In this document: positions 1 through 64,000 of the stretch, one piece after another
How the letters are laid out: every line of letters starts with the position of its first letter
Position numbering within the stretch: the stretch's first letter is position 1
Assembly (NCBI GenBank): GCA_964387885.1
Contig: CAYLYZ010000005.1
Location: 11,404-75,403 of the forward strand
From: an uncultured bacterium
GTDB taxonomy: Bacteria > Electryoneota > AABM5-125-24 > Hatepunaeales > Hatepunaeaceae
Length of the DNA: 64,000 nt
Reading direction: 5' to 3'
The notes under the pieces: generated by a model
Database searches by the model: none
Seen by the model: only the letters and a program-made list of their open reading frames with translations
What the model was told of the DNA's origin: nothing
Translations under genes and position numbers: made by a program

Positions 1-80
1 ATGTGAGGAATTATTTACATTCGCATCACCGGGTTTATTTTCAATTAGTACTCCTCAAAAGCTAAAAATTCATAAGTACA

Positions 81-2768
81 TTATCGCAGTAAGACTACTT
101 TTTGATTCAGTTCCTCATTCCCAAATTTTGCGTTAAGGAAATAAACACCTGAAACGAGGTTTTCACTCCGAATCTCGACCTGATGAAAACCTGCGAAAAT
201 ACGACCGTTTTTTAATTCTGCCATGTTCCGGCCGTTGACATCATACAAAGCGAGAGTGAGCGTCCCGGTCTCCGGAATTGAGAATTGAACTTGAGTTCTA
301 TTGTTAAACGGATTCGGGTACGGTGCATCTAGATAAAAATCCCTTACAACATTCGATTGATCCCAGATTAATTCCCCATAGGCAAACCCATCATTTTCAA
401 AACGCAGGTTACCCTTAATAATCCTCACTTTGACAACGTACTCGAAAAAACCATCCCAGAGTTTTAAAACAGGCTCTTCTCCGGGTTTCATACCCTCACA
501 ATATTCGGTTGAGGTATCATCCCCCCAGAGCGCTATTCCACAAAGACCTTCCTTATTCGTTGGTTTGCCCACACCTATAAATGTTCCGAGTGGTGTAAAA
601 GCTGCTATTTCGCATACTTCATCAAGATCATGTGTTTTCAGAAGGAGGCTCATGTTTTGACCGGTCGAAGCGGGGGCACTCCAATGCTGCCAAACAATAT
701 CCGGAGCAGTTCCCATTTCACCCATGTTGTTTCTCTCAGGTAGGTAATTCAGGATGACATCCCTCTCGACCTTTATTAAATATCCCCGTGTTTCACACCA
801 TGGACCCATATTGGAGAATTCAAATTCTGTTGAAAGGAAATTTCCAAACTCGTCTTTGGCAATTATGACATCTTCAATGATATTGGAAAGAACCACAAAA
901 TCAGGGGCTTCAGCACTCAGTTCATATCGAGGAAAATATGCAGCAAGATTCCAGCCTTCGGTAAGAGGAACATCCTCATCAAACGGGATTATCTCTCCTT
1001 CCCAAACCGCCTCGACATCTTCGCGGACATTTACCATATAACCTTCGGTTAGATCCCAATACGGAATATTATTAAAACGGAATTGCGGTGACCAGAACCG
1101 ACCAAAATCGTCCTTGACCTGAATAATGTGATGTTCATCTCCTTCTAACCGAAGCTGATTAAAAAGCCAAACGACATCAGGACCTTCGTCGCGATCCCAA
1201 AAGTTATCGTCCGGGATTATGTTCATAGAAACATAATTCCAAGCTTCGAGGAGCGGCATCCTGAGTTCTCTGATGTTACCAATTGAAAACAAAACCGGAA
1301 TCCTGAATTCCGGATCGTTACGATCGTTGGATAGGATTAGAATCTCACCTCGGTTAAGACCATCATTTAAGCCTTCGTCGGTAATTTCAACGATAACATC
1401 AATATCATTATCCGGATCCATTAAAGCCCGATTGGGATCACATGTTATCCAATCTACGTTACAGATAGCATGCCACAATAGTAAATTCTCACCTTCATTA
1501 GTAATATTAAAAACATATTCTCCCGGTTCATTAACCTCAATGAAGTCCGGATCAACAAACATATCAGTTTCTCCATCTACAAGATTTACGCTCAAGGCTC
1601 CGACATCGGCAATTGAGTTGTCAAGGTCTCGCGGTGAATCCGGATCTCCAGCATCGACACAAGGAGAATCTTCCCTGATATTATAATCTCCATCATTTTC
1701 ATCAATGAAACGAGGATCTTCATCAAATACACCTTCACCTCTTTGAATATCTTCATCATTGATGTCTTCAATGAGAGAGTATGAAGCCCTCGCCCGACCT
1801 CCGGAATGGAGCCAGACTGACTCTCGATGATTCCAAATTATTGTGTTTGTTAAATTAATAAATGCACCACCCTGTCCTCCATAACAAAGGATAGCACAAC
1901 GTCCAGGATTATTAGCAATGGTATTATGGTCAAAAACATTAATTTCCGCACCCGCACCTACATACACACCACCGCCAATGTTATCAACAACTATATTATA
2001 TCTTGCTTCAGCGCGACAATTAAATACAAAATACAAACCACCACCCCACGTCATAATATTTGAGAGGTTATTGCGAACAATATTATATTCAACAGTTGGA
2101 GCTCCCCGATCGAAGAACATACCTCCACCATATCCGGACTCATTTCGTTCTACCAGATTATGGGAAATAGTTGCGTTTGAATTGTAAGCTTCTATGGTTC
2201 CCTCTGTGAAAGAGAAATTATCACAGAAATGATTGCTAATTATATCCGCATCACAATTATGGGTATATAAACCGGCGGTGCGACCTGCTGATCGGTTAGA
2301 TCGGAAAGTGTTGTGTGAAAAGAGGGCATCTGTTTCAAAACACGCGACTCCTGCTCCCCGAGCCTCCAACTGATCAAATTCACCAATTGTCTCGGCATGT
2401 TCTATTATTGAATATGAAATCTCCGTGTCATCGTCTGCATTAAAGATTCTTATCCCACGCCACCTCCGACCATTTCTATCTTGAGTAAAAATTATAGAAT
2501 CTTCTTCCGTTCCCACTGCTGTAAGCAGTCCACGAACCCACAATCGATAGGGGCGTCGGAACCGAACAACTACACCAGGTTCTATTAAAAGCTCGTCACC
2601 TCTCTGAATGTCCAGATCATCCACAACGATATATGGAGAACCATCTACATCCCAAACACCTCTGACATTACCCTCAACTTCCGTCTGGGCGGTGCATTGG
2701 GAAATGATTAGAATTAGTATCGCAATTACAGAGTTAAAAATAAATTTCATGCTTTTCTCCCTAAACAA
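81..2768 (-). CDS. T9SS-secreted right-handed parallel beta-helix protein, paralog A. It carries a shared ~390-aa C-terminal cassette plus a T9SS C-terminal sorting domain (CTD). Likely start is the signal peptide MKFIFNSV.. near 2750.
   Basis: 895-aa ORF. N-terminal signal peptide. Repeated NxxGxxxxG beta-helix rungs (NIVVDNIGGGVYVGAGAEINVFDHNTIANN). C-terminus PYPNPFN...SGVYFLNAKF is typical of T9SS CTDs. About 80% aa identity to the next gene. Confidence 0.8.
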   Translation of the reverse strand: MFREKSMKFIFNSVIAILILIISQCTAQTEVEGNVRGVWDVDGSPYIVVDDLDIQRGDELLIEPGVVVRFRRPYRLWVRGLLTAVGTEEDSIIFTQDRNGRRWRGIRIFNADDDTEISYSIIEHAETIGEFDQLEARGAGVACFETDALFSHNTFRSNRSAGRTAGLYTHNCDADIISNHFCDNFSFTEGTIEAYNSNATISHNLVERNESGYGGGMFFDRGAPTVEYNIVRNNLSNIMTWGGGLYFVFNCRAEARYNIVVDNIGGGVYVGAGAEINVFDHNTIANNPGRCAILCYGGQGGAFINLTNTIIWNHRESVWLHSGGRARASYSLIEDINDEDIQRGEGVFDEDPRFIDENDGDYNIREDSPCVDAGDPDSPRDLDNSIADVGALSVNLVDGETDMFVDPDFIEVNEPGEYVFNITNEGENLLLWHAICNVDWITCDPNRALMDPDNDIDVIVEITDEGLNDGLNRGEILILSNDRNDPEFRIPVLFSIGNIRELRMPLLEAWNYVSMNIIPDDNFWDRDEGPDVVWLFNQLRLEGDEHHIIQVKDDFGRFWSPQFRFNNIPYWDLTEGYMVNVREDVEAVWEGEIIPFDEDVPLTEGWNLAAYFPRYELSAEAPDFVVLSNIIEDVIIAKDEFGNFLSTEFEFSNMGPWCETRGYLIKVERDVILNYLPERNNMGEMGTAPDIVWQHWSAPASTGQNMSLLLKTHDLDEVCEIAAFTPLGTFIGVGKPTNKEGLCGIALWGDDTSTEYCEGMKPGEEPVLKLWDGFFEYVVKVRIIKGNLRFENDGFAYGELIWDQSNVVRDFYLDAPYPNPFNNRTQVQFSIPETGTLTLALYDVNGRNMAELKNGRIFAGFHQVEIRSENLVSGVYFLNAKFGNEELNQKVVLLR

Positions 2769-2837
2769 TCAATTAATCACTGGATTTCAAGCCACATTTT
2801 TGAATTTAACATTTCCCGGAAATAATTAAGAATGTAT

Positions 2838-2919
2838 GTCGTCGCGAGGAACGCAGATACGAAGCGATCTGTTTGTAAATATATAACATAAGAGATTGCT
2901 TCGCTTCGTTCGCGATGAC
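2838..2919. repeat. About 82-nt intergenic hairpin repeat element, copy 1. Outer stem GTCGTCGCGA/TCGCGATGAC, inner stem CGAAGCGATCT/AGATTGCTTCG.
   Basis: About 85% identical to the reverse complement of 56401-56482. Nested inverted repeats are readable directly in the sequence. Confidence 0.7.
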
Positions 2920-3005
2920 GTACTATTAAGAAATGCAATAATAATCGCTGGTATTTCTAAATCAAAACATAATTCAGTTAGTTTCTGACTATATGACACG
3001 AGATG

Positions 3006-5684
3006 TCATTTAATCAGCATTAATTTAGTTGTCTTAACTCCAGTATTTCCGTATAATTTTGCGAAATACACCCCGGATGGTGCATCAGAGGCATTCCAGG
3101 CGACGGAGTGATATCCTGCATTGACCTCACCGTGTATTAACCTGGCAATCTCTTCACCACCTACGTTATAAATTGCTAACCTGATAAGATCATCTACTGG
3201 AAGAGCAAACTTTATACTTGTAACAGAATTAAACGGATTCGGGTATGGTGTTTGCAGGATAAAATCCCGAACAATATCGGGTTGATCCCAGATTAATTCA
3301 CCGTATGAAAATCCGTCTGACTCATAACAAAGATCACCCTTAATCGATTTTATCTTAACAGAATATTCGCAAAAACCATCCCACAACTTAAATTGAGGTT
3401 TTTCTCCTGACCGCAAACCCTCATAATCTTGTGTTGAAGTATCATCCCCCCAGAGGGCTATCCCACATAGACCTTCGTTATTTGGTTTTCCCAAACCAAT
3501 AATCGTTCCGGAAGGATTAAAGGCTGCGATCTCACATACCTCATCAAGATCATGTGTTTTAAGTAGAAGACTCATGTTCTGACCGGTTGCCTGAGGGGGA
3601 TCCCAATGCTGCCATATTATACTCTGGGAAGCAGCCATTTCACCCCGGTCCTCTACCTCGGGTGGGTAACTCAGGATGACATCCCTCTCGACCTTTACTA
3701 AATAGCCCCGTGTTTCACGCCAGGGTTCCATATTTGAAAATTCAAATTCCGTGGATAGAAAATTACCAAAATCATCCTTAGCAATTACTACATCATCAAT
3801 TATATTAGATAGGACAACAAAATCAGGCGCGTCCGCACTCAATTCATATCGAGGGAAATATGCTGCAAGATTCCAGCCTTCGGTAAGAGGAACATCATCA
3901 TCGAAGGGAATTATTTCCCCCTCCCAGGACGCTTCGATATCCTCATCAACGTTCAGCATGTATCCCTCGGTTAGATTCCAATACGGGATATTATTAAAGC
4001 GGAATTGAGGTGACCAGAAACGACCAACGTCGTCTTTGATCTGAATGATGTGATGATCATCTCCCTCCAAACGAAGCTGATTAAAAAGCCATACTACAGA
4101 GGGTCCGTCTTCACGATCCCAGAAATTATCACCGGGGATAATATTCATCGAAACATAATTCCAGGCTTCGTTAAGGGACATTCTGAGCTCTCTGATGTTG
4201 CCAATTGAAAGCAAAACGGGAATTCTGAATTCAGGATCATTACGATCATTCGAAAGGATTATTATCTCACCTCTGTTAACTCCGTCATTTAAACCTTCGT
4301 CAGTAATTTCTACAATAACATCAATATCATTATCCGGTTCTAATAAGGCGCGATCCGGATCGCATGTAATCCAGTCTACGTTGCAACTTGATTGCCATAA
4401 CAGTCGATTCTCACCTTCATTAGTTATATTAAAAACATATTCTCCCGGCTCATCAACCTCGATAAAATCCGGATCTACAAACATATCCGTTTCTCCATCA
4501 ACAAGACTCAAGCTCAAGGCTCCTACATCGGCAATCGAATCATCAAGGTCACGCGGTGAATCCGGATCTCCTGCATCAACGCATGGAGAATCATCCCCGA
4601 TATTATAATCACCCTCATTTTCATCAATGAATCGAGGATCTTCATCAAATACACCTTCACCTTCTTCAATTTCTTGGCGATTGATGTCCTCAATTAGTGA
4701 ATAAGAGGCACTCCCACGGCCTCCACTGTGAAGCCATATTGACACATCGTGTCCCCAGACTATCGAATTTCTGAGGTTAATAGACGCACCACCTTGCCCT
4801 CCATAAGAGAGGATACCGCAAGTTCCCGGATTATTGGCAATTGTATTATGTTCAAAAACATCAATTTCCGATCCGGCACCAACATATACACCACCACCGA
4901 TATTATCCACAACTATATTATATCGTACTTCTGCACGACAGCCCCATGCGAAATACAATCCACAACCCCAATCCATTACCGTTGAATCGTTAAATCGAAC
5001 AATGTTATACTCAACTGTGGGAGCTCCCTCGTAAAATATCATGCCTCCACCATGCTGTGACTCATTATTCTCAACAATATTGTGACTGATGTTCGCATTT
5101 GAGTTTATTGCCTCTACTGCCGCATTTGTATCTGCAAAATTATCATAGACATGATTGTGTAGAATATCCGCGTCACAGTTGTCAGTGTAAATCCCGGCAG
5201 TGCGACCGGCAGATCTGTTAAACCTGATTGTGTTGTGTGAAAAGAGAGCATCTGTATTGAAACAGGCTATTCCTGCTCCACGGGCTTCAATATCATCAAA
5301 TTGACCGATTGTTTCTGCATATTCTATTACCGAATATGAAATTTCCGTATCATTATCCGCATTCTCAATTCTTATTCCACGCCATCTTCGTCCAACTCTA
5401 TCCCGAGTGAATATAATCGAATCTTCTTCTGTTCCAACAGCAGTAAGTAAACCATGAACCCACATGCAATTTGGCCGTTCAAATCGGACAACTACTCCCG
5501 GCTCGATAACAAGTTCATCACCTCGCCGGATTTCCACATCATCAACTACAATGTAGGGAGATCCTTCTACATTCCAAACTCCCCTGATATTACCTTCAAC
5601 TTCAGTTTGAGCAAATATCTGCCCGATACTCAATGTTATTAAAACCATTATGGATACTAAAACAACTCTCATGTCATCCTCCAC
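3006..5684 (-). CDS. T9SS-secreted right-handed beta-helix protein, paralog B (tandem duplicate of 81..2768).
   Basis: 892 aa. Same architecture and motifs as paralog A. Nucleotide identity is roughly 85% over long stretches. Confidence 0.8.
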   Translation of the reverse strand: MEDDMRVVLVSIMVLITLSIGQIFAQTEVEGNIRGVWNVEGSPYIVVDDVEIRRGDELVIEPGVVVRFERPNCMWVHGLLTAVGTEEDSIIFTRDRVGRRWRGIRIENADNDTEISYSVIEYAETIGQFDDIEARGAGIACFNTDALFSHNTIRFNRSAGRTAGIYTDNCDADILHNHVYDNFADTNAAVEAINSNANISHNIVENNESQHGGGMIFYEGAPTVEYNIVRFNDSTVMDWGCGLYFAWGCRAEVRYNIVVDNIGGGVYVGAGSEIDVFEHNTIANNPGTCGILSYGGQGGASINLRNSIVWGHDVSIWLHSGGRGSASYSLIEDINRQEIEEGEGVFDEDPRFIDENEGDYNIGDDSPCVDAGDPDSPRDLDDSIADVGALSLSLVDGETDMFVDPDFIEVDEPGEYVFNITNEGENRLLWQSSCNVDWITCDPDRALLEPDNDIDVIVEITDEGLNDGVNRGEIIILSNDRNDPEFRIPVLLSIGNIRELRMSLNEAWNYVSMNIIPGDNFWDREDGPSVVWLFNQLRLEGDDHHIIQIKDDVGRFWSPQFRFNNIPYWNLTEGYMLNVDEDIEASWEGEIIPFDDDVPLTEGWNLAAYFPRYELSADAPDFVVLSNIIDDVVIAKDDFGNFLSTEFEFSNMEPWRETRGYLVKVERDVILSYPPEVEDRGEMAASQSIIWQHWDPPQATGQNMSLLLKTHDLDEVCEIAAFNPSGTIIGLGKPNNEGLCGIALWGDDTSTQDYEGLRSGEKPQFKLWDGFCEYSVKIKSIKGDLCYESDGFSYGELIWDQPDIVRDFILQTPYPNPFNSVTSIKFALPVDDLIRLAIYNVGGEEIARLIHGEVNAGYHSVAWNASDAPSGVYFAKLYGNTGVKTTKLMLIK

Positions 5685-5758
5685 AAAGTATTCATACGAG
5701 TTTCTTACGATGAATGTAAATAGTTTACAAGTATTTAACTACCGTCTTTTACAGAGCC

Positions 5759-7117
5759 CTATTTTCTGATTGATTGACCGATTCCCCACAGCCACTTGAG
5801 GGGCTTATAAATTGTGGGATGATCGCTGATTAAGAGCTTAATATGATAAGGTTTAAATGGACCTCTTGATTTCCAGAGCATCTTCTTGACGATCTGGTAA
5901 TCTACTCCCTTTATCTTCTCTCCATAGGGATTTCTCCTGAATTGTGCATAATCTGTGTTTAGAAGCAGATCATGCTCTAAGCAATAATCATACAGATTCG
6001 TGCCCGGATGTGGCGAATAGAATGCAGCGGAACGTATTTCTGGTTTAATCGTGTTTATCATTCTAACCGTATCCATCATCTCTTCTTCAGTCTCTGTAGG
6101 AATTCCGAGCATATAATTTGCATCAATCATAATATCCAATTCCCGACAGATTTCAGCAGCTTCATAATTCTGCTCTGCTGTTACGCCTTTACGTAGTAAT
6201 TTAAGGATTCTATTGTTCCCACTCTCAAATCCGATGCTGAACATTTTCACACCTGCTTCTCTGAGGTGCTTTATCATGTCCTTTTTCTTGCAAATAATAT
6301 CTGATCTCGATTGGATGATGAATGGTTGACTGAAACCAGCTGCAGTATAACTGTCACAAAATTTGTGTACGTAATCTTCGTCCTCAGTAAAACAATCATC
6401 GTGCAGCATAAAGCTATTAAAACCTGCTGAGTCTCTTAATTCTTCTAATTCACTGATAACATTTGCAACAGAACGTCTCCGGACTTTTCTCCCAAACATT
6501 CTCCTTTCAGCAGGCTGACAGAAGCTACAATTATAAATGCAGCCACGACCGGCTATCAAGGTTACAAATGGTGGCTCAAATAGATTGTGGTAAGGTGTTT
6601 CCGGCTTTGGATAAAAGGATCTGTCAGCAAAGGGAATCCCGTCAAGATCGGGCATAATCCCAGTCGTGAGTCTTGGATATTCCTCGCCCTTTTCAATGTG
6701 ATCTAAAATGATGGGAAAGCTGATTTCTCCTTCTCCTCGCAGTACAAAATCAACACTTTCAAATTTTAAAACATCATCGGGAAAAATGGAGGGGTGGGGT
6801 CCGCCTACCACAATTTTTACAGTGGGAAGGGCTTTTCGGCAGTGTTCAACACCTTCCTTTACTATTTCATAATCAACAGTCATCATCGTAAATCCGACAA
6901 CGTCAGGCTTAGTTTTCATCAACTCGCGACTAAAAGCCTGCCAACCGGATAATCTTCTTAAATCGATAAGTCTGACACTATGCCCTGATCTTTTTAAAAC
7001 AGCGCTGAGAATACTCAAACCATGGGAGATATAGGAACCTTCCTGACTACTTCCATAGCTATTAAAACCACATCTACTGATGCCTGTATGTATTAGTGCT
7101 GTATGCATGATTTTCAA
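5759..7117 (-). CDS. B12-binding-domain radical SAM enzyme (class B-like).
   Basis: 452 aa. N-terminal Rossmann-like cobalamin-binding region. CxxxCxxC motif GRGCIYNCSFCQ, typical of the radical SAM core. Confidence 0.8.
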   Translation of the reverse strand: MKIMHTALIHTGISRCGFNSYGSSQEGSYISHGLSILSAVLKRSGHSVRLIDLRRLSGWQAFSRELMKTKPDVVGFTMMTVDYEIVKEGVEHCRKALPTVKIVVGGPHPSIFPDDVLKFESVDFVLRGEGEISFPIILDHIEKGEEYPRLTTGIMPDLDGIPFADRSFYPKPETPYHNLFEPPFVTLIAGRGCIYNCSFCQPAERRMFGRKVRRRSVANVISELEELRDSAGFNSFMLHDDCFTEDEDYVHKFCDSYTAAGFSQPFIIQSRSDIICKKKDMIKHLREAGVKMFSIGFESGNNRILKLLRKGVTAEQNYEAAEICRELDIMIDANYMLGIPTETEEEMMDTVRMINTIKPEIRSAAFYSPHPGTNLYDYCLEHDLLLNTDYAQFRRNPYGEKIKGVDYQIVKKMLWKSRGPFKPYHIKLLISDHPTIYKPLKWLWGIGQSIRK

Positions 7118-7182
7118 AGAGGTTTTCCAAGTTTATCCGCAAATATCCCGAAGACAGCTTTATCGAAATACTCACTAAAAAG

Positions 7183-7233
7183 CAACAAAGCAATTCCATA
7201 TATATAATATATACGTGAAATTGCTTTGTTGCA
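7183..7233. promoter_or_regulatory. Perfect 14-bp inverted repeat GCAACAAAGCAATT-N23-AATTGCTTTGTTGC, 65 bp upstream of the radical SAM start.
   Basis: Seen directly. A second small hairpin CACAGG-T7-CCTGTG follows at 7252-7271. Confidence 0.4.
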
Positions 7234-7298
7234 AATTTGTTAAGGTCTTGCCACAGGTTTTTTTCCTGTGAGACTCTTAAGTTAGAGTCGATAAAGAA

Positions 7299-10200
7299 TT
7301 ATTTCAGCAGCATTAATTTTGCGACCTTAATATCGGTGCTGCCGGATAATCTTGCGAAATAAACTCCCGAGGAAATCGTCGATGCGTTCCATGTCGCAGA
7401 ATGATAACCAGCAGTGAGATCACTGTTAATTAGCGTCGCGACTTCGCGACCGGACACGTCATAAATCGAAAGCCTTACATGTTCATGGCTTGGAAGTGCA
7501 AAGTTTAATCTGGTTGTTGCATTAAAGGGATTCGGGTATATACCGGTTAGTCCGAATTCGGTTGGGATCTCACTCATTGAGAGTTTACCGGTTTCTAATC
7601 CGTCTGTCTTAAATACAATTTCACCTGACTCGTTGAGCTGTGCTGACAGCTCGGAATGTCCTGTCCAGACTCGAAGCTCAGCACCCTCTCCATCAACTAA
7701 GCCCTCAATTTCATCAGTTGCGGGGTTATCACCCCATACCGCAAGACCACACCTGCCTTCAGAATCAAATCTGCCACTTCCTACAACTCTTCCGGATTCT
7801 GTTATCGCAGCCAGCTCCCAACCAGCATTATCTGGTGAGCCCTGTGCAAAAACACTCATATTAATTCCAGTTGGTGTCAGAATTGTATAATGGTTTGGAT
7901 CAACAGGGACATCCGCGGTTACAAACGCAACCCGTTCACCTTCACCATCCTGATAGATGAGCTCAACATCTTCTGAAACGTTAAATTGATAAGCTGACAG
8001 CTCAGCCATCTCACCCATATTGCTGAAACCGAATTCAGGTAGATAGAAGCGTCCCAACACATCCTTTGCTAATAGCAATTGGTCAGCAATTCCTGCTAAG
8101 GCAACAGTAGCATCAATTGGATCTCGTGGGAAATATGCTTTCATGTTCCAGCCTTCCGATAGTGCAATCGGAGTGTCAAACGGGATTTCCATCCCCGTGA
8201 TCTCAAGTGAAGTGTCTTCGGTAACTCCAATCAGGAAACCTTCACCAACAGCCCATTCCGGGATATTATTGAAGTTGTGCGCCGGCAGATAAAATCGTCC
8301 CTGACCGTCTTTGAATATGATTATCTGATCCTGTTCAACCAGTGGTGCAAGTATCGTGGGAATATCCCTTTCTTCAGGGTTGACATTAAGCGAAATCATG
8401 TTCCACCCTTCAACCATTTCAATGAGCCGATCATCAATACGTGGTCCTGCCGGCAATACTTCCAGTGAAATTTCTATCAGAGTTTCACCACCCTCAGCAT
8501 TATGAGTGTAGACAAGATCTCCGACAAACTCCACTTCCGGCAATCCCGTGGAATTCAAGGTCAACAGAAAATCTTCGGATTCATCCGGTTCAAGTGATCC
8601 GGTAACCGGCTCAACCTGCATCCAATCCCGACGGACATCAAGTTGCCATATATCAATGCGATCATTAGGTCCGGTGTTAGAAATCGTTATAAACACCCAA
8701 CTGTAAACATCAAATTGGTTGGTAATAAAACTTGCAGCAGGCGTACCACCGGCTTCCGGTTCAAGTATCTCAACAAACGCGGTATCACCGTTATCAGGAT
8801 TCATCTTATGGACTATCTGGTCAGCAATCTGAGAATTCTTGTGGTAAATATATAATCCAAACCCGTCAGGATCTTCAGGCCAATAAGATAAGCCATAAAC
8901 CCTAAGACTTTGCCTGTCCAATTCTCCGACTTCATTACCTTCCCGATCGAGACCTATAATGTCAGAGGTTGTACTCGACACCCACATTATTTCACGGTCA
9001 GGATCCCACGCGAAATTGTTATTTGGGTTAAATGGTCCGTCAGCCTCAAGCATTAACTCACCATCGGGAGTGAATGCATAAACATTACCAGTTCCGGAAC
9101 CCCAGATCCATTCACCGTCGAATCCAAGATCCTTGTGTCCATAGCCTCCGCCTGGACCGAACTGGTCATATTGTTCGATCAATTCACCCTCTCGGTTAAC
9201 GACGTAAATCTGAGGATCACGATTATTTGAACCGGCAACATAGAACCTGTCTTCAATGAAAACAACACCCTGAAGTCGACTGTCACCTATTTCTTGCCCT
9301 ACCGGATAGCCACGTCTATATTCCCATGGATCAGCATTTGCATCTCCGCGCAACTCTCGTGCTACACTCCAGGTGAGCATACCATTTCCGGTGTTTGTAA
9401 CAGTGAATTCATGCTCTGAAGCCTGTGCTTCCGGAAGTCTGTTTGCAATACGCTCTGTCGAAGGTGTAAATTCAGGATGCAATAAAGAGAAATCTATGGT
9501 TTCTTCTTCATCTTCGGGAATTTCGAAATCAAATTTTGTTGAATCATTGTATCCCAGTTTGCGTGCTGAAATGTCAAATGGAACTTCAGCAAGTGCACCA
9601 TTAATCGTGTATTCACCATTTTCATCCGTTACAGCAGTAAAGCCATGTTCAGTAGCGACAACAACACCCTCAACGGGTTCTCCCGTTTCGAAGTCAGTAA
9701 CCGTACCGACGACTATACAGGCCTTGTATCGCGGTGATGTTGAATAGAAAATCGCTCGGCGAGCTGCTAAGGGTGCAGATGTTACCGGATATTGATTGTT
9801 ATAAGAATAGCTCAATCCCGTTGTTCCATCCGGGCTTGATATTCCTACAGAAGCATATGGTACGTTTTTCTCCCATGCGCTTCCCTCTTGAGGACCTCTC
9901 GCCTGGGATATGGACTTATACTGTATCAGAATATTCTGATCACCGGTTTCGGTAATCCAAACATCATGGTCATAAAGGATAACCTGGAAGGTTAAATCGT
10001 TGTTTCCTCCTTCACGGTGTCTTAATCTGTACCATTCGATGATGAAACGAGCATCATCTTCATCGTAATAATAATAGATCTCACCATTATTCCCGAGTTG
10101 CAGCCAATCCCAGAATGGAGCAATAGTTCCTGCTCCGGCACCGATACCCTGATCAAGCGGCCAATTCTGGAAATTAGTTATTTCTCCCTGATCTCCCATG

Positions 10201-13200
10201 CAGATATAACCGTTCGTACAAACCGTAACCTGATCAAAAATCTCACCATAGTACTGGTTTTCGAACGGCAGATCCAAAACAACTGATTCCCCGACATTAT
10301 GCTCTGAACGTCCTGTGAAATCATCAATTAGTGTACCATCAAAATCACGGTCATCATCCTCTCTGCTAATCTCAACCCATTCATATTCAGGTGCAATCTC
10401 CCAATCATCGTCAGTGTTATCAAAGCAAATATACCCGTAATCATCGGGACCCTGTGGACTGTTTTCCCCTGTTTCACCAACCTGCAGATCGAAATAGGCT
10501 GTATCAACAAAGCCTTCCTCATTCGTTAGAACAAGCATCATCGGATTTGTCATACCGGGGACAACGACACTGTTACCACTGATTGTGAAGCGCTGATTTC
10601 CCTCCAGTCTTTCGTGTCTATTCGACCTGATTGCCGGGAAAGCAGCAGTTGCTTCAACAACTCCAACTCCCATATCAAGTGAGAATAACTCACCCTCGAC
10701 CGGAGAACTATTCAGACCTCCGATATTCTCAAGATCGATATCTAACTCGTCCATCTCCGTAGGGACAACATTACCACCTGGGATGGCGCGAACCTTGAAA
10801 TTCGGGGCTACAGGCAGTAATTCAATTGCTGACTGCCACGTCGTTTCACCAGATGTAAATTCAACCATCAATTTTGGTCTTGTCGAAGGACGGGCTTCAC
10901 CATCAGGACAAGATTGATGAAGAGTAAATGCGACTTCTTCTTCACCATCAGCAGTTTCTCCGTTGGCAATATCCCCAAAAGAAATTTCATTTTCTTCAAC
11001 TTCTATCCAGGGTGAATTACTTGTTACTACTGCTGTAACAGCTTCGGCGTCGTCACGGTTTCCAAGGTTGCCTGCTGTTAGGGCAATTGTAAAGGATTCA
11101 CCAGGACTCAAATCCGGATCTTCATCACCTTCAACCTCGGTAAAATCGTATCCTGCAATATCTACCGCTATTCGAGGTGTTTCAATTTCAATCTCACCAA
11201 AATTCGGGAGGATATCCCGTCCGGTAGTTGTTACAAACATCGTCCCGCGATCAAATTCATTTCCATCTTCAAACACAAATCTCGCATAACCGTCAGCTCC
11301 TGTGAACATTGTCATCTGGAATACTTCGTGATTAGCATATTGTGCTCCACCATCAGGCAGATCTCCGGGAACATATAGCGTTACCCTGGCACCCTCGAAT
11401 GGTGCATCTTCATCGTCAGGTTCGTGAACGTAAACTTCAACCAATCTTGATTCAGTGGAAATAGATTCAACATGCTCCATTTCGACCTCGATCGGAACAC
11501 CCCGCCAGGGTTGGATTCCAGGATCACCATAAGCATCAACATCTGTTTTAACAATCAGGTAGGACCGTTGACCTCTAAATTGAACATCCTGAAAATACTG
11601 TTCGAAATTATTTTTCCCGTAAATATGTCCCCATCCAAAATTCATATCATGCTGCATCACACCATCAACCAATCCAAGCCAGAAAACACTCATCGGTGCT
11701 GTGGGAGGTCCGCCCCATCCACATGTTGCGGCAACCCAGCCTTTGAGGTTATTTCCATCACCTGTTCGAGTCATGTGCCATGTAGCCCACTCTCCATGCC
11801 CACTGGAATTCAGACGTATTGGGAATACTACATTCCGATCAACACCATTAAAGTTCTGACGCCAATAATAAACTTCAGCACGACTCATTACTACATTCGT
11901 TTGGCCGTTTAGAAGATCACGAACCCATGGACCATATCGGGCAGCCCGTTGGTCCCAATCGTAATCCTCAAAGGTATCGATTTCATCATAACCCAAATGT
12001 TCAAGTACTTCAGCGCCCCATCGAACATTGGTGTTGATCGTAACATGCCAGGCTGTGTTTGCTCCATTCCCCCAGTGAGTGGAACCTACACCACCGTGAG
12101 TAAACCAGTCCGTATTTTCCATATAGGGTTCAGCCTCATAAGCCAGAGTCCTGCCAACGTTGAGTGCCATGAGCTGATTGCTGCCTGATGCCCACCTTGC
12201 ATAACCGACATCCGGATGGTTGTCATTACCGTCAAGAAGAGCGAATTTGTAATCAGCATGTGCCGGATTTCCCCAGAGACTTTCACCGGCTTCAGCATGA
12301 ACCACCCATTGTGAGTTGGGTCCGCAACTCTGATGATTCTGACGATCACCAATAATCAATAAGTTGTCGAATGGATCTTCACCTTCTTCAACATAGCCGT
12401 TATATAGATCTCTGATGTTTCTTCTGACTGAGTTCGCATCCTGCTGACCCAGACTTAGGATATCAACCTTGTAACCGGCTTTCCGTCGCCATTCTATAAA
12501 AGGTCTCGCAGGAATTACGCAGTTCGGGTGGGATGCGATGCAATAGTGACCCGCCCAGGGTGAAATCTTCTCTGCATCATCTCGCAAAAGAACATCCGAG
12601 TTAGCTGCTATTGCATCTATATATTTAATGAACTCACGGCTCATAGTCCTGCGCTCCGGATGTTCGACAGGATTAACCGGGGCTTCGTCCGTATATACAA
12701 CCTCAGCTTGAATGTTCTCGCGATGCAGATATGTATTTGTTTCCGCATTATACTGCATCGGGTAAGTTGATACCATTACCATTCGAACTCCACGGACGAT
12801 CACAGGAGCAGACATCTCTGCTATTACAGGGGGATAGACGCCGGTTAGTTCTTCGACATCTCCATCGTGAAACTCAGCAAACTTCTCATCGAGGTTTAGC
12901 AAGGGTGGATTTTCCGCTCTTGTTTCGACAGGTGTGCTGCTGTTTACTTCGAGCCTCAGTCCTGCATCAGGAGGAACAATGATGAAACGGCTGACACGTG
13001 GCAAGACCGGTTTGCCAAACTCATAGGTTAGTCCTTCACCAGTGAGAGATGTTGCTGTAAAGGTCTGGTTCTGATATTCGACGGCTCTTGTAACAATTGA
13101 TCCAAAATCATAGTCGATTAGAACACTGTGATCACCAGTCTGAACTTCCGCAGTCTGAAACCGAACGTCTTCAGATATGCCTGCAGAAAAACTTACAGGT

Positions 13201-13250
13201 GTAATAATTAAATAAATAAGAAGGAAAACAAAGATAGCAGTCTTATGCAT
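7299..13250 (-). CDS. Giant T9SS cargo protein. Probable gingipain-like peptidase C25 region at the N-terminus. It also has a carboxypeptidase-regulatory-like domain, the shared C-terminal cassette and a T9SS CTD.
   Basis: 1983 aa with a signal peptide. The G.P.LP...I.P block (TYEFGKPVLPRVSRFIIVPPDAG), FIEWRRKAGYKVDIL, LLIIGD and SGHGEW motifs resemble the C25 family. CIVVGTVTDFETGEPVEGVVVATEHGFTAVTDENGEYT is CarbopepD_reg-like. The C-terminus is GIYPNPFN...SGVYFARL. Confidence 0.75.
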   Translation of the reverse strand: MHKTAIFVFLLIYLIITPVSFSAGISEDVRFQTAEVQTGDHSVLIDYDFGSIVTRAVEYQNQTFTATSLTGEGLTYEFGKPVLPRVSRFIIVPPDAGLRLEVNSSTPVETRAENPPLLNLDEKFAEFHDGDVEELTGVYPPVIAEMSAPVIVRGVRMVMVSTYPMQYNAETNTYLHRENIQAEVVYTDEAPVNPVEHPERRTMSREFIKYIDAIAANSDVLLRDDAEKISPWAGHYCIASHPNCVIPARPFIEWRRKAGYKVDILSLGQQDANSVRRNIRDLYNGYVEEGEDPFDNLLIIGDRQNHQSCGPNSQWVVHAEAGESLWGNPAHADYKFALLDGNDNHPDVGYARWASGSNQLMALNVGRTLAYEAEPYMENTDWFTHGGVGSTHWGNGANTAWHVTINTNVRWGAEVLEHLGYDEIDTFEDYDWDQRAARYGPWVRDLLNGQTNVVMSRAEVYYWRQNFNGVDRNVVFPIRLNSSGHGEWATWHMTRTGDGNNLKGWVAATCGWGGPPTAPMSVFWLGLVDGVMQHDMNFGWGHIYGKNNFEQYFQDVQFRGQRSYLIVKTDVDAYGDPGIQPWRGVPIEVEMEHVESISTESRLVEVYVHEPDDEDAPFEGARVTLYVPGDLPDGGAQYANHEVFQMTMFTGADGYARFVFEDGNEFDRGTMFVTTTGRDILPNFGEIEIETPRIAVDIAGYDFTEVEGDEDPDLSPGESFTIALTAGNLGNRDDAEAVTAVVTSNSPWIEVEENEISFGDIANGETADGEEEVAFTLHQSCPDGEARPSTRPKLMVEFTSGETTWQSAIELLPVAPNFKVRAIPGGNVVPTEMDELDIDLENIGGLNSSPVEGELFSLDMGVGVVEATAAFPAIRSNRHERLEGNQRFTISGNSVVVPGMTNPMMLVLTNEEGFVDTAYFDLQVGETGENSPQGPDDYGYICFDNTDDDWEIAPEYEWVEISREDDDRDFDGTLIDDFTGRSEHNVGESVVLDLPFENQYYGEIFDQVTVCTNGYICMGDQGEITNFQNWPLDQGIGAGAGTIAPFWDWLQLGNNGEIYYYYDEDDARFIIEWYRLRHREGGNNDLTFQVILYDHDVWITETGDQNILIQYKSISQARGPQEGSAWEKNVPYASVGISSPDGTTGLSYSYNNQYPVTSAPLAARRAIFYSTSPRYKACIVVGTVTDFETGEPVEGVVVATEHGFTAVTDENGEYTINGALAEVPFDISARKLGYNDSTKFDFEIPEDEEETIDFSLLHPEFTPSTERIANRLPEAQASEHEFTVTNTGNGMLTWSVARELRGDANADPWEYRRGYPVGQEIGDSRLQGVVFIEDRFYVAGSNNRDPQIYVVNREGELIEQYDQFGPGGGYGHKDLGFDGEWIWGSGTGNVYAFTPDGELMLEADGPFNPNNNFAWDPDREIMWVSSTTSDIIGLDREGNEVGELDRQSLRVYGLSYWPEDPDGFGLYIYHKNSQIADQIVHKMNPDNGDTAFVEILEPEAGGTPAASFITNQFDVYSWVFITISNTGPNDRIDIWQLDVRRDWMQVEPVTGSLEPDESEDFLLTLNSTGLPEVEFVGDLVYTHNAEGGETLIEISLEVLPAGPRIDDRLIEMVEGWNMISLNVNPEERDIPTILAPLVEQDQIIIFKDGQGRFYLPAHNFNNIPEWAVGEGFLIGVTEDTSLEITGMEIPFDTPIALSEGWNMKAYFPRDPIDATVALAGIADQLLLAKDVLGRFYLPEFGFSNMGEMAELSAYQFNVSEDVELIYQDGEGERVAFVTADVPVDPNHYTILTPTGINMSVFAQGSPDNAGWELAAITESGRVVGSGRFDSEGRCGLAVWGDNPATDEIEGLVDGEGAELRVWTGHSELSAQLNESGEIVFKTDGLETGKLSMSEIPTEFGLTGIYPNPFNATTRLNFALPSHEHVRLSIYDVSGREVATLINSDLTAGYHSATWNASTISSGVYFARLSGSTDIKVAKLMLLK

Positions 13251-13402
13251 AGTTCCTTTCTCCGGGTTTCCGTTAGTAATGCAATGGGTCTGACAGTCAA
13301 TTAAAAAAAGAAAATCTGCCCAGTATCTCCAAATTGAAAATGTTCAAGGTTGTTTTTTACCCAGAACCTACTCTTTAAAATATAACACAAAACGCGAAAA
13401 TT

Positions 13403-13422
13403 CTGGTGATTTACATCACCAG
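13403..13422 (-). terminator. Hairpin CTGGTGAT-ttac-ATCACCAG followed on the minus strand by a T-rich tract. Candidate terminator of the lipoprotein gene.
   Basis: Perfect 8-bp stem. Minus-strand downstream sequence is AATTTTCGCGTTTTGTG. Confidence 0.35.
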
Positions 13423-13586
13423 CAAATCGAGCTCATTGGTCGAATTATCTAATGATAACAGGAAAATAAGACTGAAATCGATATTTAGATCATCCGACGT
13501 TTTAAAGCCGTCAATATTAAATGACGACATTTGTAAAATCTTTCTCCTGACGAACAAACTCCTCTTTACCTGCCTTAAAACTGATC

Positions 13587-14048
13587 CTAATCATGTACCT
13601 CTTCATTGTTGCTGGCAGTCGTATCTTTCACCTCTTCCGATTGAATCAATATGGGAATTTCATCAATATTTTTACCCAGATTCTCAATCTCAAACTTAGC
13701 GCCTTCGATTAAACCGGCATCTGCAATATCAGAATATGTTTCAAGAAATCGATTTAATTCTATGCGCGCTTGTTCATAATCCTTAATATCATTGGCATAA
13801 GTATAACCAATCATGAACTGAGAATTTGCACCCTGTTTTGTCTTCGGAAAATCACGAGTAATTTGACGATAAATTTCGACCGCTTCCGAATGTTTCTTGT
13901 TTTTTTGTAGTTCTTGAGCCTTGGCAAATAACTCCACTTCTGAATGAGTTATATCTTCTTTCTTTTTTTCTCCGCAACTGCTTATAAATACTAAAGCTAC
14001 AATCAACAGAAGTGATACGAAGCCGGACCTTTTGATCCAAACTCTCAT
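13587..14048 (-). CDS. Small TPR-like lipoprotein. Lipobox LSSC. Start probably at MRVWIKR.
   Basis: Signal peptide plus Cys (FISSCGEKK). Helical TPR-like repeats (AVEIYRQITRDFPKTKQGANSQFMIGYTY). Confidence 0.6.
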   Translation of the reverse strand: MRVWIKRSGFVSLLLIVALVFISSCGEKKKEDITHSEVELFAKAQELQKNKKHSEAVEIYRQITRDFPKTKQGANSQFMIGYTYANDIKDYEQARIELNRFLETYSDIADAGLIEGAKFEIENLGKNIDEIPILIQSEEVKDTTASNNEEVHD

Positions 14049-14252
14049 GCGATACCCCAATTGTTTAACTCCACTTTACCCCCCAAGTTAGCTAAAAAAA
14101 TCCTGCATTCACTAACGCCCAATTTAAATTGGAAGTTCCTGAAAAGCAAGCTGTCTTCCAATTTAAAATAAAAACTCGATTGGTCATTTTCCAAATATTA
14201 ACAGCTTTCTTAAACTAATTACCGAACTGCTTAAACTTGCGAGTAGAATTTA

Positions 14253-16058
14253 CTAAGGTAAATACAGTAAACGCGTCACAGCAAAATTGCTTCCACCTGC
14301 TATCCTGCAAAAATATAAACCAGAAGTCAATCCAAGTACCTGTGAATCAATTACGGCTTCATATTTTCCAGGCTCTATCTGTTTGCCCTGCAACTGAGTT
14401 ATTAATCTGCCGGTCTGATCAATAATTTCAATTTTTCCGTTTTCAAAAGTCGTTGACCGAAATATTATTCTCGCAAAAGAATTAAACGGATTTGGATAAA
14501 CCTGCAATTTTATTTCTGATGGGACTGACGGATTATCAACAATAATAGGTGCTGACATTGGATTATCCGCAGGCCTGAGCCCGCTTCGGTACATATCCGC
14601 TTTGTAGGTCAACCACACATCCTCGGTGACCAGTCCAGGCGTGTCCCAGATGAAAACTCGACGATCAGTAGTGGCTGCAACTAAATCGAGGTCACCATCC
14701 ATATCGATATCCCAGATTGTCGGGGTTGCTGAAATGACACCTCCACCATGATTTCGAAGTGAGATCGGAAAACCATCGAGAACATTTCCGTTTGAATCCC
14801 ATGCTGATATTAGTCCATGATTTCCCTCAACAGGGGATAAAGCTGCAATGATATCAGTAGTTCCATCACCTGACATATCAGCCAGTAATGCAGATCCAAT
14901 AACTGAGTTATCTAATCTTATCGGGAAAGACTCCAGAACTTCTCCGTCCATGGTCCAGGCGTATATCCTTCCCTCAGAATCAGGGTTAAAACTTCCAAAG
15001 ACGATTTCTGGATTATCATCACCATTAATATCAGCTATAACCGGATTACCTTCTGGATGTCCGGGTACACATTCAACCGGGAATCCATCAAGGATTTCAC
15101 CATTCCCATTGAGCACATATACTCCTGCCATATTTTCATCGGCAACAGCTGCCCAAAATATTATTTCCAATCCACCATCACCATCAATATCCGCAAGAGA
15201 AGGTGAACCCCCAATTGTATGGAAATTCCCAAATGGAAAACCTTCAACCACGGATCCATCGCATTCCCATGCCCATATTTGGGCATAGTTTTCTAAATAC
15301 CGGGAATTACCAATGACTATATCCGGATTGCCATCGTTGTTAATATCTCCTGATACAGGAGAAGATCCCGAACCACGGGGATATTCTACTGGCCAGTTTT
15401 CTAATTCGTCACCATTTCTTTTAATTACATGTAAAAGGGCACTGGTGTTTAAGCTGTCAGGATTGGATGAATATGTATTAAGGATAATTTCGAGCTCTCC
15501 ATCATCATCGAAATCAGATAGTACCGGTACACCGGAATGAATTTGATTCCCGAAATCAATGGGAAAAGGTTCCGGCTCACTTTCATCCTCGCGAACAACA
15601 TGGAGATATCCGATATCTGTTGAATAGATAATCTCTCTGAAACCGTTACCGCAAAAATCACCGGTTGCCGCAGTAGCATTGTGTCGAGGATTTATCCATG
15701 ACCTGGGGCGATTGCCAATATGAGCTCGGGATGGAAATCCGGGAAAATTTGCTGCATCATGTTGAAATGCATGAAGCCTGTTTTCAGTATTAAGAACAGC
15801 CAGTTCCCAATCTCCGGTATTATCAAAATCCATTACGGCGATGCTTTGTCCCCATAATGCTGCTGATCCGGCCATCCCTCTTGGCCAGCCAAATTGAACG
15901 TTAAAATCCTCTGGATTATCTCGGACAGGTCCTTTTGAATTTGACAATAAGCCAAAAGACGTGTTTTCCTCGTACTCTGTTGTATGTTCAGTAGCGATAA
16001 CACTCTGGCATACTAAAAAGGATATTGCTGTTAAGCAAATCAGTAGCGTTTTATTCAT
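14253..16058 (-). CDS. FG-GAP repeat (integrin-alpha-like) beta-propeller protein with a T9SS CTD.
   Basis: 601 aa. Repeats DFDDDGELEIIL, DINNDGNPDIVIG, DIDGDGGLEIIF, DINGDDNPEIVFG, DMSGDGTTDIIA. C-terminus VYPNPFNSFARIIF...SGLYFCRI. Confidence 0.8.
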   Translation of the reverse strand: MNKTLLICLTAISFLVCQSVIATEHTTEYEENTSFGLLSNSKGPVRDNPEDFNVQFGWPRGMAGSAALWGQSIAVMDFDNTGDWELAVLNTENRLHAFQHDAANFPGFPSRAHIGNRPRSWINPRHNATAATGDFCGNGFREIIYSTDIGYLHVVREDESEPEPFPIDFGNQIHSGVPVLSDFDDDGELEIILNTYSSNPDSLNTSALLHVIKRNGDELENWPVEYPRGSGSSPVSGDINNDGNPDIVIGNSRYLENYAQIWAWECDGSVVEGFPFGNFHTIGGSPSLADIDGDGGLEIIFWAAVADENMAGVYVLNGNGEILDGFPVECVPGHPEGNPVIADINGDDNPEIVFGSFNPDSEGRIYAWTMDGEVLESFPIRLDNSVIGSALLADMSGDGTTDIIAALSPVEGNHGLISAWDSNGNVLDGFPISLRNHGGGVISATPTIWDIDMDGDLDLVAATTDRRVFIWDTPGLVTEDVWLTYKADMYRSGLRPADNPMSAPIIVDNPSVPSEIKLQVYPNPFNSFARIIFRSTTFENGKIEIIDQTGRLITQLQGKQIEPGKYEAVIDSQVLGLTSGLYFCRIAGGSNFAVTRLLYLP

Positions 16059-16156
16059 GCAGTACCTTAACGTGTCAAACGCCGATGTCTTTGGAATAAA
16101 TCTCCCAAAAAACTCGGCGTTGATGACAAATAGTTTTCGAAATTCCGTAAGTTCTA

Positions 16157-19135
16157 CTATCGAAGCAATTCAACCGGACGTATAACGCGGTTCACTGCCG
16201 ATTGAATCTCCATAAAATACATTCCACTCGGAAGAGGTTCTCCGGATACTCCTGTCCCATGCCAGAGCATTCTGTGAGTTCCTGGGGATAATTGTAAAGT
16301 TTGAACACCGTACACTTCACGACCGAGTATATTAACTACGCGCATTGTCAGTCGTCCGGGTTGTGAAATCCTGATCGGGACAATAACGGAGCTGTTAAAT
16401 GGATTTGGATATGCGGGATCAACAATGAACGCTTCCGGAACAGAAGGCTTTTGAGGATCATAAGGAACATCTCGATTTCCGACATAAGAACCGGCAAAGC
16501 AGAATACCGTTCCATTTTCCATTGCCCCAAAAATGTCCATCTCACCATTTCCATCTATGTCGCGAGCTCCTTCAACAAGGACAAATCCATGCCCTTCATC
16601 GACATTGCTATATGACCATAGACCGTCCGAACCATTTCCGCTGTAAGCATATAACCTGCCACTGGCAGTGCCAACAAGAAAATCCATTCTGTTATCGAAA
16701 TCATAATCCATTAAAAGCGCCATTGAAGCGGTGACTGATCCGACATAAACAGACGTATCCCATGCTGCTTCAGAAGTACGACCGTCAATTGCTCTGATCA
16801 CAAAGTCATCCCCGTAAAGTATATCAGGGCTGCCATTGCCATTAACATCGTTGGTCGGAATTGCTTTCTGAAGTTCTGGATGAGATCGATTATTCCATAG
16901 TGTTATACCATTGGAACCATTTATTACGGTTATTCCACTGTTATAAGTCTGGAATCCAATATCCGTGCTGCCATCACCGTTAGCATCATCTAATAGCGAA
17001 AAAGAACTGCGGATTGAACCCTCGACTTCATTTTCCCAGACCACTCTACCACGACGCCCATCAACACCTCGAACACCTCCGTCCTCAAACACTACCGTTA
17101 AATCGTCGATGTGATCACCATTAAAATCAGGGACGATGTAAGAGTATTTCGGGATGCCATCGAGCTCAAGTTCCCAGATAAGCCTTCCGGTTTCGCCGTT
17201 CAAAAGAACAATCGCATTTGTTGTGTGCTGTTCATCCACAGCTGCAATTGCAGCAAAAACATCTAATATCTCATCACCATTGAAATCCTGTTCCCCATTG
17301 GCAACAATTATGTTTCCTCCACTGCCATGCATCCCATTGCTATCAAATACCCAAATCACTTCACCGGTTCGACCGGATAAAGTGATTACCTGTTTTGCGC
17401 CTCCGGATAAACCAACAACGATGTCTTTTACGCCATCTTCATCCAGATCGTCGGTGTTTGAAAGTGCATCCGGGTTCTTAACCAAACCTCTGCGCCATGG
17501 ATTAAGATTGGTGTGGTATGTCCAAATCGCAATTGCGGTATCGGTGGATGCCGCATGATAAGCACGAATCTTAAAATCGTTCGATGCGATAACCACATCG
17601 GCTAATCCATCACCTGTGACATCATCGATCGCTTTTATTGCTCGAGCCTGCGGAACAGGCATCTCACGGTTCCCGACTACAGTTGTCCAAAGAACTTCCC
17701 CGGCGCGGTAGTTATCAAGTTCGGTTGTACCGCTGAGGGAAACTGCAATCTCAGGTGTGTCCGGATCATTGCTTCGAATTAAAACGGATTCTGCGAAGGC
17801 TCTATTATCATATCTGTTTGGTCTAAAGAAAATGGGAATTCTGTATAATCCGGGTTCATTAAAGGTGTGTGGGAAATCGTAATAGCCACTCCAAAATGAA
17901 TCATTTGAAAAACGAAGTTCTTCTATACGTAACGGTTCTGCACCTTCACTCTCTATTTCAAGATATCTCAGGTTTGATCCATTTACCAATGCCCCGCAAC
18001 GGGTTTCACCAAAGTCTATTACACGTTGATGGATAACGATATTACGTTCTCTTCGGATGCCCTTTCCACGTAAGTCAACCCAATATGTTTCATCATCAAT
18101 ATCATATGTAAAACCCCATTGAATTCTGACAGAATCTTCATAGCCAGGTTCAAATGCAAACCTCATTAGTGCAGAATCTCCTCCTGCCAGATATTCCGGA
18201 AAGCGCCAGACATAGGGTACAAAGATATCCTCGTTGCCATCTCTGGATTGCAATTCAATAAGCCTTGCACGACGAGCACCATCATTAAAAACCCACAAAT
18301 CCCATTCAACCATTTCACCGATCTGGACAGATCCGAAGTTGTGGTTTAATGTGGAGAATCGAATATTACCATCCAATATTGTAAGAACTTTATAAAGTCT
18401 GTCTGTTTCTCCGTCCACACCATTATCAATCATCCAAAGGTAGGTCCCGTCGGATGTCAGTCCATCCGGATTATTCCCGGGAGTCTCAAATGTTCTGACG
18501 AAACGACCGCTCTCGGGGTTAACTTCACGAATCTCCTGGGCAAGGCGATCAGCCACAAATACTCTACCCCGATGGAATGCCGCATCACGAGTGTGACGGC
18601 CTGTAAAAGGCATGGAGCGAAGAACTCTACCCTTAGCATCCAGCTGTAAAATCGTACCATTTTGAGCTGAAAATGTTGCAGTCCAAAACGTCGTTCCATC
18701 TTTTCCAAGACCACCAAGGTTCGGCAGAGGATTGTCAAACGCTACCATACTGCCATTTCTATTAACATAATAGGTTTGATCACTGCGTGGAGATTGATAA
18801 GCAAGTCCACCATTAAGAGCCGCAAGCCCAATACAATCGGGAATTGGTGCGCGAATACTGTCTACTATCAAGCCCGATTCAGGGTCTAAGGATCTAATCC
18901 ACTCGCCACGTTCACCTATTCCGCCTATCCAGAGGAATTCACCGTCCCATGCCAATCCGGAAGAATACTCCGGAATATCAAATGTTTCGATAATGGGATC
19001 GGCTCCAACCGTTCCGGAAATGAGGATAATAACAAGAATAACTGTAATCATCCCGGTACTAAACCTGATCATGGAAGTTGCGTCATCGTTTCCGATGTTC
19101 TTTTGAAATCTGAGATTGATTTGTCTTTTAAACAT
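16157..19135 (-). CDS. Large T9SS cargo protein. N-terminal beta-propeller resembles glutaminyl cyclase. It is followed by Ig-like regions, about 8 FG-GAP repeats and a CTD.
   Basis: 992 aa. N-terminal blades GLAWDGEFLWIG, GKDGTTFWTAT and GLTSDGTYLWMID. FG-GAP repeats such as DVTGDGLADVVIA, DLDEDGVKDIVVG and DVNGNGSPDILYG. C-terminus YPNPFNSSVIVPIRIS...SGMYFMEI. Confidence 0.8.
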   Translation of the reverse strand: MFKRQINLRFQKNIGNDDATSMIRFSTGMITVILVIILISGTVGADPIIETFDIPEYSSGLAWDGEFLWIGGIGERGEWIRSLDPESGLIVDSIRAPIPDCIGLAALNGGLAYQSPRSDQTYYVNRNGSMVAFDNPLPNLGGLGKDGTTFWTATFSAQNGTILQLDAKGRVLRSMPFTGRHTRDAAFHRGRVFVADRLAQEIREVNPESGRFVRTFETPGNNPDGLTSDGTYLWMIDNGVDGETDRLYKVLTILDGNIRFSTLNHNFGSVQIGEMVEWDLWVFNDGARRARLIELQSRDGNEDIFVPYVWRFPEYLAGGDSALMRFAFEPGYEDSVRIQWGFTYDIDDETYWVDLRGKGIRRERNIVIHQRVIDFGETRCGALVNGSNLRYLEIESEGAEPLRIEELRFSNDSFWSGYYDFPHTFNEPGLYRIPIFFRPNRYDNRAFAESVLIRSNDPDTPEIAVSLSGTTELDNYRAGEVLWTTVVGNREMPVPQARAIKAIDDVTGDGLADVVIASNDFKIRAYHAASTDTAIAIWTYHTNLNPWRRGLVKNPDALSNTDDLDEDGVKDIVVGLSGGAKQVITLSGRTGEVIWVFDSNGMHGSGGNIIVANGEQDFNGDEILDVFAAIAAVDEQHTTNAIVLLNGETGRLIWELELDGIPKYSYIVPDFNGDHIDDLTVVFEDGGVRGVDGRRGRVVWENEVEGSIRSSFSLLDDANGDGSTDIGFQTYNSGITVINGSNGITLWNNRSHPELQKAIPTNDVNGNGSPDILYGDDFVIRAIDGRTSEAAWDTSVYVGSVTASMALLMDYDFDNRMDFLVGTASGRLYAYSGNGSDGLWSYSNVDEGHGFVLVEGARDIDGNGEMDIFGAMENGTVFCFAGSYVGNRDVPYDPQKPSVPEAFIVDPAYPNPFNSSVIVPIRISQPGRLTMRVVNILGREVYGVQTLQLSPGTHRMLWHGTGVSGEPLPSGMYFMEIQSAVNRVIRPVELLR

Positions 19136-19165
19136 TTCTTATCCAACTATGCGATGAAATTAAAA

Positions 19166-22081
19166 TCACTTTATGAGCACACCACGTCCGACTGAACCAT
19201 CAGAAACAGATGATCCTTCAATTCGGAAGAAATATATGCCGTTAGGAATTGAACCATCATTGAGAGGGTTGTAGCTTATTGAATGAACTCCCGACTGCAG
19301 AAAACCTAGCTCGCGAGTAGACATGATTCGTCCGTTGATATTCATAACTGACAGCTTAACAATATTCGATCTTTCAAGTTTGAAGTTGACGTTAACCGTG
19401 CTATTGAAAGGATTGGGGAACAACCTGATCATATCAGGTGTTCCGGGGCTTGCACCATAAGTCGGCTGACTAACACCAAGATCACCACCCGTTGAAATAC
19501 ACCTTACAAAACCATCTTCAAAGATGCCTACAACATCAGCTGACTTGCCCAAATCTATATCTTCAAATGAAATAACATTAACTACCGCACCAACATCATC
19601 AAAGTTCGCATTCCATCGAACTGCACCATCTCGACCATCAAAACAAACAACATTACCTCTAATCCCCCCAAGAATTACCTCGTTAATCCCGTCACCATTT
19701 AAATTGTCGGGTAAGGTTATTAGGGTAGTTCCATTTCCCGGATCAGCCCACCATGTTTCCCCTGAAACCGGATTTATGCAGAATGTGGTTTGAACATGAC
19801 CGCAACCGGCCATCTCATTCACTCCATCACCATTAAAATCACTGCCTATCTCGGTGAGAAACATCAAGTTCCCACCAAGTTCGTATCTTGAAAAAATCCC
19901 GGTGGTCCAAAGCTGCTCTTCCTGTTGAAGTGACCAGGCAGAAATTTCTTCCTGACCGGTATTAATGATCAGGTCGCGTTTCCCATCTCCATCAAGATCC
20001 GGTGTTGGAAATAGAGGGGGTGCACATTCTGTCTCAATAGAGATTATCAAACCTCCATCTATACCGCTGACGACATTGATCTGATTTTCAAGGTTCACCA
20101 TTACAAAATCAACAACACCGTCCAGGTTAAAATCGTCAATTGGTTCAATATCACCTACTGTCCCGGCATTCAGAGTCCATATTGGTCTACCGGTGGATCC
20201 ATCAAGTCTGAGCAGTTTACGTACTCCATCATCATCCGGATAAATGAGAATAACCGGATCATCGGCTCCATCACCATTACTGTCATATCCACTCTTGACA
20301 GATCTGATCGGACCTTCAGCACCAACTGAACTCGCAGCCCATCTCCATATCAATTCACCATTAAAACCATTTATCCCATATACAGCTTGATCCTCACGAC
20401 CAGAGCCGAGGAGAATATCGTTTATCCCATCACCGTTTATGTCCCCAGCTGAAACGAGAACTTCTTGTGATAATACACCGGTCGGGGCAAAAGGCTGACC
20501 ATCGAAAGTCTGAGTCCATAACGGATCAACTTCACCGGAACCGAAACCGTTCAAACAGTAAATAGTACCCATAGGACCAACGGCAATACAATCATCAATC
20601 TGATCATTGTTAATATCTGCCTGACGCAAAATGCTGCCATTGCTGCCATCCCCTTCTTCAAGTTGATGGTACCACATTACCGTACCAGTAGTATAGCTGC
20701 TGTCGCTTCCGGAACCTCTTATTGGAGCTCTGATAATTCTATGAGCATCGTTAGAATAGATATAAAGCGAATCCTCGTACCTTATTCTGCGATGAGGTGT
20801 AAACCACAAATCCACCCATATTGTATCAAGAGTTTCAAGTATTTGAGGAAATTCTGGCGGGAAACACTCAAAAATATCGGGGATCCCGGTTAGCACTGAA
20901 TCGACTCTCAACTCGTTGAGTCCCATATTAAAAATTGCAATTCTCGCAGTACGACTACCATCTCTCCAGGGATCACCCCGCACAACTCCAAAATCGAGTG
21001 GATTAGGAGAAAATCCCAAACGTCTTGAATTGAAAATTCCCATACCGGTAACTACAATCTCAGCTTCCGGTTCAACGGGATCATTTGAGGATACCCTTAA
21101 AACATCTGTATATTGCATAAAGGTAGTTGGGAAGAATGCAACCGGAATATTCATATATTCACCCGGTTCAATGATCATCTCCCGCGGAAGCCGCCCTATT
21201 TCAAATCCGCGTTCCCCGTCATTCAACCTTACTGATTCGATTTCGAGATTACTGTTCCCAACGTTGAACATAGAGAGATTTACCTCAACCTCATCGAAAA
21301 CGGTGACTTCCGTAAAATCATAGTGTCTGGAAATCGGTAGAAGTTTTGGAGCATCTCCACCGGACGGATCAATTAGGTAAATGACATCAAAATTTGCATT
21401 TCTGCCATCATCAACTATTGCAATAAGCCTTTGTTCGTCAATAACTACCGAAGCAATGCCTTTTGGTGAAGAAGCAGGTGTGCGGAAGATATTAATTTCT
21501 CTTCCGTTTTCAGGATCAAAGACGTGAAGAAATCCTTCAATTCGATCGGTTATCCAGAGGTACTGACCGTCAAAAGCAATATCTCCGGGATTTCTGATAT
21601 TCGTGTGGAAACGTCGTAGCTCATTGCCCCCAGGCTCAAACAGGGTCAAATAGTTTACTTCGTTGACATCAATCATTGTCCAGAGCGATCTGTCAACGAT
21701 TTCCAGACCGCGCATAAACTCGTAAGGCTTGTCAATCTGATCAATTACCTCACCTCGAGAGCTGATTGAATAAAGAGCCTCGGAACCGAGAAACCATCCA
21801 GAGCCATTAATTGCTAATCCAAAGCAGGATGTTTCGGGAGCTTCAAGTTCAACAAGGATTCGACCACTTTCAGGATTGATTATCCTCATTATCTGGTCGT
21901 CACCTTCGAAACCACACAATACGCCTCCATCAATGGGAGTTATCGCGGTAATTCCCTGAGGCACCTCTTCAGCTGAAACAATCTGCCAGGCAAATGCCGG
22001 GGCAAGCAAAGCAAAACCGAGAAGCAAAGTAAATGAAAAAGTTAATAAAAACTGTTGAGTTTTCAATCCAGTTAAGTCCAT
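19166..22081 (-). CDS. Paralog of 16157..19135. Same architecture: propeller N-domain, FG-GAP repeats and T9SS CTD.
   Basis: 971 aa. FDGQYLWITD, DINGDGINDILLGSG, DLDGDGKRDLIINTG, DFNGDGVNEMAGCG. C-terminus FPNPFNSTVNVNF...NGIYFFRI. Confidence 0.8.
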   Translation of the reverse strand: MDLTGLKTQQFLLTFSFTLLLGFALLAPAFAWQIVSAEEVPQGITAITPIDGGVLCGFEGDDQIMRIINPESGRILVELEAPETSCFGLAINGSGWFLGSEALYSISSRGEVIDQIDKPYEFMRGLEIVDRSLWTMIDVNEVNYLTLFEPGGNELRRFHTNIRNPGDIAFDGQYLWITDRIEGFLHVFDPENGREINIFRTPASSPKGIASVVIDEQRLIAIVDDGRNANFDVIYLIDPSGGDAPKLLPISRHYDFTEVTVFDEVEVNLSMFNVGNSNLEIESVRLNDGERGFEIGRLPREMIIEPGEYMNIPVAFFPTTFMQYTDVLRVSSNDPVEPEAEIVVTGMGIFNSRRLGFSPNPLDFGVVRGDPWRDGSRTARIAIFNMGLNELRVDSVLTGIPDIFECFPPEFPQILETLDTIWVDLWFTPHRRIRYEDSLYIYSNDAHRIIRAPIRGSGSDSSYTTGTVMWYHQLEEGDGSNGSILRQADINNDQIDDCIAVGPMGTIYCLNGFGSGEVDPLWTQTFDGQPFAPTGVLSQEVLVSAGDINGDGINDILLGSGREDQAVYGINGFNGELIWRWAASSVGAEGPIRSVKSGYDSNGDGADDPVILIYPDDDGVRKLLRLDGSTGRPIWTLNAGTVGDIEPIDDFNLDGVVDFVMVNLENQINVVSGIDGGLIISIETECAPPLFPTPDLDGDGKRDLIINTGQEEISAWSLQQEEQLWTTGIFSRYELGGNLMFLTEIGSDFNGDGVNEMAGCGHVQTTFCINPVSGETWWADPGNGTTLITLPDNLNGDGINEVILGGIRGNVVCFDGRDGAVRWNANFDDVGAVVNVISFEDIDLGKSADVVGIFEDGFVRCISTGGDLGVSQPTYGASPGTPDMIRLFPNPFNSTVNVNFKLERSNIVKLSVMNINGRIMSTRELGFLQSGVHSISYNPLNDGSIPNGIYFFRIEGSSVSDGSVGRGVLIK

Positions 22082-22282
22082 TTATTTAATGAAATTTCAG
22101 CCCGAGAAGCACGTTGGTTAGTTCAAAAGAAGTGTAAATCACTCACTTATTGAGCAAACATCGTGCCTTAACTGTTTAATTCACAATTTCTCCAACCACA
22201 GCAAGAGAATCTGCATACGCTGCATAGCTTAATCATTATAGAATCGCACCGTGCACAAAGTGCATAAAATTCACTCATCATG

Positions 22283-23185
22283 CTAAAAATGCAAAATTCC
22301 CATCAGATACCTTACAACAATTATCCCCATACAAACCAAAAGTATGATCTTTATTGCGATTACAGGCATGAACTTTTGAACCACCGCTCCAAAGTAGATA
22401 CCTGCCATCCCTCCAATGCCAAATAATGTCCCCAGAGCCCAATCCGGTGATATTACGAGACCTGTTCCATCATAAAACAACTCAAGAGCAGCATAGACAA
22501 AAACTCCGAAAACCGAAACGGCAAATGTACTGAATAAGGCTACCCCACTAATTGCCCGGACGTGTTGTCGAAATACGGCAACATAAAACGGCGCAACCAA
22601 TGCACCGCCACCGATCCCATAAATCCCACTGACAATACCAACCAAAGAACAAACTGTTACAATTCCGACAATCGAGATTTGAAATTTCGTATCATATAAC
22701 GTATACGAGAAAACACCTTTTGTGAAAGAACAATCTGACCAGTGGAATTCCCCGTTATCATTTCCACTGTTGTTATCAGTTGCGGATTTCCGCAGCATAT
22801 CGGCTACTAACCTGACGCTCAGGTAAAGAAGAACCAAGGCGATAAACACCTTAAACAAGCGAGGATCAGGTAAATATTTTACTCTGATGATCGCCCCGAG
22901 AACGAATCCAGGCATCAAGCTGAAAGTCGTAATAGCAGTAAGGGGCCAGATAACTCTTCTGTCCCTTATATATTTATAAATCCCGCCCGGAATCGCTACA
23001 ATATTGTATAACAGATTCGTAGCACTCACCGCTGGTCCGACAAAACCGAGTATGCTGACCTGAAAAGGTAATAACAGGAAAGCTCCGGTGATTCCGGCAG
23101 TAGATGTCAGGCTCGAAATACAAAAAGCGACAACAATCGGTAACCACCAATACGTTTCAACACCACTTGCGGAAAATTCAATCAC
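22283..23185 (-). CDS. TauE/SafE family (DUF81) anion/sulfite exporter-like permease.
   Basis: 300 aa. Two 4-TM halves with Gly-rich motifs (GITGAFLLLPFQVSILGF ... GIGGGALVAPFYVAVF). Confidence 0.7.
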   Translation of the reverse strand: MIEFSASGVETYWWLPIVVAFCISSLTSTAGITGAFLLLPFQVSILGFVGPAVSATNLLYNIVAIPGGIYKYIRDRRVIWPLTAITTFSLMPGFVLGAIIRVKYLPDPRLFKVFIALVLLYLSVRLVADMLRKSATDNNSGNDNGEFHWSDCSFTKGVFSYTLYDTKFQISIVGIVTVCSLVGIVSGIYGIGGGALVAPFYVAVFRQHVRAISGVALFSTFAVSVFGVFVYAALELFYDGTGLVISPDWALGTLFGIGGMAGIYFGAVVQKFMPVIAIKIILLVCMGIIVVRYLMGILHF

Positions 23186-23201
23186 CCGATAGTTACCGTC
23201 T

Positions 23202-23720
23202 CTAAAGTTTTTGTGCTAACTGCATCAAGCCACCGGCGAAATAGATATCCTTCTGAACCGCGCCTAATGGTGAACCATCTGCAATTGTATTTCCGTTTTG
23301 ATCTGCAATTTTCCCGGTTTCAAGATCAATTTCAATCACATCACCAGTATGCAATTCAGAGCTCAGTGGTTTGTTACATTCTATCAGTGGCAATCCGGCG
23401 TTGATGGTATTCCGTTTGTAAATTGCACCGAAAGATTCACCTATTAAAGCAGAAACTCCGAGAGCGATAAATCCATCCACCGCCTGCTGACGAGAAGAAC
23501 CACATCCGAAATTGTGGCCCACTATCAAAATATCCCCTGTATTAACTACCCTTGGGAAATCCGAGTGTTCGGGCAAGTTGCCAAATATCCATTGTCCCAT
23601 TTCAGCCGGATCGGTTATATGCAAATGTCGATTATGAAAAATCATATCCGTATCCACATCCGGTTCGGGAACTATGTAAACATTGCCTTTCAGTTGTAAA
23701 GGTTTATCTTTTAATGCCAT
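23202..23720 (-). CDS. LeuD-like small subunit of the aconitase/3-isopropylmalate dehydratase family. No large subunit is nearby.
   Basis: 172 aa. GHNFGCGSSRQQA matches the LeuD/aconitase swivel-domain GDNFGCGSSREHA signature. Confidence 0.65.
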   Translation of the reverse strand: MALKDKPLQLKGNVYIVPEPDVDTDMIFHNRHLHITDPAEMGQWIFGNLPEHSDFPRVVNTGDILIVGHNFGCGSSRQQAVDGFIALGVSALIGESFGAIYKRNTINAGLPLIECNKPLSSELHTGDVIEIDLETGKIADQNGNTIADGSPLGAVQKDIYFAGGLMQLAQKL

Positions 23721-23884
23721 ATCTCTCTACATTCGAAGAATATCTGAGAATCGGATCTCAGGCTCAGTGGCAACGGGGAGGACGGACATTCCTGTCCGTC
23801 TTATCACCCTTTGAGGCGGACAGGAATCTCCGCTCTCCCCAAATGCCTGTGATGCCTGAATGACAGTACTCTAATGAAAAAGAA

Positions 23885-25372
23885 CTACCGGATTTCAGTC
23901 TCGAGAATCTCGATTTCAACGTTTCCAATAATCGGTGCTAACTCGGTTGACTCTGTTATTCCACCTGACGCAAACGCAATTCGAGCTGCATCTGCCTGTT
24001 TTTGTCCAAATGTCGGTTCGAACTCTTCCCAACGACCTTCAACCCATGCCGAAGGCCAGGCATGGTAGTAAAACCTGCCCTGTTGATATACGACTCCAAG
24101 TTGTATCCGGGCTGGTATACCTACCGATCTCGCCAATGCAGTAAACAGTACGCTGTGTTCGTTGCAATCTCCCTGTAATTGCTGCAGCACTGCCAGAGCA
24201 GAAGGTATACCTGTTGCCGGTTGCTTTTTTATTGCATGAAACACCCAATCTGTCAAACGATTGAGGCTGTCTATCCTGCTAACACCGCCCATCATGACAT
24301 TTCGGGCGAGTTGAATAATTGACTTCTCTCGAGATTCAATAAACGGTGCGTCTCTAACGTATTTTAAACGATTTCTCAGCTTACTGGTCGTATCCACAGC
24401 TGTCTGAAATACTTCAAATATCCCCTTGGACTCATCGACCACTCGTTGACGACCGCTGACACTGGCAATTTTCTTAACATCAATACCGAAGATCCTGTAC
24501 TTAGCATAATCGGTACGCCGAGGTGCCTTTATTACACCATCGGGTTTAATTGAATATATAGCAAGAAAATCAACCTTTGTATCCTCATCATCAACTTCAA
24601 GCGCGATCTCTTTTTCTTCCCGCCGCATTGTCATACCGAGAGGTGCGAACTCTGCAATTGAATTACCATTCGCATCGACATACACAGACGATTCAAGACC
24701 TGCCATTCGCGTTGTCAATTTACGCGCTTCATAGTCACCGCCCCATAACCTGTGCGTTTCAAGTGGGGCTCCAATCACAATCAAATCCTGCATCTCTAAC
24801 TTGACGGGATCAAATCCGGCAAGTTTAAGTGAATCATTTTCCCCCAGCCTGCCTGCATGCAGCAGCGGTTTTATTGCTTGACTCAGGTAAATAGGTTCTG
24901 GTGCAGGAAAAAACTTCTCACTTGTTTTTCCACCAGAATTGACCTCTATACGTAGAACCTTGTCCTCAACCCATCCGGAAAACACCGTAGCATAAGGTTC
25001 AGCCTCGAGACGACCACGAAAGGCGACAAGAGCAAGCGTGCTGTCAGTTTCTATTCGAGTACGCATTCGCATCTGCTGCTTAACGCCCATCATTGCACCC
25101 TGAATGCTTGAAAACTCCCGAATTTCATAGCCATGTGTATCGAGAGGTTCAAGTTCAGTGTTGACATACCCGATCTTCTGCCCGCTGAGATATACACCCA
25201 TCCAATAAGACTCCGGTTCCAGAAAAACTCCCCAGAGTAACTCATCAGGTGCATGCAATCCTCCGTGAGGTTCTCTGTAATAGCCTGTTATTAATATCGC
25301 TATCAAAGCGAACCATGCAAGATAAGTTCCCCACCAGGACAGACGTTTTGTCAGTCTTTCATAATCAAGCAT
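23885..25372 (-). CDS. Membrane-anchored transglutaminase-like cysteine protease-fold protein.
   Basis: 495 aa. N-terminal TM helix. C-terminal QGDCNEHSVLFTALARSVGIPARIQLGVVY...YHAWPSAWVE matches the transglutaminase-like Cys-His-Asp core. Confidence 0.7.
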   Translation of the reverse strand: MLDYERLTKRLSWWGTYLAWFALIAILITGYYREPHGGLHAPDELLWGVFLEPESYWMGVYLSGQKIGYVNTELEPLDTHGYEIREFSSIQGAMMGVKQQMRMRTRIETDSTLALVAFRGRLEAEPYATVFSGWVEDKVLRIEVNSGGKTSEKFFPAPEPIYLSQAIKPLLHAGRLGENDSLKLAGFDPVKLEMQDLIVIGAPLETHRLWGGDYEARKLTTRMAGLESSVYVDANGNSIAEFAPLGMTMRREEKEIALEVDDEDTKVDFLAIYSIKPDGVIKAPRRTDYAKYRIFGIDVKKIASVSGRQRVVDESKGIFEVFQTAVDTTSKLRNRLKYVRDAPFIESREKSIIQLARNVMMGGVSRIDSLNRLTDWVFHAIKKQPATGIPSALAVLQQLQGDCNEHSVLFTALARSVGIPARIQLGVVYQQGRFYYHAWPSAWVEGRWEEFEPTFGQKQADAARIAFASGGITESTELAPIIGNVEIEILETEIR

Positions 25373-25396
25373 TTTCAGTCGATCCTACTGAATATT

Positions 25397-25616
25397 TTGT
25401 CAACAAAGTCAATTAGTCAAAGATGTTGAATTTGACAAAACACAGGATATTTTGTCAAGTTTTGCATTTAATCAAAGAAGTTGAATTTGACAAAACACTG
25501 ATTATCTTGTCAACAATTGCAATTATACAAAGAAGTTGAATTTGACAAAACACTGATTATCTTGTCAACAATTGCAATTATACAAAGAAGTTGAATTTGA
25601 CAAAACACTGATATGT
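25397..25616. repeat. Four tandem 55-bp direct repeats. Each carries inverted heptamers TTGTCAA and TTGACAA, and on the minus strand a TATAAT box. The array lies 25-245 bp upstream of the transglutaminase-like gene.
   Basis: TTGTCAA at 25397, 25452, 25507 and 25562. TTGACAA at 25432, 25487, 25542 and 25597. Exact 55-bp period. Units 3 and 4 are identical over 50 nt. Confidence 0.9.
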
Positions 25617-25719
25617 CACAAAAGTGCATAAGATAAATAAAATGCTATATTTATTACCAAAATGCCACCTTCAAATCGTAATAATTGGTTTGAAGGTAAT
25701 TTGGATACTCATTGATCCT

Positions 25720-26706
25720 TCAAAATCTGAAATTGAAGGCTAATCCCGCTCCTTCATTATTGTAGAAAACCGGTGTAACTCTTACTCTTCTAATTTTCTT
25801 CATTTGCATAAGTTTTTCAGTGACAACATATCCGAAAACTGACCCCAGATAAGCATCAGATGGCCAGTGAGCTGTATCTGTAATCCTCTGAAGAGCCACT
25901 GACGTTGCAAATGTATATAAGGCGATAGTCGCATATTTGTTGTTTATATGATGCGACAGCACTGTTGCCATTTGAAAGACATTTGACGCATGACCTGATG
26001 GCAAAGAGGAACCCTCGAGAAAATCATATTGTCTCGGTCCAAATCCCTCATACGGACGCCGTCTCCCGATAAGCATAACAACAGCGTTTTTAGCATTTCC
26101 TGCTATTAGATAAGCTTCGAGTATATCAGCCGAGATCAACATTAGAGGCTCGTAGCCGATCAGATATCCAACAATTACGCCTCCGAAAATATACTTGTTT
26201 GTATGTGCCTGCATCCCGAGCGGTTCGAAGAACTCACCCATGTGACGAATGGGGACATAGAGAGGGTGATTCCTCGACCTTTGAAATCCGTCAAAAATCT
26301 CCTGGTCATAAGCATACAACAATCCTCCGACACCAAGTATACCACCAGTCCACAGAGCACTCTCTAAATCCATCCTCGCTGGAGAAGAATAAAAATACCA
26401 CATGTCAGAGAGGATGACCTTTCCCGATTTGTAAAGATCTCGACCAACGACCTTCAGGAATGCATCCTTGACTTCCTGATCGTCTGTATCATTGCTGTTA
26501 AATCTGTTTAAAGCAAACTTCTGCAAACTCTGATTATGCAAATCACATTGCAATTGCAGCCTGTAACGGACATTTTCTGAAATATTATGAACGTTATGTT
26601 CTGATGAAGAAGGTTGAAATGGTAAGGTACAAAATCCATATTTGCACTGAGTGAGCAGCAGGAGTGTGGAAAAAAAGAGTACTAAAGAAAGTCTTCGCAA
26701 TGTCAA
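25720..26706 (-). CDS. PAP2 superfamily (phosphatidic acid phosphatase / haloperoxidase-like) membrane phosphatase.
   Basis: 328 aa. KNAVVMLIGRRRPYE (K..RP), PSGHAS (PSGH) and LQRITDTAHWPSD (SR..H...D) are the three PAP2 motifs. Confidence 0.75.
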   Translation of the reverse strand: MTLRRLSLVLFFSTLLLLTQCKYGFCTLPFQPSSSEHNVHNISENVRYRLQLQCDLHNQSLQKFALNRFNSNDTDDQEVKDAFLKVVGRDLYKSGKVILSDMWYFYSSPARMDLESALWTGGILGVGGLLYAYDQEIFDGFQRSRNHPLYVPIRHMGEFFEPLGMQAHTNKYIFGGVIVGYLIGYEPLMLISADILEAYLIAGNAKNAVVMLIGRRRPYEGFGPRQYDFLEGSSLPSGHASNVFQMATVLSHHINNKYATIALYTFATSVALQRITDTAHWPSDAYLGSVFGYVVTEKLMQMKKIRRVRVTPVFYNNEGAGLAFNFRF

Positions 26707-27102
26707 GCAGCTTCTCCGGTTAAAAAATCCAACAATTCATTACTTCGATGACATCACAGTCATTTTTTAAGCAACTTATGAATATAACTTATTTTCTGAG
26801 TAATAACAATATATATAATCACAATAAGATGGATTTCATCTTACATATTCAATTGGAATATAAACACTTACAAAAAAAGAACTCGCTACAGCGTAAGTAA
26901 CCTTCCTATAAGTGCTTACGCCACAAAATAGAATTTCTGGTTTTGTAAAAAAAAACCGGGGTGGCTATTTTGATCATCCTGGTGTACTTCTATTGACAAG
27001 TCTCTACTAATTGCCTAACTTCAAATTATCCAATCGGATGATATATTCCTGATAACCCTGAACCAGTGACTGAGTTTCCCTCATGATTTAAAAGGAATTA
27101 CA

Positions 27103-29346
27103 ATGAACATACAATTCCGGGTAAAGTTGTCCACTCCTGAAAAAAATACAATTCACGCCATTCTCCTTCTAATGCTGATACATGTGATATCAGCAACAAC
27201 TCTAAATGCTCAACCCCGCGACGTGTGGAGACGTTTCTATGATAATGCAAATAACGCAGACTATCTATTTGATGTCTTTGCAACTGTTGATGGAGGTTAC
27301 GCAATGTGCGGTCATACTCCCGCTGGTCAGGGAATTGAAGGTTACTGGCTTGTAGGTGTCGATGGAAACGGTGAAGAACTTTGGCAGCGAACCTATGTAA
27401 ATGAAGGATTCCAGACCATTAATAACTGGTGCTTTTCACTTATTCAGGCAGATGATGGAGGTTTCCTGTTGGGAGGAAGAGTTCGAGAAGGTAATGTGAC
27501 ACATTTTTCTGTGCTCAGAACATTACCTGACGGTGAAGTATCATGGTGGCGCGAATATGGAGGAGATGATGCATCAGGTCAATGTAGTGCTATAATTGAA
27601 CTTAAAAGTGGTGAGTTTGTGGCTGTTGGTGGAATTAATGGTTCTCAGGCGTATGCAGTGCTGCTCGATACCAATGGTGATATTCTCTGGGAAAACACAT
27701 ATCAGGGTCGATGGTTCAGTTCATTACGCGAGGTTGCTGGAGGATTACTCATCGCAGGTGGTGATAATAATAGGGATGCCTGGTTGTTGAAAACGGATTT
27801 TGAAGGTGAAGTTGTTTGGTCCAGATCATTCGGTTCCGGACGACTTTACTCCCTCATATCATGTCAGGAGGGAGGCTTTGCCGCATGCGGATACCGATCT
27901 GGAAATGGTGGAGACTGGCTTCTGATACGGGTAGATGACGAAGGAAATGAACTCTGGTCAAATACATTTGATTTCGGTGGTAATGAATGGAGTCATTGTT
28001 TAACACAGATGTGGGACAATGGATTTATATTAGTTGGCGAAAATTCAAGATATAATGCATCAATGGTTCTAAGAACCGACAATTCCGGAAACGAAATGTG
28101 GCGCAGATTGGATGGCAATGAAGAAAACAGAATGCGAGACTATAGGTCAGTAGTTGTAGGCAATGATGGATTGGCTGTAGCAGTCGGAACGGGTTATTGC
28201 GAAGAGCATGGAAATAGACCGGATGGGGTTTTAACAAAGATAGCATTACTCTTTTCACCTCCGGAGATCGTTTTTTTCAGTCCTCAAGACCTCGAATTGA
28301 ATGTCCTGCAGGGAGATTCCATACAGTTTATTGTGCATGCTGAAGATTTACAGGAAGACACATTATCCTATTTCTGGATATTAGACGAAGACACCGTTGC
28401 AACCGACACAACTACGACAATTTTCTTCGAGGAACTTGATGATCATACTGTTGATTGTTTCGTCTCTGATGGTACATTTGCAGATTCGGTTCAATGGATA
28501 GTTCACGTTGAGGAATTCTTCATTCGCAGCTTTGAACCGGATAGTCTTGAATTTGCTATCCAAAGAGGCACGGAAGTCGATTTCAGTATTGATGTGGCAG
28601 CTTTGGAGGAGATCGAAGTCGGAAACACCTGGAACTTGACACATCGCGATCAAAGGCAGGAGGAATTGGGAAATGAGGAAGCTGTTTCCGTTACCTTCGA
28701 TCAATCGGGAGGTCATCAATTGCAGGCACTTGTTACATATGAGGAAGAGAGTGATGAGGTGACATGGACAATCAACGTCCGTTCGGCAATATGGTCATGG
28801 TGGCCATCTGAACTTGAGATATCGACATATGTTGATTCAACACTTGAGTTCGTTATAACTCCTTTCAACGAAGAGTCCGATTCGCTCGAATATATCTGGT
28901 TGCTCAATGAAGAACCGCTTGGAAGCGACAGTGCATCTGTACTCGTAACATTCCCGGAGACCAGGCAGTACGAAATCACATCCATTGTCCACGACGGCAT
29001 TGAAGCTGATACAATTCGTTGGACAGTCAATGTGGAGGAGTGGTCATTCACAACGGATTTAACGGATTTAACGGATTTGCCGTCCTCTCCTGTGTTGTAT
29101 TCGGCAAGCCCAAATCCGTTTAATGCTTCAATTAAGTTGTCGATGTATTTGCCTCGGAAAAATCACGTTTTACTCTCTGTGTTTGATGTCAATGGACGAG
29201 AGGTTTCGCGGTTGATGGATGGGAATGTCCGGGTTGGAAATCAGTCGGTTGTATGGAATGCAAGTGGTTTTCCGGCAGGTGTTTACGTTGTGCGGATGGA
29301 TGTTGGAAATGTGTCGGAAATGCGGAAGGTTGTTTTAGTTCGGTAA
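27103..29346 (+). CDS. T9SS cargo paralog 1. N-terminal beta-propeller-like repeat array, two to three Ig-like domains, a TDLTDLTDL linker and a T9SS CTD.
   Basis: 747 aa. Signal peptide. About 8 repeats of the pattern GG(hydrophobic)..G......DxWL.K.D..G...W. Conserved AIIELKSGEFV. C-terminus SPNPFNASIKLSM...AGVYVVRM. Confidence 0.85.
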   Translation: MNIQFRVKLSTPEKNTIHAILLLMLIHVISATTLNAQPRDVWRRFYDNANNADYLFDVFATVDGGYAMCGHTPAGQGIEGYWLVGVDGNGEELWQRTYVNEGFQTINNWCFSLIQADDGGFLLGGRVREGNVTHFSVLRTLPDGEVSWWREYGGDDASGQCSAIIELKSGEFVAVGGINGSQAYAVLLDTNGDILWENTYQGRWFSSLREVAGGLLIAGGDNNRDAWLLKTDFEGEVVWSRSFGSGRLYSLISCQEGGFAACGYRSGNGGDWLLIRVDDEGNELWSNTFDFGGNEWSHCLTQMWDNGFILVGENSRYNASMVLRTDNSGNEMWRRLDGNEENRMRDYRSVVVGNDGLAVAVGTGYCEEHGNRPDGVLTKIALLFSPPEIVFFSPQDLELNVLQGDSIQFIVHAEDLQEDTLSYFWILDEDTVATDTTTTIFFEELDDHTVDCFVSDGTFADSVQWIVHVEEFFIRSFEPDSLEFAIQRGTEVDFSIDVAALEEIEVGNTWNLTHRDQRQEELGNEEAVSVTFDQSGGHQLQALVTYEEESDEVTWTINVRSAIWSWWPSELEISTYVDSTLEFVITPFNEESDSLEYIWLLNEEPLGSDSASVLVTFPETRQYEITSIVHDGIEADTIRWTVNVEEWSFTTDLTDLTDLPSSPVLYSASPNPFNASIKLSMYLPRKNHVLLSVFDVNGREVSRLMDGNVRVGNQSVVWNASGFPAGVYVVRMDVGNVSEMRKVVLVR

Positions 29347-29358
29347 AGTATTTTTTAC

Positions 29359-29387
29359 TTGACAGTACTGAAACAATTGCTTATATT
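29359..29387 (+). promoter_or_regulatory. Sigma70-like promoter TTGACA-N17-TATATT inside the paralog array.
   Basis: TTGACA at 29359-29364, 17-nt spacer, TATATT at 29382-29387. Same consensus occurs at 46601 and on the minus strand at 45221-45249. Confidence 0.5.
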
Positions 29388-29514
29388 TCACTTACATAAT
29401 TGAAATTATATTTACGTTTAAGATAAACCTGCTTCTTTATTTCAAAGACTTGCGAATGGATAACACAATGATATTACTTGATTTACCCCCCCCATTTTCA
29501 GAGGAGGTCTTAAA

Positions 29515-29727
29515 ATGCACACCACAAGTGACTTAGAGCCTTCAAAGGCAACCCCGACCACTCTGCTTAAAAACCAGATCCATCAAAGAACTCTGATTAA
29601 TTCAATCACCAGAAAGATCAAACTAAATCGAACATTCCGCAGGATAGATAGGGATAAATCTCTGTTCGAAATTCAATTCACCATAAAACGGAGGGAGGAT
29701 GGGCACTTGTTATGTGCCCCAACTTGA
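29515..29727 (+). CDS. Hypothetical small basic protein (70 aa) with a strong Shine-Dalgarno site.
   Basis: AGAGGAGG lies 7-8 nt upstream of the ATG. K/R-rich product. No homology recognised. Confidence 0.3.
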   Translation: MHTTSDLEPSKATPTTLLKNQIHQRTLINSITRKIKLNRTFRRIDRDKSLFEIQFTIKRREDGHLLCAPT

Positions 29728-29893
29728 AAGCTGGATGACCAGATATTTTGACAGTTAAGTAAAAAAAGTCGGACGTGCCCTAACCTTTGCAAAGAAAAGC
29801 ACGCCCGACGGGGGTTCGGTTGGACTTCTAAGAAGTCCTTCCTACACCTCCAAGGTAAGAAAGAAAAAACAAAAAAACTACTTTGGAGTTACA

Positions 29894-30253
29894 ATGAAAA
29901 GCAAGAAAATGTTGGTTTTGGTTCTGACGATTTGTCTGTTTGTTGGAGGCGTTAGTCTGGGTATTCATTTGTTGCATAAGGATGCTCATGCAGTAGCTAC
30001 CTACATAATTGATTGTTCATTTCAAGGAGGTGGGGGAGCAGAAGGTGTCGGTGTGAGAATAACCATTGACGGTGAAGGATCTTTCCAGGGTTACACTGAT
30101 GAGAATGGGCTATATACAAAGGCTATAGGCGAACCAGCAGAATGGACTTCAGAAATGATCGATACAGGATATACCCTGCGACAAGGTAGCGATCCAAATC
30201 CTGCGGAATGGTCACAACCTGGAACAGCTCTTTATATTGTTCTAGCAAACTAA
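29894..30253 (+). CDS. Small secreted protein (119 aa), possibly with a carboxypeptidase-regulatory-like beta-sandwich.
   Basis: Signal peptide MKSKKMLVLVLTICLFVGGVSLG. GVRITIDGEGSFQGYTDENGLYT motif. GGAG Shine-Dalgarno. Followed by a strong terminator. Confidence 0.55.
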   Translation: MKSKKMLVLVLTICLFVGGVSLGIHLLHKDAHAVATYIIDCSFQGGGGAEGVGVRITIDGEGSFQGYTDENGLYTKAIGEPAEWTSEMIDTGYTLRQGSDPNPAEWSQPGTALYIVLAN

Positions 30254-30277
30254 TGTTAACCTTTTAATTCTAACGAA

Positions 30278-30310
30278 CCGAACTGCAGCGAAAAGCTGCA
30301 GTTCGGTATT
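30278..30310 (+). terminator. Rho-independent terminator: CCGAACTGCAGC-gaaaa-GCTGCAGTTCGG followed by TATT.
   Basis: Perfect 12-bp stem with 5-nt loop, directly after the 29894..30253 stop. Confidence 0.7.
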
Positions 30311-30345
30311 AAATAACCCCAAGAATATTGATTTAGGAGAATTAA

Positions 30346-32580
30346 ATGAAAACTCTCAAATTCAGTTTAATTTTAATTTTTATTATTAATACTACAGCCT
30401 ATGTGCAACCCCAGAACGATTGGGTCAGAACTTATGATCTGGGGAGGGAAGATGCAATAAAGGACATTTACCGAATGCAAAATGGTGATTTGGCAACTTG
30501 CGGAGTCACGAGGGATCATTGGAACCACAATAATCTGAGCAGTCAGATTTGGTTGATGCGACTTGAAGATAATGGTAATATTATATGGTCAAATACTTAT
30601 GGAGATGAAGATATTTGTGAATCATTCTGGTCTTTGATTGAAGCCGATAATGGTGATATTTTATCAGTTGGTTTTTCATATTCAGATGATGATTATAGAA
30701 CAGCAGCTATCAGAACGGATTCTGAAGGTGAGGAGATCTGGAGGCGAACATATAATGGGATAGAATTTAACGCTATTATTGAATTAAAAAGTGGTGATTT
30801 TGTTATGTGTGGATATGATTCTGAAAATCGAAATCCTGATGGCTTATTAATTTGCATTGATGGAGATGGGGAAATACTCTGGAGAAGAATGTATGATTTT
30901 GGAGGATCTGAGTTCTTTTATTCAATGAGGGAAACGGATGGCGAAGTGGTGGTTACCGGAGATATTTCATTTGATGATTGGTCATCCGTTTGCGTGCTAA
31001 AGGTTGATGCTGAACAAGGTGATATAATCTGGTCGAGAGTGCACAGACTGGAGTCACCTGCACTCGGTCTCTCTATGGTCTCAGTGCGAGACGGAGGTTT
31101 TGCTATTACCGGTTATTCTGCTATTGGCCGTGATTCCGACTTTTTACTTCTAACGGTTGACAATCAGGGTTTTGAGGAGTGGAATCGGTCCTATGATATC
31201 GAAGGTCAAAACACTCCGGACATGTCGTATTGCATCGCACGTTTGAGTGATCAGGGATATGCTCTTGCCGGGAGTAGCAATCAGTGGACAAATGCTATTG
31301 TGCTTAAAGTTGACGCTGGAGGAGATTTAGAATGGTCTCGCAATGCCAGCGATATTATGGAAGGTCAAACAACCACCCTTTTCTCATCTGTGGTAGATTG
31401 TATTGATCGTTCAGTTCTAAGCGCAGGCAGAATAAGAGTAGAGGATGGAGATTACGATGGATTACTTGTGAAATTTGTACCGGAACGATCTGCCCCGTTA
31501 ATTATTGAATATCATCCCGATGATACTCTATTGAATGTTCTTCAGGGCGATACAATACAGTTTGATGTTTATGCAATAGATGCCCAGCGTGACTCAATGG
31601 AGTTTATCTGGACAATGGGTGAGGACACCGTATCGGTTGATACTTTTGCAGTTGTAGTGTTTGATGAGTTGGGTGAATTTTCTGTTAACTGCAATGTTTC
31701 CGATACCACCGGATTCACTGAAATAGAATGGGATGTAAATGTCCAGGAGTTTGTAATCAGGGAATTTGCTCCGGATAATCTCGACTTCGCAATCCGGAGA
31801 GGAACATCAATCGGTTTCTCCCTTGATGTCGATGCCCTTGAAGATTTGGACCTTGAGTATCTTTGGACAATAGTTCATAGAAACCAGCAACGGGAAGAAA
31901 TCGGAGAAGATAATCGCGTTTCCGTTCAATTTGATCAAGCAGGTGAGCACCAGGTTCAGGCATTAATATCAGCTCCGGAAACTTCTGAGGAGATTAACTG
32001 GACTATCAATGTCCGCTCTGCAATCTGGTCATGGTGGCCATCTGATCTTGAAATATTGGCTTATGTTGACTCGACTTATGAATTTGTTATTACGCCTTTC
32101 AATGAGAATTCGGATTCACTCGAATACTCCTGGCTGTTTAATGATGAACAATTAGAAAGCGATAGTTCTTTAACAATAATCACATTTCCAGAGGTTGGTC
32201 AGAATGAAATAACATCCATTGTCCACGACGGCATTGAAGCTGATACAATTCGTTGGACAGTCAATGTGGAGGAGTGGTCATTCACAACGGATTTAACGGA
32301 TTTAACGGATTTGCCGTCCTCTCCTGTGTTGTATTCGGCAAGCCCAAATCCGTTTAATGCTTCAATTAAGTTGTCGATGTATTTGCCTCGGAAAAATCAC
32401 GTTTTACTCTCTGTGTTTGATGTCAATGGGCGGGAGGTTTCGCGGTTAGTGGATGGAACTGTTCTGGCAGGGAATCAGTCGGTTATATGGAATGCAAGTG
32501 GTTTTCCGGCAGGGGTTTATGTTGTGCGGATGAAGGTTGGGGGAGTGTCAGAAATACGGAAGGTGGTTTTAGTTCGGTAA
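30346..32580 (+). CDS. T9SS cargo paralog 2. Same architecture as 27103..29346.
   Basis: 744 aa. AGGAGA Shine-Dalgarno. Its last ~245 nt before the divergent tail are identical to paralog 1 (32212-32457 vs 28975-29220). Confidence 0.85.
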   Translation: MKTLKFSLILIFIINTTAYVQPQNDWVRTYDLGREDAIKDIYRMQNGDLATCGVTRDHWNHNNLSSQIWLMRLEDNGNIIWSNTYGDEDICESFWSLIEADNGDILSVGFSYSDDDYRTAAIRTDSEGEEIWRRTYNGIEFNAIIELKSGDFVMCGYDSENRNPDGLLICIDGDGEILWRRMYDFGGSEFFYSMRETDGEVVVTGDISFDDWSSVCVLKVDAEQGDIIWSRVHRLESPALGLSMVSVRDGGFAITGYSAIGRDSDFLLLTVDNQGFEEWNRSYDIEGQNTPDMSYCIARLSDQGYALAGSSNQWTNAIVLKVDAGGDLEWSRNASDIMEGQTTTLFSSVVDCIDRSVLSAGRIRVEDGDYDGLLVKFVPERSAPLIIEYHPDDTLLNVLQGDTIQFDVYAIDAQRDSMEFIWTMGEDTVSVDTFAVVVFDELGEFSVNCNVSDTTGFTEIEWDVNVQEFVIREFAPDNLDFAIRRGTSIGFSLDVDALEDLDLEYLWTIVHRNQQREEIGEDNRVSVQFDQAGEHQVQALISAPETSEEINWTINVRSAIWSWWPSDLEILAYVDSTYEFVITPFNENSDSLEYSWLFNDEQLESDSSLTIITFPEVGQNEITSIVHDGIEADTIRWTVNVEEWSFTTDLTDLTDLPSSPVLYSASPNPFNASIKLSMYLPRKNHVLLSVFDVNGREVSRLVDGTVLAGNQSVIWNASGFPAGVYVVRMKVGGVSEIRKVVLVR

Positions 32581-32654
32581 GGAAAGACAACCTTTTGTTG
32601 AGTGTGGATTCCCAACGATAATCAATTAAATATCTTAGAACACAAAGGGGAAAA

Positions 32655-34901
32655 ATGAGACTATTTACTCTGTTGATTCTTAGCTCGTTTCTTGTTTCAT
32701 CTGTCGCTTATACCCAACCCAATGTGGATTGGATTCATACTTATGATACAGGTCGAAAGGAAAGCTTTTGTGACATTTTTACCGTTCCGAATGATGGGTA
32801 CATAATGTGTGGTAGAGCGTTTAATCAGGAACCCACGGATAACAGTGTAGATATGCTAATCGTAAGAATTGACGATGATGGAAATCAACAATGGCATACC
32901 AACATAGGCTTCGAAAATTCAGTTGATGTATTATTTAGTGTAATCAACACTGACCTTGGATCATTTATGTGTGGTGGAAAAGCAGAACCATTTCCTGTAG
33001 AAGATAATGTCAGTCAAACTATTGCAGTTCATTTGGATGCTGACGGGGAGCAAATCTGGCTGAATCGTTTTGCTCAGGGTGAAATTCATGCCGTTATAGA
33101 ATTGAAAAGTGGTGAATTTATTGGCGCAGGATGGTCAAATAGACGAGGATATCTTGTATGTTTTGATATTGATGGTAATGTGATATGGGAAAACCTCTAC
33201 GGAAATAGAAATTCTCAATATTTTTATACAATGAGAGAGACACAGGGAGGTATAGTTGTCGGTGGTAGGTCAAATAGAGCGGCATGGGTAGTGAAAGTAA
33301 GTTTCAATGGAGAACTGATTTGGTCCAGAGAACATCAATTGGAACAATTCAATTGGTTGATTAATATGACCTCATCGAGAGAGGGTGGGTTCGCTTTTTC
33401 AGGTCATTCCTTGTTAAGTGAAGGAAGAGGACTCCATTTATTATTGATGAAAGTTGATGATAACGGGGATTTAGAATGGCACAGAATACATCAATTCGAC
33501 CAGGACCATGTATATGAAACTGGTCCTGGATTAACTCAGATGAATGAAAATGGCTTTACTATAGTTGGACGATACGCTGGGGGAAATTGGAATCAACCAT
33601 CTCACCCTTATGCCGTACGGGTGAATTCTCAGGGAGCAGAACGTTGGAGAGTGATTTATGATATGGAGGATTTCGAGTCGCTAAATAATATTAATGGTGA
33701 GTTTTGGCATGTTACGGCAGCAAATGATGGTTCACTCATTGCTGCTGGACAAGTGCATCATCTGGATGAATCTGAAAATGGATTGGTGATGAAACTTGAA
33801 CCGGACATTTTAGAACCAATGTTTCTCCATTGGGAACCGGAAGATACCTTGCTCGAAGTACTTGAGGGTGACACTATCAACTTCCTTGTGCGTGCAGTTG
33901 ATCAACAGGGTGATGAAATGAGTTATTTGTGGATCATGGGTGAGGATACTCTTTCGACTGACTCAACCACCACCGTAATATTCGATGAAATGGGCGAGTT
34001 TGAGGTACAATGTCAGGTTTCAGATGGTGAGTTCACATCTGCAATTACTTGGTATATTACAGTCGATGATTTTGTCATCCGAGATTATTCTCCGGATGAA
34101 ACCGAACTGGCTGTCAGACGTGGTTTAGAGTTAGAGTTCAGTCTCGTAGCTGAAGCTCTTGCTGAACCAGAAATAACTTACGAATGGCTGTTATTCGACA
34201 GAAACAACCAGCGTCAGGAACTCGGAAATGAGCAGGGAATAACCACACATTTTGAAATGACCGGTGTTCACCGGCTGGAGGGATGGGCTTTGCACGGAGA
34301 AGATGCGAAGTCAGTTGTATGGACAATTGAAGCGCATTCCATCGTCTGGTGGTGGTGGCCTCATGAATTTGAACTGTCTGTCCGGCAGGACACAACGATG
34401 GTTTTCGAGGTTTTTCCTTTCAATGAAGAATCCGATTCTCTTGAATATGCATGGTATCTCAACAACGAAGCTTTAGACTGTGACACTTCTCTTATTGAAA
34501 TCTCCTTCCCAGAGATTGGTACCTGCGAGATCACAGCCCATGCCCAGGAAGGAATCGAAGCTGACACCATAAGATGGACTGTGGAGGTTATTGAACGGTC
34601 ATTCACAACGGATGAAACAGATTTAACGGATTTACCGACTTCACCGGTGCTATATCCGGCAACTCCTAATCCGTTTAATTCTTCGGTTAAGTTGTCGATG
34701 TGTTTGCCTCATGCGGATCGTGTTTTGCTCGCGGTGTTCGATGTTAATGGACGAGAGGTTTCGCGATTGGTGGATTGGAATGTCGGGGCGGGAAATCAAT
34801 CGTTTGTATGGAATGCAAGTGGTTTTCCGGCAGGTGTTTATGTGGTGAGGATGGATGTTGGGGATGTGTCGGAAATTCGGAAGGTTGTTTTAGTTCGATA
34901 A
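32655..34901 (+). CDS. T9SS cargo paralog 3, more diverged. Same architecture.
   Basis: 748 aa. HAVIELKSGEFIGAGW. Ig-like LLEVLEGDTINFLVRAVDQQGDEMSYLWIMGEDTL. C-terminus TPNPFNSSVKLSM...AGVYVVRM. Confidence 0.85.
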   Translation: MRLFTLLILSSFLVSSVAYTQPNVDWIHTYDTGRKESFCDIFTVPNDGYIMCGRAFNQEPTDNSVDMLIVRIDDDGNQQWHTNIGFENSVDVLFSVINTDLGSFMCGGKAEPFPVEDNVSQTIAVHLDADGEQIWLNRFAQGEIHAVIELKSGEFIGAGWSNRRGYLVCFDIDGNVIWENLYGNRNSQYFYTMRETQGGIVVGGRSNRAAWVVKVSFNGELIWSREHQLEQFNWLINMTSSREGGFAFSGHSLLSEGRGLHLLLMKVDDNGDLEWHRIHQFDQDHVYETGPGLTQMNENGFTIVGRYAGGNWNQPSHPYAVRVNSQGAERWRVIYDMEDFESLNNINGEFWHVTAANDGSLIAAGQVHHLDESENGLVMKLEPDILEPMFLHWEPEDTLLEVLEGDTINFLVRAVDQQGDEMSYLWIMGEDTLSTDSTTTVIFDEMGEFEVQCQVSDGEFTSAITWYITVDDFVIRDYSPDETELAVRRGLELEFSLVAEALAEPEITYEWLLFDRNNQRQELGNEQGITTHFEMTGVHRLEGWALHGEDAKSVVWTIEAHSIVWWWWPHEFELSVRQDTTMVFEVFPFNEESDSLEYAWYLNNEALDCDTSLIEISFPEIGTCEITAHAQEGIEADTIRWTVEVIERSFTTDETDLTDLPTSPVLYPATPNPFNSSVKLSMCLPHADRVLLAVFDVNGREVSRLVDWNVGAGNQSFVWNASGFPAGVYVVRMDVGDVSEIRKVVLVR

Positions 34902-34925
34902 GAAACATAATCCCCAACATCGTAC

Positions 34926-34945
34926 GGGCACGGCGCGCCGTGCCC
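34926..34945 (+). terminator. GC-rich perfect palindrome GGGCACGGCGCGCCGTGCCC, 25 nt after the paralog 3 stop.
   Basis: 20-bp self-complementary sequence. The downstream T-tract is weak. Confidence 0.5.
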
Positions 34946-35055
34946 TTCTGGTTCAGGCGATTCAATATGATTCTTACACGGAAAACCCTGTAACAATCAA
35001 ACAGGGGTACTACACGCTGTGCCGGCACAATTACAGTAAAATGGAGAAAACTGAT

Positions 35056-35089
35056 ATAAAAAAATCCCCGGGCAATGAATAGCCCGGGG
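35056..35089 (-). terminator. Rho-independent terminator of lepB on the minus strand: GCCCCGGGC-tattcatt-GCCCGGGG followed by TTTTTTTATAT.
   Basis: Plus-strand sequence aaaaaaatCCCCGGGCaatgaataGCCCGGGG. The hairpin plus T-run is on the minus strand. Confidence 0.65.
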
Positions 35090-35150
35090 CACACACCTTC
35101 CTGTTCCTCAAGCAGGGACGCTTGAGCTACTTGAATAGATTTCCGAGGAG

Positions 35151-35975
35151 CTACCTTATTAAATTCCCGATCCTGTCCCAGCGGATTTTCTTGTGGAGTT
35201 TGTTGAAAGGCATGTATTTATCATGTGAGAAGTAGATAACTAATGCCTTTCCTATTACTTTTTCACGCGGCAGGAAACCCCAGTAGCGGCTGTCCTGAGA
35301 ATTGTCCCGGTTATCCCCCATTACAAACAGGTGCCCTTCAGGTACGGTAACAGGACCATAGTTATCCTTGTTTCGTCGTGTCAGATTTGTAGGATATATC
35401 TGCGGATCTACACTGGCGGCAGGCATTGTAAGTGAGCTGATAAACTTTGAATGAGGTGGATTCTCAAAAAGCACTCCATCAATGTAAACCTGCTTATCGC
35501 GAATCTCAACCGTTTGCCCTTCTACAGCAATTAGACGTTTTATATACGACAAATTCGGATCCCGAGGATACCGGAACACGATTATATCACCGGGTTCAGG
35601 TTCTTTAAAAGAAGGCAAACGGAAAAACGGAACGAAAAATCCAACTCTTGTAAAGGGGATTCCGATCCAATCAGGTGACCGAACTCCGTAAACAAATTTG
35701 TTAACAAGGAGAAAATCCCCAACCAACATTGTGTCTTCCATGCTGCTTGTAGGAATCCTGAAGGCTTCGACCACTCCCAGTCGGATGAAGAATACAACTA
35801 CGATAATTGAAACAACAAGCTCCCCCCATTCGCGAACCGGATTCTGCTTCAGCATTTTCCGATGTTCGGTACGCCAATCTACATATTTTTTCCAGAGTGA
35901 TCTATTGTCGCTCTCTTCAGGTGTGACTTCTCTGCCTTTTCCTGCCGGATGAACCGGTTTCTCCTCGTATCCCAC
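35151..35975 (-). CDS. lepB: Signal peptidase I (GTG start).
   Basis: 274 aa. SSMEDTMLVGDFLLVNKF is the catalytic Ser box. IKRLIAVEGQTVE is the Lys box. GDNRDNSQDSRYWGFLP is box E. Confidence 0.85.
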   Translation of the reverse strand: MGYEEKPVHPAGKGREVTPEESDNRSLWKKYVDWRTEHRKMLKQNPVREWGELVVSIIVVVFFIRLGVVEAFRIPTSSMEDTMLVGDFLLVNKFVYGVRSPDWIGIPFTRVGFFVPFFRLPSFKEPEPGDIIVFRYPRDPNLSYIKRLIAVEGQTVEIRDKQVYIDGVLFENPPHSKFISSLTMPAASVDPQIYPTNLTRRNKDNYGPVTVPEGHLFVMGDNRDNSQDSRYWGFLPREKVIGKALVIYFSHDKYMPFNKLHKKIRWDRIGNLIR

Positions 35976-36084
35976 TTTTTATCCTGTCAAATATTAAGTT
36001 GAAATAACACTGTGTATATATTACGATTAAATCTCGTGAAAGTTCCGATGATTTCAGGAGCGCGTTAGATTTGCATGATTACCT

Positions 36085-36846
36085 TCACGGCTCCCTGATC
36101 GCCTCGACAAACACCCAGACCTGTTTGTTTTCCTTATCGAGGGCACGACCAACTGTCCTGAAATTTGCAATTCTGACATCTGTTTTATTGACTGTAACAT
36201 CCACCATTTGAGCATCCATTTTCTGCCGGTAATGGTTGACTTCGCTGTGAATTGAATATGCTGCTTCTACCCGCGCAGCACGCTCAGCTTCCAACCAACT
36301 AAGATTTTGATAATATGAAGTCCTGCATGTTCCGGAGCCACAAGCGATAAAGTCACTGTCCTCAATACATTTTCTCGCTTCCTGAACTGTAGGTGAATGT
36401 GCAAGCTCTTTGTCTAAATTCACAGGATCTGTCGCAACTAAAACTGCAACAAATTTACCGCGATGGACAGAATCTAAGTGAGTAACACTATTAGCAAAGC
36501 TCTCCAATCCGGATTCGTCAATCCTGAAATCAGCGATTTCTCCCAATGAGAAGGTTCCCGTTGATCCGGAACCTTGGGCTCGTTCACCCTTGACTCTGCA
36601 TCCGTGATCTATATACAAGCGTCTGATAGCATCACTGAACGCTTCCTCATAACTGGATTCCATGTTACGAACATAACTCTGAGCAAATCCAACGGCAAAT
36701 CTTATCCCATCAACCTCCGGTGTTTCCCAGAACCAGCGAGGCATTAATTGGTCTTCTCCCCCAAATGCAATACTAACAGAAACCAGAGTTACTGAGAGAA
36801 TCAAAATTATTCTATAAACCGGATGCAAATTTTGACGGAAATTCAA
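36085..36846 (-). CDS. Secreted LPP20-like domain protein with a signal peptide and no lipobox.
   Basis: 253 aa. MPRWFWETPEVDGIRFAVGFAQS...YEEAFSDAIRRL fits the Lpp20/FlgP-like pattern (P.W...G.G....A...A...L). Confidence 0.55.
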   Translation of the reverse strand: MNFRQNLHPVYRIILILSVTLVSVSIAFGGEDQLMPRWFWETPEVDGIRFAVGFAQSYVRNMESSYEEAFSDAIRRLYIDHGCRVKGERAQGSGSTGTFSLGEIADFRIDESGLESFANSVTHLDSVHRGKFVAVLVATDPVNLDKELAHSPTVQEARKCIEDSDFIACGSGTCRTSYYQNLSWLEAERAARVEAAYSIHSEVNHYRQKMDAQMVDVTVNKTDVRIANFRTVGRALDKENKQVWVFVEAIREP

Positions 36847-36881
36847 GTCTAATCCTTTAGAACAGCTTCAGTAAATAAATA

Positions 36882-36995
36882 GAAGGGGAAGTACATGTTG
36901 TATTTCCCCTTCTTAAATCATTCGTAACCAGAATGGGACGGATAGTTATTTAATCGCTCCCTGATTATCGGGGAGGACGAGTATACCTACTCGTC
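36882..36995 (-). other. Intra-operon intergenic region with consecutive perfect hairpins: GAAGGGGAA-N13-TTCCCCTTC and GACGAGTA-tacc-TACTCGTC. Each is followed by TCTTAAATC on the plus strand.
   Basis: Seen directly. Lies between the 36085..36846 start and the 37101..37679 stop. Confidence 0.5.
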
Positions 36996-37016
36996 TTTCT
37001 TAAATCCTATTCCTTT

Positions 37017-37041
37017 GCGGATAGTATATCCGCACTCCCCC
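37017..37041. repeat. Hairpin element GCGGATA-gta-TATCCGC followed by ACTCCCCC. A second copy is at 61115-61140.
   Basis: 7-bp perfect stem plus the conserved ACTCCCC tail in both copies. Confidence 0.55.
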
Positions 37042-37100
37042 GTTTACTTCACTTCTACACTGGTCACACGCAGAAAAATTCAAACGAGACAACTATTGGT

Positions 37101-37679
37101 TTAGTTGTTCTGTTTGAATTCCTCGAATTTTTCTACTTCTTTTTCCATTTCCTCAAATGCCTGACTGGCACGGAATCGCGTATAGAGCTCTTCCTTTTTC
37201 TTGAGGTTGTTCATCAACGCCTGGGCACTTTCACCAATTGGGTATTTAAAGAGGACGTAAACATGCATGATCCGTCCGTCCTGGCGCACATCGATTTCCA
37301 CTTGTTTTACCCCGCGGAGAGTAGTGGCGACAACTTCTTTTGTCGCAGATGTGAATTGATCGAGCATTTGCGATGCATCATCATCACCCATTATCTCTTC
37401 CTGGAATCGCTTTGTAAGATTGTTAAGTCTCAGTTCCTGTTGCTTGGCAATTGCCGTCCGCGCTGCAGTATTTGCTTTCTCTTTCGCCATACCGAGGTCG
37501 GAAGACTTGCCTTCACCGGTTCCCCAGAGGTGATCCGGATCTTCAGGTGGCATCAGATACCAATCCGGGAGATTGAGGGAATTCGCATCTTCTTTAACTG
37601 GCGGAGCAGATCCACCACATCCCCAGAAGGTCATGCTGACAAACAACATCACTACAGCTAAGCAAATTAATCTTTTCAT
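37101..37679 (-). CDS. LPP20-like outer-membrane lipoprotein (lipobox FWGC).
   Basis: 192 aa. LPDWYLMPPEDPDHLWGTGEGKSSDLGMAKEKANTAARTAIAKQQ resembles H. pylori Lpp20 (PDWV..G.......A...A.A.LA). Confidence 0.6.
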   Translation of the reverse strand: MKRLICLAVVMLFVSMTFWGCGGSAPPVKEDANSLNLPDWYLMPPEDPDHLWGTGEGKSSDLGMAKEKANTAARTAIAKQQELRLNNLTKRFQEEIMGDDDASQMLDQFTSATKEVVATTLRGVKQVEIDVRQDGRIMHVYVLFKYPIGESAQALMNNLKKKEELYTRFRASQAFEEMEKEVEKFEEFKQNN

Positions 37680-37966
37680 TTTAACTCCTCTTACTTTGAT
37701 TATTGTAAGAATTTAAACTTCTGCGTAATCGTCGCATTCTGAGAGATTCTCATTCAGATCAGATCACATTTTATTTCAATCCTGGAACATACTCAAGGAC
37801 GTTTCAAATCTTCTAACAGAACATGATGGCTAACTGTATTAATAATATAGGTAATTATCGCAGATAAACAATCTTAAGCGACCTGCAGTTATCATTAATT
37901 CCGGCTCTAAATTGTACTCGAAACCAGCCAAAATACCCCGGATTCAGCATGGAATTGAACCAAACT

Positions 37967-39487
37967 CTACATGGTATTCTGCTTTTGCCTGTGTGTTTCC
38001 CTTATTTTTTTTATCAGTTCACGGGCTGAAGAGACCTTCTCTCCGGCTGTAACCTTTGATAAATGCCTCATGGCTTCACTGTAGTTGCCTTGATCGAAAC
38101 AAGTCTTGCCTTTTTCATATTCTTCTCTGGATACCTTTGAATTCACTTTATTAAGCTTTTCTCCTGCACCAGCTAATAATTTCGCCATTTGTTTCCTGGC
38201 AATTTTCAGCTTCTTATAAGATTTGTCAATCGCTTTCTTTGCTGATTTCTTGTCAAGTCCATTAGCAGTAATGGAAAGACTGCCAACTAATTCATCCGAT
38301 GTTTTCACCTTCATGAACAGGTCAAGTTCTGTCTTAACCTGATACATTTTTCCGTCAAATCCATCAACTTCATTTGCTTCAACAGGTACCATTGTCCCCG
38401 TTAGCAAATACGGAGCATCTTCACTTATATAGTGTCCGAGTTTGGTAACAGATTTGGAAACGGTACTCTCAGCTTTTTCAATTCGATCCCCATTTTCATC
38501 GAGTATCTCAACTGTAAATGAGACCGGATTCGTTTCAGATATGTCATATCTGAAAACCGCTTCCAGATCACTCAAATCTTTTTTAAAAACTGGCGGAATT
38601 TTAAGTGGATCAATGGATATTGAAGCCTTGCCTTTTTCATCTCCGATGGCTTCAATCCAGAATTCTACCTTCCCATTAACATCGGTATATAGCCGCTCAC
38701 TTGTTTTTCGCTCTTCATCTTTTATCCTCAGTCGGACATTTGGCATTTCGATTTCGTCGTCACCGTAATTCACTCCGACGACCAATGGTTCAGTGAGCAA
38801 ATATCCGTTCTTCCCGATTTGTTTATCTCCCGAAACCTTTTCAAGTTTGATCCTCCCGAGCACCTTTCTGACTTCGGAAAGAATAGCAGGACCGGCCATT
38901 GCTTCAACACCGTAAGGTATTCTCGAAAATGCATTATACAGGGAAGCTCTCGCAATAAGATCAGCAACAAGCTCATCGGTACCCATTAACATTTCCAATG
39001 CTTCAAAGACTTTGCCCTCACCAAGCATATCTTTGCTGTCATCTCGAATTTTTTGAATTACAGACCGTTTCTGGTCAAGTTCACCTTTTAAATCACGAAG
39101 AAAGTCGGCTTTTGAAAGAGCTAGCATAAGATAATAATCTTCACCATCTCGTTCCTTTTCTATTACCTGCGCACCGCGGATAGTTACACTCGTGAAAGAT
39201 TTAGTTGCAGATTTAAAGGTCTCAACGATGTGCTCCCTGTCATCGACAATGTAGGACTCGAGAAAGGTCTGCGATTCAGCTTCGATTTTAATTTCAATCT
39301 GGCCAGCGAGATCCGCTCCGGCTTTCTCCTGTGCAATATCATATGTTGAACCTGAACCAACACCAATGATGTGGGTTTCAGGATCAACCTGATTATATTC
39401 ATAAGAAATGAACCATTTTGGCGGACCAGCTACAACGCATCCGACTAAAAGAAAAAAGATGACAGCTGTCAAGTTTCTGTATATCAT
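37967..39487 (-). CDS. Lipoprotein with an N-terminal LPP20-like domain and a long C-terminal helical/TPR-like extension (lipobox LVGC).
   Basis: 506 aa. PPKWFISYEYNQVDPETHIIGVGSGSTYDIAQEKAGADLAGQIEI ... DGEDYYLMLALSKADF. Confidence 0.6.
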   Translation of the reverse strand: MIYRNLTAVIFFLLVGCVVAGPPKWFISYEYNQVDPETHIIGVGSGSTYDIAQEKAGADLAGQIEIKIEAESQTFLESYIVDDREHIVETFKSATKSFTSVTIRGAQVIEKERDGEDYYLMLALSKADFLRDLKGELDQKRSVIQKIRDDSKDMLGEGKVFEALEMLMGTDELVADLIARASLYNAFSRIPYGVEAMAGPAILSEVRKVLGRIKLEKVSGDKQIGKNGYLLTEPLVVGVNYGDDEIEMPNVRLRIKDEERKTSERLYTDVNGKVEFWIEAIGDEKGKASISIDPLKIPPVFKKDLSDLEAVFRYDISETNPVSFTVEILDENGDRIEKAESTVSKSVTKLGHYISEDAPYLLTGTMVPVEANEVDGFDGKMYQVKTELDLFMKVKTSDELVGSLSITANGLDKKSAKKAIDKSYKKLKIARKQMAKLLAGAGEKLNKVNSKVSREEYEKGKTCFDQGNYSEAMRHLSKVTAGEKVSSARELIKKIRETHRQKQNTM

Positions 39488-39490
39488 GAA

Positions 39491-40786
39491 TTACTCCATC
39501 TCGACTTTGAATATTAAGAGTTTACCGGTTCGGTTAACTTCTCTTAGTACTCCATCGGAGAACTCTTCCTCAAACATCTTTCTTAGTTTTCGCGATACTT
39601 TTGAGGGTTTCGCATATTTTTCGTTATCAACCCATATTAAATAATCGAGTGTCTGGGATGTAGCAACGACCTCCTTATATCTTTCGTTCTTAGTGATTTC
39701 GTCCAGGATTTCCGCAAAAATATCCTGGATATCCGTAACCTCATCAGCATCGAAATCAGTTGAAATACTCACAATTACTTTGTACTGCAAACCATTCTTA
39801 ATGTCCTCTTTCCAATATGCGGTTGTAAGGCTTAAGACCTTATCCACTCCATCCGCAACAGCATTTTCAATCAGCACCAATTCAGGATCTGTCGTAGATG
39901 GTGAATAACCGGTGGCAGATCCCAACAAGCGTGATGTGGTCGTCTCGTATGCGTTTACGTTTATTATTGCCTTTTTGGTTCCAAACTTGTCATCTGCGAC
40001 ATTTATCTTGTAAGTAATATAAATATCACTGCCAATCGACAGTGCTAACCGATACGAATAATCCTCTTCTACATCTCCTAATGATTGCTGAGCTGCGGAA
40101 AAATCGGCTATCTTTGAAGACTGCTCGGGAACAATAACATCGTATCTTTTTGTTGAGAGATACTCCTTGATTACCGTAGCTCCCTGCTGGAGCTTCGGAT
40201 CTGACTGAAGAACATCAATTGGATTTTTCCCTTTCTTAACTTCAGGTAAAACCATAATATTTGGCAGTCCCATTTCTTCAGCAAGTTCAGCCTTGATGAT
40301 ACCTTGGGCAACGAATTCATTTCGAATTGCCTCTCGGTTCACCTTGAATGCCTTTTCAATGAGCAGCTCATATTTCCTTTTCTTCTTAATTTCACGCTTG
40401 GTGCGTTTAAGAAGTTCCGTACCTTCCCAGGCTATAAACCTGCGGAGGTTTTCAAGCTCAAAGAAAGATTCCTGAATTTCAGTGAATGCGAGTTTTTCTT
40501 CAGCTTGAGTAAGTAATGGAGTTGTACCACCGAGGATTACGAAGTATACTGCAGTTCTGCGAGCATCATCTTCAGCACTTTTAAGTAGATAATTCTCGCG
40601 ATCTTTTGATTTGGAGTCACCCTTTTCCCAGATACCAGTCCCTCCGGCGTAAACCATTAATTCCATTGGGTTGGCAGATTCTATCAGTGTCCCTTGTTTG
40701 GAACGAGGCATGTTGCTGCCATCAATTTCAAATGCTAATCCTGAAATCAGACAGACTATCACTGCCAGACCTATCCATCGTGTCAT
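39491..40786 (-). CDS. Secreted/periplasmic K/E-rich coiled-coil protein of unknown function. Start probably at MTRWIGLAVIVCLISGLAF.
   Basis: About 430 aa. Signal peptide. 4-nt gap to the downstream gene suggests translational coupling. No family recognised. Confidence 0.55.
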   Translation of the reverse strand: MTRWIGLAVIVCLISGLAFEIDGSNMPRSKQGTLIESANPMELMVYAGGTGIWEKGDSKSKDRENYLLKSAEDDARRTAVYFVILGGTTPLLTQAEEKLAFTEIQESFFELENLRRFIAWEGTELLKRTKREIKKKRKYELLIEKAFKVNREAIRNEFVAQGIIKAELAEEMGLPNIMVLPEVKKGKNPIDVLQSDPKLQQGATVIKEYLSTKRYDVIVPEQSSKIADFSAAQQSLGDVEEDYSYRLALSIGSDIYITYKINVADDKFGTKKAIINVNAYETTTSRLLGSATGYSPSTTDPELVLIENAVADGVDKVLSLTTAYWKEDIKNGLQYKVIVSISTDFDADEVTDIQDIFAEILDEITKNERYKEVVATSQTLDYLIWVDNEKYAKPSKVSRKLRKMFEEEFSDGVLREVNRTGKLLIFKVEME

Positions 40787-40918
40787 TATATTTCCCTCCG
40801 GTAGAATTCTCAAAGGACCTGCATTATTACAAAAATATAAAGTTCTCACTTCGCAGAGTCAATAGGAAAAAAAGGCACTATTATACCTAATTCAATGACA
40901 GCCTCGAACAACAGACCG

Positions 40919-42094
40919 TCATTCACGCGATTCCCAATAGCGTTTAACACCCTTGAAAGCATGATAAGCACCGAGAATCCCAGCGATATTCATCGCCAAA
41001 AAGTGAAAAGCTGATGTTGCAAATATCACCCGTTTTCCGAATTTATCCAGAAAGCCACCAATTAAGGCTAAAATAATAATTGCACCAATCAAAATCGCCG
41101 TTGTTTGATAAAACGGGCAGAAATCACATATCAAGAAAATAGAGACTGCTCCTGAAGCAAATAGAAATGGACTTATCCAACGCAATATTTTATAACATAT
41201 TACGAGGATAAAATCAAGAAATCCCGCTTTCCAACTAAGGCTTAAAACCCTTGGTATACTAAGGAAATTATATGCCGCCATCCTGGTTCGACGACCAAAT
41301 TCCGCTTTTATAGTATCAAGGGTCTCTTCTGATGCACTTGCCTCAGGAATCATCAATACCCTATATCCCAAAGCTCTGACTTCAAGAGGAATCACAAGGT
41401 CATCATGAACAGGCGTGCTCCCGAGAGGTCTAAATAATTTTTTCCTGAGCGAGTAAAATCCACCAAAGGCTCCGATAACTCTTCCCAACTTGCTAAGCCC
41501 GATTTTTATATTGCTCTCATACCCGGCAAATTGTCCCTCACCCTCTACATTTTTACCGGATAATGGTGGAATCCGATTTAAAACACCACAAACTGCGCCA
41601 ACACGAGGATCACTATAGGGTTGAATCAGTTTTTTTATTGCATTTTTTCTAAACTCAATGTTTGCATCTGTAATTACCACAATATCATGCTTCGCAATTG
41701 GAATAATTGAATCCAGTATGCCGAACTTCCCGCTTCGATCAGGCATTTCAATCAACTCGACTCCACGATCAACATAGGATCGCACAATTTCAACAGTTCT
41801 GTCATTTGATTGATCGGAAGCAATCAGAATCTGCAACTTCTCTTTGGGATAATCGCTTTCGAGCAGATTTTCAATTCTTGCACCAATATGATTTTCTTCA
41901 TTATGAGCAGGAACCAGGACGGTAACTGAGGGTAGATTGTCATCATTAAATGCACGTATGTCCGTCGGTTTTTTGCGGTAAACTATCGGAGCAATCAGTT
42001 TAAGGAATAAATACGGAAAACCGATATATGTAATGAAAACACCTAATACCGATATCCAGAAAATAATTGAGGCCGTTGCCTGAATGTTGGTCAT
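40919..42094 (-). CDS. Family-2 glycosyltransferase with N- and C-terminal TM helices (processive polysaccharide synthase-like, PgaC/BcsA/HAS type).
   Basis: VLVPAHNEE...DRTVEI (DxD region), ITDANIEF, FGRRTRMAAY (QxxRW-like), C-terminal multi-TM region. The ATG at 42094 overlaps the upstream TGA (ATGA coupling). Confidence 0.75.
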   Translation of the reverse strand: MTNIQATASIIFWISVLGVFITYIGFPYLFLKLIAPIVYRKKPTDIRAFNDDNLPSVTVLVPAHNEENHIGARIENLLESDYPKEKLQILIASDQSNDRTVEIVRSYVDRGVELIEMPDRSGKFGILDSIIPIAKHDIVVITDANIEFRKNAIKKLIQPYSDPRVGAVCGVLNRIPPLSGKNVEGEGQFAGYESNIKIGLSKLGRVIGAFGGFYSLRKKLFRPLGSTPVHDDLVIPLEVRALGYRVLMIPEASASEETLDTIKAEFGRRTRMAAYNFLSIPRVLSLSWKAGFLDFILVICYKILRWISPFLFASGAVSIFLICDFCPFYQTTAILIGAIIILALIGGFLDKFGKRVIFATSAFHFLAMNIAGILGAYHAFKGVKRYWESRE

Positions 42095-45000
42095 GGCAGA
42101 GTTTTCATCATTTGATCTGCTTTTTGTCCCCAATGATCAACACCATGTGTTGATTTAACTCTCTCAAGCAGTCTTTGTGCATCCGGAATTTTATCAATGT
42201 CTATCATCAACCGGGCAGCTTCAATTTGGGCATGTGCAATCCAATCCACATATGCTTCAAATAAATATCGAACCTTTAAATAACCATCTATTGCTTCCTG
42301 GGTTCTCCCTAATTGAGATAGAATTCGACCCGTTTCAAATTGCGCCTCAGCTCCGACCTCATCTGATCTCTCCACTGAAATTCGCATCACCCTTTCCAAC
42401 GCTTCTTCACTTCGTCCCAGATCTGATAATGCTCGCGCAGTTTCAACCTCGGCTCTGGCAGAGATTGGATCTAATGATTTTTCTGTGATTAGTTGTTTAA
42501 GCAGCTCTAATGACTGGTCAGGTTTCCCGAAAGCTCGCAGGATCGTACCTTCGAGAAGTCTTGCTTCACGGGCAATCTCCGCAGTTGGATGATTGGTGCG
42601 AATTCTAATAAAAAATGGCAGAGACGCCGTTGAATCTCCAAGTCCCACCTGAACCTGTCCGGAAAAAAATAGTGCTTGTGGTGTGAGAGAATGGTTGGTA
42701 AATCGCTTTTCCATTTCCGCCCATGTGTTAAGCGCTTCAATGGAATCCATCGCCCCAAGATGAGCTCTCCCTTTCCAGAGAAATGCTGCAGGAGCTAATT
42801 CGCTCTCCGGATAATGCTGAATCAACCTTTCATATGCACCCGCAGCATGTAAATAGTCACCGTTATTATACAGCAGATCACCTATTCGCATGGCAAGATC
42901 ATCAACCAGAGGACTGTCCGGATTGTCTTCGGCAAATTGATCTGCGACCTTCATAGCCCGATCCATATCTCCGAGTTGGACAGCACACCACTGCAATCCA
43001 CTGATAGCATCTCCGACTATCGGAGAATCCGGGAAGTCACTGATAACTCTCTCATATCCATCAGCAGCTTCTTTGAAGCGTTTCAGATTATAGAGCGCAT
43101 CAGCATAGCCATAGGTAGCTTGTGGCAGATAGGGTGAAGAAGAAAAGGTCAAAGAGAACTCTGTATACTTCTCTGCAGCTTCTTCAAAACGTTCGGCTCT
43201 GAAGAGTGACCACCCTACCATATACAGAGCATCATCCCCGAGTTCAGAACCGGGATATGCATCTGCATGAAAGCTGAACCCACCGGCAGCTTCGCTGAAT
43301 CGATCGAGTTTCAGGAGCGTCACTGCCCATTGATAATGTGCCCTGAGATGCTCATCTCCATCGGGATATTTAGTATAAAATCGTCGATATGCCTCTTCTG
43401 CTCGCTTATAATCCTTCGCACTGAAACGACTGTCTGCAATTCTAAGCTCAGCATCAAGAGCATATTTACTATCCGGATGCTTCTCAATAAAATCTGTAAA
43501 CATATCTGCAGCCGTTCCAAACTCACCGTTTTTATAAAGTGCCCATCCTCGACCATATCTGGCTTCTTCAATCATTGCACTTTCCGGGAAACGCTGAATC
43601 AATGAACGATATGCGGACTCAGCTCCTCGCGCATCACCGGCATTGTATCGCGTTTCACCCAACCAGAATAATGCATCCTGAATACGGTCTGAATCAGGAT
43701 ATTTCTCTATCAGGTCTTCATAATATTTTGCAGCCTGTTCATTGTTTTCAGTTTTATGAGAAAGATACCCGACCGAAAACAACATCTCTTCTTCATCTTC
43801 AGGATGAGGATTCAAGCTCAAGCCAATCTTGCACGCTTCAAGAGCGCGATTGTCTTCTCCATCTGATTGCAAGGTTGCGCCCTGTAAACGATAAACCCTG
43901 GCGCGCGATTGATCGTCCATCGGAGCTTGAACAGCTACTTCAAGTGTCTTTGAAGCAACTCTATAATCCCCCAGACGAAAAAGCTCCCTTCCAACCTCAG
44001 TTAATGACATTCCTGCTTCGGGAGACTCTGGCCACTGTTCAGCAACACGCCGCCATAGTTGAAGAGCTCCTTCCTCTTCACCTGCCTTTGATAATGCTGA
44101 TGCAGCCTCATATAACGCCTGAGGAGCAAGATCGCTTTCCGGGAATCTCTCCGCCACCTGAGAAAACCATTTTCCAGCTTCTGGAAATGACTGCAATTCA
44201 GAAGCAATCCAACCAAGTGCAAACATCGATTGTGGAGCCGGATCAGAACTGGAATCGGCTTCTATTACTTTCAGATAATATGACTGTGCCTCAACATGAT
44301 TTTTATTCTCATATTGGATTTCACCAAGCAGAAAATTGGCATGCCGCTTGATTTCCTCTTCGACCTGAAGATTGATGACTTTTTCGAGAAGTTCACCTGC
44401 ACCAGATGAATCCCCGGTTTTATGGCGCAGGAAGCCGGCTCGATATAGGGCAGACGGTGTTGATTCTGCCTGAGGGTAACTCGTCCAGACTATGTAATAT
44501 GCAGCGAGTGCAGCATCGAAGTCACCACGCTGTTCATGGATATATCCGGTTGAATAGGCTGCCCATGGAGTATAGTGATGTTCGGGATACCTATCAACCA
44601 GATTTCGGTAGCTCCGCAAAGCCAGGGAAGTATCGCCCGAAGCCAGAGCAGATTCCCCGGTCCAGTAAATCGCATCCGGTATTAAATGACTGATAGGGTG
44701 ATCAGATTGAAGCCTGGCAAGAGTTGTTTGTGCTTCATCATATTGCCCTGATTCAAATGATGCTTGTCCAATTCTGAGTAACGCTTCATCAACAAGTTCG
44801 GAAAAAGGGTGTTTAGTGACGAAACTATCCATAGCATTCTTGCAAGCTTTCCATCCATTTAGGCGGAAATGACACTCTCCCATCAGATAAAGCGCTTGAG
44901 GAGCTCGGTCACCATCTTGCCAGCGTATAAGATACTCATTGAATCGAGATACCGCTCTCTCAAATTGCCCATCACGATACAAACCAACACCATATGCAAA

Positions 45001-45129
45001 CTCTTTATCTGATTCGGCATTGGCATGTGCTGAACTCGCAAAAATACAGAGCAGAAGAAACAAGATTACTACATTTGAAGCAGAAACCTTTACTCCGCCG
45101 ACATTTTTCCAATCTTGAGAAGGGTTCAA
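42091..45129 (-). CDS. 1012-aa secreted TPR-repeat protein (YbgF/BcsC-N-terminal-like TPR scaffold).
   Basis: Signal peptide. More than 15 TPR-like repeats with W/Y-LG-Y-A-G periodicity (ALYRAGFL..., AQALYEAASAL..., ARYGRGWALYKNGEF...). Confidence 0.85.
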   Translation of the reverse strand: MNPSQDWKNVGGVKVSASNVVILFLLLCIFASSAHANAESDKEFAYGVGLYRDGQFERAVSRFNEYLIRWQDGDRAPQALYLMGECHFRLNGWKACKNAMDSFVTKHPFSELVDEALLRIGQASFESGQYDEAQTTLARLQSDHPISHLIPDAIYWTGESALASGDTSLALRSYRNLVDRYPEHHYTPWAAYSTGYIHEQRGDFDAALAAYYIVWTSYPQAESTPSALYRAGFLRHKTGDSSGAGELLEKVINLQVEEEIKRHANFLLGEIQYENKNHVEAQSYYLKVIEADSSSDPAPQSMFALGWIASELQSFPEAGKWFSQVAERFPESDLAPQALYEAASALSKAGEEEGALQLWRRVAEQWPESPEAGMSLTEVGRELFRLGDYRVASKTLEVAVQAPMDDQSRARVYRLQGATLQSDGEDNRALEACKIGLSLNPHPEDEEEMLFSVGYLSHKTENNEQAAKYYEDLIEKYPDSDRIQDALFWLGETRYNAGDARGAESAYRSLIQRFPESAMIEEARYGRGWALYKNGEFGTAADMFTDFIEKHPDSKYALDAELRIADSRFSAKDYKRAEEAYRRFYTKYPDGDEHLRAHYQWAVTLLKLDRFSEAAGGFSFHADAYPGSELGDDALYMVGWSLFRAERFEEAAEKYTEFSLTFSSSPYLPQATYGYADALYNLKRFKEAADGYERVISDFPDSPIVGDAISGLQWCAVQLGDMDRAMKVADQFAEDNPDSPLVDDLAMRIGDLLYNNGDYLHAAGAYERLIQHYPESELAPAAFLWKGRAHLGAMDSIEALNTWAEMEKRFTNHSLTPQALFFSGQVQVGLGDSTASLPFFIRIRTNHPTAEIAREARLLEGTILRAFGKPDQSLELLKQLITEKSLDPISARAEVETARALSDLGRSEEALERVMRISVERSDEVGAEAQFETGRILSQLGRTQEAIDGYLKVRYLFEAYVDWIAHAQIEAARLMIDIDKIPDAQRLLERVKSTHGVDHWGQKADQMMKTLP

Positions 45130-45220
45130 AGCGTTAAGCTATCTGTTGTTTTTGTGCAGAAATACTGAATATAAATGGAACAGTTCATAATTAGAAAAGT
45201 TCCCAGGTTACACCCGTTGT

Positions 45221-45249
45221 AATATATGCTGTACACAGAGATGTGTCAA
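45221..45249 (-). promoter_or_regulatory. Minus-strand sigma70-like promoter TTGACA-N17-TATATT, positioned to drive the TPR-GT2-LPP20-lepB operon.
   Basis: Reverse complement of 45221-45249 is TTGACAcatctctgtgtacagcaTATATT. Confidence 0.45.
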
Positions 45250-45280
45250 GCATCGAAACAGGTCTGTTGTCCGCGGATAA

Positions 45281-46360
45281 TCAAACGTTAAATCTTACGT
45301 TCATTACATCTCCGTCCCGCATAATATATTCTTTCCCTTCCAGACGCATCTTGCCCGTTTTTTTAAGCTCAATTTCAGATCCCGCATTGAGTAAATCTGC
45401 CCAGTTATACATTTCTGCGCGGATAAATCCTCTTGCAATGTCTTCGTGAATAACACGTGCAGCCTTGACTGCAGATGACCCCTTTGCAACTGACCAGGCT
45501 CGTGATTCTTTTGGTCCGATGGTTAAAAAGGTTATCAAGCCCATCAACTCAAATGTCGCTTCAATAATCCGGTCGAGAGCAGGCAGTGAAAAACCGAGTT
45601 CGTCCATAAAGGGAGCTCGTTCTTCTTCATCCAACATGTTAATTTCAGACTCCATACCAGCCGCGACAGCCACCCATTTAACATGATCTCGGAGGCAGCC
45701 CACCTTTTCTCGCATCTCAGCAAGATGAGTTTCCGCTTCCTGAGCGTTTTCATCACCAAGGTTTAAAACCACAAGAAGCGGTTTCATACTGAGAAAAGAA
45801 AATCCACGCAGTCTTTTTTGCTCATCAGGTGTAAACTCCAGATCGCGTAACGATCCCTCAGCAGCAAGTTGCACCCGGCACTTTTCAAGCAGTTCAGATT
45901 CATTTTTTGATTCTTTGTCGTGCATTTTGGAAAGTCGGGTCAACCTCCTCTCCACAACATCAAGGTCGCTGATGATGAATTCAAAAGCCGCATCACTCAG
46001 ATCACGGAGTGGATCTACGTTTCCTGCGGGATGTGAAACTATCGGATTTTCAAAATCTCGAACCACTATTGCAAGCATATCTGCTCCACGCAGTTCGGAT
46101 AAGTACCATGCGGGATATGGCTCTGGCTTATCAGATTTGGCAGCATATCCCGGCACATCAACGTAATCTACAGTTGCATGCACAATCTTTCTCGCTTTAA
46201 CTATTTCCGCAAGCTGATCTAATCGATCATCATTCAGTTTCGCAACTCCACGCCGAGTTTCGCGACTACTCGCATCAAAACTGCCCAGCTCCTGGTTAGT
46301 TAATATTGAAAAAAGTGTAGATTTTCCGGACAACGGCGGTCCGACTATTCCACATTCCAT
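45281..46360 (-). CDS. ychF: Ribosome-binding ATPase YchF (Obg-family GTPase with TGS domain). True start at MECGIVG.
   Basis: GPPLSGKSTLF P-loop. DRLDQLAEIVK. C-terminal HEDIARGFIRAE...GKEYIMRDGDVMNVRFNV is near-identical in pattern to E. coli YchF. Confidence 0.9.
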   Translation of the reverse strand: MECGIVGPPLSGKSTLFSILTNQELGSFDASSRETRRGVAKLNDDRLDQLAEIVKARKIVHATVDYVDVPGYAAKSDKPEPYPAWYLSELRGADMLAIVVRDFENPIVSHPAGNVDPLRDLSDAAFEFIISDLDVVERRLTRLSKMHDKESKNESELLEKCRVQLAAEGSLRDLEFTPDEQKRLRGFSFLSMKPLLVVLNLGDENAQEAETHLAEMREKVGCLRDHVKWVAVAAGMESEINMLDEEERAPFMDELGFSLPALDRIIEATFELMGLITFLTIGPKESRAWSVAKGSSAVKAARVIHEDIARGFIRAEMYNWADLLNAGSEIELKKTGKMRLEGKEYIMRDGDVMNVRFNV

Positions 46361-46600
46361 TCTATGTCCTAAAGGTTTTCGGATTCTATGATTTTGTTTC
46401 GGGAAACAGAGCCTATCAGGTCGAACTGCGCTCCTGCCCCGAGCAACCAATTAATATAATACCATAACTATAATAAACTGTAATCTTTCGAGCATTTCTA
46501 ATCAATTGCATTACATTTCAGGTGAAATTAAACATGAGATAAACCACAATAAATAGAAATTAGTTTGTGCAAAAAAAATCAACATATTTTCAGAATACAC

Positions 46601-46629
46601 TTGACAACTGAACTAATGTTCAGTATATT
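46601..46629 (+). promoter_or_regulatory. Sigma70-like promoter TTGACA-N17-TATATT. Its spacer is the palindrome CTGAAC-taat-GTTCAG, which carries a Cheo-box-like GAAC-N4-GTTC.
   Basis: TTGACA at 46601-06, TATATT at 46624-29, palindrome at 46608-46623. Lies 48 nt upstream of the VOC gene ATG, which has an AGGAG Shine-Dalgarno. Confidence 0.55.
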
Positions 46630-46676
46630 TCTCACGAAACATGTTTTCATTAGATTAAATACAAGGAGTCAAAAAA

Positions 46677-47030
46677 ATGAGTAATCCAGTCGTTCATTTC
46701 GAAATTGCCACAAAGGACAGCGCAAAAGCATGTGAATTTTATGGCAAATTATTCAACTGGAATATCCGTGTTATGGATACTATGAACTATTCTCTCGTTG
46801 AAGAAGGTGAAGGCGGCATACCTGGTGGTATCTTTCAGGGAGAAGAGGATCAATGCCCACCATATGTCACAATTTATGTTAAGGTGGATGACCTTCAGAA
46901 AAGTCTCGACCATGCAATCGAGTTAGGAGGCACACAGGTTGTCCCTCCAACCCACATTTCAGAAGCAGGTTCTTTCGCGATGTTCAGTGATCCGGATGGA
47001 AACGTCATCGGCTTATGGAAGGCAGCGTAG
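46677..47030 (+). CDS. VOC (glyoxalase / bleomycin-resistance / dioxygenase) superfamily protein.
   Basis: 117 aa. VHFEIATKD...FYGKLFNW...GGIPGG...SDPDGNVIGLW is the typical VOC fold signature. Confidence 0.8.
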   Translation: MSNPVVHFEIATKDSAKACEFYGKLFNWNIRVMDTMNYSLVEEGEGGIPGGIFQGEEDQCPPYVTIYVKVDDLQKSLDHAIELGGTQVVPPTHISEAGSFAMFSDPDGNVIGLWKAA

Positions 47031-47217
47031 AATCTGATTATTTGATGTTTCCCTGCACTACAGGGGAATACGGATAGAATATCATATCGGACCAAACTCT
47101 TTCACATTCATGGTGTGTAACTCAATCCGGATTTTCAAATCACTGGAAGGTCCGGGTTGTATTTAACAACATAAAGTAAGCAAATACCTGATATCAGGTA
47201 CAATTTGGAACAGGAAA

Positions 47218-47472
47218 TTGCAGTACGAATCTCTCACTGAACCAATTGAGGTCATTGTACATTTTGCCTCAAACGGAATCAGACCCATCCGTTTTCTGTG
47301 GCGAGGAGCAGCTCATCGAGTCGAAACTGTTCGAGGAAAATGGACAACTCTTGAAGGACAACGGCAATGCCGCCATTTCGCTGTAACCGCAGATGGTGTT
47401 GGTAACTGCGAAATAGTATTTGATCTCGATTCAATGATTTGGAAAATCGAATCCGTTGCAGTCATGAACTAA
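47218..47472 (+). CDS. Hypothetical 84-aa ORF with a TTG start. Doubtful.
   Basis: No Shine-Dalgarno and no homology recognised. Its only support is its position upstream of dinB, flanked by palindromes. Confidence 0.2.
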   Translation: MQYESLTEPIEVIVHFASNGIRPIRFLWRGAAHRVETVRGKWTTLEGQRQCRHFAVTADGVGNCEIVFDLDSMIWKIESVAVMN

Positions 47473-47573
47473 ATATTCACATCAAATTACATTGTAATTT
47501 CACAAGCAAGGTAACATGTTTTAAGTTGGAAACAATCGGATGAAAGATAATCTAAATATAGCCTTGGGCAATA

Positions 47574-48938
47574 ATGGGATGGCAAAAAGGACCGGGTAGC
47601 AGGTACGCACCATTAACACCTGCTGTGCTGGATCCGGGGTGTGAGGAACACTCACCGGAAATCCCCCGAACCTACCTCCATATCGATATGGACGCCTTTT
47701 TCGCTTCGGTTGAAGAGCGAGATAATCCGGATCTGAAAGGAAAACCGGTCGCTGTTGGGGGAGGTCCCGGAAAAAGAGGTGTTGTAACTACCGCAAATTA
47801 TGTCGCCAGAAAATTCGGATTACACTCGGGCATGTCTTCATTCGAAGCTCAAAAGAAATGTCCGGATGCGGTGTTTCTCCCAATCAACGGCAGTAAATAT
47901 ATATATGTATCTGCCCAGATAATGGCTGCCCTTGAAAGTTTCTCACCCATTGTCAGACCATTATCCGTTGATGAGGCTTCTCTGGATATTACCGGATGTG
48001 ACCGTCATTATGGCAACCTCGCGATGCTTGGTCAGGCAATAAAGGACAAAATTCGCGAGAAGTTTGAACTTCCCTGTACTGTGGGGATTGGGCCTAACAG
48101 ACTTATTGCGAAAATGGCAGCCAACATCGGCAAACCAGATGGTTTATTAGTCCTCGATTCAGAGGGAGCAGCAAAAGCATTTGCTCCACTTCCGGTTGAT
48201 AAAATGGTCGGCATTGGCAAGTCCACATCTGCCGCACTTGAAGGAATCGGGATTAGAACATTAGGTGATCTGGCAAATTGTTCGGACTATAAACTTAAAA
48301 ACCGGTTCGGGATTATTGGTCCAAACATGAAGAAGATGGCTCGTGGAGAATGGGCAGGAAGAATGCGTCTTGATGATGAACGCGCACCGATTGAAAAATC
48401 TATCGGGCACTCAAGAACATTCAGCGAGAATATTTCCGATATTGTTGAACTCAGATGCCGTCTTGTTGGTCTGTCGGAAATGGTTGCACGAAGAGTGCGA
48501 CGTGCACAGGTTGTTGGGCAGGTTCTTACATTGAAACTGCGATACCCCGATTTCAGGACACCAAGTCACCAGATGCGAATGCCCTCAGCTACAGATGATG
48601 AAGAAACTCTTATCGACTATGCCTGGAAACTGCTTAGTGAGCTCTGGAATCCGGGAGCACCTGTACGCCTGCTGGGTGTATCTCTCCGTGAGCTCGCCCC
48701 AAAAAAAGAATGGTCAGGACAATTGAACCTGTTTTCATTAAGAAGGCAAAGACGGGCATGTGATCTTCACGAGGCTTTAGATACTCTTCGCGACCGATTC
48801 GGAGAAAATGTTGTCTCGCGTGCAATGAGTGGCAGATACAAGGGAAAACCAAAGCGAGGATCTTCAGGCGAAATTATCCCATTTGGCCACCGTTTATCCA
48901 TGAGTCGTCAACCTGCAACTTCTGATATTCCAAACTAA
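47574..48938 (+). CDS. dinB: Y-family DNA polymerase IV.
   Basis: LHIDMDAFFASVEERDNPDLKGKPVAVGG. Catalytic SVDEASLDIT. Little-finger region. 454 aa. Confidence 0.85.
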   Translation: MGWQKGPGSRYAPLTPAVLDPGCEEHSPEIPRTYLHIDMDAFFASVEERDNPDLKGKPVAVGGGPGKRGVVTTANYVARKFGLHSGMSSFEAQKKCPDAVFLPINGSKYIYVSAQIMAALESFSPIVRPLSVDEASLDITGCDRHYGNLAMLGQAIKDKIREKFELPCTVGIGPNRLIAKMAANIGKPDGLLVLDSEGAAKAFAPLPVDKMVGIGKSTSAALEGIGIRTLGDLANCSDYKLKNRFGIIGPNMKKMARGEWAGRMRLDDERAPIEKSIGHSRTFSENISDIVELRCRLVGLSEMVARRVRRAQVVGQVLTLKLRYPDFRTPSHQMRMPSATDDEETLIDYAWKLLSELWNPGAPVRLLGVSLRELAPKKEWSGQLNLFSLRRQRRACDLHEALDTLRDRFGENVVSRAMSGRYKGKPKRGSSGEIIPFGHRLSMSRQPATSDIPN

Positions 48939-49495
48939 TATATTTCTACAACAATTTGTATATACACTATTTCGGTCGTATTCTTTTAAAATTTGTCTTA
49001 TTGATTTCTTCCCGTTGTTTGGCATTACAACAATATTGGGATTGTATTACCACAATTATCCATATTAATTTGGGTTTGTTTCCATTTTGGTTTTACGCTC
49101 AGACACAATCACTGATATAGGGTTAATTGCTAATTTGGGCCTTTTACCATTATCATTTTCAATGAATTAATTGTTGGATAACGGACACCTTTCGATTTAG
49201 AGGCTTTCAATTCTTAATACAGATTATTATTATTACAGTACTGCTCGCTACGAATTTGCTACCATTTTGGCTACATAAACCGTGTTTTGTGATTACCTTG
49301 TCCCGGAGACAAATCAGATTGTATTCACTATCTAACATGACCACTCTTCAGGTTTTTGGTTTGTTGTGTGCAAAAACTTCTTTTTCCATTACACAAGCAA
49401 CGTCTTTTCAGTGTTATTCCGAGACACTCTATTCAAGTTTCGGTTCTACATACTTTCAATGTCCAGTTTCGCCAGTTTCTGCCTCGGAATAAACA

Positions 49496-51241
49496 TTGAA
49501 TTATTATCAGAAACTAATATTATGGATTGGCATCGGAATAATTGCCTGCATGGGATTATTCCCTCCCTGGGTGATGACCCGTTTAATTGATGGGGCTGTC
49601 TTTACGAAAGCAATTGGGTATTCCTTCATTTTTGCATCACCTGAAGATGCAAATACTATCGACTTTCTGAGGTTGATAGTACAATGGTTTGTTATTATTA
49701 TCATCACCCTCGCACTTATTTTTACTTTCAAAGATCCCACAAAACTCAAACCACTGCCCTCTGTAGATTCTTCGGATACTCAGGATAATCGGGATAATCA
49801 GGATATTCAGGATGAACCAGTTGAAGGTACTGAAAAAACCCCCACCGCACCATTAGATATTCTACCGGATACCGAGGCAACCGCAAAAGACAGGATGGAG
49901 CTTTTCGGTGGTGCTGAACCTATGAACACGTATGAGCAGAGGCAGACGTTCCCAACCCTCCAGGAGTTGGTCAAGCGGGAAGCAGAAAAATCCCAGGCAG
50001 AAGATAAAGATGATACTGATGATATTGAAAAAGAAGAAGAAGAAAAACAAAAAGAGGCAGCTGAAGAAGATAAAAAAGAAGATCCAAGATTTCTTAAAGC
50101 AATTCATGTGTTTATGGGACGTCGAGATTCGAAATATGTCCCTAAATTTATCCCCCGCAAAGTTTGGATTTGGGTTACAATCGTTGGCCTTATTGTAATA
50201 ATCGCGATTTTATTCTCCATGCCGCGATTTAAACAGAAGGGTATTTCTATCTTTATGTCCGATAGAAATTTAATCAAGGAAATGGTAACTGAGGCTTCGC
50301 AGACTAAAATGGTCAGGGGACATGAACGGTTTATTCGGTCAATTGCATATAGTCCCGATAGTAAATATTTAGTCACCGGAAGCTATGATAATACTATCAA
50401 AATTTGGGACGCTACTGGCGGATATGAGCTCAAAACTCTTTTAGGACATACCGATCGAGTTCGATCCGTTAAATTCAGCCCTGATGGAAAGTGGATAGCT
50501 AGTGGCAGCGATGATAAAACAGTCAGGTTATGGAGTGTGGAAAGTGGTCTCGAAGCTATTGTATTTGAGGGGCACACAGATAAAGTACGAACGGTGGCGT
50601 TTCACCCTTCCGGTGAAATAATTGCCAGTGGTAGCAGCGATACTAATATTAAATTATGGAGTACAGAGAGCGTTTCTGAATTGAGGACACTTGCTGGTCA
50701 TTCTGCTGAAATATGGTCAGTGGATTTTGATACAAAAGGTCGTTATCTGGCAAGTGGAGGTGATAATAAGCTGTCTGAGGGCGGCCAGATATTTTTATGG
50801 GATTATAAATCAAGCAAAATTTTGAGAACACTCGATATTAAAACTGGGACACCTATCGCCATAGAAATCAGCCCGGATGATCAAGCGTTGGCAGCATGTA
50901 TAGCCGTTCGTGAGAAAAGCAAGGATGGCTGGGAGAGTGGGAAAATTGTAATATGGGAATTGTTTACTGGGAAAATAATCGACCATCTTAAACCCGGTCG
51001 AAATATTACGTGTACATCACTATCCTTTCACAACAATGGTCGTCTTTTGGCAAGTGGTGATAACCAGAAGAGCATTCGCTTATGGGATATTAAGCGTGGG
51101 ATTGAAGTAAAGGAAATGAAAGGACATTTGAACCTGATTAGTTCAATCGCATTCAGCCCCGATGGTACCCAATTAGTAAGCGCCAGTACTGATAGGGGAA
51201 ACGAAAGTGGGGAAATACATATGTGGGGACCATTTAAATAG
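49496..51241 (+). CDS. Membrane-anchored WD40-repeat protein with an acidic/lysine-rich low-complexity linker. Start is uncertain (TTG 49496 or ATG 49548).
   Basis: Two N-terminal TM helices. EKEEEEKQKEAAEEDKKED linker. About 7 WD40 repeats (GHERFIRSIAYSPDSKYLVTGSYDNTIKIWD, GHTDRVRSVKFSPDGKWIASGSDDKTVRLWS). Confidence 0.8.
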   Translation: MNYYQKLILWIGIGIIACMGLFPPWVMTRLIDGAVFTKAIGYSFIFASPEDANTIDFLRLIVQWFVIIIITLALIFTFKDPTKLKPLPSVDSSDTQDNRDNQDIQDEPVEGTEKTPTAPLDILPDTEATAKDRMELFGGAEPMNTYEQRQTFPTLQELVKREAEKSQAEDKDDTDDIEKEEEEKQKEAAEEDKKEDPRFLKAIHVFMGRRDSKYVPKFIPRKVWIWVTIVGLIVIIAILFSMPRFKQKGISIFMSDRNLIKEMVTEASQTKMVRGHERFIRSIAYSPDSKYLVTGSYDNTIKIWDATGGYELKTLLGHTDRVRSVKFSPDGKWIASGSDDKTVRLWSVESGLEAIVFEGHTDKVRTVAFHPSGEIIASGSSDTNIKLWSTESVSELRTLAGHSAEIWSVDFDTKGRYLASGGDNKLSEGGQIFLWDYKSSKILRTLDIKTGTPIAIEISPDDQALAACIAVREKSKDGWESGKIVIWELFTGKIIDHLKPGRNITCTSLSFHNNGRLLASGDNQKSIRLWDIKRGIEVKEMKGHLNLISSIAFSPDGTQLVSASTDRGNESGEIHMWGPFK

Positions 51242-51654
51242 ATATATCCTTCTAATCGTACATTTGCTCGGAAAAACTGACTTTGAATTCAGATCTCATT
51301 ATTGATAAATACAGCTGCCTCAAAACAATCAGCCACCTGAAGGCAAATTCATGTTGCACATCGTATTACAGATATATTGAACACTGCTGAACCTGATTTG
51401 TAAAATAATTCTCATTGAATTAAATATGGGCAATGACAAATATTCTTCTTATATTACAAGCATTGGAGATGATCTCAATGTTACTCCTCTGATTCGAATC
51501 TACATCAATTTCATACGGAAATCCGAGTGTTGAGTTCAATGATAAATGGTCTGACCAAATATCATTGAGATTGGTATTCACTGTGATGATCCTTTAAAAC
51601 GAAAAACACATATTATGTTAGAATTCAACGCAACCAATACTGAGGAATATTCAA

Positions 51655-52545
51655 TTGCCCGGTAACATGAACAACCGAATTTTAGAGATTACCAGGCAAC
51701 TTAAGAATCCACCAAAGCTACCTCCAGAAATGGTCTCTCTGTTGGAACTTATTGATAACCCGGAAACAACCGCACCAATACTGGCACGATTTATTAACAG
51801 TGATTTAATTCTGACAACAAAAATACTGAATCTCGCAAACTCAAGCTTTTATAGATTTCCTCAAAGAATCAGAACCATTAATCACGCAATAGTGGTGTTG
51901 GGATTCCAGTCTGTTAGAGATCTCGGACTTCTAATCTCTGCTTATAAAGCACTAACAGATGGTGAATATCAAAATTATTTTGATCCCACTCAATTCTGGC
52001 TCCATTCAATTGCAACCTCTGCCGGATGCAAAATCATCGCGGAGAAAAGTAACTTCAAAATTCCTGGTGAAGTATTAGTAACAGGATTTTTACACGATAT
52101 CGGAATTTTAATCTTATGTGATAGTTTTGGAGATAGATATAAAGACATTCTTAAAACTTCCAGTGATGAAAAAATCAGCCTGTATGAGGCTGAAATGAGA
52201 GTTTTAGGATTTTCGCATGCGGATGTAGGCGGATATATTTTAGAGAAGTGGAATATTTCATCGTACCATAGTTCTGCAATTTATGATTATCCTCACCCAT
52301 GGAAATCTACTGATCTACCGAATACGGCAATGCTTGTTAACTTTTCAGATATTCTGGCGCGAAGAATGGGATTGCGTATTGTTGAAAGTGATATGTTTCC
52401 TGAAATTCATCCCAAAGTAATTTCATATTTGAATCTCAGGCTTATGGGATCGGGAGATATTGATTGGGATTATTATCGAGGTCTTTTATCTGACGAGATG
52501 AATAATGCCAGAGCATTCTTAAGTGTCCTGAGAGCAAATAACTGA
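51655..52545 (+). CDS. HDOD (HD-related output domain) signalling protein.
   Basis: LPPEMVSLLELIDNPETTAPILARFINSDLILTTKILNLANSSFY...VTGFLHDIGILIL. Confidence 0.8.
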   Translation: MPGNMNNRILEITRQLKNPPKLPPEMVSLLELIDNPETTAPILARFINSDLILTTKILNLANSSFYRFPQRIRTINHAIVVLGFQSVRDLGLLISAYKALTDGEYQNYFDPTQFWLHSIATSAGCKIIAEKSNFKIPGEVLVTGFLHDIGILILCDSFGDRYKDILKTSSDEKISLYEAEMRVLGFSHADVGGYILEKWNISSYHSSAIYDYPHPWKSTDLPNTAMLVNFSDILARRMGLRIVESDMFPEIHPKVISYLNLRLMGSGDIDWDYYRGLLSDEMNNARAFLSVLRANN

Positions 52546-52854
52546 TATTGCAAATATTACTACTCCTGAACCGCCAATTCAAGCACTACATAGTATAAAG
52601 CTTCATCAGACAGTTCTTGCTCTAATATAGCAGAACTTACCATTCTAAAGCTTTCCCTGCGTGATGAAAAATCTTATTATTAAAGTGAGTGAAGTTGAAT
52701 TTGATGGATTTGGAAGACGGTAATAATCTCAACTTTACCCTTAGGTGTGAAAAATAGTCCGTAAACAAACTAATGGTTGTTATAAGCAAACACTGTTGTT
52801 GTCGAATGGTGTTTGAAAGTGTCACAATAAATTTACATTACTTTTTTTGAAATT

Positions 52855-53610
52855 TTGCCTGATCTAAAGGGAGGGAGTTTTGTGATAAAATCTTCTGAAC
52901 GAATCTTAGTAAAGCAAGAAAAAACACCCGACAATATCTCTGATCATTGTCTTCGTTTAAGCCGAATCTCTGCATTAGGCTTTATGTCAAGTTCGATGAT
53001 GCATGATATCGGTAATGCACTGACAGTAATATCAGGAAACTCCCAGATTATTCAGATTAAAGGGGATAATCAGACTATCGATCAAATCCAGTCACGCATC
53101 GAAACTATTTTGGAGCAGGTAGTACGCATTCAAAACATCACCGACAGGGTTGGAAGCTTTGGTTCGCGGTTATCCGGTGTTCAAAAGAAAATCGATCCGT
53201 ATTATCCTCTTGGTAATGCACTTTATGCACTTTCCAGAAAATGTAGTATAGCTGGCATTGAATGTGAATCCAATAATTCAAAAAAATTGGCTAATATCTT
53301 CTGTGACCCATCAATAATGGAGTTCATTTTTCTTGAATTCCTGTTATTATTCCTTAAACACCCAATTGACGGAAGCAAGCTGACTGTCAATAGTGAATTG
53401 GATAAAGGCAAATTCAACATCAAAGCCTGGTTTACATCTAAAAGCAGTATGCAGAAAATTTTTGAACTCTGGGATAATCCAAACCTCGAATCTTCTCTCT
53501 ATGCGGCCCTGATTGGACTTGAAGAATGTAAAGGCACGGTTAAACTAATCAAAAATACCGAAGGTGTTGGATGGCTAATTTCAATATCTTCAAGCACTAA
53601 TGAGGAATAA
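52855..53610 (+). CDS. Atypical histidine-kinase-like protein. It has a HisKA-type H-box but a degenerate ATPase region.
   Basis: MMHDIGNALTVISGNSQ is the H-box. Downstream N/G boxes are not recognisable. 251 aa. Confidence 0.55.
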   Translation: MPDLKGGSFVIKSSERILVKQEKTPDNISDHCLRLSRISALGFMSSSMMHDIGNALTVISGNSQIIQIKGDNQTIDQIQSRIETILEQVVRIQNITDRVGSFGSRLSGVQKKIDPYYPLGNALYALSRKCSIAGIECESNNSKKLANIFCDPSIMEFIFLEFLLLFLKHPIDGSKLTVNSELDKGKFNIKAWFTSKSSMQKIFELWDNPNLESSLYAALIGLEECKGTVKLIKNTEGVGWLISISSSTNEE

Positions 53611-53644
53611 GGTGAAAATAATCATTTGTTTATTCAGATGTGAG

Positions 53645-54667
53645 ATGTTGAAGTTACGCACCATAACCTCCTTTTCAATAATCCTGACTCTCCTCGGCTT
53701 AGGATGCGAAATTGAGAATTTCCCGGGTTCCGGAGGAGAACCGGAAGGTACTCTTTTTGTTTCTGCTTCAGATTCTCTTGACAAAACTGTCGAGGGAGCA
53801 TCAATCCTTATTGATGGTGTGGAAACACCGGGAAGGACTCCCGCTTTCATTCATGGAATATCTGAAGGTGAACATCAACTAATTATTCGCGAGTTTGGTT
53901 TTTGGAATGATACTTCACGAGTTGAAATCTCAGGTGGGGATACTACAGAGGTATTCGCCATCTTGCACGCTGTACCCTCAAACATGACTGGGAATTTGAC
54001 AGTGGAATCATCACCTGCAGGTGCTGTTTTGCTAATTAACGGCAGGAAACATTTCGTGGACAATACAGCTGCGATAACACCGGGCTCCTTTGAACTGCCC
54101 TGGGGCAGGTATAATTTATCCGTTCATCTTAATGGCTATGCAACTATTTCTCCTTTACTGCCCGGAATAGAAATCCTGCCAGGTGAAAACCAAAATCTGG
54201 ATTTTTCTCTTACTGCCACCGAATCCGGTCTTCTAACCGGGAATCTACCATACTCATTTACTCTTGAGAACATTTCAGGGGATTCTATTTCGGTTACTGA
54301 TTTAACAGGCTATGTAGTTCTTATCAATTTCTGGTATGCAGCTTGCGCACCCTGTATCGCTGAATTTCCGGGAATTGAAAACGTCTATCGAAAGTATAAT
54401 ACTGATGGCTTCCGAGTCTTGGCTATTAATCCTATGCGACCGGACAACCGTGAAGCAGTGATCCAAAAACAGGATGAATTGGACATGACTTTCCAGTTAT
54501 TGCTCGATTGGGATCAGCATGTAACACGGGATTTGTATGTGGTTGGAGAATTTCCGCAAAACTTCCTTATTGACAGAACCGGCAGAATTCATGATGTCAG
54601 AGGTGGAGTTGAGGAATCTGAACTGGATTCAATGGTAAGTGATTTACTTCAAACAAGTGGACAATAA
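53645..54667 (+). CDS. Lipoprotein with an N-terminal PEGA domain and a C-terminal TlpA/ResA-like thioredoxin (thiol:disulfide oxidoreductase).
   Basis: Lipobox LLGLGC. ILIDGVETPGRTPAFIHGISEGEHQLIIREFGF is the PEGA domain. LINFWYAACAPCIAEFP carries the CxxC (CAPC) thioredoxin fold motif. Confidence 0.75.
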   Translation: MLKLRTITSFSIILTLLGLGCEIENFPGSGGEPEGTLFVSASDSLDKTVEGASILIDGVETPGRTPAFIHGISEGEHQLIIREFGFWNDTSRVEISGGDTTEVFAILHAVPSNMTGNLTVESSPAGAVLLINGRKHFVDNTAAITPGSFELPWGRYNLSVHLNGYATISPLLPGIEILPGENQNLDFSLTATESGLLTGNLPYSFTLENISGDSISVTDLTGYVVLINFWYAACAPCIAEFPGIENVYRKYNTDGFRVLAINPMRPDNREAVIQKQDELDMTFQLLLDWDQHVTRDLYVVGEFPQNFLIDRTGRIHDVRGGVEESELDSMVSDLLQTSGQ

Positions 54668-54668
54668 T

Positions 54669-55385
54669 ATGAAGAATATACTGATTTTTCTGGTTTCAGT
54701 TTTAGTGCTATTCATCTCCGAAACAGCATTAGGACAACAATTTGAGTTCGTCCCGGACTCAACCGACGGTATCGGAGCTCCTGATGCGGAGAACAAATTT
54801 GAGGGTCCCATAACAAACCTCTGGGATCAAGAAAACAAAATTGAGTGGATTAAGCATGAAGACCTTCCGGAAGGCTGGACTGTTCAAATCTGTCAGTTTA
54901 CTCTAACATGCTGGATGGACTGGATTCTCTCTGATACAATAGTCTTACCACCCAATGGAGAAGATAAGCTCCAGGTAAAATTCTTTACGAATGATACAGA
55001 AGGCGTCGGTACTGTTACTTTGGATTTGACCCCGGTTTCAGATCCGGATCTTCACGAGTCGTTTACATTTACCCTTGCCCTCGGGGAAAACGACGTTCAG
55101 GAAAACACATCCTCGAATAATCGAGCCGGACTCAGCTTCGACATATCGAGCAATTTTGGTTTGTTTCACAACGCACAGTTAAATTCTCCGAACGATACCC
55201 GGGCAAAACTTGTAATGTATGATGTTAAAGGTCGAAAAGTCGATACGATTTGGGACGGAAAGTTAAACGCCGGTCATAATACCATTTCCCTAAATCCTTC
55301 ATCCAATCTAACAGGTGTATATTTTGTGAGGCTTGAAACTTCAAATTTGGGAAACTTGACAAGAAGGATGATCCTTCTCAATTAA
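54669..55385 (+). CDS. Small secreted protein with a T9SS-type CTD (type A-like, lacking the PNPFN box).
   Basis: Signal peptide MKNILIFLVSVLVLFISETALGQQ. C-terminus KLVMYDVKGRKVDTIWDGKLNAGHNTISL...GVYFVRLETSN. Confidence 0.6.
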   Translation: MKNILIFLVSVLVLFISETALGQQFEFVPDSTDGIGAPDAENKFEGPITNLWDQENKIEWIKHEDLPEGWTVQICQFTLTCWMDWILSDTIVLPPNGEDKLQVKFFTNDTEGVGTVTLDLTPVSDPDLHESFTFTLALGENDVQENTSSNNRAGLSFDISSNFGLFHNAQLNSPNDTRAKLVMYDVKGRKVDTIWDGKLNAGHNTISLNPSSNLTGVYFVRLETSNLGNLTRRMILLN

Positions 55386-55435
55386 TTTGAGTCAAGAATT
55401 TTATAGAATCGCGGTTATACGAGTCAACTTATTTA

Positions 55436-56368
55436 TTACTCTTTACTTTCCGGGGGAGCAAGATTGACAATTGCCAATACTCCGTCATTGATTTTTGTCG
55501 ATGTTTCAAGATGAGACACCAATAACGGAGATTTTGCACCTAATAATGACTGAATATTAGAATTCATATCAGAAAATCCATTTACCGAATCTAACGAAAT
55601 AGGTTTGGAATTATTTGGCACAATAAAATGAGTATGCGACAGAAGTTCGGAAGCTGAACCTGAATCTCCCGGGGATGAGTAAAATGCTCGATTGCGAACC
55701 GTTTGTTCCACATCTTTTCCTCCAAAACTTTCCCAAATCTTTCCATAAGGTCTTGTTATTATACCAACTACTATAAAATGAGTTTGTTCTGGTATTTTGT
55801 CCTGAGCAAAAAGTATATCAAATCCCTTCGAGGAGATAGAAAAAGGTAAACCACTGGAATCGAAAGCCTTGTGCATACCACGATTAATTGCTATCGGGGA
55901 TTTTTTGAGTCGTTTATGAACAATTAAGTCTGATTGGCAAGAGACAATTCCAAAGAAGCCTAAAATCGGTGATTCTGAATTTATTGTCTTATTCAACTGG
56001 CCGATTAGCGAAGAGAAAAAAATCGATTCATTTAGATCAAGTCGAATCAACAATTGCGGATCATGCTCCCATCCCACTAAGAAAGGAGACCAGCCTGTTT
56101 GATATGAATCCACGATACAATCCGGATAAGCTGGTCTTGTAGTCATAAATTCTTCTGAGACACATATACTCTCACCAATTTCACCAAGAGCTTCCGCCTT
56201 TGAGTTCAGCCCACTTGAAGCACCCAATCCAAAGGAAAGATCATGTGATATTTTTTCCAGGTCTGATTCTTCACAGGAAGAACTCAGCACATTATTTATT
56301 TTCCCATACATTTCCAATTTGCCGGGGTGGGCATTCTCATTACAGCAAAGTACTTTGAACTGATCCAT
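55436..56368 (-). CDS. Hypothetical cytoplasmic protein (310 aa), no family recognised.
   Basis: Long ORF without overlap. Ser-rich. N-terminus MDQFKVLCCNENAHPG. Confidence 0.5.
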   Translation of the reverse strand: MDQFKVLCCNENAHPGKLEMYGKINNVLSSSCEESDLEKISHDLSFGLGASSGLNSKAEALGEIGESICVSEEFMTTRPAYPDCIVDSYQTGWSPFLVGWEHDPQLLIRLDLNESIFFSSLIGQLNKTINSESPILGFFGIVSCQSDLIVHKRLKKSPIAINRGMHKAFDSSGLPFSISSKGFDILFAQDKIPEQTHFIVVGIITRPYGKIWESFGGKDVEQTVRNRAFYSSPGDSGSASELLSHTHFIVPNNSKPISLDSVNGFSDMNSNIQSLLGAKSPLLVSHLETSTKINDGVLAIVNLAPPESKE

Positions 56369-56400
56369 ATCTTTCTGTTATAACATCTCTTAAAAGAGCT

Positions 56401-56482
56401 GTCATTGCGAGCGTAGCGAAGCAATCCATTATGTCACATATTTACAAATAGATCGCTTCGCCCCTGCGTTCCTCGCGACGAC
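56401..56482. repeat. About 82-nt hairpin repeat element, copy 2, in inverse orientation relative to copy 1 at 2838-2919.
   Basis: GTCATTGCGAGCGTAGCGAAGCAATCC...GATCGCTTCGCCCCTGCGTTCCTCGCGACGAC is about 85% identical to the reverse complement of copy 1. Confidence 0.7.
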
Positions 56483-56610
56483 ATCCATTCTTCTCTACTT
56501 TCGGGAAATGCTATAGACTCCTCAACATTTATTTTCTATCACAAGAAGTGCAAAAATTATGAACGCGCCAGTATTAACTGACGCGTTCATAAAACTTATA
56601 AATAGTGTAT

Positions 56611-57687
56611 CTATGCAATGGTGACGTCCGTCGAGAGGAACACATCCTGAATGGTGTTAAAGATTTTTACTCCATCCTTCATCGGCCTCTGGAAAGTCTT
56701 CCTCCCCGAAATCAATCCCATACCACCTCCGCGTTTGTTCAACAGAGCAGTTTTTGCAGCAACCTCGATATCGTTGCTCCCAGATGAGCCGCCTGAGTTG
56801 ATCAGACCGACACGCCCCATGTAGTTGTTAGCAACCTGATATCTAACGAGATCGATGGGATGATCGGACATTAAATCGGAGTACATTCTTTCATCATATT
56901 TACCGTAACTGCCATATTCTTTATTCACTGCCGGATAACCCTTTACTTCATTCGGTAGCTTCTGCTTGACAATATCAGCCTGAATCGTTGCGCCCAGGTG
57001 GTTGGCTTGACCGGTCAGGTCTGCTGCAGCATGATAATCAACACCATTAATTTTGAAGTCCGAGTTTCTCAAGTAGCACCATAGAATTGTGACCATGCCT
57101 AATTCATGAGCGTAGGAGAATGCCTCTGAAATCTCCTCTATCTGACGATTAGATTCATCCGAACCGTAATATATAGTCGCTCCAATCGCGACCGCACCCA
57201 GGTCAAATGCCTGATTTACGGAACTGAACAGAATCTGATCGTAGGAATTCGGATGTGAAAGAATTTCGTTGTGATTGATTTTGACAATAAATGGAACCTT
57301 GTATGCCCATTTGCGCGATACAGCACCAAGTACCCCTAACGTAGAAGCTACAGCATTACAACCACCTTCAAAAGCTAATTCGATTATATTGTTCGGATCA
57401 AAGTAGATTGGATTTGGTGCGAATGAAGCGCCTCCGGAATGCTCTATTCCCTGATCTACCGGAAGTATGGATAGGTATCCCGTGCCAGCTAAACGGCCAT
57501 GATCATAAATCGTTTGCAGATTCCTTAACACTGCGGGAGGACGGTCACTATCTATGAATACTCTATCAATAAAATCCGGACCGGGCTCATATATGTTCTC
57601 TTTGGGGATCGTCTCACATTTGTGTTCCAGCAGTTCCTTAGCATCTTTTCCGAGAAGTTCAACGATCTGATCTATGGTTTTTGACAT
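56611..57687 (-). CDS. fbaB: Class I fructose-bisphosphate aldolase (DhnA/FbaB type). True start at MSKTIDQ.
   Basis: Long colinear similarity to E. coli FbaB: [48 protein letters not shown]...IVKINHNE...[19 protein letters not shown]. Confidence 0.9.
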
Positions 57688-57792
57688 CTGATTCTCCTGT
57701 TTTTGTTTTTCTCTCAAGTTGAGTACTCTATTAATAACAATAATAATACTCGAAGTCAATCGAAAAGGAAATCCATTTTAGGTATTGTCATG

Positions 57793-57860
57793 CTATTCCG
57801 GAATCTGTCTTTGATATCAGCTCAACCACAGCGTCCGGAATAGAAATCCCTCTTTTTTTT
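57793..57860. promoter_or_regulatory. Two ATTCCGGAAT-type palindromes (CTATTCCGGAAT ... TCCGGAATAG) 31 nt apart, followed by a T8 run. They lie in the divergent fbaB/arsR region and are candidate ArsR-family operators.
   Basis: 10-bp perfect inverted repeat CTATTCCGGA / TCCGGAATAG. Each arm is itself palindromic around CCGG. About 100 bp upstream of arsR. Confidence 0.45.
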
Positions 57861-57958
57861 AATATCCAATAATTACGAGATTGAAGTCTTGTTTATGGAC
57901 GAAAATTACACTAATTTAGATTAACGTATGATCATACATTCATGTAAAAGACGGAAAG

Positions 57959-58306
57959 ATGACGAAATATCAATTCGTAAATCCAAAGCAGTCGGAATTG
58001 ATTGCTGAAGCTCTTAGTTCACCTGAAGTAACTGTTCGGATGGCAAACATTTTTAAAGTGCTTTGCGATCCATCACGTTTAAAAATTGTAATTGCTCTTC
58101 AAGTGGGTGAGCTCTGTGTGAACGATCTGGCTAAAGCTACTGAATTCTCACAATCATCGGTTTCTCATCACCTGAAATCACTTAGAGATTTGAATCTGGT
58201 GCGATATCGACGTGAGGGAAAATTGACATTTTATGCTCTGGCTGACAATCATGTTTCGGCTCTCTTAGCAGTAGCACGTGATCATGCCCGAGAGGTGATT
58301 GGATGA
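57959..58306 (+). CDS. ArsR/SmtB family metalloregulatory transcriptional repressor.
   Basis: 115 aa. LCVNDLAKATEFSQSSVSHHLKSLRDLNLV is the wHTH with the ELCV and HH metal-site patterns. Confidence 0.85.
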   Translation: MTKYQFVNPKQSELIAEALSSPEVTVRMANIFKVLCDPSRLKIVIALQVGELCVNDLAKATEFSQSSVSHHLKSLRDLNLVRYRREGKLTFYALADNHVSALLAVARDHAREVIG

Positions 58307-58456
58307 AAAATACATGAATAAAGCTTCATATATGTCCTTTTGCCTCGTATAAAGTAAAGGATTACGTCGGATTCCATTCTCAAAGGTTGCAACACGTAAT
58401 CGAAATCAATTGCCAAAAAGAGACATAAGAGCTGACAAACAAGATCAGGGGGTAAA

Positions 58457-58864
58457 ATGAAAAACGTTAATGACTTTTCAATCACAACCGAGACAAAACT
58501 TGGATTTGATGATGTAATTGAACTTGCAACAAATCTCTTGCAGGAACAGGGATTTGGAATTCTAACAGAAATAGATGTTCAGGCTACATTAAAAAAGAAG
58601 ATAGATGTTGATTATAAACCTTACCGGATTTTAGGTGCTTGTAACCCAAGCTTTGCGCATGGTGCCCTTAATCTGGAACCTTATGTAGGGGTTTTGATGC
58701 CTTGCAACGTGGTTGTTTGGGACAATGGAGATCACAGGATAGTCACCGCTATGGATCCCCGCGCAGTTTTCAATATCATTAACAATGCTGAAGTGCATCA
58801 AGTTGCAGAAGAGGTGTACCGGAAGTTATTTGGGGTTATTAATCGAATCGGAGAAGCTGGCTAA
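58457..58864 (+). CDS. DUF302 family protein.
   Basis: 135 aa. Characteristic PYRILGACNP...GVLMPCNVVVW. Confidence 0.75.
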   Translation: MKNVNDFSITTETKLGFDDVIELATNLLQEQGFGILTEIDVQATLKKKIDVDYKPYRILGACNPSFAHGALNLEPYVGVLMPCNVVVWDNGDHRIVTAMDPRAVFNIINNAEVHQVAEEVYRKLFGVINRIGEAG

Positions 58865-58865
58865 T

Positions 58866-61010
58866 ATGAACAACGCCAGTCAAAAAGAAAAACAGCATCA
58901 ATTAAACATCACCGGGATGTGCTGCCCGAACTGTGCTGACAAAATCAGAGGTGCTGTATGTAAACTTCCCGGGGTTGAAAAAGCAGATGTCAATTTTATG
59001 CAATCGACTTTAATTGCAAAGGCTGATGATGTTGAACCTGAAAAGATAATTAAAACAATTCAATCACTGGGTTATGATGCAACCACTTTAGATGAAAACC
59101 AGAATTTGGGAGAGAATTCTGAAAAAAGCAGTCTAACTGGTGAAAAGGTCTCCCGGACTGAAATAATCGGAGTAGTTGTATCAGGACTGCTTGTAGCTCT
59201 GGCAGGTATTGGAAGTCTTCTGGGCTGGTTTTGGGGAATTCGGCTTGGTCTAATCATTTCAGCAGTTGTTATTTGCGGTAGATCCGTTGCCTGGAAGGGA
59301 CTGCTCGCTCTGATGAAATTTCAATTAGATATGAATTTCCTGATGATTGGAGCAGTCATTGGAGCACTATTTATCGGTGAATGGATTGAAGGTGGTGTTA
59401 TAATTGTACTATTTGCTATATCGGAATTGCTCGAATCAGCAAGTATTAACCGTTCAAGACGTGCAATTGAAGCATTAATAAAGGTCGCTCCTCAGAATGC
59501 AATTGTCATAAGAAACCTGCAGAAAATTACTGTTCCGGTTGAAGAAGTTACGGTTGGCGAAATAATCCTTGTCAAGCCGGGTGCCACAATTTCGCTTGAC
59601 GGAGTAATACTGACCGGCCGAACAACAATTGACGAATCTGCAATAACCGGTGAATCGCTCCCTGTCTCAAAGAATAGAGATGATAAAGTCCTCGCCGGCA
59701 CAATTAACGGTGAGGGAGCTATTGAAGTTATTGTCAGTCGCGGTAAGGGTGACACAACCCTTGACAGAATAGTAAAGCTGGTCAGACAGGCACAATCTGA
59801 ACGGGCTCCGGTTCAGTCATTTATCGAAAAATTCGCAAAGTACTATACACCCATTGTTGTTGGACTGGCAATTTTAATCGCGATCTTCCCTCCTCTACTG
59901 TTCAATGGAGAATGGTCAACATGGATTTACCGTGCGTTGGCAATGCTCGTGATATCCTGCCCGTGTGCATTTGTACTTTCAACTCCGGTTACTATCGTAT
60001 CCGCTCTGGCAGGAGCTGCAAGACGTGGTGTACTAATTAAGGGTGGGGCATATCTTGAGAATCTGTTCAAAGTTCGGGCACTTGCATTTGACAAAACCGG
60101 AACGGTGACGGAGGGAATCCTTGTTGTACATGATATCCATAAATTGGACGGATTAACACAAGATGATATACTGAGGCTGGCAGCAACGGTTGAGTCCCAT
60201 AGTGAGCATCCGGTCGCAAAAGCTATCATCAACCGTGCTGAAAAAGATAATATTGAGATTGGGTCACCATCAGGATTTATTGCCTTACCAGGTCAGGGTG
60301 CGCAGGCAAATGTCGGAGAAGATAAGGTCTTTGTTGGCAATCATGCAATGTTTGAAGAGATGAATATCTGTAATGATGAAGTGCATGATCTGTTAAAAGA
60401 TATTGAAAGTGCAAATCGGACAGCAGTGCTGGTTGGTTCTTCAGATAAATTGCTCGGAGTTATCTCAGTATCTGATAAAATCCGACCAACAGCGAGTAAA
60501 ACAATCAACAACCTGAGATCCTTAGGAATTAAAAATGTTCATTTACTAACCGGTGACAATCTGCAAGCTGGAAATACTGTATCTGAGTTACTGGGCATGG
60601 ATAATGTTAGCGCTGAATTGCTTCCTCACCAGAAAGTTGACGAAGTAAAAAACATACGTAAAAAATATGGTTCCGTCGCAATGGTTGGGGACGGCATAAA
60701 TGACGCCCCGGCGCTGGCTGTTGCCGATATTGGTATCGCAATGGGAGCTGCGGGAGCAGATGCTGCATTGGAGACCGCCGATGTCGTTTTGATGGATGAC
60801 AGAATTGACCGTCTGCCCTGGGTTTTCAGATTGTCGCGAAAGGCAAGGCATATAATTATGACAAACATTGCCTTTGCCATATTAACAAAACTATCTTTTA
60901 TTATCCTTGCTGCCACCGGGAATGCAACTTTATGGATGGCAGTATTTGCAGATATGGGTGTATCCTTGTTAGTAATTTTTAACGGAATACGAGCCCTTAA
61001 GTGTAAATAA
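58866..61010 (+). CDS. Heavy-metal-translocating P1B-type ATPase (Cd/Zn/Co/Pb type, CPC motif). Start at MNNASQKEK.
   Basis: HMA domain GMCCPNCADKIRG. TM6 motif CPC (ISCPCAFVLSTP). DKTGTVT phosphorylation site. GDGINDAP hinge. Confidence 0.9.
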   Translation: MNNASQKEKQHQLNITGMCCPNCADKIRGAVCKLPGVEKADVNFMQSTLIAKADDVEPEKIIKTIQSLGYDATTLDENQNLGENSEKSSLTGEKVSRTEIIGVVVSGLLVALAGIGSLLGWFWGIRLGLIISAVVICGRSVAWKGLLALMKFQLDMNFLMIGAVIGALFIGEWIEGGVIIVLFAISELLESASINRSRRAIEALIKVAPQNAIVIRNLQKITVPVEEVTVGEIILVKPGATISLDGVILTGRTTIDESAITGESLPVSKNRDDKVLAGTINGEGAIEVIVSRGKGDTTLDRIVKLVRQAQSERAPVQSFIEKFAKYYTPIVVGLAILIAIFPPLLFNGEWSTWIYRALAMLVISCPCAFVLSTPVTIVSALAGAARRGVLIKGGAYLENLFKVRALAFDKTGTVTEGILVVHDIHKLDGLTQDDILRLAATVESHSEHPVAKAIINRAEKDNIEIGSPSGFIALPGQGAQANVGEDKVFVGNHAMFEEMNICNDEVHDLLKDIESANRTAVLVGSSDKLLGVISVSDKIRPTASKTINNLRSLGIKNVHLLTGDNLQAGNTVSELLGMDNVSAELLPHQKVDEVKNIRKKYGSVAMVGDGINDAPALAVADIGIAMGAAGADAALETADVVLMDDRIDRLPWVFRLSRKARHIIMTNIAFAILTKLSFIILAATGNATLWMAVFADMGVSLLVIFNGIRALKCK

Positions 61011-61114
61011 TCTTTGGAATGTCTGAAATGTGTTGTTATGTGTCCTCGCCTGGCGATATAACAATGACTTAAGTCTCAGACGAGGATCCATGACACCACT
61101 TAAACAATTAAACT

Positions 61115-61140
61115 GCGGATAAACATATCCGCACTCCCCA
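61115..61140. repeat. Second copy of the GCGGATA-aaca-TATCCGC hairpin followed by ACTCCCCA.
   Basis: Same stem and tail as 37017-37041. Confidence 0.55.
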
Positions 61141-61230
61141 GCGTGCAAGGATTTCTCTGCCTGTTAATGCTAAATGGAACGAAAGCCGGAAGCCTGCGTT
61201 AAATTAAAAACAACATACAGCTGAGATCTC

Positions 61231-62604
61231 ATGTTTTTGCGATTTGCTATTATACTTTTTACAATTTTAAGTTATGTCGGATCTGCTTTTGCAGAACAAA
61301 ACACTTCCTACGTTTACCCACCCTGGAAACACACCTGGGGTGTTCGTCGGGCAACCCCATTCAAGCTGAGAATGTTCGTTGGTACAAAAACCACTTTTAA
61401 TGACCCACAAGGTCTTGCCTGTGTCCGTCTTGATGCATGGGAAGACTCGACGACAACTTCCGATGATGATGAAATTACAGTTTACGGAGTTAACTCTGGT
61501 GATAACTGCATAATATACAACTCGTCAATGTATTCCATTTCAATATATGGACATGACGATAAACACACAAAATTTAACCGACCCTGGGGAGTTGCTGCGA
61601 ATAATTCCGGAGTAGTTTATGTAGTTGACCGCGGTAACGCACGAGTTATCAAACTATTCAACGATGGAAAAGAATTAGTACTCGTCGAAGAGTTCGGAGG
61701 ACCAGGGGATTCTCCCGGGAAGTTTATAGATCCACGAGGAGTTGCAATTGATAATCTCGGGCAGGTTTATGTAACTGATGCTGCCCTTGGACGAGTGACA
61801 GTTTTTGATTCCACACTACAGCTCTTGGACATCTGGGAAGGTTTTATCGATCCTGATGGGATTGCTGTTATCGGACCTCAGGATAAATGGTCATACTATC
61901 CGTACTCGGCTTTTGCAGTGGTTACGGATTCTCTTCACCAGCGTATAAGGAAGTTTTCACTTGAGGGAGAGCTTTTAGAGGAAGTACATGAACGCGATCT
62001 GAATCAGGGTGAAATCAGCTTCAATTTCGTTACAATAGATTTTCATAGTCAGGTTTTAGTAACCGACATAGACAATGGTTGTATCCATAAATTCGATCGC
62101 AGCCTGAACTATCTGACAAGATTTGGCAGGTCAGGAAGCGGTGATTATGAATTTGACGAACCTCGTGGAATTGCCCTGCACAGACATTTCGGGCAGTTAT
62201 TGGTGGCGGAACGTCACGGAGCCCAGTATTTATGGATTGCAGTCGATGTTTCTTTCATCAATGGTGAAGTTGAATACAACGATCAATGGCGGGATCTTAT
62301 GGTTGATTTCAGAATCTCGGAACCGGCAACTGCTGAAATCGACGTTCTCGATGAATACGGACGATTCCTCGCTCGAATTGTAAACGGCAGAAGGTTTCCA
62401 GCAGGTGACAACCATTTTGCCTGGGGTTTGAAAATCCCTCACGGTCTCGAACGCCCGGTTGGCTATCCCGACTTACCGGTGAAATATAAGACCGACGAAT
62501 ATCTTCCGGCAGGAACTTACAAGTTGCGAGGCAGATTCAAACCTGTATACTCATCCAGAAAACACTTCGAACGTGAGATTGAATCGTCATTTGTCGTGCA
62601 ATAG
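61231..62604 (+). CDS. Secreted NHL-repeat beta-propeller protein.
   Basis: Signal peptide. NHL repeats (WGVAANNSGVVYVVDRGNARVIKL, PRGVAIDNLGQVYVTDAALGRVTVFD, PRGIALHRHFGQLLVAE). Confidence 0.8.
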   Translation: MFLRFAIILFTILSYVGSAFAEQNTSYVYPPWKHTWGVRRATPFKLRMFVGTKTTFNDPQGLACVRLDAWEDSTTTSDDDEITVYGVNSGDNCIIYNSSMYSISIYGHDDKHTKFNRPWGVAANNSGVVYVVDRGNARVIKLFNDGKELVLVEEFGGPGDSPGKFIDPRGVAIDNLGQVYVTDAALGRVTVFDSTLQLLDIWEGFIDPDGIAVIGPQDKWSYYPYSAFAVVTDSLHQRIRKFSLEGELLEEVHERDLNQGEISFNFVTIDFHSQVLVTDIDNGCIHKFDRSLNYLTRFGRSGSGDYEFDEPRGIALHRHFGQLLVAERHGAQYLWIAVDVSFINGEVEYNDQWRDLMVDFRISEPATAEIDVLDEYGRFLARIVNGRRFPAGDNHFAWGLKIPHGLERPVGYPDLPVKYKTDEYLPAGTYKLRGRFKPVYSSRKHFEREIESSFVVQ

Positions 62605-62617
62605 TTGAAGTGTGCTG

Positions 62618-63193
62618 TCATGCGTCCTCTGCTGACAGGAAAACAACAACCCTTTTCGGCCCATGCGCGCCGAGAATCAGTTTCTTCTCAATATCAGCTG
62701 TCCGGCTCGGACCAGTGATCAGAACATAAGTATAATCCTTTGGAGTATCCGCAATAAATTCTCCAAAATCACGGTAGATATTAGTATCACTATCTATTAT
62801 TGCAATATGGACAGGTGGAAGCGACGAGCAAAGTCGATCTCCCCGGTTGTGCGAGCACACCATCAGAGTTCCGGAGTCCGCAATTATTGCGTCAACACCG
62901 GTGATACCCGCATCAGCTTGAGCACACAACTTCTTTGCATCCTCAATGGTATGCGATTGATCTTCGAAATCCGCAACAACTTCAATTTTTTCCTGTAGAT
63001 TTTCCCTTAAAGAGTGCCGGTAAGTGAATTCAGAAATGACAATTGACGATATCGAATTCGAAACAATGAATTCAATAATATCGTTTAACATTTCATCAGT
63101 GGTCTCTGACAAAACAAACTCCCCGTCCACCGCAATCAGCCTGTCCTGAAACAAAGAGATATTATCATTAATATTATTCATCACCATTCCCAT
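62618..63193 (-). CDS. LUD-domain protein of the LutC/YkgG family.
   Basis: 191 aa. C-terminal LITGPSRTADIEKKLILGAHGP is the LutC signature. Overlaps the upstream lutB-like gene by 20 nt. Confidence 0.6.
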   Translation of the reverse strand: MGMVMNNINDNISLFQDRLIAVDGEFVLSETTDEMLNDIIEFIVSNSISSIVISEFTYRHSLRENLQEKIEVVADFEDQSHTIEDAKKLCAQADAGITGVDAIIADSGTLMVCSHNRGDRLCSSLPPVHIAIIDSDTNIYRDFGEFIADTPKDYTYVLITGPSRTADIEKKLILGAHGPKRVVVFLSAEDA

Positions 63194-64000
63194 TTTCAGG
63201 TTTTAGACTTTCGTCTTTTGCCTTCAGACTCTTAACCTGAGCTCTAAACGAATTCGCAGCACCAATTCTAATGCTTCCTGAGTTTAAATTTGGCGCAAAT
63301 TTTTCTGCAAATCGGGCAAATTTCCCTGCTAATTCAACCCGTCCTGCCGATCCCATCGTCCAGTTCCAACCGGCTGCAAATAAATCATAACTCAGTGGCT
63401 TATCGCGCCTCGCTCTAAGATCAAGAAGTAGTTTCGGAATATCGATCCGAACCGGGCATACGTCCCGGCAAGCTCCACACAAGGTTGAGAGGTCAGGTAA
63501 TTCCGGATGCAGCATTTTATTCCGTCCGATCAGGTTTGAAAGTATCGAACCCATAGGTCCGGGATAAACTGAATCATAAGCATGTCCCCCAATTGTCCTG
63601 TAAACCGGACATTCATTCAGACACGCACCACAACGTACGCATAACATCATCTCCCTCATCTCAGGATCAGCCATCGCTCGGCTTCGGCCATTATCGAGAA
63701 GGATAACATGCATCTCTTCAGGTCCGTCTTCCCCTATACTTCCGGGTTTCAACAGGTGAAAATAACCGGAAAATCGCTGCCCGGTTGCGCTTCTTGCCAG
63801 CATCTTAACTAGCGGGCTTAAGTCAGCGATATTCTCCAGAAGCTTCTCGATCCCGGTTACAGCAATGTAGAGAGGAGGAATTGACAACCCTAATCTAACG
63901 TTTCCCTCGTTTTCCACAATAGCGATATGGCCAGTCTCTGCAACTAAAAAGTTAGCACCCGAAATTCCAAATTCAGCGTTCAGGAATCTCTCGCGAAGCA
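63174..64000 (-). CDS. LutB/YkgF-like iron-sulfur oxidoreductase, 5'-truncated at the window edge.
   Basis: Two CxxCxxCxxxCP ferredoxin motifs (CVRCGACLNECP, CGACRDVCP). IAVTGIEKL and ILLDNGRS blocks are typical of LutB. The ORF continues past nt 64000. Confidence 0.65.
   Translation of the reverse strand, partial: LRERFLNAEFGISGANFLVAETGHIAIVENEGNVRLGLSIPPLYIAVTGIEKLLENIADLSPLVKMLARSATGQRFSGYFHLLKPGSIGEDGPEEMHVILLDNGRSRAMADPEMREMMLCVRCGACLNECPVYRTIGGHAYDSVYPGPMGSILSNLIGRNKMLHPELPDLSTLCGACRDVCPVRIDIPKLLLDLRARRDKPLSYDLFAAGWNWTMGSAGRVELAGKFARFAEKFAPNLNSGSIRIGAANSFRAQVKSLKAKDESLKPENGNGDE

Follow-up and report, generated by a model that had tools for sequence, protein, structure and literature searches.

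The window analysed here, a stretch of 64,000 nucleotides, carries on its minus strand three genes whose products, denoted proteins A, B and C, end in the same multi-domain tail (Table 1). A and B are paralogs, 74% identical across their full length in BLASTP comparison, and both match the Pfam families Beta_helix and Por_Secre_tail (1.4e-10 and 1.9e-8, respectively, in A). Translation of protein A probably starts at an ATG six codons inside the listed frame (MKFIFNS...). Protein B is found in public gene calls as an 888-aa product, starting from an internal ATG, and also as an 892-aa product; P0079 (888 aa), with D1-D2 domains 100% identical to those of B, is encoded on an ENA scaffold whose gene order matches that of the window here, and its cluster also includes an 892-aa member. 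Protein C matches Propeptide_C25 (28.5 bits, cutoff 22) and Peptidase_C25 (52.6 bits, cutoff 23), the latter over profile positions 1-167 of 374 only. Downstream of the Pfam match, the motifs SGHGEW and AATCGW, spotted by eye, may contribute the His/Cys dyad. A full-length ortholog of protein C, P0120 (MBT7787259.1, 51% identity), is present in Calditrichota.

Table 1. Proteins A, B and C and the domains of their common tail (positions refer to the window).
Feature	Positions	Strand	Description	Evidence
Protein A	81..2768	minus	895 codons from TTG; signal peptide, right-handed beta-helix, Ig-like, D1, D2, D3, CTD	ORF list, translation, Pfam
A Ig-like (BACON/ASH-like) domain upstream of D1	1269..1508	minus	residues ~421-500	BLASTP alignment to C begins here
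A D1, long subtype	972..1262	minus	residues 503-599	hmmsearch i-E 6.4e-33; alignment
A D2	744..971	minus	residues 600-675	hmmsearch i-E 1e-32
A D3 beta-sandwich, CGIALWGDD	366..689	minus	residues 694-801	hmmsearch i-E 1.8e-37
A T9SS type A CTD	84..320	minus	residues 817-895	PF18962 34.9 bits, TIGR04183 36.9 bits
Protein B	3006..5684	minus	892 codons from GTG; architecture as protein A	ORF list, BLASTP, Pfam
B Ig-like domain	4191..4430	minus	residues ~419-498	BLASTP to C; weak Cep192_D6/BACON_2 Pfam matches
B D1	3897..4184	minus	residues 501-596	hmmsearch i-E 1.1e-31
B D2	3663..3893	minus	residues 598-674	hmmsearch i-E 2.7e-33
B D3	3291..3611	minus	residues 692-798	hmmsearch i-E 2.9e-40
B T9SS type A CTD	3009..3245	minus	residues 814-892	PF18962 30.3 bits, TIGR04183 35.0 bits
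Protein C	7299..13250	minus	1983 aa; signal peptide, Propeptide_C25, Peptidase_C25, CarboxypepD_reg, further unassigned regions, Ig-like, D1, D2, D3, CTD	ORF list, translation, Pfam
C Ig-like domain	8451..8687	minus	residues ~1522-1600	BLASTP to A, B; AF2 pLDDT below 50 here
C D1, short subtype	8169..8423	minus	residues 1610-1694	hmmsearch i-E 5.4e-34; AF2 pLDDT above 90
C D2	7950..8168	minus	residues 1695-1767	hmmsearch i-E 6.6e-32; AF2 pLDDT above 90
C D3, CGLAVWGD	7578..7895	minus	residues 1786-1891	hmmsearch i-E 7.8e-37; all-beta, pLDDT ~85-96
C T9SS type A CTD	7302..7541	minus	residues 1904-1983	PF18962 37.3 bits, TIGR04183 39.6 bits

The initial annotation had proposed that the three proteins share a C-terminal arrangement placed behind unrelated N-terminal regions, and BLASTP bears this out. 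The C-terminal ~475 residues are common to all three (32-37% identity, E 1e-67 to 1e-85): residues 421-895 of A align with 1522-1983 of C (32% identity, E 1.4e-67), as do residues 419-892 of B (37% identity, E 2.7e-85). N-terminal to the tail, no alignable sequence was found between the beta-helix regions of A and B and the C25 protease region of C. The order, from N- to C-terminus, is always an Ig-like domain, D1, D2, D3 and a type A T9SS CTD. The annotated length of ~390 aa proved too short, as the upstream Ig-like domain of ~80 residues is shared too; judged by HMM boundaries, the proposed cassette starts at 1259 (A) and 4181 (B) are right, but that at 8369 (C) lies ~55 nt too late.

D1 and D2 are alpha/beta domains of ~80 residues, D3 is probably a beta-sandwich. 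The signatures described earlier are present in all three proteins along with the CTD: GRF(W/Y).P...FNNIP.W..EGY in D1, a related FSNM version in D2, and CG(I/L)A(L/V)WGD in D3. When their profiles are compared, D1 and D2 prove to be genuine repeats, homologous to each other (hhalign probability 99.8%, E 2e-28). D1 occurs in two subtypes, a long one in A, with an insertion (NFWDRDEGPD...LRLEGDEHH), and a short one in C, and both the long-D1 (A/B) and the short-D1 (C) subtypes have closer relatives in other proteins and genomes. The A/B and C cassettes, only 32-37% identical, are two old subtypes, so that their sharing is ancient. That A/B and C recombined recently within this genome was rejected on the same grounds, together with the difference in D1 subtype.

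At both termini the three proteins look like T9SS type A cargo. Sec signal peptides, read directly from the translations, are MKFIFNSVIAILILIISQCTAQ in A, MRVVLVSIMVLITLSIGQIFAQ in B and MHKTAIFVFLLIYLIITPVSFSAG in C, and the last ~80 residues of each protein are members of the type A CTD family (PF18962 Por_Secre_tail, TIGR04183), scoring above the curated cut-offs of 27 and 23 bits and ending 3-4 residues short of the C-terminus. The type B CTD (TIGR04131) had no match in the three tails or in D1-D2 at E<=0.1. D1-D3 are domains separate from the CTD, to which they show no profile similarity (hhalign probability at most 10.6%); D3 as a diverged second CTD, the comparison that gave 10.6%, was rejected. 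No component of the T9SS machinery (SprA/Sov, PorK-N, PorU, PorV) was found among the scanned ORFs of the window. Seven of the ten CTD proteins in the window have no cassette. A beta-helix CTD protein on another contig, L010, also has none.

Next, we compared the cassette with known families. D1-D3 have no relative in Pfam, NCBIfam or PDB sequences: four cassette fragments gave no Pfam family at E<=10, and 29 cassette members searched against Pfam at E<=1 gave scattered single matches, with no Ig, FN3, PKD or Big family consistently covering D1-D3. The D1-D2 pair and D3, both belonging to uncurated families, are uncharacterised domains, as the initial annotation had supposed. Its counter-hypothesis, that the cassette is just ordinary Ig/FN3 domains, is not borne out. 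D3 and the domain upstream of D1 look like Ig-like beta-sandwiches, the model of D3 with the CTD resembling tandem Ig arrays, but D1-D2 is of alpha/beta type and its AlphaFold model found no match in PDB by Foldseek. From D1 to the end of the CTD, AF2 models the tail with confidence, most residues having pLDDT above 90, and the model of D1-D2 alone reaches pLDDT 95.6 and pTM 0.87. D1-D2 might represent a new fold. One borderline structural match to D1-D2 in BFVD, a 'putative hemin binding protein' of an uncultured marine phage (E 1.9e-3, TMq 0.57, 9% identity), was set aside. A tblastn search of GenBank phages with D1-D2 gave no match. In the literature we found nothing on the cassette motifs, nor on T9SS in Calditrichaeota or Caldithrix; the 'long CTD' described in one paper is the ordinary 7-strand CTD and not the cassette.

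The cassette is widespread. An exhaustive profile search yielded 14,833 cluster representatives with E<=1e-3, of which 3,239 also pass E<=1e-30. A narrower search with the D2 alignment retrieved 9 loci, which come from three MAGs; two of these MAGs are named Calditrichaeota. Named members belong to Calditrichota, KSB1, Kapabacteria, Bacteroidota and Cloacimonadota. In front of the cassette stand very different N-terminal domains, among them M6, S8 and C25 peptidases, Beta_helix, LVIVD, FG-GAP, Laminin_G_3, PMP and cadherin-like domains, propellers and adhesin repeats; 44 partner families were found, of which the 25 commonest were listed. Modular shuffling among T9SS cargo, as proposed, is supported, with thousands of proteins carrying the cassette. 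Among the best 150 of the 14,833 representatives, a list that favours full-length cassette matches, 141 of the 147 newly found proteins (96%) have the C-terminal order (D3)-D1-D2-D3-CTD, the CTD always coming last, and all 35 long members scanned with Pfam (35/35) contain Por_Secre_tail.

While the full D1-D2-D3 is tightly tied to the CTD, the D1-D2 pair is not. In 46 CTD-less proteins it is the last element (D1-D2 in 39, D3-D1-D2 in 7), ending 0-5 residues from the C-terminus in 43 of them, and on contig L010 three adjacent genes, one encoding an M14 carboxypeptidase, all end in D1-D2 without CTD. Another D1-D2 protein comes from a Chloroflexota-assigned MAG. Because D1-D2 occurs in such proteins, its distribution shows a role that is not tied to T9SS. 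Some proteins consist of little more than a signal peptide and the cassette (P0031, P0032, P0038 and P0043, with D1-D2-D3 twice before the CTD, as well as P0180 and P0212), P0058 carries five tandem D1-D2 pairs, and D3 is repeated 10-15 times in giant adhesin-like proteins. Neighbourhoods of D1-D2-only and cassette-only genes (L010-L015) contain no conserved partner and no T9SS gene.

With moderate confidence, we interpret the tail as a multi-domain module that is both conserved and mobile, sits at the C-terminus of T9SS cargo in Calditrichota and allied phyla of the FCB group, and serves as an autonomous surface pedestal or binding unit. By analogy with the T9SS of Porphyromonas and Flavobacterium, the protein would be exported by Sec, the CTD would drive passage through the T9SS and then be removed, and the new C-terminus, directly after D3, would be fixed to the outer surface. 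D3 together with D1-D2 would then form a cell-proximal pedestal bearing the variable head (protease, beta-helix or propeller). For D1-D2 itself we infer a binding role, as an autonomous unit, lectin-like or self-associating, that would keep proteins attached to the cell envelope or to particles. Evidence for its autonomy comes, at the level of sequence, from the cassette-only proteins, the tandem pairs of P0058, the terminal D1-D2 of CTD-less proteins, the L010 gene trio and the conserved residues: in ~585 D1/D2 domains, conservation reaches at least 90% at W, K, G, P and GY positions. The conserved residues include aromatic ones and Asn/Asp.

The cassette might instead be a passive stalk, D1-D2-D3 merely spacing the catalytic head from the outer membrane like the Ig-like and FN3 spacers of many surface proteins. 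Its placement between head and CTD is what one would expect of a stalk, as are the long D3 arrays of giant proteins and the beta-sandwiches of D3 and the upstream domain, which match only generic tandem Ig arrays of S-layer and adhesin proteins. However, in cassette-only proteins there is no head for a stalk to carry, a D1-D2 that terminates a CTD-less protein has nothing to space from, and the invariant D1-D2 residues are kept across phyla. We regard a mere stalk as unlikely; D1-D2 is most likely not just a passive spacer.

Somewhat more doubtful is substrate targeting, in which D1-D2 would act like a CBM and, by attaching to a polymer or particle of the environment, bring the enzyme to its substrate. 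It resembles typical binding modules in its C-terminal position, its tandem copies (P0058) and its conserved aromatic residues, and the degradative heads C25, M6, S8 and M14 would suit such a task. Nevertheless, the heads (proteases, propellers, adhesin repeats) are chemically very different, so that one common substrate is unlikely; there is no glycoside hydrolase among the 25 commonest partner families, and similarity to CBM families amounts to a weak CBM64 match (E 0.043) in one of 29 members. A role in secretion, with the cassette extending the T9SS signal, aiding folding or quality control for transport, or being recognised by PorV/PorU as the initial annotation had suggested, accords with the nearly constant abutment of the full cassette on the CTD but is very improbable as a general role, given the CTD proteins devoid of cassette in the window and on L010, the D1-D2 found without CTD and in the Chloroflexota-assigned protein, and PorV binding modelled with the CTD alone (PMC11969387).

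The pedestal or binding unit that we favour has parallels among known surface modules. In P. gingivalis, RgpA, Kgp and HagA have in common a haemagglutinin/adhesin (Cleaved_Adhesin) region, thought to mediate adhesion and formation of surface complexes. Like the cassette, it is a non-catalytic multi-domain block between a C25 head and the CTD that recurs in proteins with other heads. The two are not homologous, Cleaved_Adhesin having no Pfam match in A, B, C or the cassette fragments, and the cassette is much more widespread, combined with dozens of kinds of head. An Ig-like (IgSF) domain precedes the CTD in RgpB and in further cargo of Bacteroidota, as the D3 beta-sandwich does here; D3, however, has its own signature (NMS.L, G.G, CG.A.WGDD..T), no Pfam Ig/FN3 match and occurs as a multi-copy repeat. 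With SLH, LysM, CBMs and dockerins the cassette shares C-terminal bias, tandem duplication, many unrelated catalytic heads and small module-only proteins, but no sequence or detectable fold similarity. Finally, NCBIfam 'choice-of-anchor' domains resemble D1-D2 in being found both with and without a CTD, and NCBI gives the name choice-of-anchor D proteins to P0033 and P0036, two giants with many D3 copies; at E<=0.1, though, these models do not match A, B or C, and D1-D3 are not those domains.

A bolder version, which we put forward as a long shot, has D1-D2, perhaps a new fold, act by itself as a hitherto unrecognised C-terminal domain for surface docking or sorting. Secreted proteins that lack a CTD and terminate in D1-D2, such as the products of the three neighbouring L010 genes with the M14 carboxypeptidase among them, would dock by D1-D2 self-association or through a common envelope ligand beside T9SS-anchored D1-D2-D3-CTD proteins. 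Cells of Calditrichota, Kapabacteria and KSB1 would thereby be covered by a multi-enzyme coat of the cohesin/dockerin kind.

T9SS cargo of the environmental FCB group (Calditrichota, KSB1, Kapabacteria, Cloacimonadota) includes extracellular proteases thought to drive the turnover of detrital protein in sediments. Thousands of such cargo proteins contain a module of ~300-475 residues that escapes current annotation, its carriers being labelled only 'T9SS type A sorting domain-containing protein'. Once defined, the three domain families would allow at least 14,800 protein clusters to be better annotated and give a handle for predicting which enzymes remain cell-bound. The structural model, which is confident and may show a new fold, would serve experimental tests of cargo display in bacteria other than the well-studied Bacteroidota.

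Three secreted proteins encoded on the minus strand of the window, here called A, B and C, end in the same C-terminal cassette. A and B are 74% identical across their full length, and their homology to C is confined in BLASTP to the C-terminal ~475 residues (A 421-895 against C 1522-1983, 32% identity, E 1.4e-67; B 419-892 against C 1522-1983, 37% identity, E 2.7e-85). According to Pfam, the heads of A and B are right-handed beta-helices, C matches Propeptide_C25, Peptidase_C25 and CarboxypepD_reg, and Por_Secre_tail lies at the extreme C-terminus of all three, with which TIGR04183 of NCBIfam concurs. Each tail closes with a genuine type A sorting domain (CTD) of type IX secretion (T9SS). The initial annotation was thus correct in describing a common tail behind differing N-terminal heads. 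It was incomplete as to the extent of this tail: the repeats it described are shared, but so is an Ig-like domain of ~80 residues upstream of the first repeat.

Borders of the remaining cassette domains, D1, D2 and D3, were set in A, B and C with profiles made from homologs. By hhalign, D1 and D2 are repeats of common descent (probability 99.8%, E 2e-28), whereas D3, which precedes the CTD in each protein, is related neither to D1/D2 nor to the CTD. D1 is of a "long" type in A and B, with the insertion NFWDRDEGPD...LRLEGDEHH, and of a "short" type in C. Since both subtypes turn up in further proteins and genomes, sharing of the cassette between A/B and C is ancient and not the result of recent exchange. 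AlphaFold2 models reached pLDDT >90 over most of the region D1 through CTD, and pLDDT 95.6 with pTM 0.87 for D1-D2 alone. In these models each D1/D2 repeat is mixed alpha/beta, made up of roughly seven strands plus one short helix, and D3 and the CTD are all-beta. Across ~585 D1/D2 domains, the W of GWN, the K and G of KD..G, the P of FY.P and GY are at least 90% conserved.

Features of the window (positions in nucleotides)
Feature	Position	Strand	Description
A	81-2768	-	895-aa ORF
B	3006-5684	-	892-aa ORF
C	7299-13250	-	1983-aa ORF
D1	A 972-1262; B 3897-4184; C 8169-8423	-	homolog profiles
D2	A 744-971; B 3663-3893; C 7950-8168	-	homolog profiles
D3	A 366-689; B 3291-3611; C 7578-7895	-	homolog profiles
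Antisense ORFs	1273-1686; 4195-4608	+	137 aa each
Radical SAM enzyme	5759-7117	-	B12-binding
SGHGEW and AATCGW	11750-11850	-	C residues ~480-520
Propeller trio	14253-22081	-	601, 992 and 971 aa
PKD-like paralog 1	27103-29346	+	~745 aa
Small ORF	29894-30253		119 aa
PKD-like paralog 2	30346-32580	+	~745 aa
PKD-like paralog 3	32655-34901	+	~745 aa
Gene cluster	37101-45129	-
Small CTD protein	54639-55385

Several details of these genes deserve mention. The listed starts of A (TTG, 2768) and B (GTG, 5684) are probably upstream of the real ATGs (MKFIFNS... and MRVVLVS...); for B, the databases hold both an 888-aa entry from the ATG (P0079) and one of 892 aa (P0300). The two small antisense ORFs, which overlap the Ig-like/D1 region in A and in B, are most probably shadow ORFs whose frames stay open through A/B paralogy. 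In C, SGHGEW and AATCGW, downstream of the partial Peptidase_C25 match, resemble by eye the His-Gly and Ala-Cys catalytic dyad of clan CD peptidases.

Curated libraries contain no counterpart of D1, D2 or D3. Neither D1-D2 nor D3 matches a Pfam family even at E<=10, individual Pfam scans of 29 cassette members revealed no consistent family, and the CTD is the sole part of the tail matched by NCBIfam. The D1-D3 profile has no match among PDB sequences at E<=10, nor does the D1-D2 model match PDB structures in Foldseek (best E 0.13, TM <0.3). Matches to the model of the whole cassette were confined to generic tandem Ig arrays of S-layer and adhesin proteins. Across all libraries searched, the sole structural neighbour of the D1-D2 model is a borderline one, BFVD A0A8D9C8P8 (E 1.9e-3, TMq 0.57, 9% identity), a 587-aa "putative hemin binding protein" of an uncultured marine phage, possibly a T9SS-type protein of bacterial origin that was binned as viral. 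A search of the literature library found no mention of the cassette motifs.

An exhaustive HMMER search of 1.84 billion cluster representatives gave 14,833 matches at E<=1e-3, 8,756 at E<=1e-10 and 3,239 at E<=1e-30. Architectures were classed with our own D1, D2, D3 and CTD profiles for 147 new proteins among the best 150 of the 14,833, together with 27 found earlier; D3-D1-D2-D3-CTD (n=63) and D1-D2-D3-CTD (n=57) prevail. Classed members are ~450 to 7,635 residues long, giants carry 10-15 copies of D3, and in one protein from Cloacimonadota the D1-D2 pair occurs five times. Among 35 long members scanned with Pfam, all with Por_Secre_tail, the heads comprise the enzymes Peptidase_M6 and Peptidase_S8 as well as Beta_helix, LVIVD and other propellers, FG-GAP, Laminin_G_3, Chlamydia PMP repeats and cadherin-like domains, and ASH/HYDIN-type Ig domains are frequent. 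With such diverse heads, and no Pfam, NCBIfam or PDB relative of D1-D3, the view of a shuffled, uncharacterised cassette is upheld. Six database proteins (P0028, P0029, P0030, P0033, P0034, P0036) are giants of 2,781-7,635 aa with 7-15 D3 copies; two of them are named "choice-of-anchor D domain-containing protein" by NCBI, so these adhesin-like arrays are made of alternating D3 and ASH-type Ig domains.

By source name, a handful of MAG proteins belong to Calditrichota, candidate division KSB1, Candidatus Kapabacteria, Bacteroidota and Cloacimonadota, and one member is assigned to Promineifilaceae (Chloroflexota). A Calditrichota MAG encodes a full-length ortholog of C (51% identity), and one Calditrichaeota MAG has six or more genes with a C-subtype cassette. 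B matches P0079 on a 103-kb ENA metagenome scaffold, where the order C, radical SAM enzyme, B, A is repeated; in the window, too, this enzyme lies between cargo genes B and C.

Immediately after a complete D1-D2-D3 block there is nearly always a CTD. That every carrier has a CTD holds nearly throughout the 147 new proteins among the best 150 of 14,833 (141 end in one) but fails in shorter proteins: in 46 of 113 sampled, D1-D2 is the last domain, with neither D3 nor CTD after it, and in 43 of those 46 it ends 0-5 residues from the C-terminus. On JGI 3300009314 contig Ga0117908_1000142, three adjacent genes (6520-11013) end in this way, encoding an unknown 414-aa protein, the 299-aa P0015 and a 681-aa M14 carboxypeptidase (Peptidase_M14); a Beta_helix gene with a CTD and no cassette lies 3 kb downstream. 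Nearest-neighbour analysis showed terminal and CTD-linked D1-D2 units to be intermixed, the closest relative being non-terminal for 19 of 55 terminal units, so D3-CTD has been gained or lost more than once. Certain proteins (P0031, P0032, P0038, P0043, P0180, P0212) consist of a signal peptide and one or two cassettes, nothing else.

The 64 kb of the window encode ten CTD proteins, three of them with the cassette; our profiles detected none in the propeller trio, the PKD trio or the small CTD protein. The propeller genes are consecutive and of FG-GAP/PQQ-like type. The first two of the tandem PKD-like paralogs share ~80 identical residues that run from the final part of the last repeat into the beginning of the CTD (…EITSIVHDGIEADTIRWTVNVEEWSFTTDLTDLTDLPSSPVLYSASPNPFNASIKLSMYLPRKNHVLLSVFDVNGREVSRL), a sequence pattern that suggests recent gene conversion; the 119-aa ORF in the 1-kb gap between them has a signal-peptide-like start. 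In the 37101-45129 cluster, possibly an envelope or biofilm-related operon, two proteins with an LPP20-lipoprotein domain and one with DUF6175 are encoded together with a family 2 glycosyltransferase and a TPR protein of 1012 aa. Scans of 1-64000 turned up neither tRNA genes nor Rfam families at gathering score. The sign of GC skew tracks the coding strand and flips near 26 kb and 35 kb.

Gingipains and HagA of P. gingivalis have in common a non-catalytic, multi-domain haemagglutinin/adhesin block reused among proteins. This block is the closest functional analogue of the cassette and also sits between C25 head and CTD, as the cassette does in C, although the two are not homologous by Pfam. 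RgpB has an Ig-like domain before its CTD, which D3 resembles in position and fold class only.

Work on Porphyromonas and Flavobacterium established that T9SS cargo is exported by Sec, passes through the T9SS and loses its CTD. If cassette proteins follow these borrowed steps, D3 and D1-D2 would serve the mature surface protein as its pedestal nearest the cell, and D1-D2 would bind, as an autonomous unit, an envelope component, itself or particles. We consider this the most economical reading and give it about an even chance. A purely passive stalk is unlikely: cassette-only proteins, tandem arrays of D1-D2 and strong conservation of its residues argue that the cassette is more than that. Substrate targeting in the manner of a CBM is decidedly less probable than a pedestal with binding function, as the heads are chemically heterogeneous and the commonest partner families listed for the 35 long members include no glycoside hydrolase. 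Equally improbable is that D1-D2 represents a novel type of C-terminal domain for docking or sorting, through which CTD-less enzymes would join T9SS-anchored partners. A secretion-signal role is very improbable, for most CTD cargo of the window (7/10) lacks the cassette and D1-D2 occurs without a CTD; the cassette thus appears dispensable for T9SS recognition, which also disfavours the recognition by PorU/PorV proposed in the initial annotation. Pedestal or binding unit, the cassette belongs with the accessory modules of T9SS cargo.

Follow-up and report, generated by a model that had tools for sequence, protein, structure and literature searches.

The stretch of DNA analysed here (64 kb, hereafter the window) carries a gene for a transglutaminase-like (TGase) protein that lies downstream of, and in the same orientation as, a gene for a PAP2-family phosphatase, and that is followed by genes for a LeuD/aconitase-C-like small subunit and a TauE-family protein (Table 1). 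The closest named relatives of the TGase protein are encoded in Calditrichaeota/Calditrichota MAGs, T9SS-sorted proteins are numerous in the window, and tRNA genes were not found in it. The 347-bp spacer between the PAP2 and TGase genes holds a tandem array, for which Tandem Repeats Finder (TRF) gives the limits 25387-25612, 4.1 copies, 87% matches, 0% indels and a score of 326; the same program detected no other long-period array in the window. Its period of 55, together with unit starts spaced 55, 55 and 55 nt apart in a repeat search of the window, bears out the exact 55-bp period given in a preliminary description of this DNA. The units are arranged head-to-tail and the array ends 16 nt before the ATG of the TGase gene (at 25372). 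Read along the minus strand, as the flanking genes are, the order is U4, U3, U2, U1, then GTAGGATCGACTGAAA, then the ATG.

The two gene-distal units are closer to each other than had been described: the identity reported over 50 nt extends to all 55, with a perfect offset-55 run of 85 nt across units 3 and 4, in agreement with the recent slippage proposed at the time. The gene-proximal unit, by contrast, does not deserve to be called degenerate, as it matches the others at 44-47 of 55 positions, versus 44-45 of 55 for unit 2, and keeps both heptamers. On the plus strand TTGTCAA begins at 25397, 25452, 25507 and 25562 and TTGACAA at 25432, 25487, 25542 and 25597; the spacing of 28 nt inside the units and 13 nt over the three junctions is that of the preliminary description. 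The window has three occurrences of the composite TTGACAA-N13-TTGTCAA where 0.64 would be expected, each of them within the array. Since TTGWCAA is its own reverse complement save for the central base, however, the "inverted heptamers" are in part a property of the word itself. The inverted repeat proper is longer, at 12 bp (GTGTTTTGTCAA / TTGACAAAATAT). Its 5' arm is the 14-mer TGTTTTGTCAAATT, which is invariant among the units and includes an extended -10-like motif, TGTCAAATT. Each unit combines this 14-mer, the 12-bp inverted repeat and σ70-like elements.

Table 1. Features of the PAP2/TGase spacer and of the adjoining genes (window coordinates).
Feature	Position	Strand	Basis
Whole tandem array	25387..25612	-	TRF, repeat search, covariance-model matches
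Unit 4, gene-distal, GTGTTTTGTCAAATTCAACTTCTTTGTATAATTGCAATTGTTGACAAGATAATCA; TATAAT-bearing type, number differs among assemblies	25554..25608	-	
Unit 3, 55/55 identical to unit 4	25499..25553	-	
Unit 2, 45/55 identical to units 3 and 4; GATTAA in place of TATAAT	25444..25498	-	
Unit 1, gene-proximal; 44-47/55 identical to others; corresponds in position to the orthologues' single copy	25389..25443	-	
Invariant 14-mer TGTTTTGTCAAATT	25429..25442, 25484-25497, 25539-25552, 25594-25607	-	Alignment of units
TATAAT, 15 nt downstream of TTGTCA	25522..25527 (unit 3), 25577-25582 (unit 4)	-	Best σ70-like match in spacer
Conserved leader GTAGGATCGACTGAAA, AGGA Shine-Dalgarno-like motif 10 nt before ATG	25373..25388	-	
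Flank directly 5' of array, CACTTTTGTGACATATCA; like unit tail minus 3-4 nt	25609..25626	-	Read from sequences; inference
Conserved block 5' of array, GGTGGCATTTTGG...AGCATTTTATTTATCTTATGCAC; candidate native promoter/regulatory region	25624..25669	-	Alignment of three lineages
TGase gene, downstream; 495-aa protein, C-terminal transglutaminase-like core (Transglut_core)	23885..25372	-	Pfam, NCBIfam
PAP2-family phosphatase gene, upstream, co-oriented with TGase gene	25720..26706	-	Pfam
LeuD/aconitase-C-like small-subunit gene, after TGase gene	23202-23720		
TauE-family gene, after LeuD-like gene	22283-23185		

The surroundings of the array show several further features. The order TGase gene, LeuD-like small-subunit gene (window 23202-25372) is kept in Calditrichota orthologues that are only 56-61% identical (L072 2501-4852; L075 2501-4459), despite differing upstream neighbours; the two form a conserved gene pair. 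The spacer between them measures 164 nt in the window (23721-23884), versus 21 nt and 41 nt in two sister lineages, and contains a GC-rich inverted repeat with an 11-bp stem (23788-23827, minus strand; ATTCCTGTCCG...CGGACAGGAAT), which may be an inserted hairpin element or a terminator. Three paralogous genes lie in tandem on the plus strand (27103-29346, 30346-32580 and 32655-34901), with products of about 745 aa that combine PKD domains and C-terminal T9SS sorting domains; each gene has the 9-bp sequence AACGGATTT three times near its 3' end (29052-29078, 32286-32312 and 34607-34634), and between the first two lies a stretch of about 1 kb that is poor in ORFs (29347-30345). The intergenic region at 46451-47573, about 1.1 kb between divergent genes, is without any ORF of at least 120 aa. 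The sign of the GC skew changes near 26-27 kb, but it does so several times along the window, in step with gene orientation, and a replication origin at this place was rejected.

Origin, confinement and copy number of the repeat unit

Two sister lineages of uncultured, marine-type Calditrichota, one with a TGase 89% identical to that of the window (L009-L013, spacer 183 bp) and one with a TGase 84% identical (L014-L019), carry exactly one unit, of 55-56 bp, 16 nt before the ATG, and share the downstream gene order of the window. At orthologous TGase loci of 56-61% identity there is no trace of the unit, and the upstream neighbours differ. The 14-mer is identical in all four window units and in both single-copy orthologues; among these six copies TTG at unit positions 24-26 is likewise invariant and TG.CAAAAT is conserved, while the middle of the unit diverges. 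The leader that separates the last unit from the start codon is conserved between lineages as GT.GGAT.GACTGAA., and the block 5' of the array can be aligned in all three lineages, including the one that lacks the PAP2 gene. The occurrence of one copy at the same place in the sister lineages identifies the array as the product of a tandem amplification, specific to this lineage, of an upstream element that is single-copy and conserved at genus level, a conclusion that we hold with high confidence. Of the three lineages compared at this locus, only one has the array. The earlier suggestion that the array amplifies the gene's own upstream module is thereby upheld.

The likely seed of the amplification can also be discerned. 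TCAGT is present at both unit boundaries, and sequence resembling the unit tail lies directly 5' of the unit in all three lineages (25609-25626 of the window, minus strand; about 305-323 in L014), suggesting that the ancestral locus already held about 1.3 copies. A short direct repeat 55 nt apart is a plausible starting point for duplication. In L014-L019 (positions 1-396) the PAP2 gene itself is gone, with only its last ~12 codons recognisable (DDGADLAFKVRF versus NEGAGLAFNFRF*). At least six independently assembled contigs of this 84%-identity lineage end 371-396 nt 5' of the TGase gene, an end point that hints at the boundary of a repeat or insertion sequence.

The unit is confined to this locus in the sequence that we could search. 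No further copy exists in the window; an exact search with its 23-nt core (23-mer) gave no matches in genome or metagenome collections; and a looser pattern of 14-mer, gap and 3' arm gave 42 stretches (16 from genomes and 26 from metagenomes), only three of which (L030, L051 and L052) are related, all representing the orthologous locus, the rest coming from unrelated taxa. The Calditrichaeota genome co234_bin30 has no unit besides that at the orthologous locus, and a covariance model of the unit, run over 150 kb, found the array and the orthologous single copies only. Outside the array the heptamer is no more frequent in intergenic DNA (0.24 per kb) than in coding sequence (0.31 per kb), and the heptamer palindrome, expected in the preliminary description to recur upstream of other genes, did not do so in the window, the related loci or the genome of one relative. 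Neither the locus nor the unit resembles plasmid or phage sequence, and a mobile-element origin was rejected on that ground. No Rfam 15 family reached its gathering score in the window, and a permissive search of the spacer returned sub-threshold matches to eukaryotic families only, which we attribute to chance; a known structured RNA was discarded accordingly.

Because the unit is absent from the rest of the sequence searched, iterons, CRISPR arrays, dispersed elements of the REP/MITE type and a visible regulon can be set aside. The iteron-like array once entertained for these repeats is contradicted by the unit length (55 bp, not the ~17-22 bp or so of plasmid and origin iterons, taken as ~20 bp in that comparison), by PAP2 and TGase neighbours in place of a replication gene or origin, and by chromosomal synteny with relatives. 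That this is not a CRISPR array, as had been recognised, follows from the homology of the 29-nt variable halves to one another, two of them being identical. Dispersed repeats of the MIRU, REP, BOX or MITE type occupy many loci and this unit occupies one. For an operator belonging to the regulon of a dimeric factor, a search of about 64 kb of the genome and of the genome of one relative gave no second site, and the array has no regulator gene next to it. The GTTGAAT motif fits the attC-like consensus GTTRRRY, but there are no cassettes and the match was rejected as chance.

Comparison of copy number across related assemblies, as advised in the preliminary description, revealed three, four and at least five units. 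An identical TGase protein is encoded on 12 metagenome contigs. Among the contigs inspected, L001 and L002 have four units like the window, L003 (JGI 3300009320) has three, with flanks 100% identical to the window, and L006 (ERZ23498983), which differs by one SNP and starts inside the array, has at least five. Only the identical, TATAAT-bearing unit varies in number, being present once, twice or at least three times. These differences rest on short-read assemblies, and the three-unit contig could be a collapse of two identical units; at least five units, however, cannot arise by collapse and are not an expected assembly artefact. Logan contigs break inside the array at the branch points expected of a k=31 graph, and for this reason their ends carry no information on transcript ends, a use of them that we rejected.

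Promoter-like elements and a proposed mechanism

The best σ70-like match in the spacer is TTGTCA-15-TATAAT in U3 and U4 (score 11.5). In addition, each of the three junctions creates TTGACA-17-TCAAAT (score 10.6) and TTGACA-18-CAAATT (score 9.3). In random 353-nt windows the best score is 7.4 at the median, 9.7 at the 90th percentile and 13.8 at most, and AT-rich sequence yields many σ70-like matches by chance; the matches of unit and junction are therefore suggestive, not decisive. The preliminary description had placed a minus-strand TATAAT in every unit. This holds for two of the four (plus-strand ATTATA at 25522 and 25577) and fails for the other two, which have GATTAA and GACTAA. Since neither units 1 and 2 nor the two single-copy orthologues have TATAAT, this motif appears to be a recent acquisition of the expanding unit type and cannot be the ancestral promoter; its 15-nt spacer is moreover suboptimal. 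The junction -10 candidates are weak as well, TCAAAT being without the A at -11 and CAAATT having an 18-nt spacer. AGGA precedes the ATG by 10 nt, so that a transcript initiated within U1 would have only a very short leader.

Other promoter classes were considered. A Bacteroidota-type promoter (-33 TTTG / -7 TAnnTTTG) was suspected from the T9SS sorting domains, but the -7 motif TAnnTTTG is absent from all 28 upstream regions of the window and the organism belongs to the Calditrichota. A σ54 promoter in the conserved GGTGGCA...AGCA block was dismissed by eye, the GG-to-GC spacing of about 20 nt being non-canonical. Sites resembling σ70 promoters, such as TTGACA-17-TATATT, are present in the upstream regions, and Shine-Dalgarno-like GGAG/AGGA motifs precede many window genes, pointing to promoters and ribosome-binding sites of the conventional kind in this Calditrichota MAG.

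We give about an even chance to the reading of the array as a promoter-proximal minisatellite, that is, a promoter tandem repeat of variable copy number. The ancestor would have had a single 55-bp cis-regulatory module directly before the ribosome-binding site of the TGase gene, flanked by a short direct repeat (TCAGT plus the unit-tail-like stretch). Slipped-strand mispairing or unequal recombination between these flanking repeats would then have duplicated the module in this lineage. The two older copies would have diverged since, while the youngest type gained a perfect TATAAT and may still be expanding and contracting. Each extra unit would bring σ70-like promoter elements with it, both the TTGTCA-N15-TATAAT inside the expanding type and, at each junction, a perfect TTGACA set 17-18 nt upstream of the next unit's invariant TGTCAAATT. 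Most likely, the number of units would tune how strongly the gene string TGase / LeuD-like / TauE is transcribed. This component, promoter dosage, we consider possible but somewhat short of an even bet. The conserved block at 25624-25669 counts against it: if that block holds the real promoter, the units are transcribed leader and not promoters.

Alternative explanations

Such a start 5' of the array, in the conserved block or by read-through from the PAP2 gene, is the premise of a rather unlikely alternative in which the units form an array of RNA hairpins in the leader or intercistronic mRNA. Each unit would fold in the message with a stem closed by GUGUUUUGUCAA / UUGACAAAAUAU, and amplification would alter mRNA stability, processing or translation, and not initiation. 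All four units and both orthologous copies do fold on the sense strand with a closing stem of 11-13 bp (-9 to -11.6 kcal/mol), whereas antisense folds are weaker (-7.0, -7.6 and -5.5 kcal/mol) and that of L014 is without the stem. The 12-bp helix pairs in 96.6% of cells, versus 36-57% in slid controls; pairing is kept on the sense RNA alone at one invariant G.U pair and at three separate changes from U-A to U.G; the arms are conserved and the loop is divergent; a scan found neither a canonical terminator after the PAP2 gene nor a PAP2 intrinsic terminator within the array; and the whole leader is more stable than its shuffles (z = -3.0). Single units, however, reach z-scores of just -1.4 to -2.6, the stem is AT-rich with a 31-nt loop, and no Rfam family matches. 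Double-sided compensatory changes are absent, and the three one-sided U-A to U.G transitions, set against two non-pairing cells (one of them an L009 substitution at the loop-side end of the stem), are not statistically distinguishable from chance. The invariance of the 5' arm over 14 nt points to sequence-specific recognition and not to pairing alone.

Recognition by a protein is central to another alternative, an operator array, to which we give little credence. Here TTTTGTCAA / TTGACAAAA would be half-sites for a dimeric regulator, the junctions would form 9-N9-9 palindromes about two helical turns apart, and more units would titrate or cooperatively load the regulator. Consistent with this, the half-sites are conserved in the orthologues, one of them invariantly, the junction palindrome TTGACAAAA-N9-TTTTGTCAA is perfect at the junction of units 1 and 2, and a weaker counterpart made of flank and 14-mer exists in the single-copy lineages. 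The 3' half-site nevertheless drifts in the orthologues (CTGACAA, TTGGCAA), and the 55-bp period corresponds to 5.2 helical turns, which would leave successive units out of phase. The confinement described above weighs against an operator on the same points, namely a second site (absent from the 64-kb window, the related loci and the co234_bin30 genome), intergenic enrichment of the heptamer and an adjacent regulator gene, and it excludes the iteron form. Finally, the array could be a functionally neutral minisatellite, a slippage-prone duplication that leaves expression unchanged and whose copy-number variation is partly assembly error. The small number of lineages, the breaking of Logan contigs exactly where a k=31 graph must break, and the perfect flanks of the three-unit contig relative to four-unit contigs, which a collapsed repeat would also produce, are all compatible with neutrality. 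Yet the amplified segment is the best-conserved part of the upstream region and not random spacer, the divergence of units 1 and 2 implies an array of some age, the contig with at least five units is not explicable by collapse, and 55-220 bp inserted between a conserved block and a ribosome-binding site is unlikely to be silent. We consider neutrality unlikely.

Relation to known repeats and possible role

The promoter-tandem-repeat reading draws on a described type of bacterial minisatellite. In M. tuberculosis, promoter tandem repeats of 58 bp upstream of lpdA (VNTR3690), 54-56 bp upstream of cysG (QUB15) and 57 bp upstream of dop sit 12-29 bp before these genes, often change in copy number and are mis-resolved by short reads, and the unit holds mapped transcription starts of leaderless genes (PMC12817950, which also gives the VNTR background for mycobacteria). 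The array described here resembles them in its unit length (55 bp versus 54-58 bp), in its gap to the start codon (16 bp versus 12-29 bp), in its head-to-tail, intergenic arrangement that stops no more than a few tens of bp short of a start codon, and in a unit taken from the upstream or promoter region of the gene itself. Copy number likewise appears to differ here among very close genomes, as judged from short-read assemblies, which tend to mis-resolve such repeats and in which the three-unit state could be a collapse. Unlike the mycobacterial cases, the TGase gene has a Shine-Dalgarno-bearing leader after the array, its promoters are predicted and not mapped, the bacterium belongs to another phylum (Calditrichota, uncultured), the sequences are not similar, and the 12-bp inverted repeat is found only in the unit described here. 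These promoter tandem repeats are the closest described counterpart of the array.

Other repeat classes are more distant. The MIRU-VNTR loci of mycobacteria are intergenic tandem repeats of about 50-100 bp between co-oriented genes and are polymorphic in copy number, all of which recalls the present array, but MIRUs are dispersed over many loci per genome, whereas this unit has one locus and a local origin. Short-unit contingency loci in promoters or leaders of pathogens, such as those before Neisseria nadA (a TAAA tract) and the Haemophilus hmw genes (7-bp repeats), share with it a slippage-driven repeat number upstream of a gene, which in those loci alters expression; their units of 1-7 bp act via spacing or regulator binding, in contrast to the whole 55-bp module here. 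Plasmid iterons are also directly repeated modules in an intergenic region, where they bind protein, but they are helix-phased and lie beside a rep gene and origin.

As it stands, the array is a well-documented, ordinary minisatellite, non-random and of clear origin. A more far-reaching proposal is that amplification of an end-inverted module creates a new, stronger promoter at each junction (TTGACA 17-18 nt 5' of TGTCAAATT), such that the number of units would work as a dial, heritable and reversible, for a transglutaminase-like envelope protein of an uncultured, free-living member of the Calditrichota. We advance this tentatively and regard it as doubtful. If true, an environmental bacterium would show the behaviour of contingency loci, which are known mainly from pathogens, and the variation would be directly visible in environmental metagenomes. 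The locus also singles out the module with the invariant 14-mer as a genuine Calditrichota cis-element worth testing. Should unit number change expression, the locus would be a natural case of tuning by promoter copy number that does not come from a pathogen but from a phylum for which hardly any molecular genetics exists, and one that could be tracked in existing metagenome time or depth series.

Follow-up and report, generated by a model that had tools for sequence, protein, structure and literature searches.

An SHS2-like fold is common to FlgP, Lpp20 and FlgT, and FlgQ resembles a repeat of two FlgP units (PMC12222027). In the Vibrio H ring, 26 FlgT and 26 FlgP subunits are present, with the C-terminal tail of FlgP binding a groove in FlgT (PMC13626733). 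The stretch of DNA analysed here (64,000 nucleotides; the window) encodes a cluster of seven genes, all on the minus strand (Table 1). Its core is a module of four genes, encoding a DUF6175 protein, the lipoproteins LPP20-long and LPP20-short, and the exported protein P253 (39491–40786 down to 36085), which we found in at least 204 species genomes of the FCB superphylum. We found no description of this module in the literature, in keeping with an earlier reading, made from the sequence only, in which the combination was put forward as a possibly unrecognised apparatus. With about even confidence, we regard the region as a composite of an FCB-wide envelope module, which would form an outer-membrane-anchored, non-flagellar scaffold, and a clade-specific TPR–GT2 pair, through which the scaffold would be coupled here to a glycosyltransferase.

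Table 1. Features of the minus-strand cluster, in the direction of transcription
Feature	Coordinates	Strand	Properties
Sigma-70-like promoter candidate	45221–45249	−	TTGACA, 17 nt, TATATT; upstream of the TPR gene
Exported TPR protein, 1012 aa	42091–45129	−	Signal peptide; TPR_6/YbgF-like repeats to ~residue 916
Membrane GT2 glycosyltransferase, 391 aa	40919–42094	−	PF00535 at 74 bits
Exported DUF6175 protein, 431 aa	39491–40786	−	PF19672 at 53 bits
LPP20-long lipoprotein, 506 aa	37967–39487	−	PF02169 at 36.8 bits; lipobox LVGC
LPP20-short lipoprotein, 192 aa	37101–37679	−	PF02169 at 36.5 bits; lipobox FWGC
Terminator-like hairpin	36871–36913	−	10-bp stem AGAAGGGGAA/TTCCCCTTCT, T-rich tail; in the LPP20-short/P253 spacer
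Exported P253, 253 aa	36085–36846	−	Two tandem LPP20-like domains (predicted), FlgQ-like architecture
Signal peptidase I (LepB)	35151–35975	−	TIGR02227 at 153 bits (cut-off 47)
Predicted intrinsic terminator, 3′ of lepB	35056–35089	−	8 G-C pair stem (35066–35089), 8-nt loop, T-run extending to 35056

The gene run spans 35151–45129, and tight packing is confined to its first four genes. The TPR stop codon and the GT2 ATG share the ATGA at 42091–42094 that the sequence-only reading had picked out; this overlap, conserved in the clade, places the GT2 start at 42094, matching the orthologue in L006 (a contig 89%-related to the window). Between the DUF6175 stop codon and the LPP20-long start at 39487 there are 3 nt, a near-contact previously given as a gap of 4 nt. 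These two junctions bear out the description of the genes as nearly overlapping, but gaps of 132 nt (GT2–DUF6175), 287 nt (LPP20-long–LPP20-short), 254 nt (LPP20-short–P253) and 109 nt (P253–lepB) do not, and the proposed ten-gene operon comes down to seven genes that, as a whole, are not one conserved operon.

Transcription of the cluster probably proceeds in several units. Promoter-like blocks that are conserved lie upstream of both LPP20-short and lepB, for lepB within the 109-nt spacer, and the 254-nt spacer is structured (fold of −79.7 kcal/mol, z −4.5); the stem and tail of its hairpin are kept in L006, and the loop and the remaining spacer differ. A promoter-like site and a predicted terminator lie where they had been proposed to bracket the cluster. 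The promoter candidate has 11 of 12 consensus matches, and both hexamers and their surrounding block are identical in L006, with the sequence diverging further upstream. Such sites are, however, no more frequent in the region than in shuffled sequence (24 promoter-like sites versus 24.5, and 10 terminator-like sites versus 11.2). LepB, which also scores 175 bits against Pfam Peptidase_S26, above the gathering threshold, had been counted as part of the operon; L006 is the one other locus where its gene adjoins the module, although a divergent copy lies near L167, and lepB is probably a neighbour and not a component.

What had been taken for a lysine-rich coiled-coil secreted protein is the DUF6175 protein, whose AF2 model (pLDDT 82) has three alpha/beta domains. 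Its reading frame is open to a GTG at 40849, and homologues begin at the methionine at 40786. The top match of the model in a Foldseek comparison with the PDB is Vibrio FlgT (3w1e; E = 2e-7, 334 columns), followed by the LPHT ring, CsgG (nonamer chains at E = 3.5e-6 over ~225 columns), HpaA, PelC and GNA1162 (DUF799). Single DUF6175 domains match PelC dodecamers and the PelBC transporter, with TM-scores up to 0.61 on the target. The E-values for FlgT, CsgG and PelC lie within one or two orders of magnitude of each other and the global TM-scores are low (0.19–0.24); a TolB-N-like domain of a generic kind, as opposed to specific kinship with FlgT, may account for the match. We found no sequence-level link between DUF6175 and FlgT, CsgG or PelC, no match to the Pfam families FlgT_N/M/C or CsgG, no lipobox or lipid anchor and no membrane-inserting hairpins.

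Three consecutive LPP20-family proteins follow, as first read: two with a lipobox and one secreted. PF02169 matches the two lipoproteins above its gathering threshold; P253, which has no Pfam match of its own, is LPP20-like solely by profile–profile comparison, in which a profile of 18 sequences aligns with LPP20-short over residues 32–90 (96.7%, E = 3e-10) and 145–253 (97.9%, E = 6e-13). One of six P253 relatives matches PF02169, at 1.5e-6. Judged by these alignments, P253 is a double LPP20 protein. LPP20-long, whose family ranges from 450 to 730 aa, has its LPP20 domain at the N terminus, followed by a helical linker and a beta-rich middle, and ends in a C-terminal alpha/beta domain with a helical tail; hhalign pairs it with LPP20-short at 99.3%, and the N terminus of its model, which is poor past residue 220 (pLDDT 58), matches HP1454 and Lpp20. 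The lipobox cysteine of LPP20-short is invariant among homologues, and its C-terminal amphipathic helix is conserved. Each of the five exported proteins of the cluster has one N-terminal hydrophobic segment. The four module products have predicted folds known from proteins that assemble into oligomeric rings on the periplasmic side of the outer membrane.

Gene neighbourhoods were counted at 80 genome loci found via DUF6175, with informative loci as denominators. LPP20-long lies directly 3′ of DUF6175 at 60 of 67 loci, with a spacing of 0–4 nt that is kept across phyla. LPP20-short stands behind LPP20-long at 24 of 53 loci and P253 is in place downstream at 17 of 48, with the P253 family directly behind LPP20-short at 19 of 22. 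The lineages with the module are Calditrichota, Marinimicrobia, Cloacimonadota, Latescibacterota, Zixibacteria, LCP-89, Ignavibacteria, Kryptonia and Bacteroidota; in a variant from LCP-89 and Zixibacteria, LPP20-long is exchanged for a FlgT_N-domain protein (PF16548, 37 bits, cut-off 28.8) and a protein with the Wza-type SLBB domain is also present. X570, an unannotated outer-membrane beta-barrel protein that matches small OMP_b-brl models weakly (6 of 21 members), is encoded immediately 5′ of the module at 55 of 66 informative loci. The window contains no X570, which its organism may encode elsewhere in the genome. Flagellar structural families were absent among 145 flanking genes, where no family was represented more than five times, and the flanks held neither recurrent polysaccharide genes nor a conserved cargo gene.

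At five Calditrichota-like loci only (the window, L006, L013, L166 and L167, with DUF6175 52–89% identical to that of the window), the X570 position is occupied by the TPR–GT2 pair, to which X570 is unrelated. GT2 always follows the colinear TPR orthologue (78% in L006, 61% in L166, 53% in L013 and 46% in L167), and in L167 GT2 and DUF6175 overlap by 4 nt. The sequence-only reading had named, as grounds for its own refutation, a GT2 without conserved linkage to the neighbouring genes, and this linkage does not extend beyond the narrow clade: at about 75 of the 80 loci the module has no GT2 or TPR neighbour, and neither the module nor the TPR protein lies close to any of the 80 nearest metagenomic GT2 relatives (identity ≤38%).

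Export of the TPR protein is supported, in line with the periplasmic location first assigned to it; many Pfam TPR families match above their gathering thresholds, and the repeats leave no room for a beta-barrel. The assignment of GT2 as a membrane-embedded family member likewise stands, on the PF00535 match, which passes its gathering threshold, and on hydrophobic stretches at both ends, a segment at the N terminus and helices at ~283–374 towards the C terminus; among solved structures, 6yv7 is the closest (E = 2e-19). Its supposed processivity, by contrast, is not demonstrated. The motifs DAN, HDD and RRTRM replace DxD, TED and QxxRW, and the last of these positions reads RRTRM, RRIRM, RRIRL or RRLRM, so that each of the four orthologues read has Met or Leu where QxxRW has its tryptophan. 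The top NCBIfam matches are PgaC (59.7 bits, cut-off 422) and HpnI (57.8 bits, cut-off 310), and GT2 falls below every synthase cut-off, far under those of PgaC, NodC and BcsA. It passes the cut-off of PF13506 (GT21; 31.8 bits against 21.7), and B12 radical-SAM genes adjoin its relatives. The HpnI score, the GT21 match and these neighbours mean that lipid glycosylation is equally indicated.

In the composite reading that we favour, the lipoproteins would tether an oligomeric ring or disk containing DUF6175 beneath the outer membrane, a non-flagellar parallel to the FlgP subunits that bind the FlgT ring in Vibrio. Ring formation is proposed from fold relatives only. In most lineages the assembly is encoded together with the X570 barrel; in the Calditrichota-like clade, the position of X570 is taken by a translationally coupled pair, the giant TPR protein of the periplasm and the GT2 of the inner membrane. 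This substitution suggests that the scaffold is coupled here to the synthesis or handling of a glycan or glycolipid.

The resemblance to Pel, Pga and Bcs noted in the sequence-only reading would make the region a synthase-dependent exopolysaccharide apparatus, with GT2 polymerising a glycan at the inner membrane, the TPR protein as a periplasm-spanning scaffold and DUF6175 and LPP20 proteins as a PelC-like funnel at the outer membrane. It gains unexpected support because the DUF6175 model matches PelC and CsgG rings, and the coupling of GT2 to an exported TPR protein directly upstream of the module, the SLBB protein of the LCP-89 variant and the rank of PgaC among the GT2 matches also favour it. 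We nevertheless consider it unlikely, since GT2 linkage and synthase scores point the other way, as do the altered QxxRW motif, the equal HpnI score and a locus without outer-membrane porin, deacetylase or c-di-GMP receptor; the earlier remark that no outer-membrane barrel, Wza or deacetylase is recognisable holds for the window. A CsgG-like channel that secretes a protein polymer or other cargo, or an accessory to its export, with X570 or another barrel as conduit, is quite unlikely: CsgG nonamers and GNA1162, a partner in CsgG-like operons, are among the structural matches and the barrel gene usually comes first in the module, but DUF6175 lacks a CsgG Pfam match, a lipobox and identifiable membrane-inserting hairpins, the barrel matches of X570 are weak, and no conserved cargo gene was found beside the module.

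Were the TPR–GT2 pair, the module and lepB unrelated neighbours in local synteny, with LPP20 and DUF6175 proteins acting separately, the wide gaps between the last genes, the conserved internal hairpin and promoter-like blocks, and the restriction of TPR–GT2 and lepB linkage to one clade would be accounted for. Retention of the DUF6175/LPP20-long pair at 40% protein identity rejects chance, however, and the TPR/GT2 and L167 GT2/DUF6175 overlaps indicate co-expression; we judge mere juxtaposition very unlikely. A genuine flagellar accessory, orthologous to the H-ring or basal-disk set, is extremely improbable, even with FlgT as the top structural match, FlgP in the LPP20 family and FlgT_N in the module variant: neither the window nor the 145 flanking genes include flagellar genes, neither the LPP20 proteins nor DUF6175 matched a flagellar family in an NCBIfam scan, and DUF6175 matches none of the FlgT Pfam domains. 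Further, Chitinophagaceae, Cloacimonadota and Marinimicrobia, all with the module, are not known as flagellated, which counts against this reading.

Among described systems, the Helicobacter pylori lpp20 operon (HP1454, Lpp20/HP1456 and HP1457) also encodes exported Lpp20-fold proteins in consecutive genes, and HP1454 and Lpp20 are the best matches of the LPP20-long model, but at the sequence level the resemblance is marginal (5ok8, E = 0.11), and neither DUF6175 nor X570 has a counterpart in the Helicobacter operon. CsgG channels and GNA1162 share with the module the alpha/beta fold class of DUF6175, outer-membrane lipoprotein partners and operons of small exported proteins without assigned function; in contrast to CsgG, DUF6175 has no lipid anchor and consists of three domains in tandem, and the module has no curli-like substrate genes. 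Single DUF6175 domains superpose on the ring subunit of the PelC/PelB exporter, and the co-encoding of an inner-membrane GT2 and a long periplasmic TPR protein in this clade recalls Pga and Bcs. Unlike these systems, the window has a TPR protein without a fused porin, a locus without a PelA/PgaB-type deacetylase and a GT2 whose scores do not make it a PgaC, BcsA or NodC, and most module-bearing genomes show no GT2 linkage; Pel itself employs a cytosolic GT4 (PelF) and no GT2.

The module differs from the Vibrio H ring (FlgT, FlgP and FlgO) and the Campylobacter basal disk (FlgP and FlgQ) in the absence of sequence-level FlgT similarity in DUF6175, in its occurrence away from flagellar genes in lineages not known to be flagellated, and in LPP20-long, with its extra beta-rich and alpha/beta domains, and X570, both of them so far unmatched to any flagellar protein. 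It resembles them in a FlgT-matching protein encoded beside LPP20-family lipoproteins, in exported, outer-membrane-associated proteins usually co-encoded with an outer-membrane protein (as predicted from the genes of the module), in the tandem-LPP20 P253, which recalls the two-FlgP repeat of FlgQ, and in a variant that carries a true FlgT_N domain.

The cluster read from sequence alone as a ten-gene envelope operon holds seven open reading frames (ORFs), all on the minus strand at 35151-45129, and its gaps fit no further ones. The ATGA overlap at 42091-42094 is as described, joining the stop codon of the tetratricopeptide-repeat (TPR) gene to the start codon of the family 2 glycosyltransferase (GT2) gene, and the GT2 start can be fixed because of this overlap and the same start in the orthologue of the closest relative, L006. 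The genes had been called nearly overlapping; this is true of that pair and of DUF6175 and LPP20-long (3 nt), but the remaining spacers measure 132, 287, 254 and 109 nt. Every cluster protein except GT2 and LepB has a single N-terminal hydrophobic segment, and LepB passes the TIGR02227 cut-off (153.1 bits against 47). A plus-strand 270-aa ORF lying antisense within the TPR gene (43539-44351) was rejected as spurious: the region encodes repeats and is G+C-skewed, and the ORF is most likely there by chance.

Genes of the cluster, and examples of the X570 family of outer-membrane β-barrel proteins from relatives' loci
Feature	Position	Strand	Basis
TPR protein, 1012 aa	42091-45129	-	Pfam and NCBIfam scans
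GT2	40919-42094	-	Pfam and NCBIfam scans
DUF6175 protein	39491-40786	-	Pfam and NCBIfam scans
LPP20-long, 506 aa	37967-39487	-	Pfam and NCBIfam scans
LPP20-short lipoprotein, 192 aa	37101-37679	-	Pfam and NCBIfam scans
P253, exported protein, 253 aa	36085-36846	-	without Pfam match
Signal peptidase I (lepB)	35151-35975	-	Pfam and NCBIfam scans
X570 examples	L005:8213-9877, L009:8190-9917, L059:8256-9983 and 50 more loci		alignment A5

A structured 254-nt spacer, a conserved internal hairpin and conserved promoter-like blocks together suggest that the cluster comprises more than one transcription unit. The spacer, which precedes P253 (36847-37100, minus strand), folds into several hairpins at -79.7 kcal/mol (z of -4.5 against shuffles); of these, L006 shares only the last (36871-36913), which resembles a terminator; its stem and T-rich tail are kept and its loop is not. 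The promoter-like blocks lie 5′ of LPP20-short and of lepB. As for the promoter (45221-45249) and terminator (35056-35089) said to bracket the cluster, both are present, but such sites are no commoner than in shuffled sequence; the two promoter hexamers are unchanged in a relative with 89% protein identity, within a conserved block, and the sequence diverges farther upstream. Rfam gave no match in the window, the structured spacer included.

The 452-aa ORF previously labelled a coiled coil matches DUF6175 (52.8 bits against PF19672, gathering score 23), as do 17 of 18 aligned relatives, and its AF2 model (pLDDT 82), with three α/β domains, rules that label out. The best Foldseek match in the PDB is Vibrio FlgT (E = 2e-7 over 334 aligned columns), followed by an LPHT-ring entry, CsgG, HpaA, PelC/PelBC, GNA1162 and CT253, with low global TM-scores because domain orientations differ. 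These matches are exported, mostly outer-membrane-associated proteins, of which FlgT, CsgG and PelC form rings. No link to them appears at the sequence level: a search against PDB sequences gave no match, and none was found to FlgT_N, FlgT_M or FlgT_C in Pfam, even at E up to 10.

The cluster had also been said to encode three LPP20-like proteins, and this is borne out, for LPP20-long and LPP20-short by PF02169 (36.8 and 36.5 bits, gathering score 25.9 bits) and for P253 by profile–profile comparison. P253 itself has no PF02169 match, one of six relatives having one at 1.5e-6; in its 18-sequence profile, LPP20-like domains are recognised at two distinct places, with 97.9% (E 6e-13) and 96.7% (E 3e-10). 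Lipoboxes occur in LPP20-long (LVGC) and LPP20-short (FWGC), the Cys of the latter being invariant in 14 of 14 homologues; most LPP20-long homologues elsewhere have no lipobox Cys, and P253 has a plain signal peptide. The N terminus of LPP20-long is homologous to LPP20-short (99.3%), and its model, poor as a whole (pLDDT 58), built from a 5-sequence alignment (the fetched loci hold more than 60 homologues) and usable only over the N-terminal 220 residues, matches Helicobacter pylori HP1454 and Lpp20.

DUF6175 relatives are plentiful in Calditrichota, Marinimicrobia, Cloacimonadota and Latescibacteria. When one genome per species was scanned, such relatives turned up at 204 loci, 80 of which were fetched with 10-kb flanks and their neighbours counted by tblastn and custom HMM searches. 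Directly downstream of DUF6175 lies LPP20-long (60/67 loci), LPP20-short comes next (24/53) and P253 after it (17/48; the P253 family follows LPP20-short in 19 of 22 cases), and X570 stands directly upstream in 55/66. This module is present in at least 204 species across the whole FCB superphylum; DUF6175 proteins form only a modest family, with 399 clusters at the 50% identity level in a set of 1.84 billion representatives, yet an FCB-wide one. Among 145 genes flanking the module, no family occurs in more than 5, flagellar structural genes are absent and GT2 is found in only 2. lepB lies 3′ of the module only in L006, with a divergent copy near L167.

Variant arrangements were also seen. Loci of the LCP-89/Zixibacteria type (L065:4394-9896 and L044:4610-9958, also L043 and L054) encode a UPF0164-like outer-membrane protein, a lipoprotein, an SLBB protein (163 aa) and an FlgT_N protein (380 aa) whose domain is genuine, all 5′ of X570 and DUF6175, with the downstream LPP20-long absent. 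Bacteroidota-type loci (L064:6642-7739, L068:11296-12498; also L051, L060 and L084) have one more gene, which separates DUF6175 from LPP20-long; in L064 and L068 its product is a 365-400-aa Big_5 (bacterial Ig-like) protein, apparently a lipoprotein, and in L060 an apparently unrelated cytoplasmic enzyme. Overlong DUF6175 proteins, about twice the normal length (L049:8828-11188; P0146, 829 aa; P0157, 762 aa; P0271, 761 aa), suggest that the gene has fused with one beside it, for which X570 and LPP20-long are possibilities.

X570 is nearly always the first gene of the module (in two loci it is instead 3′ of LPP20-long). In this protein of about 570 aa, a signal peptide precedes a unique periplasmic part (about 330 aa) with the motifs RFDYNPLP, ATKAKxxGxT and EHPRLGID (alignment A5) and a putative small C-terminal β-barrel (OMP_b-brl in 6/21 members). 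No Pfam or NCBIfam family covers it, and X570 and P253 are two newly defined protein families now without family annotation in either database. In the window, tblastn with 57 queries and HMM searches found no X570, their only matches being to the C-terminal sorting domains that unrelated cargo genes of the type IX secretion system (T9SS) encode. The cluster does lack an outer-membrane barrel, as the sequence-only reading had it: neither X570 nor another barrel gene is present, and the TPR protein, which consists of repeats from residue 21 to about residue 916 out of 1012, matches no barrel family.

The window is rich in type IX secretion cargo, as T9SS-type tails are carried by three plus-strand tandem paralogues with PKD domains and a T9SS C-terminal sorting domain (27103-29346, 30346-32580 and 32655-34901; about 745 aa) and by at least six further large minus-strand ORFs (ends near 84, 3009, 7302, 14271, 16160 and 19169). 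Separately, one metagenome-assembled genome (CAIVNT01, Ignavibacteriae LJ_bin-0454) holds two DUF6175 loci, L037 and L060, showing that one genome can have paralogues of the module, a point that touches on a possible X570-type locus elsewhere in the organism of the window.

The TPR–GT2 pair takes the place of X570 in five loci, those of the window, L006, L013, L166 and L167. The four relatives keep the TPR orthologue colinear (46-78% identity); L167 also has a 4-nt overlap of GT2 with DUF6175. Relatives of equal DUF6175 divergence (~52%) have X570 instead, and a neighbour-joining tree of DUF6175 does not settle whether the five loci are one clade. Profile–profile comparison of X570 with the TPR protein found nothing, and no match was obtained for X570 with DUF6175 or LPP20-long, or for LPP20-long with DUF6175; X570 is therefore not a hidden homologue of its replacements. 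In the 60%-identity relative, a SAM methyltransferase of 216 aa is encoded between GT2 and DUF6175 (L166:4227-4877), a hint that in this lineage the product of GT2 undergoes methylation. The exchange of a barrel protein for the TPR–GT2 pair offers a handle on what the scaffold proposed below connects to.

GT2 passes PF00535 (74.4 bits, gathering score 23.3) and conserves the GT-A motifs D94, D143-A-N and H-D231-D, with Asn in place of the second Asp of DxD. Its earlier description as a processive synthase is not supported, since it reaches none of the family cut-offs (score/cut-off in bits: PgaC 59.7/422, NodC 40.2/550, CelA 21.6/699) and is missing the acceptor-stacking Trp of Q(Q/R)xRW. At the equivalent position, as inferred by spacing from the HDD/TED-equivalent motif, the window has RRTRM, L006 RRIRM, L013 RRIRL and L167 RRLRM, the Trp being lost in 4/4 orthologues read. 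PgaC and HpnI scores are equal, both far below cut-off, and the GT21 threshold is passed; the closest solved relative is 6yv7, a minimal cellulose-synthase-like mannosyltransferase. The product may be either a polymer or a glycolipid. Nor is GT2 generally linked to its neighbours in related genomes, as TPR–GT2 stands beside the module in the five loci only, and among the best 80 GT2 relatives on metagenome contigs (≤38% identity) none is accompanied by the module or the TPR protein. The nearest non-orthologous relatives have 33-38% identity; those in L088 (8481-9953) and L090 (8312-9826) lie directly 3′ of B12-binding radical-SAM genes, and that in L086 (4376-6095) lies 5′ of a formyltransferase and a polysaccharide-deacetylase/DUF3473 gene within a nuo operon. 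These arrangements are reminiscent of HpnI/HpnJ or Arn lipid-sugar pathways.

The outer-membrane disks of Vibrio and Campylobacter flagellar motors contain FlgT, FlgP and FlgQ, and the FlgP family is broad. FlgP, an LPP20-family lipoprotein, shares an SHS2-like fold with Lpp20 and FlgT, and FlgQ resembles two FlgP units (PMC12222027); in the Vibrio H ring, 26 FlgT and 26 FlgP assemble, the FlgP tail docking into FlgT (PMC13626733). The module co-encodes one protein each of FlgT-, FlgP- and FlgQ-like kind, usually together with an outer-membrane barrel protein. We give about even weight to the reading that it specifies a periplasmic scaffold, a ring or disk tethered to the outer membrane and, in this clade, additionally coupled to TPR–GT2. 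Literature searches on DUF6175 or PF19672, and on LPP20 combined with CsgG, DUF799 or DUF4810, found nothing relevant.

Other readings carry less weight. The Pel/Pga-like exopolysaccharide apparatus proposed from sequence alone is conceivable but unlikely for the TPR–GT2 clade; the PelC match and the SLBB proteins of module variants hint at it, but several defining features of those systems are missing. As a general role of the module it is excluded, and annotators should not carry the '10-gene exopolysaccharide operon' forward. A CsgG-like export role, CsgG being among the structural matches of DUF6175, strikes us as improbable, and plain juxtaposition of the genes, set beside the neighbour counts across FCB loci, as marginally more so. 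A true flagellar role is hardly credible for proteins resembling FlgT and FlgP when neither the window nor the 145 flanking genes include flagellar genes and the module occurs in lineages not known to have flagella. For deletion and imaging studies, the module supplies a delimited set of genes.

Two known systems set the comparison. In Pel, Pga and Bcs systems the TPR protein is paired with or fused to an outer-membrane porin and the operon includes a polysaccharide-modifying enzyme, whereas the TPR protein here has neither porin arrangement and the seven genes include no deacetylase, as had been noted before, or hydrolase. FlgT of the flagellar H ring is encoded with, and assembled around, the LP ring, whereas the module here has no flagellar genes nearby. 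We also raise, as unlikely but credible, the reading that the module is a non-flagellar counterpart (sister or even ancestor) of the disks that FlgO, FlgP, FlgQ and FlgT form at the outer membrane around flagella. In that case a periplasmic ring or lattice would be bolted beneath the outer membrane of FCB bacteria, with an interchangeable partner, a β-barrel in most lineages and the TPR–glycosyltransferase pair in this clade; it would be an envelope structure not seen before, and a present-day representative of the protein pool that supplied the flagellar H ring and basal disk. The module offers a tangible candidate for where the building blocks of flagellar disks came from, or for their use in parallel.
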